A DNA stretch of 41,539 nucleotides from an uncultured bacterium (lineage in GTDB: Bacteria > B130-G9): positions 1 through 41,539 of the forward strand of contig CBDVDH010000034.1 in assembly GCA_965372715.1 (NCBI GenBank). The letters run 5' to 3'. The notes beneath the pieces are model-generated. The model saw only the letters and a program-made list of their open reading frames with translations. It had not been told where the DNA came from and did not search any database. The position numbers and the translations under genes are program-made. Below are positions 1 through 41,539 of this stretch, one piece after another. Position 1 is the stretch's first letter, and every line of letters starts with the position of its first letter.

Positions 1-440
1 AAGAGGATATAGAGGAGGGTGTCGGCCGCCCCGGATCCCCCATCTGAAGATGGGGTTACGACAATGGTAGCCCTCTGAATCGCCTCGGCTGAAGCCGCGC
101 GATGAGGTGCTGGCACGTGCCCGCGCTCCTTCCTCCGAATCACTGCGTTGCAACGCGGTGATACCGATAGTTCTCATCATATTAACACCCGAATTCATTC
201 GGGTGACGAGAAGAGGCGGAGGCGCGCACCTCCTCCCTCCCCGGAATCCTCATCTGAAGAGGATATAGAGGAGGGTGTCGGCCGCCCCGGATCCCCCATC
301 TGAAGATGGGGGTTACGACAATGGTAGCCCTCTGAATCGCCTCGGCTGAAGCCGGGCGATGAGGTGCTGGCGCGTGCCTGCGCTCCTTCCTCCGAATCAC
401 TGCGTTTCAACGCGGTGATACCGATAGTTCTCATTATATT
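1..440. repeat. Tandem direct repeat, period ~256 bp (copy 1: 1-183, copy 2: 257-440), built from related palindromic hairpins (BIME/REP-mosaic-like); truncated by the window start
   Basis: AAGAGGATATAGAGGAGGGTGTCGGCCGCC at 1 recurs at 257 and near-identity continues ~184 bp; hairpins at 38-55, 79-103, 139-162, 186-205, 246-264. Confidence 0.9.
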
Positions 441-544
441 GCACCATGTTTCAATATGGTGATCCTGGGCGTGCGCCTCCTCCTAACTCTTCTTCTGGCA
501 TTCGCCGCGCGGCGAACGCCCCACGTGCCCAATTCCGCCTTTCC

Positions 545-574
545 TTGACACCTGGTCGGCTTTGTTTGTAGATT
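545..574 (+). promoter_or_regulatory. Putative sigma70 promoter of the aldolase-BMC locus
   Basis: TTGACA (545-550), 18 bp spacer, TAGATT (569-574), ~45 bp upstream of the ATG at 620. Confidence 0.45.
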
Positions 575-619
575 GTCGTATCAATCGGGCTGAGGTTGCT
601 TTCAAAGAGAGCGGGTGCG

Positions 620-1489
620 ATGCAGGACGCGATAGAATCGATGGTAGGGGAGTATTCTGGGAGGTATCTGCCCGAATCGCTGGCCAGGGCGGCGATTGTT
701 GAGGTCGGCCGAAGGACATACCTACGAGGCTTCGTGGCGGCCAACGACGGCAATATCTCTGTCCGCATCGCAGAGAATCTGGTTCTGGCAACGCCGACGG
801 GCCGCAGCAAGGGCTTCATCCGTGAGGACGAGCTTGTCAAGATGACGCTTTCCGGCCAGAAGCTCGAGGGTCCGCTTGCGCCATCGTCGGAGATCAAAAT
901 GCACTTGAGGATTTACGAGGCGCGGCCGGACGTCAAAGCGGTCGATCACGCTCATCCGCCGATATGCACGGGCTTCGCGGTGGCCGGCATCCCACTGGAC
1001 AAATGCGTGCTGGCCGAGGTCGTGATGACGCTCGGCGCGGTCCCACTTGCCGAGTTCGCGGTTCCCTCGACGCAGGAGCTCGCGGATGCCGTGGCCGAGA
1101 GAATCCGAGAGTCCGATGCCGTCCTGCTGGCCAACCACGGAGCAGTTACTGTCGGGTCAGACGTTTTCGCCGCGCACTACAGCATGGAGCGGATTGAGCA
1201 TCTGGCGAATATATCGCTCGTGGCCCGGCTGCTGGGCGGTGAGAGGCTGTTGACGCCCAGGCAGGTTAAGGAAATCGCCGAGGTTCAGAGGACATCAGGA
1301 ACCACGCTGCCGCCGCTTGCCTGCAAGACCTGTTCTGATTCCACGTGTATGGCTGAGGATGCATCGGCTCAGCAGCCTCCGGACGCACAGCCGGCGCCCG
1401 GTGGCCAGCCTGCCTCAACACCCGATGTTTCGGATCGACTTGTTGCTCAGGTTGTGCGAGCTTTGAAGAAAGAATTGGCTGAGCTATAA
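620..1489 (+). CDS. Class II aldolase/adducin family protein (L-fuculose-1-phosphate aldolase-like) with C-terminal linker and putative BMC encapsulation peptide
   Basis: Motifs GNIS, TPTG, PSSE, HAH, LLANHG; tail CKTCSDSTC, Pro/Gln/Ala linker, amphipathic DRLVAQVVRALKKEL. ORF track starts at TTG 596; ATG 620 or 641 more likely. Confidence 0.88.
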   Translation: MQDAIESMVGEYSGRYLPESLARAAIVEVGRRTYLRGFVAANDGNISVRIAENLVLATPTGRSKGFIREDELVKMTLSGQKLEGPLAPSSEIKMHLRIYEARPDVKAVDHAHPPICTGFAVAGIPLDKCVLAEVVMTLGAVPLAEFAVPSTQELADAVAERIRESDAVLLANHGAVTVGSDVFAAHYSMERIEHLANISLVARLLGGERLLTPRQVKEIAEVQRTSGTTLPPLACKTCSDSTCMAEDASAQQPPDAQPAPGGQPASTPDVSDRLVAQVVRALKKELAEL

Positions 1490-1540
1490 TGCGCGTTCTC
1501 TTAAGATGCTTTTTGAAACGGTAAAGGGAGCACATCTAGA

Positions 1541-1840
1541 ATGTATGGTGAAGCGCTTGGAATGGTCGAGACCAAGGGTCTCGTGGCGATGATCGAGGCG
1601 TCGGACGCAATGGTCAAGGCGGCCAACGTGAAGCTAGTAACTTATGAGAAGATCGGCGGTGGTTACGTTACGGCTCTCGTGCGGGGTGACGTGGCAGCCG
1701 TAAAAGCCGCAACTGATGCCGGTGCCGAGGCGGCGAAGCGCGTGGGCGAGCTGATCGCGGTTCACGTGATCCCGAGGCCTCATACAAGTCTCGAGGATGT
1801 CCTGCCGATCGGCAAGACGGTTTCCAGGGACAAGAAGTAA
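1541..1840 (+). CDS. Bacterial microcompartment shell hexamer protein (BMC-H; EutM/PduA/CcmK family)
   Basis: [55 protein letters not shown] upstream. Confidence 0.97.
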
Positions 1841-2043
1841 TAGCCCGAGGGCAAGTTCGACCTGTGTTCGGTGTCTGTTTGGCTTATGTGAGCAGCACTG
1901 CAAACCGAATCGGCGCACCGTAGGGGCGATTCACGGAGTCTTTGCCATAATTCCGTTCCACGTGCCTCGTAGGGTCAGGACTTGTGTCTGCCCGCCTTGT
2001 GATATTGGGTGCGCACATTCAGAATCGTGTGGGCGGGGCTTGT

Positions 2044-2342
2044 GAGGCTGGGACATAAGTCGGGAGGAGCTCTTGGTAGTCGAGGGTTTGTCTTTTGTGT
2101 GATGGATTTTGTAGTTGCGCGGACGTTGACGCTGCGGAGGACGAGGCGGAGCGTCTGCCCGAATCGGGGCAATACAGGCCGTTTGCGGCTGAATTCGCCT
2201 GACACAACGTCCCCTATCCTGGAAATTGGAGGCGAAATTGGTGGACTAATCAGATAGCCATCCCCAAAAAAGGGTGATCATGAACAAAAAACGACCATCG
2301 AATCAACGGAGGCAACCATGCACAAACTTATGTCCCAGCCTC
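2044..2342. mobile_element. MITE-like element with perfect 17-bp terminal inverted repeats (IS1182-like ends, inferred)
   Basis: GAGGCTGGGACATAAGT at 2044-2060 and ACTTATGTCCCAGCCTC at 2326-2342; no transposase inside; flanked by REP-like half sites. Confidence 0.7.
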
Positions 2343-2376
2343 CAAGCGCTGCCCCTACAATCCCCAACACCCGATT

Positions 2377-3507
2377 ATGACCCTACCTCCTGATACCACG
2401 CGCTCACGAGACTTCGTATTTATGAATGAGGCGCTGCGGCTTGCGGGTCGCTCGCGTGGGAAGACCTCGCTGAACCCATTGGTCGGGGCCGTTCTGGTTA
2501 GGAACGGTCGCAAGATCGCGACCGGATACCACCTCCGCGCCGGCGAGCCGCACGCCGAGGTAGTCGCCTTAACAGAGGCTGGCTCGGGCGCAAAGGGCAG
2601 CACCCTATACGTCAACCTCGAGCCGTGCTGCCACTACGGGAAAACTCCGCCGTGCGCGGACCTCATCGTCAAGGCTGCGATCAGGCGAGTCGTTGTCGGA
2701 ACGGTCGATCCAAATCCATTGGTCGCGGGCAAGGGCATCGCGCTACTGCGTCAGGCTGGCATCGAGGTCGATGTCGGTGTCCTTGAAGACCGATGCAAAC
2801 AGCTCAATGAGGTCTATCTCAAGTTCATTACGACGGGCATCCCGTTTGTAACGCTGAAGCTCGCTCAGACGCTGGACGGTAAAATCGCAGCGAAATCCGG
2901 CGATTCAAAATGGATAACTGGCGAAAAGGCCCGCAGATTCGCCCACAAGCTGCGCGCCGAGACTGATGTCGTGCTCGTCGGCAGAGGCGCCGTTCAAAAG
3001 GACGATCCCGAACTCACCGTCCGCCGCGTCAAGCCTGCTCGAAAAGACCGACCAATTCGGGTGATTCTGGACAGCACTCTTCGGACTTCACCCGATGCGA
3101 AGGTCATTTCGAGCGGCTCGTGCGAGACGATTATCGCGGCGACCGAAGCGGCGCCTTTGGAGCGGGAGAATGCCCTGCGGGACGCCGGCGCCTCGATCAT
3201 CCGAACCGGGTCGCGCGACGGGCGAGTTGACATCGGAGAGTTGCTGAAGGCTTTGGGCCAGCGGGGCCTGGCGAGCGTCTTGGTCGAGGGCGGCGCCGAG
3301 GTGGCCTGGGAATTCGCCTCGAGGCGCCTATTCGACAAGGCGGTTTTCATGATAGCGCCGAAGATTCTGGGCGGCCGCGAGAGCGTTCCCTCGGTGTCCG
3401 GGGCGGGCTTTCCGGCCATCTCAGATGCCATCGAGCTATTAATTCACAGCGTGAGAAGGCTCGGCGACGACCTGATAGTCGTGGTCTATCCCAACGTCCG
3501 TCAATGA
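2377..3507 (+). CDS. ribD: Bifunctional diaminohydroxyphosphoribosylaminopyrimidine deaminase / 5-amino-6-(5-phosphoribosylamino)uracil reductase
   Basis: NPLVGAV, HAE, LEPCCHYGKTPPC, LDGKIA, SKWIT, DDPEL, VEGG. Confidence 0.97.
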   Translation: MTLPPDTTRSRDFVFMNEALRLAGRSRGKTSLNPLVGAVLVRNGRKIATGYHLRAGEPHAEVVALTEAGSGAKGSTLYVNLEPCCHYGKTPPCADLIVKAAIRRVVVGTVDPNPLVAGKGIALLRQAGIEVDVGVLEDRCKQLNEVYLKFITTGIPFVTLKLAQTLDGKIAAKSGDSKWITGEKARRFAHKLRAETDVVLVGRGAVQKDDPELTVRRVKPARKDRPIRVILDSTLRTSPDAKVISSGSCETIIAATEAAPLERENALRDAGASIIRTGSRDGRVDIGELLKALGQRGLASVLVEGGAEVAWEFASRRLFDKAVFMIAPKILGGRESVPSVSGAGFPAISDAIELLIHSVRRLGDDLIVVVYPNVRQ

Positions 3508-3610
3508 TGCCACCCTCACGCCGAACGGCCTACACAAAACATCCCCGAGCAAGTATTATCCATAGTGTTATCGTTAGGACTTTCGACCTTTGGATTTTGA
3601 GATAACATAG

Positions 3611-4270
3611 ATGTTCACGGGATTAGTTGAGGCGGTAGGCGTCGTCCAGAGCGTCTCAAAAAGAGGCGCGAGGAATCTTCACGTCTTTGTCAGCGCGCCG
3701 TTTGAGGACACGAAGGTCGGGGACAGCATCTGCGTCTCCGGCGTGTGTGTTACCGTGACGGAGTTGGGCCCCGGCGGGTTCGGCTTCTTCGTTTCTTCCG
3801 AGACGCTTCGTCGGAGCAGATTCGCGTCGATATCGGCGGGGAGTCATGTCAATCTCGAGCGGGCGGTGAGGGCTGGCGATCGGCTCGGCGGGCATATCGT
3901 TCAGGGGCACGTCGATGAGGTTGGCAAAGTGCTGTCGTTCGAGAAAAAGGGCGGGGAAAGCGTGCTCTCGATCGGCCATTCGGGCGAGCGGGATTCGCTC
4001 GTCGTGGAGAAAGGCTCAATTGCTGTTGACGGCATCAGTCTCACGGTCGCCGATTGCCGCGGCGCCGGGTTCTCTGTCTCGATAATTCCCCATACGCTCG
4101 AGCATACGACGCTCAATGAGTTCAAGGTTCACGCTCCCGTGAACATCGAGTTTGACGTGGTTGCCAAGTATGTCGCGAAGGGCTTACAATCGTATCTGCC
4201 TGAGAGTGTCCGTGCCAGGCTTAAGAGTAACTTGAGTGTTGAGTTCTTGAGAAGCCACGGGTTTCTGTGA
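3611..4270 (+). CDS. ribE: Riboflavin synthase (alpha chain)
   Basis: N-terminal [44 protein letters not shown]. Confidence 0.97.
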
Positions 4271-4304
4271 CGGATAAGGGCTTCTGAAAGAGGCGGGCTT
4301 GATA

Positions 4305-5540
4305 ATGGAGAACGAGAAAGAGTGTGGGGCCAAGACGGCGGTTTGCGACTCGATCGAAAGCGCGATCGCTGAGGTAGCGGCCGGCAGAATGGTCATTGTT
4401 GTCGATGACGAGGACCGCGAGAACGAGGGCGATCTGACGTGCGCGGCGGAGAAGATAACCCCGGACATCGTCAATTTCATGGCGACGTTCGGTCGCGGCC
4501 TGATATGCGTGCCGCTTTTGGGAGAGCGCCTCGACCAGCTTGGTCTTCAGCAGATGACGGAGCATAACAGGGCGCCTTTAGGTACTGCGTTTACTGTGTC
4601 GGTTGATGCGGTTCACGGCGTTACGACTGGCATCTCGGCGGCCGACAGGGCCAAGGCAATCGAGGTGCTTGCTGATCAAAGCAAAGGGCGGGACCACATA
4701 GTAGTTCCGGGGCACGTTTTCCCGTTGCGGGCAAAACCCGGCGGCGTGTTGGTTCGTGCGGGCCAGACCGAGGCGGCCGTTGATCTTGCTCGGCTTGCGG
4801 GCCTTTCTCCGGCGGGTGTGATATGCGAGATAATGAAGGACGACGGCACAATGGCGCGGGTGCCGGACCTCGTGCGGTTTCGCGAGGAACACAACATACC
4901 GATCGTTACGGTTCAGGACCTTATCAAGTATAGGCTCAAGCGTGAGATGCTTGTCGAGCAGGTCTCAAGAGCTCGCCTGCCGACGAAGTTCGGCAAGTTC
5001 ACTTGTTTTACATACAAGAACGTCCTTCGGGACGAGCATCATCTTGCCCTTGTAATGGGGGACTTGGAGAGCAAGGAGAGCGTTCTCGTTCGGGTCCACT
5101 CGGAGTGCCTCACCGGCGAGGTCTTCAGGTCTCTGAGGTGCGACTGCGGCGACCAGCTCGAGAAGGCGATGCAGGTCATAGCCGATGAGGGTGTTGGTGT
5201 GATCTTATACCTGCGTCAGGAGGGCCGGGGCATTGGCCTTCACAACAAGCTCCGGGCCTACGAGCTTCAGGACGAGGGTAGGGATACGGTCGAGGCGAAT
5301 GTCGAGCTCGGGTTCGCGCCGGACAAGCGAGATTATGGTATTGGGGCTCAGATACTCCGGCATCTTGGGGTCAAGAAGATGCGACTTCTGACCAACAACC
5401 CCGTGAAACTCGTCGCGCTTGAGGGCTACGGACTCGAGACTGTGGAGCGAATACCTCTTGAGATAGCCCCCAACGAGGAGAACAGGGACTACCTGGAGGT
5501 CAAGAGGCGCAAGATGGGGCATCTTCTGACCAAATTATAG
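4305..5540 (+). CDS. ribBA: Bifunctional 3,4-dihydroxy-2-butanone-4-phosphate synthase / GTP cyclohydrolase II
   Basis: [48 protein letters not shown] track start TTG 4299, ATG 4305 chosen. Confidence 0.97.
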
Positions 5541-5544
5541 AGAT

Positions 5545-5568
5545 GTGGGGTGGGCTTTCTAGCCTGCC
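5545..5568. repeat. REP-like hairpin (GTGGGG.GGGCT-loop-AGCCTGCC family)
   Basis: GTGGGGTGGGCT TTCT AGCCTGCC; relatives at 7422-7447 and (interrupted) 41172-41467. Confidence 0.7.
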
Positions 5569-5642
5569 ACCGCTAATTGATGACAGAACTGAAAGAACGC
5601 TATATTATCAAGTTTGGGCACGACAGATCGAGAGGTTGAGTA

Positions 5643-6107
5643 ATGATAGAAAGACACGGAGTAATCGACGGGAAGGGGCTTAAGATCGGGATCGTCGCGT
5701 CGCGGTTCAATGAGTTCATAACGCAGAAGCTCGTCTCTGGGGCGCAGGATTGTTTAGTGCGGCACAACGTGAACGATAAGGACATCGAGCTCGTTTGGGT
5801 TCCAGGGGCCCTCGAGATAGCAGGTGTTGCTGCACTTTTGGCCCAAAAGAAGGCTCACGACGCGATTCTATGCCTCGGCGCGCTTATCCGAGGCGCGACG
5901 CCGCATTTCGATTATGTCGCGTCGCAGGCCGCACGGGCTATTGCCACGGTCTCGCTGAAGAGTGAGGTCCCTGTGGTCTTCGGCGTTCTGACTTGCGACA
6001 CTATTGAGCAGGCGATCGAGCGGGCTGGGACCAAGGCTGGCAACAAGGGCTTTGACGCCGCCCTTTCAGCGATCGAGATGGTCAATCTTTACAGGACGCT
6101 GAGGTAA
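5643..6107 (+). CDS. ribH: 6,7-dimethyl-8-ribityllumazine synthase
   Basis: [43 protein letters not shown]. Confidence 0.97.
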
Positions 6108-6137
6108 TTGTGGATTGCGGATTGCGGATTGCGGATT
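6107..6137. repeat. Heptamer tandem repeat (ATTGCGG) x4
   Basis: ATTGTGG ATTGCGG ATTGCGG ATTGCGG ATT between ribH and nusB. Confidence 0.85.
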
Positions 6138-6184
6138 AACTGGCAATTCGCCGCGCGGCGAACCAACCGGCAACGGAGACTCAC

Positions 6185-6625
6185 ATGGGCAATCGGCATC
6201 GTGCCAGGGAAATAGCGATAAAGTTGCTTTACCAGCATGAGGCGGTTGGGGGGTCTGCTGAGGAGATACTGGAGGGCTTTTTCGTTGGCCATCCTGTCAA
6301 CAGCGACACGAAAGCTTATGCCGAGGACTTCGTGGCTGGGACGCTTGAGAACCTCGAGAGCATCGATTCGCTCCTGTGCCAGGTGTCCGAACATTGGTCG
6401 CTTGAGAGGATACTTCCGGTCGATCTCTCGATACTGCGCCTCGGCACGTTTGAGCTCCTCTATTTGGGCACCGCGCCGGCTGTGGCGATAGACGAGGCGG
6501 TTCGTCTGGCGAAGCACTTCAGCTCAGAGAAGGCCTCGTCGTTCATAAACGGCGTGCTGGACAAGGTGAAAGAGCTCAGCCAGAGCGAGAAGGGCGAGCC
6601 GGTGGTCTCGGGGGAACAAGCGTGA
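6185..6625 (+). CDS. nusB: Transcription antitermination factor NusB
   Basis: RHRARE..LYQ, WSLERI..VD..ILRL, AIDEAVRLAK, FINGVLD; conserved position after ribH. Confidence 0.95.
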   Translation: MGNRHRAREIAIKLLYQHEAVGGSAEEILEGFFVGHPVNSDTKAYAEDFVAGTLENLESIDSLLCQVSEHWSLERILPVDLSILRLGTFELLYLGTAPAVAIDEAVRLAKHFSSEKASSFINGVLDKVKELSQSEKGEPVVSGEQA

Positions 6626-7371
6626 AATACTTCGTCATCTCGGATGTGCACGGCAATCTCGAGGCGCTTGAGGCTGTGCTTCAGGACATCAACGCCTCGA
6701 CCGACGAGAACCACAGGATAATGTCGCTCGGCGACATCGTCGGCTATGGCCCAGACCCTATTCGCTGCATTGAGCTGACCTCGCAAGAGGCTTTCGTCTC
6801 GATACTCGGGAATCACGACTACGGCGTACTGGGGCTCACTGAAATCGACCTTTTCAACAGGGTCGCAACCGAGGCAATACTCTGGACGAGGAAGCATCTG
6901 ACCAAGGACGCCTGGAACGAGCTAAGCAAGTTGAAGGACAGGATCCTGATTGAAAAGGGGATCGCAACTTTCACTCACGCCTCGCCGTATCAGCCGTCCG
7001 AATGGCACTACATCATCACTTATGGTTTCGCAAAGATGGCGTTTGCGGCGATGAGGACCCCGCTCTGCTTCGTCGGGCACTCGCATCAGCCCGTCTTTAT
7101 TCTTGAGGCGCCGGCCGGCGCCATCAGCGTCATCCATTGCCAGGAGCAGCCGGCAATAACCTATGATCCAAGCGACAAGTACATCGTCAACGTTGGCAGT
7201 GTGGGCCAACCGCGGGACGGCGTAAACCAGGCCTGCTACGCTGAATGGGATGACGAGGCACGGACTATCACGATCAAGCGCGTCGCATACGATTTCAAGA
7301 AGACGCAGCAAAAAATCTGCGCGGCCGAACTTCCCACAGCCCTCGCTCTAAGGCTTGAGACCGGGCTGTAA
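6622..7371 (+). CDS. Calcineurin-like metallophosphoesterase (MJ0912/YfcE-like)
   Basis: SDVHGN, LGDIVGYG, GNHD, GHSH, NVGSVGQPRDG; GTGA overlap with the nusB stop. Confidence 0.92.
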   Translation: MKYFVISDVHGNLEALEAVLQDINASTDENHRIMSLGDIVGYGPDPIRCIELTSQEAFVSILGNHDYGVLGLTEIDLFNRVATEAILWTRKHLTKDAWNELSKLKDRILIEKGIATFTHASPYQPSEWHYIITYGFAKMAFAAMRTPLCFVGHSHQPVFILEAPAGAISVIHCQEQPAITYDPSDKYIVNVGSVGQPRDGVNQACYAEWDDEARTITIKRVAYDFKKTQQKICAAELPTALALRLETGL

Positions 7372-7384
7372 GTCAGTTGGCGGT

Positions 7385-7447
7385 TCCGCCGTCGCCAGGC
7401 TATGGCGGACAAGTTGGCAGTGTAGGGCGGGCTTCCAGCCTGCCTAC
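7385..7447. repeat. Two adjacent REP-like hairpins downstream of the rib operon (may act as terminator or mRNA stabiliser)
   Basis: TCCGCCGTCGCCAGGCTATGGCGGA (7385-7409) and GTAGGGCGGGCT TCC AGCCTGCCTAC (7422-7447). Confidence 0.6.
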
Positions 7448-7617
7448 GTGATGCGGTTCCAAGTTCTGTGTTGCGGGGGCACAAGTCGGCGCCTCATCGG
7501 ACGCCCGTGCCCCAGCCGGGAAGCAATCGAAAGGTTAAGGCGAGCTCGGCACGTGCGAGCCGACCCAGTGCATTCACAGGCAAAAGCAGCTACGGGAGCA
7601 GCGGCTCGCTGTCGGCT

Positions 7618-7700
7618 CGGAGGGGGTAGGATTCGAACCCACGGACCTTTCGGTCAACGGTTTTCAAGACCGCCGCCTTCGACCTCTCGGCCACCCCTCC
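7618..7700 (-). tRNA. tRNA-Ser (anticodon TGA), long variable arm, CCA not encoded
   Basis: Minus strand GGAGGGG..GCGGT CT TGA AA ACCGT..GACCGAAAGGTC..GTGGG TTCGAAT CCTAC CCCCTCC G. Confidence 0.95.
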
Positions 7701-7756
7701 GTGCTTAATCCAAAATAATAAGTCGATGGGGGCAATATACAAGGCAGGTTAGCCAA

Positions 7757-7808
7757 GAGGAAAGGGAAAAGGGGACAAAAGGAAAAAGGGAGAAAAGGAG
7801 AACGAGGA
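7757..7808. repeat. Purine-rich degenerate short tandem repeat tract
   Basis: AGAGGAAAGGGAAAAGGGGACAAAAGGAAAAAGGGAGAAAAGGAGAACGAGG. Confidence 0.5.
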
Positions 7809-7893
7809 GTGGCGAGGGCTGCAGCGAACGGCGAATCGGCAATTGACGGTTCACTGGGCATGGTTTGTAGAGGCGCAGAACAGATCTAACGAA

Positions 7894-9771
7894 TCATGGC
7901 GTTTCGATGGTGAAGGCGTAGATGCATGGCCCGGCGAGGTATGTTAGCGTGCCCGGCTCTGTGAGCGCGGCGGCGAAGAGGTAATTGCCGTCCATGCCGC
8001 CCGGGACCGGGGTCTCAAAGGCCGTAACAACGCCAGACGCGAAGCCCTCTACTAGCGGGATGTCCGAGAACCAGGGGTAGAGGCCCACGGCGAAGCTGTC
8101 GCCCCTGAAGCACATTATCGCCCCGTCCGGTAGCACGATAGCCACATAGACATCGACCGCAACCGCGGGGCCAGGGTTATCGACCTCAACTTGCGCGATG
8201 AGCGTGTCGCCCGGCGCGAAGTTCTCGTCGTTCAGATAACAATAGATAGCAAGTTCGCCCGCCATATCGGTCGGGTAGTGATAGCCGAGGTCAGCCATCC
8301 AGCTGTCGGCCACGCCGTCGGTTCGCGTCGTGAGGCAGTCGAGTTCGCAGTTCGCGGCAGTGTCGTTCCCAGCGTCGATGCACGGGCTATCCTCATCTTG
8401 CCCGGCCGGGACACAGGAAAGGTAATAATCGCCGTCGGGCCCCGTTGCAAAGAGCGGATCGTCGGAGATGTTATTATCCCCTGGATAGCCGCCATAGACG
8501 CAGCAGTTGCTGACCGAGGCCGAGCAGCCCTCGTAAAGATCGATCTCCGTCCCGTTCGCCCACAGTATAGAGTTCTCGAGCGTCGTGGTTGAGTTGTTGA
8601 GTATCCCAACAGCCCCACCGAACTGCCCAGCAGAGTTGGAATCGAACGTGCAGTTGCTGATGAACGGCTGCGCCTCGTTATCGACATACATGCCGCCGCC
8701 GGTATATTGGGCCACGTTCAAGGCAAAGAGGCAGTTCTTGACGGTCGGGAGGCAGTCGTTGGCGGAGATACCACCGCCCCAACTGGCGGAGTTGTTGACG
8801 AATTCGCAGCTGACGATGTCTCCGCCAGCGCCCCAAATGTGGATTCCAGCGCCCGAGGCCGCCTCGTTGCCCCTGAACTCACAACGCTTGATGTCGAAGT
8901 AGGAATTGCTCGTCTGTATGGCGCCGCCAGTCCGGGCGTAATTGAGCAAAAACGAGCAGTCCTCAATTAGCGGCGAGGCTTCGCTCAGCCCAATGCCGCC
9001 GCCCCAGCTGCCACCGCTCGGGTCCGGGATGCACCAGTTGTCAAGGATGGCGCACGAGGCGATTCTGGGGGACGAATCGTCGCACACGATGCCGGCGCCG
9101 ATCACGGCGGAGTTGCTCTCGATGGTGCAATGGATGACGGTCGGAGAAGACCTGAAGATGCCGACTCCGCCGCCGTAGCTGTAGCCATTGGCGTCGGGAA
9201 TCGAGCTGTTGTCCGAGATGAGGCAGCCCTCGAGCCAGACGTCGGCGCGAGCGTCACAGTGAACGCCGCCGCCCATCCAGGCGCTGTTCTCGCCTATCGT
9301 GCAGTATTGCATGATGATGTCTGAACAGGCTGCGAAGAGCAAGCCGCCGCCCTTGCCGTCGGTGCCGGCGCCGCTGGCCTCGCCGCCCTTAACCGTCAAG
9401 TCCTCAATCGTGAGGTGATCGACTTGGGCGCAATAGATGACGTGATATGCGCTCTCCTCCGCGTCGAGTATCACGGTGTTTGCGCCCTCGCCCGACAGTG
9501 AGACATAGGACTTCATCTGAAGCGGGAAGCTCTCGCCGTTCTCGGACGGCGAATACGTGCCCGCGGCGATGTAGATAGTCGCCGGATCGCCCGCTGTCCC
9601 GTTCACAGAAGCGAGCGCATGAGAGATTGTCTTCCAGGCCACTAGCGGCGAGGCGCCGGTGTTCGCGTCTGACCCGTTATCGGCATCGACATAGTAATCT
9701 GCCGCCAGCACGGCGCCGACCACCGCTAGCAGACAAGAGACGCAAGTCAAAAAAAGACTAAGGTTTCGCAT
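7894..9771 (-). CDS. Secreted right-handed parallel beta-helix protein (DUF1565-like N-terminus, GGG/FxxN repeats, distinct C-terminal beta domain)
   Basis: Signal peptide MRNLSLFLTCVSCLLAVVGAVLA; YYVD..GSDANTG..AWKTISHAL; repeated NxAxxGGG; SPCIDAG motif. Confidence 0.85.
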   Translation of the reverse strand: MRNLSLFLTCVSCLLAVVGAVLAADYYVDADNGSDANTGASPLVAWKTISHALASVNGTAGDPATIYIAAGTYSPSENGESFPLQMKSYVSLSGEGANTVILDAEESAYHVIYCAQVDHLTIEDLTVKGGEASGAGTDGKGGGLLFAACSDIIMQYCTIGENSAWMGGGVHCDARADVWLEGCLISDNSSIPDANGYSYGGGVGIFRSSPTVIHCTIESNSAVIGAGIVCDDSSPRIASCAILDNWCIPDPSGGSWGGGIGLSEASPLIEDCSFLLNYARTGGAIQTSNSYFDIKRCEFRGNEAASGAGIHIWGAGGDIVSCEFVNNSASWGGGISANDCLPTVKNCLFALNVAQYTGGGMYVDNEAQPFISNCTFDSNSAGQFGGAVGILNNSTTTLENSILWANGTEIDLYEGCSASVSNCCVYGGYPGDNNISDDPLFATGPDGDYYLSCVPAGQDEDSPCIDAGNDTAANCELDCLTTRTDGVADSWMADLGYHYPTDMAGELAIYCYLNDENFAPGDTLIAQVEVDNPGPAVAVDVYVAIVLPDGAIMCFRGDSFAVGLYPWFSDIPLVEGFASGVVTAFETPVPGGMDGNYLFAAALTEPGTLTYLAGPCIYAFTIETP

Positions 9772-9920
9772 TCTTCTGCCCTCCTGGATTCACATCTGAC
9801 ATCTACCTAGTGTTGCGGAGACCTTAGCACAAGGTAGGACAAGGTTTCAACGTTGGTCTGAAGCCAATCTCACGAGAAGGCCTCGCCACCGAGTGCGCAC
9901 TCCGCGCGGCCCACTTAGTA

Positions 9921-10859
9921 TCACGCCGACTGTTCGCAGGGAGCCTCGAGGAAGGTCAAAGACCGAAGCTCGGTATCGGCAGCGATCATCACGCCTTGCG
10001 GGAGGGTGATCTTGCGGGCGATGTGGCCGAAGGGGAGGCCTGAGAGGATTGGGTAGGGACGGCACGCGAGCTTCTCCATCAGGACTTGGTCGAGCGTGAG
10101 CGTGGGCTTGCGCCGGCGCGGGTAACACCGAACGAAGCGGCCGAGCAGGACCCCCGCGACGCGTGCAAGCACCCCAGCCAATTCGAGCTGCGTGAGGTAG
10201 CGGTCGATCCTGTATGGGGGCTCGTCAACGTCCTCGAGGAAGAGGACCGCGCCGGTCATGTCGGGGAAGTAGTCTGACCCGAGCAGAGCTGCGATGACGG
10301 AGAGACAACCGCCGACCAGCCTTCCCTGGGCCTTGCCTGGGGAGAGTGTCTTGATGCTTTTGGGCCACTGTCTCGGAAAGAGCGGCGCCCCCGCCCGAGC
10401 ATTGAACGCGTGCAACATGCGTGCAACGGATTGGGGCGCGGTCGGTCGAGCAAAGTCGATTGAGGCGACGGGGCCGTAGAATGACACGAGATCGCAACGA
10501 GCGAGTAGGGCCAGTTGTAGGGCGGTTGCGTCGCTGTATCCCACCAGAATCTTCGGGTTCTTTTTGACGACGTCATAGTCGATGAGTTCAAGGAGCCTTG
10601 CCGAGCCATAGCCGCCGCGTGCGGTGAAGATGGCGTCGGTCTCGGGGTCCGCGAACATCGTGTTGATGTCCCAGGCGCGCTGCTCGTCGGTCCCCGCGAG
10701 ATAGCCACGCCGGCTGAACAGATATTGACCCAGCCTGACGCGATAGCCCTGCCTTGTCAGGAATCGCGTCGCTTTACTGATCGACGCCTGATCGACGGGA
10801 CCGGACGGAGCGATTATGCCGATCGTGCCGCCGGTCGGGAGCGGTTTTGGTTTCAGCAT
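9921..10859 (-). CDS. ldcA: LD-carboxypeptidase (peptidase S66)
   Basis: IIAPSGP, YLAGTDEQRA, RGGYGS, VGYSDAT (catalytic Ser), GGCLS, LEDVDE, FGH. Confidence 0.93.
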   Translation of the reverse strand: MLKPKPLPTGGTIGIIAPSGPVDQASISKATRFLTRQGYRVRLGQYLFSRRGYLAGTDEQRAWDINTMFADPETDAIFTARGGYGSARLLELIDYDVVKKNPKILVGYSDATALQLALLARCDLVSFYGPVASIDFARPTAPQSVARMLHAFNARAGAPLFPRQWPKSIKTLSPGKAQGRLVGGCLSVIAALLGSDYFPDMTGAVLFLEDVDEPPYRIDRYLTQLELAGVLARVAGVLLGRFVRCYPRRRKPTLTLDQVLMEKLACRPYPILSGLPFGHIARKITLPQGVMIAADTELRSLTFLEAPCEQSA

Positions 10860-10909
10860 CTAAACACCTTGTTGGACCCCGGCGTGGACTTGGTGGTTGG
10901 TTTCCAAGA

Positions 10910-11464
10910 CTATTCAAAGAACACCAGGGAGTACCAATTCTGCTTCTCTGACCCTTCCGGGTCCTTGAGGGTCTGTATGGGTAGCCCAAGGCCCCGGGCG
11001 GTGGCAAAGACGTCGATGCCCATCCCCTGCATCGGTGGCCTTGCCCGGGCCGGGTCAACGCACGGCTTGGCATTCTGATACGCACAGCTCTCACATATCG
11101 CGCAGTCGCTGAGGCTGAATGCGAAGTAGTAGTCATCTGTGTATGCTTGGCTCTCAATTGCGATGGAGATCTTTTGGCTATCGTTCTGGTTGTTCGTATG
11201 AATGATGAGAGCCCAGGAGTACCTCTTTAACAGCGGCTCGGCCTCCCAGGGCATCAGCGCTTTCGGGGCGGACGGGCAGACCCAGCTTCTGTTCCAGCTG
11301 TCGCAGCCGTACATGCACTTCAGTATCGTTCGGTGGTCGAACACGATGCTGTCGATTGAGACGATCAGCGCGTCCACTGCGCCCATTTTAAGCGCCCGCT
11401 TGGTGTAACCAGCAAAGGCCTTCCGCGCCTGTTCGATACTCGTTGGCTTATCGAGCTTAGGCAT
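10910..11464 (-). CDS. Cys-rich predicted metal-binding protein (DUF2284-like)
   Basis: KCMYGC..W.CP, CAICESC, C..P..ARP.MQGMGIDVF pattern. Confidence 0.8.
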   Translation of the reverse strand: MPKLDKPTSIEQARKAFAGYTKRALKMGAVDALIVSIDSIVFDHRTILKCMYGCDSWNRSWVCPSAPKALMPWEAEPLLKRYSWALIIHTNNQNDSQKISIAIESQAYTDDYYFAFSLSDCAICESCAYQNAKPCVDPARARPPMQGMGIDVFATARGLGLPIQTLKDPEGSEKQNWYSLVFFE

Positions 11465-11485
11465 TGTTACGCCGCCTCTTAAGCA

Positions 11486-12664
11486 TTAGTTCTCACCCTC
11501 AGACGCCGTCTTGATCCGCTTATAGGATGGTATATGGATCCTGTGGGACAGGCCGGCGTTGTTTATCTGTTCAATGGTGAAGATCTTGTCGAGCTCGATT
11601 ACCTCCGTCTGGGGCTCCAGCAGCTCATCGAAGTGCGTTGCGATCAGCGTTGCCGTGATCGTATTGCCGGCCGTCTCATCCAGCCTGGTCCCGCAGAAAA
11701 CCTTTGCCTGGGGGCTAACAGTGCCGGTTATTCTCGACTTCAGTTCCATCGCCTCGGAGGCCATGACTTTGTAGCCAAGCGTTGTAATCAGCAGGATCGC
11801 CTGTGCCCCTTCCATGGGGGGATGATCGACCAGACTGTTGTGCAGGAGCCTCTCAACGAGCTCATCGACCTTGTTGTGCCCGGAAGCCGTTGCCTCCGCC
11901 ACAACCATCATCCCGCCGTCTTCGATTACGGCTCTTATGGACCCGAAATCTATCGCCATCTTTGCGGGCAAGAGAATCAGGTCCGTCACGCTGGCTATGA
12001 TGCTCGTGAGCAGTTCATCACGAAGCTTCAGCGCCTCGTAATACGTTATCTCGGGAGTCAAAGAAAAGAGCTTATCGTTAGGGATAACAATAATGCTGTC
12101 GGCGCAGGAGCGAAGCTCGGCGACCCCCGCAGCGGCGCTGTCCGCCTTCTGTCGTCCCTCATACTCGAATGGCGATGAAACCACAGCTACCGTGAGCGCC
12201 CCCGCGTCTTTAGCGATCTTGGCGAGGTGCGCCGCCGCCCCGGACCCAGTGCCACCGCCCATGCCGGCCGCGATGAGAACCATCCTGTAGTCGCTTGCGA
12301 TCTCGACCCACTTCTGCGAGGCTTCTTGGGCCGCTGCCTTGCCCAGCTCGGCGTCACCGCCACTTCCAATGCTCCTAGTTGTCTCCTTCCCAAGCAGCAG
12401 TTTCGACTCAATTGCGAGCCGTTCAAGTGACACGTAGTCTGTGTCAATCGCGATGAAGTCGAGCGACCCCACGACCCGATTCTGCATCTGCTCAATCAGG
12501 TTACACCCGTCGCCGCCCACTCCGGCGACCAGGACCTTGGTCTGTGGTGTCCGATCCTGGTCGCGCGCAAACCACACGAATGGCCATTTGGGCTTAGGGC
12601 GGACGGACGGCGGTCCGAAAGCGAACGACACTCCTGACGGCACAATTTCGGCTATGCTTCCCAT
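11486..12664 (-). CDS. ftsZ: Cell division protein FtsZ, strongly divergent
   Basis: Tubulin signature GMGGGTGSG, PFEYEG, VIPNDKL, C-terminal IPSYKR peptide, position after ftsA; T7 loop degenerate. Confidence 0.88.
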   Translation of the reverse strand: MGSIAEIVPSGVSFAFGPPSVRPKPKWPFVWFARDQDRTPQTKVLVAGVGGDGCNLIEQMQNRVVGSLDFIAIDTDYVSLERLAIESKLLLGKETTRSIGSGGDAELGKAAAQEASQKWVEIASDYRMVLIAAGMGGGTGSGAAAHLAKIAKDAGALTVAVVSSPFEYEGRQKADSAAAGVAELRSCADSIIVIPNDKLFSLTPEITYYEALKLRDELLTSIIASVTDLILLPAKMAIDFGSIRAVIEDGGMMVVAEATASGHNKVDELVERLLHNSLVDHPPMEGAQAILLITTLGYKVMASEAMELKSRITGTVSPQAKVFCGTRLDETAGNTITATLIATHFDELLEPQTEVIELDKIFTIEQINNAGLSHRIHIPSYKRIKTASEGEN

Positions 12665-12681
12665 CTTCTCTTACCTCCAAA

Positions 12682-13980
12682 CTACGTAAGTGCTACATTC
12701 TTGCATGTTAACGCGTCCCACGCCCGCCTGAACAGCGAACGGTTTCTATCCGAGAGGATGCCGATCCCAGCCGCCGGCTCAGAACCGTAAAGCAGCAGGC
12801 CCACCACGGTCGCGAAGCAGGGGTCCTGAAGCGCCCCGTCGAAGCACTCCGTGTCGGTACACCTTGCCTTCCGGGCCTGAACGCCGAAGATACGGGAAGC
12901 TAATCCGCACAGGCCGACGCTGGCCGAGCCTCCCCCAGTCAAGACAACGCTGCGTTTGATGTACTTCTCCGCATCCGCTCGGTGGATGTCATTCCTAAGC
13001 GTCAGCAGGATCTCAGAGTACCTCGATGAGATCGCCCTGACTGCCTTGGGGTCCGGCCTGTTCTCGTCCTTATCAGGGAGCAGGGACTCGATATGACCCT
13101 CGGTTGGACGAGGCTTCTCAACAATGCAACCAGCACTAGTCTTGACCTCCTCAGCCGTATGGAAGTCGCAGCCAAGGCACTCGGCAACATCCCTGGTCAC
13201 AAAGCCCCCACCCATAGCCAGGCAACTCGCGTATCTGGGTGACCCGCCGAAGTAGATGATGGCATCCGTTGTGCCCATGCCCAGGTCGATGAGCAGAACC
13301 CCATCCTCAGTCTCGTCCGGCGCCAGGCACGCCCTGGCTGACGCGAGCGACTGCAGGACGATGAGCCTGGCCGAGAGATGCGCCTCCCCGAGTGCTCTTT
13401 CGAGCTCATTGACTGCCCTCTGTGACGCTATGACGACCTTGATATGGGCCGCCAGGCGCTCCCCGGTCTTCCCAAGCGGGTTCTTAATGAACTTCCGGGT
13501 ATCGACCGCGAAGTCCTGCAAAATCGTGTGAAGTGTCTTCTCGTCGGAGCGCACTGTAACCGACTTTGCATCCTCGAGCGCGTGCTGGAGGTCGCTATCT
13601 ACTATCTCTCTCATTGCGCGTGTCTCTTTGGATGAGGATGACCCCGTAAGGGAGATGGCGCCCACGCTATCGATGGCCCTGGCGTGCCGGCCACTCAGCG
13701 AAACGACGACGTCCTTGATTTCGACCGACGCCATCACGGAAGCCTCGTCAGCCGCCGCTCTGATCGAGCTCGCAACCTTGGCGATGTCCACGAACTCCCC
13801 TCGCTCGACACCCCGCGTCCGCTCCTCACCGACGCCGACGATTCTGAGACGCGTGGAGCCTTCTCCGCCATCCCCCAGCTCCAGGTCTTCCTCAACTTCG
13901 CATAACTGGGCGATAACTGCCCGGGTGTTCTCCGAGCCAATATCCAAGGCGGAGACAAACTGCGGCGCTCGTCCAAACAT
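12682..13980 (-). CDS. ftsA: Cell division protein FtsA
   Basis: ALDIGS, DLGMGTT, AEEVK, VLTGGGS, FATVVGLL, C-terminal amphipathic SLFRRAWDAL. Confidence 0.9.
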   Translation of the reverse strand: MFGRAPQFVSALDIGSENTRAVIAQLCEVEEDLELGDGGEGSTRLRIVGVGEERTRGVERGEFVDIAKVASSIRAAADEASVMASVEIKDVVVSLSGRHARAIDSVGAISLTGSSSSKETRAMREIVDSDLQHALEDAKSVTVRSDEKTLHTILQDFAVDTRKFIKNPLGKTGERLAAHIKVVIASQRAVNELERALGEAHLSARLIVLQSLASARACLAPDETEDGVLLIDLGMGTTDAIIYFGGSPRYASCLAMGGGFVTRDVAECLGCDFHTAEEVKTSAGCIVEKPRPTEGHIESLLPDKDENRPDPKAVRAISSRYSEILLTLRNDIHRADAEKYIKRSVVLTGGGSASVGLCGLASRIFGVQARKARCTDTECFDGALQDPCFATVVGLLLYGSEPAAGIGILSDRNRSLFRRAWDALTCKNVALT

Positions 13981-13994
13981 AAACCTCTCCAGTA

Positions 13995-14849
13995 TTATCC
14001 GCTGTTCTTCCTCAGCACTATCTGGCCTCTAAACCTGAGGTCCGCGTATCTAAATCTGCCTTTATGGCGGGCTATCTCAGGTATTGCTAGGACGTACTTC
14101 TGAATCTGCCGCTTGGGCTCTTTCAGCGAGAAAACGAGCGCTGGCTCGCTAGCCCTGGGCCAGATTTGCACCTCGATGCGATCAACGACCTCGATTCGTG
14201 AGTCTGGGCCGAAATGCTCCAGTGCCAAGTCTGACAGCGAATCACACAATGCGACGAGGTCGGTGAAGAAGAGGTCTTTCACCCTCCCGCCAGGCCGGTT
14301 AGAGTCAAACGCAAGGCCCTGAACCGAGGGCAGGGAAACGGCCCCTCGCCCACTGGGCAAGGATAAGATGACCCCGTCGTCGGAAAGCCCCCACCATCTG
14401 CCATCGAGATTGGTCACAAATCTGGGCTTTCGCTCTTGCACGTTCACTACAAGGGTCGACGGGAACAGCCTTTTGAACGCGACGCTCTTGACTGAGGGCA
14501 TTGGGTCAAACAGATCGGCCACGTCCCGAGCTGAAACACCGAACAGGGAGCGACCCAGGCTGTTTGAGCATCCTTTGAGAATGCTGCTGGTGTCGAGGTC
14601 CCCGGCCGTCTCGACCACAATCTGACGCACCGCGAAGAGCGACCAGAACAACTTCGAGACGGCTGCCCTAGTAGGCGCGAATAGCATTACCGCGGCCAAG
14701 GCCGCCGCCACGATACTCACGGCCACAATGCTTACGATTCCCTTCGGCCAAGTCCTGCTGTGCCGTTTTTTGACGGGCGGCTTGGCCAGGGATGGGCGGT
14801 AGCAGAAAGCGATGTGCTCGCGTCTAAGGTCGATCGGTCTTCTTCTCAT
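13995..14849 (-). CDS. ftsQ: Cell division protein FtsQ/DivIB
   Basis: Basic N-tail, single TM, POTRA (VKSVAFKRLFPSTLVVNVQERKP), C-terminal YADLRF; ATG 14849 with GGGAG RBS chosen over GTG 14888. Confidence 0.85.
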   Translation of the reverse strand: MRRRPIDLRREHIAFCYRPSLAKPPVKKRHSRTWPKGIVSIVAVSIVAAALAAVMLFAPTRAAVSKLFWSLFAVRQIVVETAGDLDTSSILKGCSNSLGRSLFGVSARDVADLFDPMPSVKSVAFKRLFPSTLVVNVQERKPRFVTNLDGRWWGLSDDGVILSLPSGRGAVSLPSVQGLAFDSNRPGGRVKDLFFTDLVALCDSLSDLALEHFGPDSRIEVVDRIEVQIWPRASEPALVFSLKEPKRQIQKYVLAIPEIARHKGRFRYADLRFRGQIVLRKNSG

Positions 14850-14993
14850 CTCATGGCTCCCGTGTGCGTCCCTTATTGCTGCACCCACAGCCCTCTATAT
14901 GGGCTTGTCCCTGACAAGGGCAAGCCGCCAGTCCAGGCCATCTGTTCGGCCCCATGTTGTCGCAGACCCTCATCGCATTCGCTGGGCACAACG

Positions 14994-15944
14994 CTATATC
15001 TCCATCAACCCGTGCTCGCCGAGAACCTGAACTTCAATTAGGAGCTCGAGCCCCATGGACCTTTTGACCTCATCCCGCGCGATCCTTATCAACGAGAGGA
15101 TGTCTGCCGCCCACGCGCCGCCGTCATTGACAATGAAATTCGCGTGCTTGTCAGAGACTCTCGCCCCCCCGACCTTGAGCCCCTTCAGCCCCGCACCGTC
15201 GATAAGCGACCCGGCGCTCCCCTCATCGGGGTTTTTGAAAACGCACCCAGCGCTCTTCTCGGAAATCGGCTGTGATTCGATGCGACGTCGGCTGAATGCC
15301 ATCGCGGCCTCGACCGTCTCGTTGGGATCGCGCTGCTGGAGCTCAAACGTCGCTCCCAGGACTATCTCCCCGGGGATGACGCCAGAGTGGCGATAGGACG
15401 CGGGGAAATCCGACGCGGGGCACGAGTGAACGGACCCGTCTCCCAACATGAGCCAAACCTCCGCGAGCGAGTCCCAAATCCACTTGTCGAAGGCCCCGGC
15501 GTTCACGAAAACGGCGCCTCCCACGGTGCCGGGCACGCCGGTCAGGGACTCGAGGCCCGACAAGCCCTTTTTCACCGTTGTATCGACAAGGGCTGAAAGG
15601 GGCCTCCCAGCTGGGACGATTTCTCCATTGGTCTCCGCGTTGGTCTCGTGCTCGAGCCTTTTGAGTGTGGCTACGACCCCTCTGAAGCCCCTGTCGTTCA
15701 CAATTACATTTGTCCCGTTACCTAGTATGAAAAGTGGCGCCGATTCCGACGCGCAGAATTGGCCTATCGCTGCCAGTTGCTCGACCGAGGCGGGTTCGAC
15801 GAAGACGTCTGCCGGCCCCCCGACCTCGAAGGATGTGTGAGTGCACAAAGGCTCGTCAAAGATACTCTCGCAACCCATATCGGCGCACAACGAAGAGAAA
15901 TCCTCTATCCAAGGTTCGACGCAAACGCCAAATCCCGACATCAT
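14994..15944 (-). CDS. murB: UDP-N-acetylenolpyruvoylglucosamine reductase
   Basis: HTSFEVGGPA, LGNGTN, PGTVGGAVFVNAGA, SAGCVFKNP, SDKHANFIVN. Confidence 0.95.
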   Translation of the reverse strand: MMSGFGVCVEPWIEDFSSLCADMGCESIFDEPLCTHTSFEVGGPADVFVEPASVEQLAAIGQFCASESAPLFILGNGTNVIVNDRGFRGVVATLKRLEHETNAETNGEIVPAGRPLSALVDTTVKKGLSGLESLTGVPGTVGGAVFVNAGAFDKWIWDSLAEVWLMLGDGSVHSCPASDFPASYRHSGVIPGEIVLGATFELQQRDPNETVEAAMAFSRRRIESQPISEKSAGCVFKNPDEGSAGSLIDGAGLKGLKVGGARVSDKHANFIVNDGGAWAADILSLIRIARDEVKRSMGLELLIEVQVLGEHGLMEI

Positions 15945-17347
15945 TCTTTCTCCCTAACTTTCTCTCTTATTCCCTCAAGGATGACGTCTCCCATCGTGTA
16001 TATATCGCCCGCGCCCAAGACCAGAACCATATCCCCCGGCCTTGCCTCCTTGACGAGGCGCTCTGCGGCCTGAGACTTGTTCTCGACATAATGGGCTGCC
16101 CGGTGCCCCATCCTTGTTACACCCTCGAGAATGAGGCGCCCGTCAACCCCCTCGATAGGTTTCTCTCCAGCCGGATAAATGGAGGTTATGACCAGGAAAT
16201 CCGCCTCGTTGAACACCGTGAAGAACTGCGGGAGGAGGTCTTGAGTCCTCGTGAACCGATGAGGCTGGAAAGTGACCAGAATCCTCCTTTGCCAGCCCAA
16301 TTTCGCTGCCTTGAGCGTTTCACGTATCTCGGTCGGATGATGCCCGTAGTCAACGATAACCATGATGTCATTCTCCACGCCCTTTAGCTCGAAGCGCCGC
16401 CCGGGTCGCACGAAATTCGCAAGTGCGTCGCTGATGACAGCAAAGTCGATACCGAGCTCAAGCCCAACCGTGACCGCGGCCAGCGCGTTATAAACGCTGA
16501 AGACCCCGGGCGATGCAATCGTTATCTGACCTAACCGTTGATGGCTTTGTCCCTGCCGCTTGTGAACCTCAAACTGGCTCGTGAATCCCTTGAAGCGAAC
16601 GTCCGTGGCCATGATGTCCGAGTCCGTAGCGAGGCCGTATGTTAAGAGCCGGCGTTTGATCTTGGGGATCAAAGACTTGAGATTTGGCTGGTCGAGGCAC
16701 ATCACTATCGTGCCGTAGAAGGGGACCTCGTTGGCGAAGCTCACAAACGTGTCAAAGAGCGCCTCCTCGCTCCCGTATCGCTCCATGTGCTCCCGCTCGA
16801 GTGAGGTGACGACGCCGATTGTCGGGGAGAGCTTCAAGATGGTCCCGTCCGACTCGCACGCCTCAGCAACCAGAATGTCGCCTGCGCCCAGCCGACCCCC
16901 GCTTCCGATGTCGCTGACGATGCCGCCAATGACCACCGTGGGATCGAGCTTAGCCGTCCTGAGGACGTTCGCGATCATGCAGGCCGTCGAGGTCTTGCCG
17001 TGGGTGCCAGCGACCGCGATCCCATACTTGCTCATCCGCATCAGCCCGGCCAGCATCTCCGCGCGGGGTATGTCCGGAATGCCGCTCTTCCTGGCCGCGA
17101 GAAGCTCTGGGTTATCCCCGGCAATGGCGTTTGAATAGACCACTAAGTCGGCTCCAGCAACATTTTTCTTCGAGTGAGGGATAAAGACCCTCGCGCCGAG
17201 GCTTTTGAGTCGCCCGATCAGGTCGCTGTCCTGAATATCGGACCCTGACACCTCATAGCCGAGCCTCAATAACACCTCGGCTATGCTGCTCATGCCACTG
17301 CCGCCGATGCCGACCAGATGAATCCTTCTAATCCCAGCGAACATCAC
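15941..17347 (-). CDS. murC: UDP-N-acetylmuramate--L-alanine ligase
   Basis: IHLVGIGGSGMS, GSD, AGTHGKTST, EACESDG, DYGHHPTEI, FQPHRFTRT, GAGDI. Confidence 0.97.
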   Translation of the reverse strand: MMFAGIRRIHLVGIGGSGMSSIAEVLLRLGYEVSGSDIQDSDLIGRLKSLGARVFIPHSKKNVAGADLVVYSNAIAGDNPELLAARKSGIPDIPRAEMLAGLMRMSKYGIAVAGTHGKTSTACMIANVLRTAKLDPTVVIGGIVSDIGSGGRLGAGDILVAEACESDGTILKLSPTIGVVTSLEREHMERYGSEEALFDTFVSFANEVPFYGTIVMCLDQPNLKSLIPKIKRRLLTYGLATDSDIMATDVRFKGFTSQFEVHKRQGQSHQRLGQITIASPGVFSVYNALAAVTVGLELGIDFAVISDALANFVRPGRRFELKGVENDIMVIVDYGHHPTEIRETLKAAKLGWQRRILVTFQPHRFTRTQDLLPQFFTVFNEADFLVITSIYPAGEKPIEGVDGRLILEGVTRMGHRAAHYVENKSQAAERLVKEARPGDMVLVLGAGDIYTMGDVILEGIREKVREKE

Positions 17348-18504
17348 TTGCCCCCAGACTCAACGCGGCTTCTAAGAACCGACAGCAAGAGGCTGACCGT
17401 TATCAGGTTTGCAAGCATCCCGCTCCCGCCGTAGCTTATGAAAGGCAGGCTGATACCCGTCGTCGGCATCAATCCCAGCACAACACAGATGTTCATGAAG
17501 CTCTGGATACCCAGGCTCATCGCCAGGCCGAAACCGAGCAGTCTTGCGAAGTATATGTCGAGCGACAGGCTGAGCATTATTCCCCTAGCCACGAGCGTCA
17601 AGAAGAGCACTATTATTACTGTCCCAGCGATGAACCCGCCATCCTCGGCAAGCGATGCGAACGCGAAGTCATTGAAGCTCTCGGCGAGCACCAGATGCTT
17701 TTGCATGCCTTTGCCCAGACCCATGCCGAGGACCCCGCCCGAGCCCATCGCGGTGAACGCCTGTCTCAGGTGCCACGGTGCGTCTGTTGGGTCAACTAGA
17801 TAGGCCACAAAATCAACCACCCTCTTTCTGAAGTGGGGTGATATGTGATACGCACAGAGTCCGGAAGGCAGCGTCAACGCAGCCAGTGCCGCGATGTGCG
17901 TGAGCCTGGTCTGGGCAACGAAATAGACCGAGACGCAGATCAGGCCCAGCAGCCCGGCGGTGCCGTAGTCCGGCTCGGCGGCGACCAAGAGGACGACCAG
18001 CGAGACTACCGGTAACGTCGCCATGAAGACCCTCACCGACCCGTGGCGCTTCTGGCGCTGGGTCCAGATCACCGAAGCCAGGAACAATGGAAGGGTGAAT
18101 TTGGCCAGCTCGCTCGGCTGAAAACAGAAACCATAAACGCTGAGCCACCTCGTTGCCCCCCTGTGGGTCACGCCAATACCGGGGACAAGCACAAGCGCCA
18201 GCAGACAAACCGTCAGAAGCATCAGCGGCCAACTGAGCCTCGGCAAGGCCTCAAACCGGACCAAAGATACCCCAATAGCAACCCCCAGCGCAAGAGCGGC
18301 ACATACCACATGCCTCGCCAGGTAATAGTAAGGGGTTCCGTGTTCGTTCGCGGAACGAAGCATCGTCGCAGAGAAGACCATGATTATCCCCACAGCGAGG
18401 AGTACAACCACGATGGAGATGATTACATGATCCAGCCCCGACAACCTGCGAGAAATGCTACTCGGCTTGCGCAACCCCAATCCCCTTTCCCTCGAAGTAC
18501 TCAA
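17344..18504 (-). CDS. ftsW: Peptidoglycan polymerase FtsW (SEDS family)
   Basis: GATRWL, QPSELAK, EPDYGT, G.GLGKG, PTTGISLPFISYGGS; true start may be a few codons downstream (TTG 18474). Confidence 0.93.
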   Translation of the reverse strand: MSTSRERGLGLRKPSSISRRLSGLDHVIISIVVVLLAVGIIMVFSATMLRSANEHGTPYYYLARHVVCAALALGVAIGVSLVRFEALPRLSWPLMLLTVCLLALVLVPGIGVTHRGATRWLSVYGFCFQPSELAKFTLPLFLASVIWTQRQKRHGSVRVFMATLPVVSLVVLLVAAEPDYGTAGLLGLICVSVYFVAQTRLTHIAALAALTLPSGLCAYHISPHFRKRVVDFVAYLVDPTDAPWHLRQAFTAMGSGGVLGMGLGKGMQKHLVLAESFNDFAFASLAEDGGFIAGTVIIVLFLTLVARGIMLSLSLDIYFARLLGFGLAMSLGIQSFMNICVVLGLMPTTGISLPFISYGGSGMLANLITVSLLLSVLRSRVESGGK

Positions 18505-19861
18505 GCACGGCTTCTTTGAAGCTGGCGCCTCGATCGCGAAAGTCCGTGAACATGTCGAAGCTGCTGCACCCAGGGGACAGCAGAATCACGTCCCCGCTAG
18601 CGGCAAGGCTCGCCGCCATCGCCACGATGTCCCGGATATCGCCCTGATTGCGCATAACCGGCAGGCGCCGGCCAAGAGCCTCCTGGATCTTCGGGCCCGC
18701 CTCACCAATCGCGATGACCGTCTTGATTCGGTTCCTTCCAGCCCTGAGAATCTCTTTGTAGTCGCATCCCTTATCCCGTCCGCCAGCGATCAGGATGATC
18801 GGCTCGTCGAACGCCTCAATCGCTTTTGTTACCGACAGAGTGTTGGTTGCGTGGGAATCATCAACGAAGGTTATTCCCCTGAACACGGCGAATACCTCAA
18901 GCGTGTGAGGTGAAAGCTCGAACCCATTGATGGCGTCCTTCAGCGCCCCCGCGGATACCCCACAGTTGATCGCCAGGGCGGCCGCGGCCATGACATTCTC
19001 CACGTTGTGCAGGCCCGGCAGAGCGATGTCTGAGCGCTTCAATAACAAAACGACGTCGCCGCCTGTGACCGAGATGATACGGTCCGAATCCAAGAAGACG
19101 CCGTTGACCCCGCCGGGGTCATCAACGCCGAAGCACATCCGTGGTGGTGTTACATCGCGCGTCAGCTCCAGAAGCTTGACGTCCCCGGCGTTTACGACCA
19201 GAAAGTCGTCGGCGCCTTGGTTCTCAAAGATGCGGAGCTTTGCGGCGTAGTATTCCTCGAGGCTTGAGTAGCGGTCGAGGTGATCGACCCCGAGGTTCGT
19301 GACGCAAGCGATATGCGGTCTGAAGGTCTCGATGGTCTCGAGCTGGAAGCTGCTCACTTCGGCGACGACCTTCGCGTCCGGCGACAGGGCCAAGACCTTC
19401 TCGCAGAGCGGCTCGTCAGGCAGGTTTCCCCCGACGATAGATTCGACCCCAGCGGCGCAGAGCATGCGGTGCAGAAGCCGCGCGGTCGTTGATTTACCCT
19501 TGGTGCCCGTTATCGCGAGGAACTCACAATCGCACAGCATAAACGATAGCTCTAGCTCACCTATCACCGGGGCGCCGGACTCCCGGGCCTGCTGGAGAGG
19601 TTCAATAGCGGTCGGCACGCCAGGGCTGACAACTACCATCTCTGCGTGGCGCATGACGTTGCTTGGCGCCTCACCCAGGTGAGACCGTATTCCGTGCCGT
19701 CTCAAGACCTCGGCTCGCTCCCTTAGGACCTGGCCATCCGCGTGGTCCACGACGGTTACTTCGGCGCCGAGTCCTGCAAGCACCCGTGATGCGGCATTGC
19801 CGGACGCGCCGAGCCCGAAGACGACGATCCGTTTGCCCTCAAAATCGCCCTTGAAACGCAT
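18458..19861 (-). CDS. murD: UDP-N-acetylmuramoyl-L-alanine--D-glutamate ligase
   Basis: GLGASG, SPGVP, ITGTKGKST, EVSSFQLE, DHLDRY, GGRDKG, LLSPGCSSFD. Confidence 0.95.
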   Translation of the reverse strand: MRFKGDFEGKRIVVFGLGASGNAASRVLAGLGAEVTVVDHADGQVLRERAEVLRRHGIRSHLGEAPSNVMRHAEMVVVSPGVPTAIEPLQQARESGAPVIGELELSFMLCDCEFLAITGTKGKSTTARLLHRMLCAAGVESIVGGNLPDEPLCEKVLALSPDAKVVAEVSSFQLETIETFRPHIACVTNLGVDHLDRYSSLEEYYAAKLRIFENQGADDFLVVNAGDVKLLELTRDVTPPRMCFGVDDPGGVNGVFLDSDRIISVTGGDVVLLLKRSDIALPGLHNVENVMAAAALAINCGVSAGALKDAINGFELSPHTLEVFAVFRGITFVDDSHATNTLSVTKAIEAFDEPIILIAGGRDKGCDYKEILRAGRNRIKTVIAIGEAGPKIQEALGRRLPVMRNQGDIRDIVAMAASLAASGDVILLSPGCSSFDMFTDFRDRGASFKEAVLEYFEGKGIGVAQAE

Positions 19862-19866
19862 CAGAC

Positions 19867-20949
19867 CTACTTCACCTTGACGACGACCACTGCGATAAGG
19901 CTGAATATGAATGATATTATCAGCATCCTGGAGACCACCTTCGCCTCGTGCCAGCCCTTGAGCTCCAGGTGGTGATGAAACGGCGCCATGAGAAAGGCTC
20001 TCTTGCCTGTGGTCTTGAAGCCCGCGACTTGAACGATCACGGAGACTGCCTCGATGACGAAAACGCCGCCCAGAATCGGCAGCAGGAACTCCTGCTTACA
20101 CAATAGTGCGACTGCGCCGATTGTGCCGCCTATCGCCATTGAGCCCGTGTCCCCCATAAAGACCTGAGCAGGAAACGTATTCCACCAGAGAAAGCCGAGT
20201 CCAGCCCCAAAGAGGCCCAGGCATACAACAGAGGCCTCGCCGCTGCCCCTTATGAACATGGTGTGCAAATAATCTGCGAGTATCCTGTGCCCCGCCACGT
20301 ATGCCAGCGCCCCAAGCGTGAGGATGGTCATGCTCGACACTCCAATAGCGAGTCCGTCAAGGCCATCGGTTAGGTTCACGGCATTTGTCGTTGCCACGAG
20401 AACGACGGCCACGACGATGAGGTACGCCAAGCCAAAATTCGCGACCGTGTGCTTGATAAAGGGAAACTGAAGCGACGTAACACCAGGCTCTTCACAAAAT
20501 GTGATAAACAGGACCCCAATTGCGAGCGCTATCGTCAGTTGTAGCGCTATCTTGAACCTGGCGGAAAGCCCCTTCGAGCTCTTTCTTGCGACCTTCTGAA
20601 TGTCGTCCGCAAATCCCAACAGCCCATAAGCAACAAGTGCTGCCAGTGTTATCCAGACATATACGTTTGCGAGGTTCCCCCACAACAGAACCGAGATGAA
20701 CACGCTCAGCACTATCATGACGCCGCCTGCCGTCGGGGTGCCTTTCTTGGCAAGATGCCCCTCCGGGCCATCCTCCCGAATGAACTGCGTGAGACCTCGC
20801 TTCTGGAGCTGGCGGATTAGAAATGGCCCTAAGATGAAGCAGATGCAAAGCGACGTCACAAGGGCGCCAGCGCCGCGCAGCGTAATATACCTGAACACGT
20901 TGAGCGGCGAAAAATGCTCCTGCAGCGGCAATATCAGATGATAGAACAA
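19867..20949 (-). CDS. mraY: Phospho-N-acetylmuramoyl-pentapeptide transferase
   Basis: KKGTPTAGG, GFADD, NAVNLTDGLDGL, FMGDTGS, APFHHHLE. Confidence 0.97.
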   Translation of the reverse strand: MFYHLILPLQEHFSPLNVFRYITLRGAGALVTSLCICFILGPFLIRQLQKRGLTQFIREDGPEGHLAKKGTPTAGGVMIVLSVFISVLLWGNLANVYVWITLAALVAYGLLGFADDIQKVARKSSKGLSARFKIALQLTIALAIGVLFITFCEEPGVTSLQFPFIKHTVANFGLAYLIVVAVVLVATTNAVNLTDGLDGLAIGVSSMTILTLGALAYVAGHRILADYLHTMFIRGSGEASVVCLGLFGAGLGFLWWNTFPAQVFMGDTGSMAIGGTIGAVALLCKQEFLLPILGGVFVIEAVSVIVQVAGFKTTGKRAFLMAPFHHHLELKGWHEAKVVSRMLIISFIFSLIAVVVVKVK

Positions 20950-20987
20950 GTCGTTTGGCCCCTATATATCGCCGATGCTTTCGACAT

Positions 20988-22436
20988 TCAGTTGCTCACC
21001 ATTTCCTGGCGCGACTTCTCGCACAGATTGTGCACGAGGCGATCAAGCGCCCATGCCCGCGAGCCTTTTATCAAGACCCAGGCGCCGCCCTTTATGTCAT
21101 CAAGCGCCTTTCGCAGGTCAAACAGGGACGGGCTGTGTTGTATTCGGTCGGAGGGCATTCCCGAATCGCGCGCCCCTTTTGCGATATGTTCCGAAAGCGG
21201 CCCAAGCAGTAGGAGCCGGTCTATGGCTCGGGCGCCGATGAATATGCCGATCTTATAGTGTTCGGACTCGGCTATCTCGCCGAGCTCAAGCATATCGCCA
21301 AGGACAAGGATGGCCGGCCTCTCAGGCTCGACCTTACTGCGCAACTCCAGCAGCGCATCGACAGCGGCGCGAACCGCCGCCGGTGATGAGTTGTACGAGT
21401 CATCAAGTATCTTGAGTCGCCCATCGTCGCTCGTGACCAGGTTGAGGCGATGTGGGAGAGGACTTGTGTTTAGGAGTCCATCAGCGACGGCCTGCCACGA
21501 CATGCCCATGTGTTTCCCAACGGCGACAGCAGCAAGCGCGTTCTTGACGTTGTGGGTCCCCAGGAGGGGGCATCTGAAAGAGAAAGAACTACCGCGGTGA
21601 GCAACGGCAAAGGCTATCCCGTCCTCCCCTAACGCCTTCACATTCTCAGCCCTGAAATCGCCGCCCGATAGGCCAAAACCCACCACCTCACACTTGGCCA
21701 GATGAGACCGGCTCTGCAACCGCCCATCGTCTGCGTTCAGGAAAAGCGCACCATCGGACGGGAGCTTGGCGAACAACTCGGCCTTTGCGTCCGCCACGTC
21801 GTCGAGGGACCCGAAGAACTCCGTATGACAGGTGGATACATTCGTTACGACGCCGATATTAGGCTCACAGATGTCAGCGAGCTGCGCTATTTCGCCCTTC
21901 GCGCTCATCCCTAGTTCCAGGATAAGGTACTCACAATTGGCCTTGGCCTTGAAGATCGAAAGCGGCAGGCCATAAACGTTGTTGTAGTTATTGATAGACC
22001 TGTCGGCCTTGCCCGCGCGGCGCAGAACCGCGTAGATGAGCTCCCTCGCGGCGGTCTTGCCCAGGCTGCCGGTCACTGCGATGACATTCGCCCGAAGCTT
22101 GCGGCGGAAGAAATTGCCGAGCTTTGCCAGCGCCTGGGTTGTGTCTGACACAGTGATGAGCGGCCCAGGCCCCTCCTCCGCCGATTCATCGCGCCTCGAC
22201 CCACGCTGCCACCTGACCCTCGAGACGATCGCGCAGCAGGCCCCTTTTAAGAATGCCTTCTCAACGAAATCGTTCCCGTTGAAGTGCTTGCCCTTGACGG
22301 CAACGAAAACATCGCCCTTCTTGAGTGTGCGTGTATCGATCGAGAAGCTGGTCGTGTACGTCGGATGAAGCGGCGGATACATGAACTGCCCGTCAACAAC
22401 CCTCGCAAGCTGTTGTATCTGAATCGGCCTGGTCAT
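20988..22436 (-). CDS. murF: UDP-N-acetylmuramoyl-tripeptide--D-alanyl-D-alanine ligase
   Basis: IDTRTL, VTGSLGKT, NN.YGLP, ELGMS..GEI, DDSYNSSP, GDMLELG, KGSR; ATG 22436 overlaps murE stop with GGGAGG RBS. Confidence 0.95.
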   Translation of the reverse strand: MTRPIQIQQLARVVDGQFMYPPLHPTYTTSFSIDTRTLKKGDVFVAVKGKHFNGNDFVEKAFLKGACCAIVSRVRWQRGSRRDESAEEGPGPLITVSDTTQALAKLGNFFRRKLRANVIAVTGSLGKTAARELIYAVLRRAGKADRSINNYNNVYGLPLSIFKAKANCEYLILELGMSAKGEIAQLADICEPNIGVVTNVSTCHTEFFGSLDDVADAKAELFAKLPSDGALFLNADDGRLQSRSHLAKCEVVGFGLSGGDFRAENVKALGEDGIAFAVAHRGSSFSFRCPLLGTHNVKNALAAVAVGKHMGMSWQAVADGLLNTSPLPHRLNLVTSDDGRLKILDDSYNSSPAAVRAAVDALLELRSKVEPERPAILVLGDMLELGEIAESEHYKIGIFIGARAIDRLLLLGPLSEHIAKGARDSGMPSDRIQHSPSLFDLRKALDDIKGGAWVLIKGSRAWALDRLVHNLCEKSRQEMVSN

Positions 22437-23959
22437 GGCGTCCTCCCGTCCTTTAGGCAATGTCCCATGTCCCAAAGTAGCTCCCGCGCAACGACGCGGT
22501 CGTCGAATGGGTATCTCGCTGTCCCTACGATCTGGTGCGGCTCGTGGCCCTTGCCAAGTATGACCACAACATCCCCCGACGCGGCGTTTTTGAGAGCAAG
22601 CTCGATCGCCTTGCGCCGGTCCGGCTCTATCAGGACCTCAGCCGACGCCACAGACCTGGCGCCTCGTTCGACCTGCTGGACGATCTTGATTGGGTCCTCG
22701 GTTCTGGGGTTGTCGGACGTGATCACGCAAAGGTCGCTTGATTCTGCCGCTATTCGTCCCATAGGGGCGCGCTTAGTAGGGTCACGGTCCCCGCCTGCAC
22801 CGAGCACCGTAATTATCCGCCCGGTTGTCAACTGCCTTGCCGTGGCAATCGTCTTGGCTACGGCGTCGGAGGTGTGGGCAAAATCGACAACAACGAGGAA
22901 ATCCTGCCCGCAAGAGACCTTCTCAAAGCGTCCCGGAACCCCATCAAGCGACGCGATGCCGCCAGCTATTTGCTCAGCCGTCAGGCCAACCACGGCCGAT
23001 GCTGCTATGGCAGCCAGGCAGTTCTCAACCGCGTGAGCGCCTATCAACGACGTCTTGACCTCGAACACTACGTCCGGGGCCCTAACCTCGAATACCGTCC
23101 CATCTCCCGACAGGCGAATCCCGCTTGCCAGAAAATCTGCGCTCTCATTTGACATCGAGAATGTCAGCGTCTCGACCTTTGACGCGGCCAGAAATCTATC
23201 GGAATGGCCATCGTCCAAGTTCACTACTGCCTTAGCGTCGGGCGACGCTGAGGGGTCAAGGTGACGCTCGAAGAACCTGAGTTTGGCGGCCATGTAGTTC
23301 TCAAACGTCCCATGGAAATCAAGGTGTTCGCGGGTTATGTTCGTGAAGATGCCCATCTCGAATCGGCACCCGTCGACGCGCCTCTGTGCAAGCCCGTGCG
23401 AGGACGTCTCAAGAAGCACCCAGCGAACTTCCTTCTTGCGCATGTCGGACAGAAGACGTTGCAGCGATACCGGGTCAGGCGTTGTGAGTGAGGCCTGCTC
23501 CTTGCGCCCAGGGTAACGGTAGCTGATCGTCCCAATGACGCCAACTGTGGCGTCGGCGCCAAGAATTGACTCCAAGAGATACGAAACGCTGGTCTTCCCA
23601 TTAGTGCCGACGATGCCAATTAGCTTCATGTGCTCGCTGGGCCTGCCGAAGTAGTTCGACGCCGCAACCGAGAGGGCAGAACGCGCGTCTTCGACAAGGA
23701 CGAGCGTCGGGCGGCCCTCCGGAGCATACCGGCTCACGTCGGCAAGGACCTCCTTCCGATCCAGGACAACTCCGGCTGCGCCGCCTTTGATTGCGTCCAG
23801 AATGAAGTCGTGCCCATCTCTAGAGAACCCGGGGAGGGCAAAGAACACTGTGGAGGGCGAGGCGCTGGAGGAAGAGCAGGATAGGCCCGAAATCTCGACG
23901 GTCAAATCACCCAGTGCAGCTTGCGTGGGAATGTCCTTCAAGACGTCGCTGAGCCTCAA
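22433..23959 (-). CDS. murE: UDP-N-acetylmuramoyl-dipeptide--meso-diaminopimelate ligase
   Basis: GTNGKTS, TTPD, ETSSHG, EHLDFH, DFAHT, GGDRD, DNPR (mDAP-type), GKGHE; TTG 23959 overlaps ftsI TGA. Confidence 0.94.
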   Translation of the reverse strand: MRLSDVLKDIPTQAALGDLTVEISGLSCSSSSASPSTVFFALPGFSRDGHDFILDAIKGGAAGVVLDRKEVLADVSRYAPEGRPTLVLVEDARSALSVAASNYFGRPSEHMKLIGIVGTNGKTSVSYLLESILGADATVGVIGTISYRYPGRKEQASLTTPDPVSLQRLLSDMRKKEVRWVLLETSSHGLAQRRVDGCRFEMGIFTNITREHLDFHGTFENYMAAKLRFFERHLDPSASPDAKAVVNLDDGHSDRFLAASKVETLTFSMSNESADFLASGIRLSGDGTVFEVRAPDVVFEVKTSLIGAHAVENCLAAIAASAVVGLTAEQIAGGIASLDGVPGRFEKVSCGQDFLVVVDFAHTSDAVAKTIATARQLTTGRIITVLGAGGDRDPTKRAPMGRIAAESSDLCVITSDNPRTEDPIKIVQQVERGARSVASAEVLIEPDRRKAIELALKNAASGDVVVILGKGHEPHQIVGTARYPFDDRVVARELLWDMGHCLKDGRTP

Positions 23960-25824
23960 CTTGAGCCAGCCTTCGATCGCGGAGTCCGTGCCATCCGCAA
24001 GAAGGGCGGCTTTCTCGAGCCAAGATACGCAAGCACATGGCCTGCAACAGCGGAGAAAATGGGGGCAGCAACTGTGCTCCCCCATATTTCTCGCTGTTTA
24101 TGTCGCGGGCTGAAGACACTTATTAGAAGCGCGATTTGTGGGTCTTCAGCTGGCGCGAAACCTGTAAAGGAGGTGATGAGGTCGTTGTGTGAATAGCACC
24201 CTGCCTCGTCATCGAACACTTGAGCCGTGCCCGTCTTACCGCACACGGAGACGCCCGGAACGCTTGCCCTGTGCCCTGAGCCATTGGTTACGACCTTGTG
24301 CATCATTCCTGCAACAGTTCTTGCCGTGTTGGCTTGAACGACTCTCCTGATAACCCTGGGACTCGTTCGATGAATGATGTTGCCGTCGGCATCTTGAACC
24401 GCCGCAAGGATGTAGGGCTGCATCAGCAACCCATCGTTGGCAATCGCAGAAACGGCCGACACAAGTGAAAGCGCAGAGACAGAAATGCCTTGACCGAAAG
24501 AGACAAAACACGTATATTCGTCATCCCACAGCGAGAGCTTCCTAACCCCCGGCGCCGGCTCCGCAAACAGGCCAAGCCCGGGCTTGTCAAGGAACCCGAA
24601 TCGCATCAAATACTCGTGTAGAAGGTGAGGCGTGAGCCTCATGCCTATCTTCGACATGCCGATATTGCTAGAGTTCACCACGATATCCTCGACCGTCAGC
24701 TCGCCGAATGGGCGCCAGTCCGAGATTGTGGATTTCCCGACTTTCAAGGAGCCGTTCTCGCAGAAGAATGTCTCGAAGGGGCGCACGATGTTCATGTCGA
24801 GGGCCGCCGCGACCACAAAGACCTTGACAAGCGAGCCTGGCTCATAAAGGTCCGTCAAGCAGCGTGCCTTATAGAGCGCGCCCGGCGCCCGAAGATCAGC
24901 AAGGTACTCAGGCTTGTTACGACCGCGGTCAGGAAGAATGTAGCTTTCGGTATAGTCTGATGAAGAATATGAGGGAAACGTCGCCATCCCCAGAATCGCG
25001 CCCGTTTTCGGGTCCATTATCACACCGAGCGCGAGCGGTGCGTCCCACGCCTCACAAGCCTCGCGAAGGTGCTTGTAAAGAATATGTTGGATGATGTTGT
25101 CGATCGTGAGGATGATGTCGTGACCATCAGTGGGGGGCCTCAACACCTCTTGCGGAAGAGGCGTGCCTTTGAGGCGCACGTATGGGTTTATCACGAGTGT
25201 GCCCGGGATACCGGAAAGCTGCCCGTTGAAGCGGCGCTCGGCGCCCTCAAGCGCATCGCCCTGAGCGTTGACAAACCCGACGATGTTGCTGGCGCAATCC
25301 GATGTGTAAAAGCGCTGATGCTCAACGGTGCTGCCGACGCCCGGAACGTGAAGAGCCTGAATCCTCACAGCTGTGTCTTCATCGCAAAAACGACGCAGCC
25401 GGACGAATCTTCGCTCGTCCCCGAAGACATCGTCCACCTTGCGCCTCGGTATGCCCGGAAACCCAGTAAGTTGCTTCCTTGCCAGTTCCTTCTCCTCATC
25501 GGTCAACCCGTGGGAGCAGGCCCAAAAAGACAACGTCTCACGACATCCGGCGAGCGTCCGCATCCGGCAGTCAAGTATCTGCCCGCGACTCGCCGGAATC
25601 GGCAGCCGTCTCGTGTGAATTGACTCAGCGATCCTCTTGTAGTCGCCGTGCTTGAGCATCTGAATGCAGACCAGCCTGAAGATGGCCAGGCCCGCGATCA
25701 GGATAAACACCAGAAGCACTGCCAGCATTCGCACGGCCTGCGAATCGAGCTTTCGCGGCCGCCGAGAATGCACGATGTCACCCGCTGTCGGCCCCTGACG
25801 CCGATTACCGTTCGTGGGCGGCAA
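23956..25824 (-). CDS. ftsI: Class B penicillin-binding protein FtsI (PBP3)
   Basis: N-terminal TM, RGQILD, EPGSLVK (SxxK), SSN, KTGT; GAGGT RBS before TTG. Confidence 0.94.
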   Translation of the reverse strand: MPPTNGNRRQGPTAGDIVHSRRPRKLDSQAVRMLAVLLVFILIAGLAIFRLVCIQMLKHGDYKRIAESIHTRRLPIPASRGQILDCRMRTLAGCRETLSFWACSHGLTDEEKELARKQLTGFPGIPRRKVDDVFGDERRFVRLRRFCDEDTAVRIQALHVPGVGSTVEHQRFYTSDCASNIVGFVNAQGDALEGAERRFNGQLSGIPGTLVINPYVRLKGTPLPQEVLRPPTDGHDIILTIDNIIQHILYKHLREACEAWDAPLALGVIMDPKTGAILGMATFPSYSSSDYTESYILPDRGRNKPEYLADLRAPGALYKARCLTDLYEPGSLVKVFVVAAALDMNIVRPFETFFCENGSLKVGKSTISDWRPFGELTVEDIVVNSSNIGMSKIGMRLTPHLLHEYLMRFGFLDKPGLGLFAEPAPGVRKLSLWDDEYTCFVSFGQGISVSALSLVSAVSAIANDGLLMQPYILAAVQDADGNIIHRTSPRVIRRVVQANTARTVAGMMHKVVTNGSGHRASVPGVSVCGKTGTAQVFDDEAGCYSHNDLITSFTGFAPAEDPQIALLISVFSPRHKQREIWGSTVAAPIFSAVAGHVLAYLGSRKPPFLRMARTPRSKAGSS

Positions 25825-26128
25825 TTGTCTTTACCTCACGATTTGAGTAGTGCCTTGACAGAATGACCATCTCCTGGGGTTCCGGCCGAACAAAGCCTAA
25901 CCTTTCAGCGCTCTTCTCCAGCGCCGGAAGGCTGCTTAATTGCAGCAGCTCCTCCCTGAAACCATCACCGCGCCTGGCCAGGCTCCCATACTCCGATTCG
26001 AGCGCCGATATCTCCCACTTCAAGTTCATGATGCGGAAGCCTTGCCACAGGTAGAACAGCGCGCTGGCGACCAGAATGCCGATGGTGAGCAAATAAAACA
26101 TCGTATCACCTAGCCTCGCAGACCTCAT
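25805..26128 (-). CDS. ftsL: Cell division protein FtsL
   Basis: Single TM plus coiled coil ending LEKSAERLGFVRP; lies between rsmH and ftsI. Confidence 0.8.
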   Translation of the reverse strand: MRSARLGDTMFYLLTIGILVASALFYLWQGFRIMNLKWEISALESEYGSLARRGDGFREELLQLSSLPALEKSAERLGFVRPEPQEMVILSRHYSNREVKTIAAHER

Positions 26129-26131
26129 CGT

Positions 26132-27085
26132 CTAGAGCCTCTCGACCACCCTAAGCCCCGCGCTACGGCTGCGACTGTTTGCCGCAACCTCCGAGGCCGA
26201 CGGGCTGATCGCGCGCCTGGTCACGATCCGAACCTCAGGCTTCCGGCCACAGGTGCACACCGGCGCCTCGCTCGGGCAGACGCAACCCTTTTCATATTCA
26301 CGGAAGACACGCTTGGTCAGCCTGTGGCTCAGCGACTCGTAGCAAATGACCAACAGCCGGCCGCCGCTGGCAAGGAGTCCGACGCTCTGCCTCAGACCCG
26401 CCTCGAGAACCTCATGCTCCCGATTGACAGCGATGCGAATCGCCTGGAACACCTTCGCTAAGAAGCTCTCTCGCTTACCGTAAGCAATCCGGCGACCGAC
26501 CGAGCGCTTTACGACCTCCACGAGCTCGCCGGTTGTTTCTATCGGGCGCCCGCGTCGTGACTCCACAATCGCCGAGGCTATCCGCCCAGCGAACGGAACC
26601 TCGCCATAGTCCCGCAGAATCGTGCGAAGGCTCACGGTATTCTCCTGATTGACAACATCCCTTGCGGTCCTTGTTTGCGAATTCCGGCTATAGCGCATGT
26701 CAAGCGGCCCATCCAGAGAAAAGCTGAAACCTCGCTCCGGCGTGTCGATGTCATAGCTCGAGACGCCGGTGTCTATCAGAATTGTGTCCGCGACCCTCAC
26801 GCCAGCCCCGTGAAGAATACTGCCCAAATCCTCGTAGGACCCCCGAATCATCATCGCCCGTTCTCCGTAGGGCTCGAGGCGCTCCTTGCAGAGCCAAAGC
26901 ACATCTTCATCGATCTCAATCCCAACAACCGAGGCGGCGGGGAAGCGCTCAAGAACCGCCCGGGCATGGCCGCCCAGGCCCACGGTAGCATCGACGAAGA
27001 TGCTCTCGTCAGTCACATGCCGAAGGTTATCCAAAACCTCCCGAACCAGAACTGGACGATGAATATCTCCCAAGGGCTCCCTCAT
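26132..27085 (-). CDS. rsmH: 16S rRNA C1402 N4-methyltransferase RsmH (MraW)
   Basis: HRPVL, DATVGLGGHA, RGFSF..DGPLDMR, FQAIRIAVN.E, N.RSRSA.LR. Confidence 0.95.
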   Translation of the reverse strand: MREPLGDIHRPVLVREVLDNLRHVTDESIFVDATVGLGGHARAVLERFPAASVVGIEIDEDVLWLCKERLEPYGERAMMIRGSYEDLGSILHGAGVRVADTILIDTGVSSYDIDTPERGFSFSLDGPLDMRYSRNSQTRTARDVVNQENTVSLRTILRDYGEVPFAGRIASAIVESRRGRPIETTGELVEVVKRSVGRRIAYGKRESFLAKVFQAIRIAVNREHEVLEAGLRQSVGLLASGGRLLVICYESLSHRLTKRVFREYEKGCVCPSEAPVCTCGRKPEVRIVTRRAISPSASEVAANSRSRSAGLRVVERL

Positions 27086-27121
27086 AAACCCCCCCTCGGG
27101 GAATGAAAAAAACAGCCTCTG

Positions 27122-27682
27122 CTATTGACCGGACGAGCCGTCCGCCGATTCGTCCTGATCACCAGCAGCGGTCTGTTTAATAGGCGACGACCTCAACTCG
27201 GCCGACTCGGAGACCTTCCGCTCAAAATCATCTACTGAGGGCGCGGAGGAAAACCAGGCGTCAAATTCAACCTCCGACCAAATCTCCAGCCAACCTCGCA
27301 TCCAGACCAAGACAGCGTGCGAGCCGATCTTCGTCATGTTCTGCATCTCTTTCGAAAGCGTCAGCCGTCCCTCTCGGTCAAGGCCCTTGATCTCGGTCCC
27401 AGCCATGAACCTTCGCCTGGCATCAACGTCGTCAGGGTGCGAGCTGTCGCCCTTGATAATCCGCAGATACTTCGCCTCGTACCTCTCCTTAGCAAGGACG
27501 TCTATCCTGTACTTGTCCGCAACGAGATAGACGACCCAATCGCCCCTCAACTCGTCCTCATAAGTGGAGCGATAACGACCGGGAATCGTGATACGTCCCT
27601 TCGCGTCGATGGGGACGCGCCGCATCCCCTGGCCGAAAGTCAGGGCGTCAGGTCCTGTATCAGACGTGCTTCTTCTGGCCAT
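27122..27682 (-). CDS. mraZ: Transcriptional regulator MraZ
   Basis: Two DxxGR motifs (IDAKGRITIP, LDREGRLTL) and LEIWS; first gene of the dcw cluster. Confidence 0.88.
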   Translation of the reverse strand: MARRSTSDTGPDALTFGQGMRRVPIDAKGRITIPGRYRSTYEDELRGDWVVYLVADKYRIDVLAKERYEAKYLRIIKGDSSHPDDVDARRRFMAGTEIKGLDREGRLTLSKEMQNMTKIGSHAVLVWMRGWLEIWSEVEFDAWFSSAPSVDDFERKVSESAELRSSPIKQTAAGDQDESADGSSGQ

Positions 27683-27768
27683 CTAAAGACCCCTCTTTGA
27701 CAGCGAGTCGCTGCTGTCGCGCCTCGATGTGGCGACGCGCCGTCAAGTGTATTGTGTCGCTATTTGGG

Positions 27769-27797
27769 ATTAGAACCCACATTTTGCCCCGTGTCAA
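27769..27797 (-). promoter_or_regulatory. Putative sigma70 promoter of the dcw operon
   Basis: Minus strand TTGACA (27797-27792), 17 bp, TCTAAT (27774-27769); a second TTGACA-16-TATAAC lies at 27852-27825. Confidence 0.6.
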
Positions 27798-27896
27798 GCC
27801 CAGATCTCCATGTCGATACAAGCTGTTATACGAAGTCTGTTGTATATGTCAAGCTAATCTACGAGTAGAAAGCAAGATATAACATCCATGTTTTCT

Positions 27897-27921
27897 TCCC
27901 ATATTTTCCCAATCAAACCCT
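27897..27921 (-). promoter_or_regulatory. Putative MraZ operator (TGGGN-type direct repeats at 10-bp period)
   Basis: Minus strand AGGGT-ttgat-TGGGA-aaata-TGGGA upstream of mraZ. Confidence 0.55.
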
Positions 27922-28354
27922 CAAATGCAAAACTTAAGCCGATTCAACCAAGAATCCCAGCTAAATCCCAAGCGTGTATCCCGTGAATGCCAGGAAATGA
28001 TCTGTGCGCCTCCCTGAACTACCCACTGGAGCAAAAGAACCAACGGAGGCATTCCCTTGCGAGCCCACAGAGATGTCGGCCGAGATGCTAAGCACAATCT
28101 CGCAAGATATTGTGGCCTCTGCAGGACACCGCAGCATGTTGTGGAAAAAGCGGCACACAACGTCCGGAACTCGCCGGAATCCGAGAGCCTCCTGCCGCGA
28201 TCGACGGATATGCGCGGAGGAGTTTCCGCTCGCCGCTTGTCGAGTCTTCGACAGGGCGGAGGCGGCCGAAGAGGGCAGAACGCAAAAGGGCGAAAAGCCG
28301 CACAGCTTCTAGCGGTCAGCCCCGGCCTTAGACTCCCAGAAGAGCGAGAAGACT

Positions 28355-28401
28355 GGTCAACAGGTCAAGGGGTCAACAGGTCAAGGGGGTCAATAGGTCA
28401 A
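28355..28401. repeat. Octamer tandem repeat GGTCAANN x6
   Basis: GGTCAACA GGTCAAGG GGTCAACA GGTCAAGGG GGTCAATA GGTCAA. Confidence 0.85.
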
Positions 28402-28450
28402 ACGGACGTCTGCTCACGGATGTCTTCAGCCTTTGCCGCCGGGAATATGC

Positions 28451-28517
28451 AACTTGAAACTTGAAACTTGAAACTTGAAACTCGGAACTTGAAACTCGGA
28501 ACTTGAAACTTGAAACT
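28451..28517. repeat. Heptamer tandem repeat AACTTGA/AACTCGG x9
   Basis: Nine consecutive 7-mers plus a partial unit directly upstream of the tRNA-Val promoter. Confidence 0.92.
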
Positions 28518-28530
28518 GCCTCCTTCGACT

Positions 28531-28558
28531 TTGGACTTTTCTTATGGCGTGCTATATT
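28531..28558 (+). promoter_or_regulatory. Putative promoter of tRNA-Val (extended -10)
   Basis: TTGGAC, 16 bp, TATATT preceded by TGC; 17 bp upstream of the tRNA. Confidence 0.45.
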
Positions 28559-28575
28559 TGGAGGAAAGTCTGGTT

Positions 28576-28650
28576 GGGCGATTGGCTCAGGGGTAGAGCA
28601 CCGCCTTCACACGGCGGGGGTCACTGGTTCAAATCCAGTATCGCCCACCA
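28576..28650 (+). tRNA. tRNA-Val (anticodon CAC), CCA encoded
   Basis: GGGCGAT..GCTC AGGGGTA GAGC A CCGCC TT CAC AC GGCGG..ACTGG TTCAAAT CCAGT ATCGCCC ACCA. Confidence 0.96.
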
Positions 28651-28983
28651 AGCCTAACGGGGGCTCTCGCGGCGATCCTCCCTCGAGGAACGGGCAGTCC
28701 TTGCGATAACTGCTGACGAAGATGCCCCACGTTGACCTTTTGGGTGTAGCGCAGGCCCCTTCTGGTAGTGGTTCGGTAGCCGGACTACGTTCGCTCGATT
28801 CTCGTCAACGACTGGCCGAGGGGCGCAAGTGCCCGCTCTCGCTCCTCGAGCAACCAGCCGGCCTCGACAAGGACGACATCAACAGGCCTCAACCGCCCGT
28901 CCTTAACAGGCTCGGACTGCCCAGCCACGAGGGAGTCGGGTCGGAGTTTCTTGGGCTGGGTGTAGAGTGTTGTCAAATCCTCA

Positions 28984-29553
28984 CTAGTTAGTCCCCCGTT
29001 CCCCGTTATCACTTTCAGGAGCCGTCTGAATAGGTGGGCTGTCAGGAAGTATCTGAAGTACATTCGGCGGCGCACCCTCATAAAGAAGGTATCGTTCCCT
29101 CGGGCCTACATAAATCAGCGTAAACTTCTCGAGGACATCGCGGCCCAATAGACATTTCTGAGGCATTTGGTCTGGTGGTAAACCGATGACTATCCAATGA
29201 AACTTGAGCTGGGTGCCCAATACCAGCTCCGCCATAAAGACTGGACAAATTCTCTTGTGAGTTGCGCCCTTGACAAGGGTCTCATCAATCTTTCTCAGAC
29301 CTAAATCCTCAGCAATGCTGTTGCATATACATGTGCCGGTAGCACCTGTGTCAATAAGGGCGAATATGTTCCGCTCCTTGTCACCGATTGGTTGCCCTGC
29401 GTCCCTCTGTGCCTTGGCTTGGTCTGGGTGAAGCCGCACCGTAACTGGCACGAGCATACCATGTAATCTGATGGGACCCTTGCCGTTAAGAAACGGCTTA
29501 TGCCTCCGGCTGGCTTCGGGAGGCATTTCGAGAGTCATCAAGAATAGCGTCAA
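28984..29553 (-). CDS. Retropepsin-like (clan AA) single-domain aspartic protease
   Basis: ALIDTGATGTCI and LLGRDVL motifs; start uncertain (TTG 29553 or ATG 29526). Confidence 0.85.
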   Translation of the reverse strand: MTLFLMTLEMPPEASRRHKPFLNGKGPIRLHGMLVPVTVRLHPDQAKAQRDAGQPIGDKERNIFALIDTGATGTCICNSIAEDLGLRKIDETLVKGATHKRICPVFMAELVLGTQLKFHWIVIGLPPDQMPQKCLLGRDVLEKFTLIYVGPRERYLLYEGAPPNVLQILPDSPPIQTAPESDNGERGTN

Positions 29554-29791
29554 GCATCAGTGCTGTAGTCGTGACCTCATTTGCCCCTCGCCTTATTTGA
29601 GAGACAAGAAAGGGAGAAAGCCCAAATCTTTCAAAAGCGATTCGGATGGCCTCGTCGAAGTCCTCATACATGCCGATCAAGTCATTATCTTTTACCAAGA
29701 CCCATTTGCCTATGTTGCTTTCCTGCTCCAACCATGAAGCAATATGACGATCAAAAAACTGGCGCTCTTGTGCCAAGCTAGTCTCAACCAT
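29498..29791 (-). CDS. Small conserved-looking protein (DUF5678-like)
   Basis: E..FF.....W.....GKWVLVKD..LIG.Y.DFDEA...A..RFG..PFLV pattern; GGAGGTG RBS before ATG 29791; overlaps the protease gene. Confidence 0.7.
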   Translation of the reverse strand: MVETSLAQERQFFDRHIASWLEQESNIGKWVLVKDNDLIGMYEDFDEAIRIAFERFGLSPFLVSQIRRGANEVTTTALMLDAILDDSRNASRSQPEA

Positions 29792-30153
29792 CTGGGTCAC
29801 CTCCCCATACTATTATCCAAAATGCCTTAACACCTCAACATTACGGTTTTTCTGCACAAAGTCAAGGAATCTTAAGTGTGGCTATCTCTAGTATTCCTCG
29901 CCCTCCAGACCCCAATATTTTGTATCGATTCCCTCTATCCTCGGAGCTGGGACCGTCTCCTCCCTGAACTTGCCCCCCAGGACCGCCGCCAACACTTGGT
30001 GGACAGAGCATGGCCGTAACTACGGTTCAGGCGCAGTGTGGTTCTGCACAAAGCCATTTGGGGACAACCTTCCAGAGCGCCCATCTGCCGAAAGTACTCG
30101 CTTCTAGCGCCTTGACCCTTCGACCTCTCAATTGGATCAGCTTTGGGTCAGGC

Positions 30154-33100
30154 CTATCTTATAGTGAAATACGGATATCTGGCGCTGGAGTTTTCGGACT
30201 TGTCGAAGGCTACGACTTCGAGCGTCAGGGCGCCCGGCGGTATACCAGGCGGCATGGAAGTCTGGAACGTATAGATGCCGTCGCCGGCGTGGTCGTCGCC
30301 ATCGGCGCCGTCGTCGTGCAGGAAGAGGCCTGTTGCGACGCCGCCCTCGAGGAAGAGCTCCACGCGATCGATGTCTGAGAGGCCGTCAGGATCGTCCACA
30401 TAGACAACTATGCGAACGGTATCGCCCGTCTGAACCGTGTCTCGGCCAAAGAACCCGCCACCGAGTATCACCGGGGCGCCGGCGGCAGTCGCGGCCGGCT
30501 GCCAGATGTCCGTATTCATCGGGCAGGTTGGCTGAGTGAGGCAGAGCGGCGTCGAGAACGCCCAAAGATACGGCCACGAGACGCTCGTGCTGCCGGCCAT
30601 GTCCGTAGCGACGATCTCCAGCTTATAGATGCCTGGATAGAGCGTGCCCGGCATGTAACGCTCGGAGAAGGTGAATATGCCGTCGCCGGCGAACGCGTCG
30701 CCTGACCTTCCGTTGTCCTTGAGGAACTTGCCGAGCGGCACGCCTCCGTAGCAGAGCTCGACGTCCCGCACGTCGTGCAAGCCGTCGTCGTCGAGCACGA
30801 ACGCCTGAACGCCGAACTCGAAACTGCTCGAGGAATCGACCTCGGCATTGAAAAAGCCCGCCACATAGACGCTCGGCGCGAGCTTGTTGTTGAACATGAC
30901 AACGAACGAATCCTGCGCTGGTATCCCGACGAAGTTCGAGTAGCTTTCAAGGGGAATCCAGGCTTCGCCATCGCTCTCAAACACCGAGACGGCTATCGTC
31001 ACGAATTGCCTGGCGAGAAGGGTATCCTCGTTCGAGAAAACGAGGTAGTATAGCTCATCATCCGGAATTTGGACCTCAAACTCATCGGACCTGTAATCTT
31101 CTCGCCATTCATACGCGGAGAAGGGCTCGCCCTGGCTATACTTCCTGAAGCTGTCGGCGTTCAAGATGAAGAAATCGACGTTGGCCGAGTCCTCCTTTTT
31201 CTCCGCGAACGTCAGCGCACTCACGCTATACAGGGTCTCATAATCAGCTCTGAATGAGACGTGCAGCTTGTATGGGTGCTGCGGAGCTGACGGGAAGTTT
31301 ATCGGCTCAATCTCGGGCAGCTGCGGAACTACTCCCTCCTCGATTGTCCAGGTATGACTGTAATCCATGCCCTCCTGAGTATCCGTCAACAGCTGCTCTT
31401 TGGGCGCATCCCCTGCCCTGCTCTTGACCTCGAACCAGTAGTCGCGGTGGTCGCCCAGGTCCAGGACTACCTCGCCTGACGAATCGGTATAAGCGCACAG
31501 CGGGCTGTGCAGCGGCTCGCTGGGCTGGTTCTTCCAGCGGACCCAGGGCTTTACCATGGCGCAATCAACTGGATTGCCAACAAGGTCCTGAACCTTCGCG
31601 TAGAAGCGACAGGACTTGCTGAATCGGGCCGTCGCATTCACGGGGAAGCTGTCGCCTCGGTCCTGCTCAATCGCAGACAGGTCCCTGGTTCCTCCGTAAT
31701 CCTTGTCGTTAAGCACCTTTTGGTCCGCTATCATGGCGCCGCCGACGTTGAAGCCGACCTGGTAGCCATACCAGTCGCGCTCCCAGAATTCGCACGTCAC
31801 ATGGTCCCACGAATGGTTGCACACGCCCGCTGTGGGCAATAGGCATGTTCTTGCTGCGGCGTGGAGTAGGTACCGTATCTCGCCGCAGTTGCCATCGTGC
31901 TCAAAGCAAATCTGGTTGGGCTGACTTGGCCGACTGCCCCTTGCGCGGAAATTGATCATCCTGGAAGTCCAGTTCGAGATGACATCGACAGCCATCGAAT
32001 TGGGCTCAAACGGCCTTGAACCGGGCAGCGAGGCGTTCTTAACGCTGTCATCCCAGAGGTAACTAGCGTTGCCTATCACCTCCCCAAGGACGGGAAAGCC
32101 GTAGAGCTCAACGTCGTCGAGCTCCTCCGCCACGTAACCGAGCTTGAAGAGCTCAAGGTCCGCCCATGACTGTTCAGGATCGCAAGCTCCGTGAAACTCC
32201 AGTGTGCCTCGGAAATCTACCCACGATTCGAAGTTGTCCATGAACTCGGCGCTGGCAACCGTTTCGTAAAACGCCCGGCTCTGGTGTGAGGGGATGATCA
32301 CCTTGGAGAAGTAGCCCCATTGGCCGGCATCAAGCATCTCTTCAGCGGAAATGACCCAATTCGGTATCCCGTTGTCATCCAAGACCTCCTGTATCGGGGA
32401 CAGAATGCCCCAATCGCCCGAACCATCGACGATTGCCACCTGATCGTAGTAATCCGGATTGATCCCCTCCCTCAAAAGGAGGTCGCCCCACTGGCCGTTT
32501 GAACGCATGGCCAGATTCTCCAGCATGTCCCTCTTGCCCGCGGCATGGCTCCGCTCAACTTCCAGGGTAGTAACGATGACGCGAGCTTGGCCCCAGATGT
32601 ATTCCACAAGTACCGGCTTCTCAATGCCAGGCCCGCCGACAATCACGCCGTCAGGGCACTTCTTTGGCCCGTCCACGAGGTATCCGGCCGCGGTGGGCCC
32701 CCAGCCGTCAACGTCAGACTCGTCTATCCTGTTCGGCTCTCTGGTCATGTAGCTGAGGGTGTAGTCATACTCCTCCGACGGGTTGTAGAAGAGGTACTCG
32801 CGCCAGAGGTAGCCATAGGCGTTAGCATCCTCCCTCGGCTGGGGACTCATCGAGGGGTATTCTTTGCCGAGCTTGGGGTGCACCACAAACCAGTAGTAAA
32901 TGGAAAGTGGAAGCTCGAACTGGCCCATCTCGCCGTCCCTGATCGTCCAGTATCGAACCGTAGAGTAATAATCGGGGTCCACACCCGGCTCGCCGTAATC
33001 CACAATGTCAGCGTAGGGTATCTCTGGATCGATCTGATACAGAAGCTCAGCGTTTCGCACATAAAGGTCCGGGTCCGTTTGGCTCAGGACGCTCTTTGAC

Positions 33101-33495
33101 GAGTGAGCAATCGTGAAAGCCACCTCGTCGATGAGGCGCGGGTCGGATATGGACAGAAGAAGCTGTCCGTAATCCTCCTGATCGTTCTGCGACATCCGCC
33201 TGAACATGTCGTAAAGGTCCATCTTGAGCCAGTCAGGAGTGATCTCGAGCGCCTCCTCAGCCGATGGCGAGATGGCCGCTCTAGATGTGAGGTCTCGCAG
33301 GAGATCGCCCTGCCCGTCAAGCGCAACCAATACGCCATTATGGGACGCTCTCTCCTGGGTCTGATGTTCAATGTCAGGCGCCGCAACCATGCCCGGAAGC
33401 GGCTCTGCTAAAGATGAATACGGCCCCGCTTGGCTGGCGAGCTGCAAGCCCGTTGCCAAGCAAAAAATCGCTGCTGACAACACTATTCTTTTCAT
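30154..33495 (-). CDS. Large secreted transglutaminase-like (PNGase-type motif) protein with two C-terminal choice-of-anchor-X-like domains, paralog A
   Basis: Signal peptide MKRIVLSAAIFCLATGLQLASQA; GNCGE..WDHVTCEFW; LxDxGxxGDxxAGDGI(F/Y)T twice; GAGGAG RBS. Confidence 0.8.
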   Translation of the reverse strand: MKRIVLSAAIFCLATGLQLASQAGPYSSLAEPLPGMVAAPDIEHQTQERASHNGVLVALDGQGDLLRDLTSRAAISPSAEEALEITPDWLKMDLYDMFRRMSQNDQEDYGQLLLSISDPRLIDEVAFTIAHSSKSVLSQTDPDLYVRNAELLYQIDPEIPYADIVDYGEPGVDPDYYSTVRYWTIRDGEMGQFELPLSIYYWFVVHPKLGKEYPSMSPQPREDANAYGYLWREYLFYNPSEEYDYTLSYMTREPNRIDESDVDGWGPTAAGYLVDGPKKCPDGVIVGGPGIEKPVLVEYIWGQARVIVTTLEVERSHAAGKRDMLENLAMRSNGQWGDLLLREGINPDYYDQVAIVDGSGDWGILSPIQEVLDDNGIPNWVISAEEMLDAGQWGYFSKVIIPSHQSRAFYETVASAEFMDNFESWVDFRGTLEFHGACDPEQSWADLELFKLGYVAEELDDVELYGFPVLGEVIGNASYLWDDSVKNASLPGSRPFEPNSMAVDVISNWTSRMINFRARGSRPSQPNQICFEHDGNCGEIRYLLHAAARTCLLPTAGVCNHSWDHVTCEFWERDWYGYQVGFNVGGAMIADQKVLNDKDYGGTRDLSAIEQDRGDSFPVNATARFSKSCRFYAKVQDLVGNPVDCAMVKPWVRWKNQPSEPLHSPLCAYTDSSGEVVLDLGDHRDYWFEVKSRAGDAPKEQLLTDTQEGMDYSHTWTIEEGVVPQLPEIEPINFPSAPQHPYKLHVSFRADYETLYSVSALTFAEKKEDSANVDFFILNADSFRKYSQGEPFSAYEWREDYRSDEFEVQIPDDELYYLVFSNEDTLLARQFVTIAVSVFESDGEAWIPLESYSNFVGIPAQDSFVVMFNNKLAPSVYVAGFFNAEVDSSSSFEFGVQAFVLDDDGLHDVRDVELCYGGVPLGKFLKDNGRSGDAFAGDGIFTFSERYMPGTLYPGIYKLEIVATDMAGSTSVSWPYLWAFSTPLCLTQPTCPMNTDIWQPAATAAGAPVILGGGFFGRDTVQTGDTVRIVVYVDDPDGLSDIDRVELFLEGGVATGLFLHDDGADGDDHAGDGIYTFQTSMPPGIPPGALTLEVVAFDKSENSSARYPYFTIR

Positions 33496-33621
33496 TCTAC
33501 TCTCTCCTCACGATTGCCGGTGTGACCTGCGAGTATCACGCCGGAAAGGCGATGCGCCTGTGTATGGATTATCGATCTTGCCGAGCATTATACACGTTAC
33601 AGGAGCCCGGCGTCAACGGCT

Positions 33622-36600
33622 CTATCTCACAGTGAAGTATGGATACCTGGCGCTTACGTTTCCCGACTTGTCGAAGGCGACGACCTCGAGCGTCAGTGGG
33701 CCCGTCGGGATACCTGGCGGCATGAACGTCTGGAAGGTATAGATTCCGTCGCCGGCGTGGTCATCGCCATCTGCGCCGTCGTCGTGCAGGAAGAGGCCTG
33801 TTGCGACGCCACCCTCGAGGAAGAGCTCGACGCGATCGATGTCTGAGAGGCCGTCCGGGTCGTCCGCATAGACGATTATGCGAAAGATGCCGCCCGGCGG
33901 AATCGCGTCTCGGCCAAAGAAGCCGCCGCCAAGTATCACCGGGGCGTTATCGGCGGTCGCGGCCGGCTGCCAGATGTTCGTGTTCATCGAGCAGGTTGGG
34001 CTCGTGAGGCGCAGCGGAATAGAGAGAACGTTCAGATATGGCCACGAGATGCTCTTGTTGCCGGCCATGTCGGTCGCGACTATCTCCAGCTTATAGACGC
34101 CGGGATAGAGCGTGCCGGGCATGTGGCGCTCCGAGAACGTGAATATCCCGTCGCCAGCGATGGCGTCATCCTTGAGGTACCTGCCAAGCGGCACACCACC
34201 GTAGCAGAGCTCGACCTCGCGCACGTCGTGCGGGCCGCTGGGGTCGAGCACAAACGCCTGAACGCCGAGCTCGAAGCTGCCCGATGAATCGACCTCGGCA
34301 TCGAAAAAGCCCGCTGCATAGACGCTTGGCGCCAACCTGTTGTTGAACATAATGACGTAGGAATCCCCGGCGGGTATCCCGACGAAGTTGGAGTAGCTCT
34401 CGGCCGGGGTCCACGCGCCACCATCGTTTTGATATACTTGCAGATAGATCGACACAAACTCCTTCACGATGAGCGTGTCCTCGTTCGAGAACACCAGGTA
34501 ATAGACCTCCTCATCTGGGAGGCCAACTTCAAACTCATCCCCAGCCGAGTTGTGCCGCCACTCGTAGGCCGAAAACGCCTCGCCATCGCTATACTTGTTG
34601 AAATCGTCCGACTTCAGGATGAAGAAGTCGACGTTTCCTGCGTCATAGTTCTTGTTCCCGAATGACCCCATACTCAGGCTGTATTGCGTCTCGTAATCGA
34701 CGTTGTATGAAACAAACAACCCATAGGGAGACTGCGGAACGGGTGGAAACTCGATTGCCTCGATGTCCGGCAGCTGAGGCATGAAGCCATCGACCACGAA
34801 GGTGTGTTCGTAGTCCTGGCCTGCAACGGTGTCAGTGAGAAGCGGCTCCTGGGGACGGTGGACATCACCGGCTCGGCTCTTCACTCTGAACCAGAAGTCA
34901 CGCTTGTTGCCCAGGTCCATTATTATCTCCCCTGAAGAATCGGTATAGGCTATCAGAGGGCACCTCAGGTCCCTGGTAGGATCGTTGAAATAGTGAACAT
35001 AGGGCCAAATCTCTGCGCAGTCAACGGGATTGCCGTTACCATCCTCAGCCCTGACGTGGAACCGGCATATCTCGCTGTATCTTTCGGTCGCATTGACCGG
35101 CCAAGTATCGCCTCGATCCTGCAATATGGCCGACAAGTCCTTGCCACCGCCGAGGTCCTTGTCCGACAGGACGCCCTGGTTGGCTATCGAGGCGTTGCCA
35201 ACATTCCATCCGACCTGGTACCCGTGCCAGTCCCGATCCCAAAACTCACAGGATACGTGGTCCCAGGTGTGGTTGTTGACCCCAGCCGACGGAACCAAGC
35301 ACGTTCTGGCAGCGGCGTTAATCAGGTCCTGAATCTCGCCGCAGTTGCCATCGTGCTCGAAGCAGATCTGATTCGGCTGGATCGGGCGATTTCCCCTTGC
35401 CTGAAAAGATAGCATCCTGGACGCCCAGTTGGTGATAACGTCAACCGCCATTGAGTCTTCCTCAAATGGGCGGTAGCGGGGGAGGCCAGCCCTTACGTAG
35501 CTGTCGTCCCAGACGTGAGTAGCCTTCTTGATAACTTCTCCGAGCACCGGATATGGGTTGATCGTAACGTTTTCTACTGGCTCAGCCAAATAGCCCCTTC
35601 CAAACGGCTTCAGGTCAGACCAGTCGTGCTCGGGATCGCACGCGCCGTGAACCTCCATAGCGCCGCCTATGCTGCCGACCCAAGACTTGAAGTTGTCCAT
35701 GAAGCCAACGGTTGCCAGCGAGGCGTAGAAGTCGTAGGTCTGATGAGAGGGTACGACCACTTTCGAGAAGTAGTCCCACTGGCCGCGGTCATACATCTCC
35801 TCCATTGACACAATCGAATGGACGATTCTGTTGTCTTCAAGGACCTCGACAATCGGGTCGAGAATCGCTGGATCGTTTGACCCGTCCACGATGCCGACCT
35901 GATCTTGGCCGGTGCCCTGCGGCACTAGGAGCTCACCTCGGTAGCCGCTCGACCGCATCAGCAGATTCTCCAGCACATTGCCCTTGCCGGCGGCAGCTGC
36001 GCGCTCCACTTCCAACGTAGTGAAGATCACACGGCCGTAGCTCCAGGCCCACTCGATAAGCACCGGCTTCTCGATGCCGGGGCCACCGACGATTACGCCC
36101 TCAATGCTGCCAGAGTCAAGATAGCCGGGCGCTGCAAGACCCCAACCCTCGAGGTCCGACGCCGTAAGCCAGTTTGGCTCCCGAACCATGTAGTTGAGGC
36201 TGTAATCAAACTCCTCCGACGGGTTGTAGAACAGATACTCACGCCACAGATACCCGTATGCGCTTGTCCGTTCCGTCAGCGTCGGGCTCATCGATGGGCT
36301 CTCATCCCCCAGCTTTGGATGAACCACGAACCAATAATAGATGTCGAGTGGGAGCTCGTATCGAACAGTCGCGCCGCTGACTATCGAGGTGTAAAGAATC
36401 GTAGAGTAGTAGTCGGGATCGACGCCCGGCTCGCCATAGTCCACGATGTCGGCGTAGCTGATGTCCGGATCAACCCTATACAGAAGCTCCGCGTTCACAA
36501 CCAAGAGGTCCGGATCGCAAGAGCTGAGGATAGACATCGATGAATGCGCGATCGTAAATGCTACCTCGTCGATGAGGCGCGGGTCGGATATCGAAAGCAG

Positions 36601-36942
36601 CAGCTGACCGTAATCCTCTTGATCGTTCTGCGACATCCGCGTGAACATGTCGTAGAGGTCTATCCTTAGCCACTCGGGCACGATGTCAAGCGACTCCTCC
36701 GCCGAAGGCGAGAGGACCGTCCTGAGCGTCAGGTCCCGTATGTAGTCGCCGTCTCGCTCAAGCGCAACCGGCAGGCCCGATTCGCCTGGACCAGATCGAA
36801 GCGCTCGGTCAGCTTCTTCAGGAATTAGGGTTGATTCCGGAAGCGGCCCGACGAGCGACGCGTACGGCTGTAGGGTCAGAGGTTCAGCCTGCAAACCAAC
36901 TGACAACACCAGAACTGCCAAAGTGAGCAAAACTCTATACAT
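33622..36942 (-). CDS. Large secreted transglutaminase-like protein, paralog B
   Basis: Collinear with paralog A; start at ATG 36942 (MYRVLLTLAVLVLSVGLQA signal peptide, GGAGAGG RBS) rather than 37203; GNCGE..WDHVSCEFW. Confidence 0.8.
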   Translation of the reverse strand: MYRVLLTLAVLVLSVGLQAEPLTLQPYASLVGPLPESTLIPEEADRALRSGPGESGLPVALERDGDYIRDLTLRTVLSPSAEESLDIVPEWLRIDLYDMFTRMSQNDQEDYGQLLLSISDPRLIDEVAFTIAHSSMSILSSCDPDLLVVNAELLYRVDPDISYADIVDYGEPGVDPDYYSTILYTSIVSGATVRYELPLDIYYWFVVHPKLGDESPSMSPTLTERTSAYGYLWREYLFYNPSEEFDYSLNYMVREPNWLTASDLEGWGLAAPGYLDSGSIEGVIVGGPGIEKPVLIEWAWSYGRVIFTTLEVERAAAAGKGNVLENLLMRSSGYRGELLVPQGTGQDQVGIVDGSNDPAILDPIVEVLEDNRIVHSIVSMEEMYDRGQWDYFSKVVVPSHQTYDFYASLATVGFMDNFKSWVGSIGGAMEVHGACDPEHDWSDLKPFGRGYLAEPVENVTINPYPVLGEVIKKATHVWDDSYVRAGLPRYRPFEEDSMAVDVITNWASRMLSFQARGNRPIQPNQICFEHDGNCGEIQDLINAAARTCLVPSAGVNNHTWDHVSCEFWDRDWHGYQVGWNVGNASIANQGVLSDKDLGGGKDLSAILQDRGDTWPVNATERYSEICRFHVRAEDGNGNPVDCAEIWPYVHYFNDPTRDLRCPLIAYTDSSGEIIMDLGNKRDFWFRVKSRAGDVHRPQEPLLTDTVAGQDYEHTFVVDGFMPQLPDIEAIEFPPVPQSPYGLFVSYNVDYETQYSLSMGSFGNKNYDAGNVDFFILKSDDFNKYSDGEAFSAYEWRHNSAGDEFEVGLPDEEVYYLVFSNEDTLIVKEFVSIYLQVYQNDGGAWTPAESYSNFVGIPAGDSYVIMFNNRLAPSVYAAGFFDAEVDSSGSFELGVQAFVLDPSGPHDVREVELCYGGVPLGRYLKDDAIAGDGIFTFSERHMPGTLYPGVYKLEIVATDMAGNKSISWPYLNVLSIPLRLTSPTCSMNTNIWQPAATADNAPVILGGGFFGRDAIPPGGIFRIIVYADDPDGLSDIDRVELFLEGGVATGLFLHDDGADGDDHAGDGIYTFQTFMPPGIPTGPLTLEVVAFDKSGNVSARYPYFTVR

Positions 36943-37125
36943 CTTTCCTCTCCATTCTTCAGGATTAAGGCGTGACCGGGCAATCACACCCGGTCTACGC
37001 TGAGCAAAACCATGAAAAAAGCCCTTGCATCTCCAGGAGCAGCATAGCCCGGCGCCTCGAGAATTCAACGGGTGTCGAGTCGCCCAATAATCACATCGAA
37101 GGGCGTCCGGCTCGATGAGGGTCCA

Positions 37126-37299
37126 TTTGGAGTGCGGCGGCTTGACGCCGCTTTCATTGGTGGTGGCTCGACACCAGCCCTGATGGACGGCTCTTAAGAC
37201 CATAAAGGCTCCGATCCGGACTTTCCGGAGCTCTTGTCAAAGGAGGCGCCGCGTCAGGCCGCGGCCATCCAAAGCGGCGTCAAGCCGCCGCACTCCAAA
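37126..37299. repeat. REP doublet (REPIN-like) with perfect 29-bp inverted repeats
   Basis: TTTGGAGTGCGGCGGCTTGACGCCGCTTT (37126-37154) and its exact reverse complement (37271-37299). Confidence 0.85.
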
Positions 37300-37524
37300 A
37301 TCACCCAACGGCTGCGACTCATAAAAGCCGCCGCGGTCGGAAGAATCGCCGATTACAGAGGCAAGACCAGTGGTCTCTGTGAGGTCAATGACCATCAAGG
37401 TGATTACTGGGGAGCTGGAAATGTCTCCGCGCCGAGCGGCGGCTAAGGCACCTCGATTCAACCGCGGGCAAGAAGGGCTACGGAACCGGAGGTTCTTCGC
37501 CTATAGCAGCGGAAGTTCTCGGGC

Positions 37525-38346
37525 TCATGTCGAGGCAATCACGGCGCCTTGTGAGCCGATGAGGCGCCGGTCGCGGCGATAGGAGTAGAACAGCTCGGAC
37601 AGGCAAGACGTGCAAAGTCCGACGTCGATGATGTTCTTTTCTTCAAGCCCCACGGCCACAAGCTCGCTTTTGACAAATGCCGCTAAGTCAACGAAGAACC
37701 GTTCCTCACGTGTGATGACGGTCTGCCGCTCCTTGCCTCCTGAGGCCAGGTTGAATCTTTTTGCGACGTCTGGGCCCACCTCGAAGCAACACTGCCGAAT
37801 CGCAGGACCCAGAACTGCAATCAGATCACATGGATTTGAGCCACAACGCCCGACCATTAGCCTGACCGTATTCTGAGCAATCCCTGCAAGCGCTCCCCGC
37901 CAGCCGGCGTGGAATGCGCCTACTCGTCCCCCGGGGTCGAACAGCAGAACCGGCAGGCAATCGGCTGTGAGGATCAGAAGCACCGCGCCGGGCACGTCCG
38001 TGACCATGCCGTCCGCGCCGGGTATCGTGTCCTCCGGCCCGGATGCGCCTCGACCGACATCACGTTCCTCGACAACAACGGCGCGTCCAGAATGGACCTG
38101 CTGGGTAACCGTCAATCTGGAAAGATCAGCCCCCAAGACCTCACACGCAAGCTCTCTGGCTCGCATAATAACGTCAGGGTCGGCGCCGCCCTTGAATCCC
38201 AGGTCCCATTCGGCGTGTGCGCCGACATGTGTGCAGAGGCGCGTCGTGAAAAGGTGAGGAACACCGAGACCGTGAAGGCGAATTGAACGGAAATACACAA
38301 GCCCGTTCTGCTCAACTCGCTCTATCCCGTGTGGTGGTTCGGTCAT
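37525..38346 (-). CDS. pgeF: Peptidoglycan editing factor PgeF (YfiH/laccase-domain family)
   Basis: HLFTTR, QVHS, ADG, TADCLPVL, HAGWRG, GPAI..CCFEVG, CTSC, SYRR. Confidence 0.93.
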   Translation of the reverse strand: MTEPPHGIERVEQNGLVYFRSIRLHGLGVPHLFTTRLCTHVGAHAEWDLGFKGGADPDVIMRARELACEVLGADLSRLTVTQQVHSGRAVVVEERDVGRGASGPEDTIPGADGMVTDVPGAVLLILTADCLPVLLFDPGGRVGAFHAGWRGALAGIAQNTVRLMVGRCGSNPCDLIAVLGPAIRQCCFEVGPDVAKRFNLASGGKERQTVITREERFFVDLAAFVKSELVAVGLEEKNIIDVGLCTSCLSELFYSYRRDRRLIGSQGAVIAST

Positions 38347-38401
38347 GTCTGATTCTCTACGTCAGTCTGATATCTGTCCACGAACTTAAGGCGGCTCGTG
38401 G

Positions 38402-38576
38402 AGGCTGGGTCAGAATTCAACGCATCTGTTTGTGTAGGGGCGGACCCCCGTGTCCGCCCTCTGTCATTCAATTGGATAGGGCAGGCACGGGGACCTGCCC
38501 CTACAAACCTCATTTGCGTTATCATTGTTGCGCAAACACGTAATAAGACCTCCACACCTCAATCATAATCCAGCCT
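38402..38576. mobile_element. Degenerate MITE-like element containing a GTAG-type REP doublet
   Basis: Left AGGCTGGGTCAGAATT, right AATCATAATCCAGCCT; internal TGTAGGGGCGGACCCCCGTGTCCGCCC (38433-38459) and GGGCAGGCACGGGGACCTGCCCCTACA (38479-38505). Confidence 0.55.
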
Positions 38577-38577
38577 G

Positions 38578-41127
38578 TCAGTCATTCCCGCGCCTCACGA
38601 ACCGGAGCAGAAGGGCGGGTAGGAACGTTATTGAGGCGAGCAGAGCGAATCCCACGCCCAGTATGGTGAAGACACCGACCTGAACGAGCCCCTCAAACCC
38701 GGCGAAGACCAGCGTGCCAAAGGCGAGGACCGTCGTTAGGGACGTCAGCACAAGTGCCTTGCCAGTGCCGACGATTGCGTCCTTTGCTGTCGAATTGGCC
38801 TCGAGGAATCGATGCACGAGGTGAATGCCGTCGTCGATGCCGATTCCGAGTATCATCGGAATGACGAATAGGTTGACCGGGTTGAGGTCGATGCCGAGCA
38901 TCGAGGCCGCGGCCAGCATCATCACGGCGCCCGAACAAAGAGGCGCCATCGCCACGAGGGCGACCGAGAACCTCCTGAACTGGGCGAGCAGAACGCAGAA
39001 TACAAGGCCAGCGGCGACGATCGCTATCAGCCAGATATCCTTCGTTACCAGGTCTTTCAGAATGGCGGTTAGGTAGGTTGTGCTCACAATCGAGACCTCG
39101 CTGCCCAGGCGCCCTCGCAACGTCCGCTCGAAGGCGACTGCGTCGCTTCTGGTGCTCAGAAGCTTCGCGGGAGACACGTAGCACGCCGTGTAGAGGCCAG
39201 CATCGTCGGCCTGTAGGAAGCGTCCCAGAAGCCTTCGAAGCGACGTATCGGCTGTGGCCGCGTGAAGGTCCATGGGGTCCCTCACACGCAGCGATGACGC
39301 CAGCCGACGGATATACTCCTCATATCGGGCAGTCATCCTCAGGCCGCTCTCGGCCGTAGCCGCCTCGAACCCGGAAATGATCTCTTGAGGCGAGACGTGC
39401 TCTGCAAGCTGCGCCAGCCGTTCGATGTTCTCCCTTTGCGTTGAGATTGGGGGCACGAAATCGAGCAGCGACGACGCGGAAGACAGCGTGCCGCATGCGA
39501 TCATCTCTTCTGAGACACCACGGACATGCTCAGAGAACTTCAGAGCGGACTGGGCGTCGGGGACCCTCTTGAAGACCACCCAATCCTTGAAGCTGCCGCC
39601 AACTGCCTCGCTTATCGTCCTCTGAAGCTGAACGGCCTTGGAGGTCTTCGCTCTGAGCCTGCTGACATCCTCGGAGAACTGAATCTTGGACACCTGAACC
39701 GCCGCAAGTAGCGTCAGGATGACCCAAGCGGCGATGACGGCGCCTGAGTGATTCGATACGAGGCGTGCGACCCTTGACAGGCCGAAAGCCGCAGTGCGCG
39801 GGGTCTTGAAATCACGTCGAGCGAAACGCTCACCCTGCTTTAGAAGGGCGCCCATGAACATGAGGGTCGTGAAGAGGCAGATAACGATGCCAGCGGCGGC
39901 CAGAAGACCAAGCTCTTTGACTCCCCTAAACCGGCAGAGTGCGCAGCTCAGAAACGCGAGAGATGTTGTCGCCGCGCACGCCAGAGTGCCCACACCGGTG
40001 CGCGTGTACGAGATGCGCAGCGCGTCCTGGCCCATCTTGCCCGAGGCACGCTCGTCAACATACCTGCTGTACAGGTGCACGGCGAAATCTATCCCGAGGC
40101 CTACGTTGCAGGCTACCAGAACGATCGTCAGTAGATTCACGTGGCCGAGCGTCAAGTAACATAACGCGAGCGTGAACGTGAGCGCAGAAAGGAGAGGAAC
40201 CCCGACGTAAACTAGGCTGCCGAGCCGGCCGAACGCCACCACAAAGAGCAAGATCACAAGCACGAAAGAGACGATGAGCGTCGCAAACATATCGTGCCTT
40301 ATGACGGCGCTTTCCTCGAGCAGTATGGCGTGGGGACCGGTAAACGAAATCGACAGTCGCTTCGCGGCCTCGCCCCTCGTCCATTGGTGAAAGTCATCCA
40401 GCCGACTCAGGCTCGCATCTGCGGCGCGTCGCACGAAGCCAAGCAGCGCGCGGTCAAACTCGAGGTTCTGAGAGTTGTCTATTGGTTTTACCAGCACAAA
40501 GGCCATCTTGTGGTCGGTTGAGAAGTAGTAGCCATCGACAAGGTCGAGCTTCAGGCCCTGCTTGAGCTTCGGGCTGTATTTGAACATGAATCGCCGCAGG
40601 TTGAGCGGGTCGTGCTCGATGAACTCCTTTTGAACGAGGCCCACCTGCGAGACGAGCGTCGCCCGAGCCTGCCTCAACGCCCGCTTCATGCCCCCCTCAG
40701 AAAGCGCCTCGACAACACCGCTGAAATCCTGCTCGTCGAGGAATAGGAAAATGTGCTTTAGAAAGAACTCCGTGAAGAAAACGAGCGCAATCCGGTTGGC
40801 GTTGAAATCGACGCTCTCGACTAGCTTGCTTTCCGCTATCGACTCGCTGAAGTGCTTCACGAACTCCTGCATGAGGCGGTCATCCTGCTTCCCGGTTGGG
40901 CTCACAACGCCGATGAGCGTCTCTGAGCCGGCAAACCGCGACATCGCCTCGAAGTACTCCTCGACGCGGGGGTCCGATTCCGGGAGCAACTGCCGAATAT
41001 CGGCTGAGAACTCAAGCCTAAGCGCAAGAAACAGCGCGACCGCAACCAGGCCCAACGCCACAAGAATAACCGTTAAGGAACGAGTGAAGCAGAGACCTGC
41101 TATTCGCCCCAGGAACCTCTCAAGCAT
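38578..41127 (-). CDS. MMPL/RND-family exporter (HpnN-like predicted lipid exporter)
   Basis: Two repeats of TM plus large extracytoplasmic loop plus TM bundle; GLGIDFAVH and GIGIDDGIH motifs. Confidence 0.9.
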   Translation of the reverse strand: MLERFLGRIAGLCFTRSLTVILVALGLVAVALFLALRLEFSADIRQLLPESDPRVEEYFEAMSRFAGSETLIGVVSPTGKQDDRLMQEFVKHFSESIAESKLVESVDFNANRIALVFFTEFFLKHIFLFLDEQDFSGVVEALSEGGMKRALRQARATLVSQVGLVQKEFIEHDPLNLRRFMFKYSPKLKQGLKLDLVDGYYFSTDHKMAFVLVKPIDNSQNLEFDRALLGFVRRAADASLSRLDDFHQWTRGEAAKRLSISFTGPHAILLEESAVIRHDMFATLIVSFVLVILLFVVAFGRLGSLVYVGVPLLSALTFTLALCYLTLGHVNLLTIVLVACNVGLGIDFAVHLYSRYVDERASGKMGQDALRISYTRTGVGTLACAATTSLAFLSCALCRFRGVKELGLLAAAGIVICLFTTLMFMGALLKQGERFARRDFKTPRTAAFGLSRVARLVSNHSGAVIAAWVILTLLAAVQVSKIQFSEDVSRLRAKTSKAVQLQRTISEAVGGSFKDWVVFKRVPDAQSALKFSEHVRGVSEEMIACGTLSSASSLLDFVPPISTQRENIERLAQLAEHVSPQEIISGFEAATAESGLRMTARYEEYIRRLASSLRVRDPMDLHAATADTSLRRLLGRFLQADDAGLYTACYVSPAKLLSTRSDAVAFERTLRGRLGSEVSIVSTTYLTAILKDLVTKDIWLIAIVAAGLVFCVLLAQFRRFSVALVAMAPLCSGAVMMLAAASMLGIDLNPVNLFVIPMILGIGIDDGIHLVHRFLEANSTAKDAIVGTGKALVLTSLTTVLAFGTLVFAGFEGLVQVGVFTILGVGFALLASITFLPALLLRFVRRGND

Positions 41128-41187
41128 ATCACTGTAAGCGTGTCATAACTGGCATGACCTAGCAAGGAAGCGTGGGGCGGGCTTTCC

Positions 41188-41455
41188 CAGGCTGGGTCAT
41201 AATTCGAATCTGGGGTTGTGTAGGGGCGTGGTCTTAGACCCGCCCTCTCTAATTGATGGTCGCATAAGATGCCTCGTATCCGCAGGGATTCATGTAGGCG
41301 GGCGGGTCTGAGACACCGCCCCTACAGGCCGATTCCGACAATCGCGTCGCATAAGAAAACCGCCGCGTTGATCTTGACAATCGGCAGCATTTCTTGTATC
41401 ATTGTTGTCTGAATGGACAACGAAATCCTCGTCAATCGACTTATGACCCAGCCTT
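41188..41455. mobile_element. MITE-like element inserted in a REP loop with 4-bp target-site duplication (TTCC), carrying an internal REP doublet
   Basis: 14-bp TIR AGGCTGGGTCATAA (41189-41202) / TTATGACCCAGCCT (41441-41454); TTCC at 41184-41187 and 41456-41459; internal REPs at 41219-41245 and 41300-41326. Confidence 0.75.
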
Positions 41456-41539
41456 TTCCAGCCTGCCTGTCTCTGCGTCTCAGTCCAAGGCGAGCTCCCT
41501 TTGGGTGCGAGCCGGCCAGCCGCATTCACGGGTAAAAGG

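Follow-up and report, generated by a model that had tools for sequence, protein, structure and literature searches.

The FtsZ protein encoded in the dcw cluster of an uncultured sediment bacterium has lost conserved polar residues of the T7 synergy loop, and the pocket face that receives this loop is altered in concert with it (N43D, Q47V/M and R142K in E. coli numbering). The gene is located in a window of 41,539 nt, i.e. the whole stretch of DNA analysed here, and belongs to a clade that is probably the small uncultured phylum Candidatus Coatesbacteria, the name under which NCBI lists a homologue with 79% identity. It is the orthologous and only FtsZ of this phylum and, by its context, fold, kept GTP-binding loops, tail and selection, a working gene. 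On balance, we lean towards the view that its product serves as the sole division FtsZ, binding GTP and having a polymer-stimulated GTPase activity that would be much reduced or absent.

The reading frame is preceded by the Shine-Dalgarno sequence GGAGG (12674-12678), 9 nt 5′ of the ATG, which supports the assigned start. In Pfam searches the product matched PF00091 (4e-36, 125.5 bits, cut-off 33) and PF12327 (3.5e-11, 43.7 bits, cut-off 27). It missed the equivalog threshold of TIGR00065 with 265.7 bits vs. a cut-off of 295.2, which was reached with the same model in 13 of 14 control genomes. The gene is the last of an ordinary dcw cluster and lies beside ftsA, in the following arrangement:

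9921..10859, reverse strand: LD-carboxypeptidase (Pfam), downstream of ftsZ, syntenic in the clade
10910..11464, reverse strand: DUF2284 metal-binding protein (Pfam), downstream of ftsZ, syntenic in the clade
11486..12664, reverse strand: ftsZ, an open reading frame for 392 aa and the sole FtsZ/tubulin-family gene found in the genome (95.9% complete)
11510..11533, reverse strand: C-terminal conserved peptide I378-K385 (IPSYKRIK), aligning with the canonical tail peptide in 23 other FtsZs
12584..12664, reverse strand: N-terminal extension M1-W27, defined by alignment
12682..13980, reverse strand: ftsA, directly upstream of ftsZ (TIGR01174, 290.1 bits, cut-off 175.85)
13995..27682, reverse strand: rest of the dcw cluster with mraZ, rsmH, an ftsI-type PBP gene, murE, murF, mraY, murD, ftsW, murC, murB and an ftsQ-like gene (NCBIfam matches)

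Across four clade genera, the LD-carboxypeptidase gene follows ftsZ in all four and the DUF2284 gene is present in three. The N-terminal extension is conserved in the shallower members of the clade and predicted to be disordered, with a pLDDT below 50 for residues 1-30 in an AF2 model. A first-pass annotation of this DNA had given its length as ~40 residues; an extension is indeed present, but it reaches only ~27 residues beyond the canonical N-terminal segment. The same annotation had described an FtsA-binding-like peptide at the C-terminus, and the alignment of residues 378-385 with canonical FtsZ tails agrees with this. P379 and R383 of the peptide are invariant across the clade, and it is likely the FtsA-binding tail. 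The AF2 model (mean pLDDT 77.5, pTM 0.75) found only FtsZ structures among its top Foldseek matches in the PDB (target-normalised TM 0.92-0.94, rmsd ~2 Å over ~305 columns); as modelled, the three-dimensional fold of FtsZ is retained. In a run search, 19 DNA sequencing runs contained the gene and no RNA run did, a result that is uninformative on expression.

The composite GTPase site is formed by the following elements, for which residue equivalences were taken from an alignment with FtsZ of S. aureus and the numbering in PMC8936486:

11936..11968, reverse strand: T7 synergy loop P233-I243 (PAKMAIDFGSI), with the directly read codons ccc gca aag atg gcg ata gat ttc ggg tcc ata
12146..12148, reverse strand: K173 at the position of E. 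coli R142 (S. aureus R143), Arg in 94% outside the clade and Lys in 10/10 inside
12239..12265, reverse strand: T4 signature G134-G142 (GMGGGTGSG), intact, with G134-G140, T139 and G142 kept
12353..12373, reverse strand: T3 loop S98-D104 (SIGSGGD), in which G102 (S. aureus G72) and G100 are kept and the flanking Gly and Ala are changed to Ser (G98S, A101S)
12425..12445, reverse strand: T2 loop and start of H2, D74-L80 (DTDYVSL), with E. coli N43 changed to D74, D45 kept as D76 and Q47 changed to V78
12500..12523, reverse strand: T1 loop G48-N55 (GVGGDGCN), with D52 (E. coli G21) where other FtsZs carry Gly, Ala, Ser or Cys

Within T7, A237 stands at the position of S. aureus N208 (E. coli N207) and S242 at that of D213 (D212), while D239 corresponds to D210 (D209) and is kept; G241 replaces an alanine (E. 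coli A211). Instead of the pattern N-x-D-x-x-D the loop reads A-I-D-F-G-S, leaving the middle aspartate alone. The loop sequence and both replacements had been noted in the first-pass annotation and were recovered by direct reading of the codons and by the S. aureus alignment. Its statement that the GTPase-activating residues of T7 are lost is correct for N207 and D212, two of the three conserved polar residues, but D209, which is called catalytic in PMC8936486, is still there. The other deviating motifs that it listed are all present as well (GVGGDGCN at 48-55, DTD at 74-76, SIGSGG at 98-103 and EGRQK at 169-173), as are the GGGTGSG signature (136-142) and the intact reading frame.

The roles of these positions have been described for S. 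aureus FtsZ (PMC8936486). There, D210 and D213 hold the pre-catalytic water; D210 is the catalytic residue, which swings to position this water, and D213 provides the environment. G72 likewise holds the pre-catalytic water and R143 assists catalysis, N208 and Q48 are ligands of K+, and N44 together with D46 holds Mg2+ waters. The R143K protein assembles and has reduced GTPase activity, while in the single mutants N208L and D213N assembly is suppressed (PMC8936486).

On the pocket face, the position of N43 is occupied by Asn in 99% of the sequences outside the clade and by Asp in 10/10 inside, and that of Q47 by Gln in 95% outside and by Val or Met in 10/10 inside. At the D52 position, eight of the ten clade sequences carry Asp, one Ala and one Gly, compared to 175 Ala, 79 Gly, three Cys, three Ser, one gap and no Asp among 261 domains from outside the clade. 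In 11 of these 261 domains, R142K is the single deviation from the six canonical residues, so that it is not diagnostic by itself. The residues expected to contact GTP are kept (G48, G50, G51, G53, G134-G140, T139, G142, the T6 Asn N196 and the H7 Asp D216), indicating that the GTP-binding loops are intact, T1 with the extra D52. More widely, 98 positions are at least 85% conserved elsewhere, and 60 of these are kept in the clade and 33 changed, including an Asn at position 293 in the C-terminal domain that became Ile or Val.

The altered pattern is fixed in all ten protein clusters of the clade, which range from 52 to 100% identity: each has M-x-I-D-F-G-[SA] together with DTD and K173, and the T7 loop follows the identical pattern in all six other genomes of the phylum. 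The first-pass annotation had proposed an alignment of orthologues as a check; the canonical NxDFAD was found in none of them and the substitutions are conserved. Position 237 is Ala, Ser, Lys or Arg. Position 242 is restricted to Ser or Ala next to an invariant G241, which places the tip of T7 under constraint rather than in free drift. Outside the clade, the D212 position is Asp in 23 of 23, 258 of 261 and 78 of 80 FtsZ domains in three surveys, the last being a set of 80 canonical-type FtsZ loci with at most 39% identity and none from the clade. The full canonical set of six residues was found in 228 of the 261 other domains and the combination of the clade in none. Among the best 150 of ~19,800 FtsZ-family representatives, the search added only P0009 and the fragment P0124 to the clade; the next-best scores belonged to tandem two-domain FtsZ fusions, which score high for no other reason than that they have two domains.

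Could the substitutions stem from a sequencing or assembly error, or from a decaying gene? In one genome of the phylum (G005, 83% complete) ftsZ is indeed split by a frameshift near residue 170. However, the frame is intact in the source genome (G000) and in G001, G002 and G003, and the intact 392-aa cluster P0006 has the same local sequence as G005 just past its frameshift. The T7 codons are identical in contigs of four studies, with full coverage in three independent metagenome runs and partial coverage in a fourth, apart from one synonymous change at 11954, and the Asp to Ser change at 242 (tcc) takes two base changes. The dN/dS ratio of ftsZ is 0.15-0.18 for the pair G000/G001, which is the sole informative pair since dS is saturated in deeper pairs (2.0 or more); for ftsA it is ~0.21. 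The gene is under purifying selection, in contrast to the value near 1 that the first-pass annotation had named as refuting its reading. With no orthologue carrying the canonical loop, error or decay is almost certainly not the explanation.

The protein is strongly diverged. The identity of its core to other bacterial FtsZs is 28-37%, with a median of 33.5%, whereas 23 other families share 45-66% among each other (median 54.6%). MraY, used as a control, is not accelerated (44.7% for the clade vs. others against 47.9%). In the FtsZ tree no internal branch is longer than the stem of the clade (0.92 vs. a median of 0.078). A horizontal replacement by a CPR-type FtsZ was considered and rejected; the CPR copies are placed apart from the clade in the tree.

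The first-pass annotation had alternatively suggested a two-FtsZ system, with an active paralogue at another locus that the present copy would co-polymerise with, cap or scaffold. Searches with PF00091 and TIGR00065 gave only one locus in the source genome (95.9% complete). Our sample of the phylum comprised seven genomes, all of them MAGs with a completeness of 83-96%; PF00091 detected one ftsZ locus in six of them, among these all four with a completeness of 94% or higher, and no locus in the seventh (86%), while for Tubulin_2 (PF13809) nothing scored above the cut-off in any of the seven. The incompleteness of the MAGs makes the absence of a second FtsZ less than absolute, and complementary FtsZ pairs do exist in two genomes of Candidatus Staskawiczbacteria. 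Yet here the altered T7 and the altered pocket reside on one copy and not on complementary halves. Since these searches brought up no further FtsZ or tubulin gene, the two-FtsZ reading is not supported, and we regard it as very unlikely.

Our favoured interpretation, a sole FtsZ with strongly lowered GTPase activity, would work as follows. Along the stem lineage of the phylum, the composite site was altered on its two faces jointly. The T7 (top) face has Ala, Ser, Lys or Arg in place of the Asn belonging to the K+/Mg2+ sphere, and Ser or Ala in place of the second Asp; the pocket (bottom) face has Asp for N43, Val or Met for the K+-ligand Gln, Lys for the Arg assisting catalysis and, in most members, Asp for a Gly of T1. 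GTP would still be bound and head-to-tail filaments would still form, with FtsA as their tether and ZapA as their cross-linker. All longitudinal interfaces would then resemble the N-site interface of alpha/beta-tubulin, which is non-catalytic. Hydrolysis of GTP stimulated by the polymer, and treadmilling with it, would be strongly slowed or absent, leaving the Z-ring mainly the role of a long-lived scaffold on which the septal synthases FtsW and FtsI work. Considering that N208L and D213N suppress assembly in S. aureus, polymerisation in this scheme rests on an assumed compensation. The first-pass annotation had spoken of division with a non-hydrolysing FtsZ; this idea continues to lead, but "non-hydrolysing" is too strong because the D209 equivalent is retained. 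With D239, G102 and D76 (S. aureus D46) in place, real hydrolysis may persist. The far-reaching version, that the whole phylum divides with an "all-N-site" FtsZ holding unhydrolysed structural GTP, without treadmilling and as a static scaffold for septal wall synthesis, is a tentative extension that we think is more probably wrong than right.

The same retained residues are compatible with a site that is rewired but active, in which D239 together with D74 in T2 and D52 in T1 would rebuild the metal and water network and sustain a useful GTPase activity and normal treadmilling, possibly with an altered cation dependence or less dependence on polymerisation. In S. aureus it is D210, the equivalent of the kept D239, that positions the catalytic water, and D213 gives the environment (PMC8936486). 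Moreover, the T7 face loses negative charge (Asp to Ser) and the pocket face gains it (Asn to Asp in 10/10, Gly to Asp in 8/10), which looks like a transfer across the interface, and the new carboxylates D74 and D52 may make up for what was lost instead of signifying an inactive site. The constrained tip of T7, with its invariant G241, would fit such a site as well. Against it, the free variation of position 237 fits a function lost there, the K+ ligand Q47 is replaced by a hydrophobic residue, and the Arg to Lys exchange lowers the GTPase activity in S. aureus (PMC8936486). We consider a rewired active site possible but rather doubtful.

In a further scenario, no dynamic head-to-tail filaments exist at all; the protein would bind GTP and serve the divisome as an adaptor or regulator, e.g. 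recruiting FtsA and ZapA, and other systems would organise constriction. The suppressed assembly of the S. aureus N208L and D213N proteins (PMC8936486) and the exchange of 33 of 98 otherwise conserved positions, Asn 293 among them, are in line with this scenario. Among other division factors, MinC, MinD, SepF and DivIVA had no score above the cut-off, and in the source genome the matches for MinD, FtsE and DivIVA below the cut-off were only to related ATPases or coiled coils. On the other hand, profile searches detected ZapA, like MreB, in all seven genomes of the phylum, and ZapA is reported to bind FtsZ filaments. The modelled fold and the tail peptide are intact, and the two faces of the longitudinal interface were changed together and are now conserved, as expected if they still meet. 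An adaptor without filaments therefore appears unlikely.

We found no open-access full-text paper that deals with FtsZ and Coatesbacteria together, nor one describing a natural FtsZ without the T7 aspartate. In the text of a survey of FtsZ and tubulin proteins (PMC9871819), neither "T7 loop" nor "catalytic" occurs; its supplementary trees may include the lineage. The need for GTP hydrolysis and treadmilling of FtsZ in division has so far been tested only by engineered mutants. If our preferred reading is true, this lineage constitutes a natural experiment on that need, including compensating changes on the opposite face. The set of co-varying residues (N43, Q47, R142, N207 and D212, plus G21) bears on how a catalytic interface turns into a structural one, a step thought to underlie the alpha/beta-tubulin heterodimer.

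Compared to the canonical FtsZ proteins with known structures from S. aureus, Aquifex aeolicus, E. coli and M. tuberculosis, the clade protein shares the fold, with PDB sequence matches down to an E value of 3.6e-55, the T4 signature, the residues contacting guanine and phosphate, the place behind ftsA in the dcw cluster and the tail peptide. It differs from them by the replacement of N207, D212, Q47 and N43, by Lys in place of R142 and by the Asp in T1. The loss of the second T7 Asp in the only FtsZ of a dividing cell has a parallel in the E. coli mutants D212A and D212G, the latter being the classical ftsZ2 allele. These are single engineered changes that result in deformed, asymmetric septa and DNA-less minicells, whereas the change in the clade is natural, phylum-wide, selected and matched on the opposite face. 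E. coli FtsZ D212A retains 7% of the GTPase activity (PMC8142252), and strains with chromosomal D212A or D212G are viable, with D212G having 14% of kcat and 6.7% of the treadmilling speed (bioRxiv 10.1101/077610). A natural FtsZ with low GTPase activity is that of Candidatus Thiosymbion oneisti, which still serves division with a kcat of 0.49 per min (PMC8953583); for the clade protein, low activity is a prediction. In Verrucomicrobiota, the dcw cluster encodes a single FtsZ, reported to be one of the most divergent of all Bacteria (PMC9871819). The clade shares with it the sole, divergent dcw-encoded copy, but represents a different lineage and has kept T3 and G72.

Beyond FtsZ, the nearest likeness is beta-tubulin, a subunit of the tubulin family in which T7 (K254) has no catalytic acid and the GTP facing it therefore plays a structural part, while E254 of alpha-tubulin is catalytic (PMC13394414). 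In tubulin, however, the non-catalytic interface alternates with a catalytic one and two gene products are involved; here there is one product and every interface would be non-catalytic. For the CPR, a "divergent copy" of FtsZ has been mentioned (PMC9871819). The two genomes of Candidatus Staskawiczbacteria, which belong to the CPR, encode two FtsZs each, both unrelated to the clade in the tree. Paralogue 1 has D212S, a canonical pocket and no tail, and paralogue 2 has N43D, R142K and Q47R, a canonical T7 and a tail. By analogy, this pair follows the logic of K254 in beta-tubulin and E254 in alpha-tubulin, and it points to a non-catalytic interface with matched faces, comparable to the N-site of tubulin, in a single candidate group of two genomes whose interface pairing is itself deduced. 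Such pocket changes, which would face the D212S loop, fit a non-catalytic interface better than a rewired active one. D212S, N43D and R142K are common to both groups, while Q47 became Arg there and Val or Met here, and these three changes with an exchange of Q47 may represent a recurrent evolutionary recipe by which a catalytic FtsZ interface becomes structural. What is split over two paralogues in the CPR genomes is combined in the clade on one protein.

The ftsZ gene closes a standard dcw cluster with the order mraZ, rsmH, ftsI-type PBP gene, murE, murF, mraY, murD, ftsW, murC, murB, ftsQ-like gene, ftsA and ftsZ. Its ATG is preceded by a GGAGG ribosome-binding site 9 nt upstream, and the ftsA stop codon sits 17 nt upstream of the ftsZ start. 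These features are located in the window as follows:

11486-12664, minus strand: ftsZ, an ORF of 392 residues
9921-11464, minus strand: gene for a DUF2284 predicted metal-binding protein, starting 21 nt past the ftsZ stop, then an LD-carboxypeptidase gene
30154-33495, minus strand: large ORF of 1113 aa with a short 'choice-of-anchor X' match at its end, otherwise without an NCBIfam family
33622-37203, minus strand: large ORF of 1193 aa without an NCBIfam family

The LD-carboxypeptidase gene is found 3' of ftsZ in all four genera of the phylum and the DUF2284 gene in three of them.

The protein is matched by PF00091 (Tubulin/FtsZ GTPase domain, 4e-36) and PF12327 (FtsZ C-terminal domain, 3.5e-11). 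An AF2 model based on a 14-row alignment (mean pLDDT 77.5) folds like canonical FtsZ across residues 44-343, with residues 1-30 and the linker disordered, and Foldseek matched it best to FtsZ structures (target-normalised TM 0.92-0.94). By position, fold and ancestry, the gene is an orthologous ftsZ. The score against TIGR00065, the NCBIfam ftsZ equivalog, is 265.7 bits, below the curated cut-off of 295.2, and the T7 loop (residues 233-243), read directly from the codons, is P-A-K-M-A-I-D-F-G-S-I. The protein hence departs from the FtsZ family both in the catalytic loop and in the curated score. The altered T7 loop had been noticed in a first-pass annotation made from the sequence alone; it was borne out, and every other deviating motif listed there was found again in the protein and the alignments.

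Active-site positions of the window's FtsZ. The register is from a phmmer alignment to the S. aureus FtsZ chain with the numbering of PMC8936486; the E. coli T7 numbers N207, D209 and D212 follow PMC8456036, and the remaining E. coli numbers were inferred by offset.
D74: S. aureus N44, E. coli N43, changed
D76: S. aureus D46, E. coli D45, kept
V78: S. aureus Q48, E. coli Q47, changed
G102: S. aureus G72, E. coli equivalent not mapped, kept
K173: S. aureus R143, E. coli R142, changed
A237: S. aureus N208, E. coli N207, changed
D239: S. aureus D210, E. coli D209, kept
S242: S. aureus D213, E. coli D212, changed

The phylum is represented in the genome collection by seven genomes of one family and four genera; its name, Coatesbacteria, is based solely on the NCBI label ('Candidatus Coatesbacteria bacterium') of a 79%-identical homologue. 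All six other genomes possess an FtsZ orthologue (58-98% identity), and the T7 loop is unchanged among them. In a collection of 5.8 billion proteins the orthologues form a clade of 10 clusters (52-100% identity), the next matches reaching at most 39%; after clustering at 50% identity (1.84 billion representatives), one cluster and one fragment represent the clade among the best 150 of ~19,800 matches. A T7 loop of the form M-x-I-D-F-G-[S/A], D-T-D in T2, V or M at the Q47 position and K at the R142 position are common to all 10 clusters, and the T1 Asp is present in eight, with Ala or Gly in the two deepest. The T7 codons were fully covered by three metagenome runs and partly by a fourth, each from a different study, with salt marsh, marine sediment, hydrothermal vent and cold seep as habitats; a synonymous gcg to gca change at A237 was the sole difference. 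A sequencing error is ruled out by the 10 clusters, the six genomes and the independent runs. Between the window's genome and a relative (G001), an unsaturated pair used because deeper pairs were saturated, dN/dS was 0.15-0.18 for ftsZ (393 codons) and ~0.21 for the neighbouring ftsA. The altered loop is hence a state shared across the lineage and under selection. Conservation in orthologues and dN/dS, two of the checks proposed with the first-pass annotation, were both in line with its observation.

In one relative (G005, 83% complete) the orthologue at C168:2922-4096 (L008/L033) is interrupted near residue 170 and continues in a second, overlapping frame. The probable cause is an indel that arose in assembly or at strain level, since an intact 392-aa cluster (P0006) has identical local sequence just past the frameshift. 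The C-terminal 'linker' (residues ~348-385; 11510-11620, minus strand) is short and conserved clade-wide, with F362, T363, I364, N368, A370 and H374 invariant or nearly so and a short helix predicted at residues 364-368 in the AF2 model, whereas the linker of most FtsZs is variable and disordered.

The comparison was based on 98 positions with a conservation of at least 85% across 261 FtsZ domains (256 proteins) outside the clade. Of these positions, 60 are unchanged in the clade, 33 are lost and 5 are mixed. Retained are the T1 glycines, the T4 signature, T139, E169-G170, N196, D216 and the T7 residues D239-F240. Many of the losses are conservative swaps (V/I, S/T, Y/F, K/R); among the non-conservative ones are changes around the gamma-phosphate on both faces, namely N43D, Q47V/M, T3 G98S, and N207x, A211G and D212S in T7. 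At N43, Q47, R142, N207, D209 and D212 the full canonical set occurs in 228 of the 261 domains and the combination of the clade in none. R142K is not diagnostic, because it is the only change among these six positions in 11 of the 261 domains. Asp at D212 was found in 258/261, 78/80 and 23/23 entries of three survey sets, which are best matches to the window's FtsZ as query and not random samples. Among the best 150 of ~19,800 matches, P0245 (423 aa) has a natural D212N in an otherwise canonical FtsZ with a canonical tail peptide. The same matches include proteins with two apparent tandem FtsZ domains, possibly gene-calling artefacts: in P0125 (731 aa) both T7 loops are altered (D209 to N or T, D212 to E), and in P0121-P0123 (744-840 aa) both halves have a canonical T7.

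The median core identity was 54.6% (range 45.3-66.2) among 23 FtsZs of other bacterial families and 33.5% (27.8-37.3) between these and the clade. The lineage is not fast-evolving in general, because MraY, encoded in the same cluster, gave 47.9% among the others versus 44.7% clade-to-others. A FastTree LG+gamma tree (30 sequences, 348 columns) recovers the clade as monophyletic (support 1.0), on a stem that exceeds every other internal branch in length (0.92 versus a median of 0.078). The change is FtsZ-specific and maps to the phylum stem.

The first-pass annotation had also considered a two-FtsZ system with an active paralogue encoded elsewhere. No second FtsZ was found in the window's genome (95.9% complete, 112 contigs), where PF00091 and TIGR00065 matched one locus each. 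PF00091 matched only the ftsZ locus in six of the seven phylum genomes, among them the four with a completeness of 94% or more, and had no match in the seventh, in which ftsZ is split over contig ends. PF13809 (Tubulin_2) had no match above the cut-off in any of the seven. Because of the single locus and the lack of Tubulin_2 above cut-off, a two-FtsZ system is not supported.

ZapA and MreB were detected in 7/7 phylum genomes; MinC was above the cut-off in none of them, SepF had no match whatsoever in the seven, and MinD, FtsE and DivIVA had none above the cut-off in the window's genome. The lineage thus retains FtsA and ZapA, which usually tether and cross-link FtsZ, and the Min system was not found. 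The dcw-encoded FtsW scored 313.8, below its cut-off of 337.5. Neither ddl nor, between ftsW and murC (15941-18504, minus strand), murG is present in the cluster; a MurG-like gene on another contig (G000:C6:42262-43380) scored 241.9 bits, just below the cut-off of 250.25.

In filaments of S. aureus FtsZ, three residues hold the pre-catalytic water: D210 and D213 in the T7 loop of the upper subunit, and G72 in the lower one. The catalytic water is placed by a swing of D210, in a chemical environment set by D213 and G72 (PMC8936486). K+ has N208 and Q48 as ligands, the Mg2+ waters are kept in place by N44 and D46, and R143 aids catalysis; R143K assembles with reduced GTPase, and D46A, R143Q, N208L, D210N and D213N suppress assembly (PMC8936486). 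In E. coli, the D212A substitution leaves 7% of the wild-type GTPase (PMC8142252). Cells survive with D212A or D212G at the chromosomal ftsZ locus; for D212G, kcat is 14% and treadmilling speed 6.7%, and the cells have deformed septa and form minicells (bioRxiv 10.1101/077610).

Because the equivalents of D213, N208 and Q48 are lost and R143 is replaced by K, we infer that polymer-stimulated GTPase is strongly reduced in the window's FtsZ. Zero activity is not claimed, as the D210, G72 and D46 equivalents are kept; for the same reason 'non-hydrolysing' in the first-pass annotation was overstated, while its division by a sole FtsZ stands as a hypothesis. The main rival reading, that the active site has been rewired and is still active, appears less likely to us. 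Only small residues occur at the T7 tip (an invariant G241, then S or A at 242), the pocket face has gained carboxylates, and both interface faces changed together, from which the two faces would still meet and FtsZ would still polymerise head to tail. On balance we lean towards a functional sole division FtsZ whose remodelled longitudinal interface may be largely or wholly non-catalytic.

In the open-access full text, papers on the FtsZ T7 loop dealt only with canonical or engineered proteins, and none was found joining Coatesbacteria with FtsZ. In an FtsZ/tubulin survey, the bacterial groups singled out as most divergent are the FtsZ of Verrucomicrobiota and the second FtsZ copy of CPR; 'T7 loop' and 'catalytic' are absent from its main text (PMC9871819). 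Ca. Thiosymbion oneisti FtsZ has a naturally low GTPase but keeps its catalytic residues (PMC8953583). A convergent parallel comes from 2 of 80 named survey loci that have D212S, both from Candidatus Staskawiczbacteria. The two genomes (G041, G042; L081, L087, L150-L153) are ~0.8 Mb in size with two FtsZ genes each, neither of which groups with the Coatesbacteria clade in a tree. Paralogue A (313-325 aa, tail-less) combines a canonical pocket with D212S in T7, and paralogue B (489-583 aa, canonical tail peptide) a canonical T7 with N43D, Q47R and R142K in the pocket and Thr to Leu in T4. The simplest reading, with the A/B pairing inferred from n=2 genomes, would be an alternating filament, in which the dead T7 of A against the altered pocket of B would form a structural interface and the live T7 of B against the canonical pocket of A a catalytic one. 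This looks like a division of labour in the style of alpha/beta-tubulin, where analogous logic applies to beta-tubulin K254 and alpha-tubulin E254 (PMC13394414). Whereas the two Staskawiczbacteria genomes split the changes over two FtsZs, D212S, N43D, R142K and the Q47 change are joined in one polypeptide in Coatesbacteria, so that every longitudinal interface would putatively be of the structural type.
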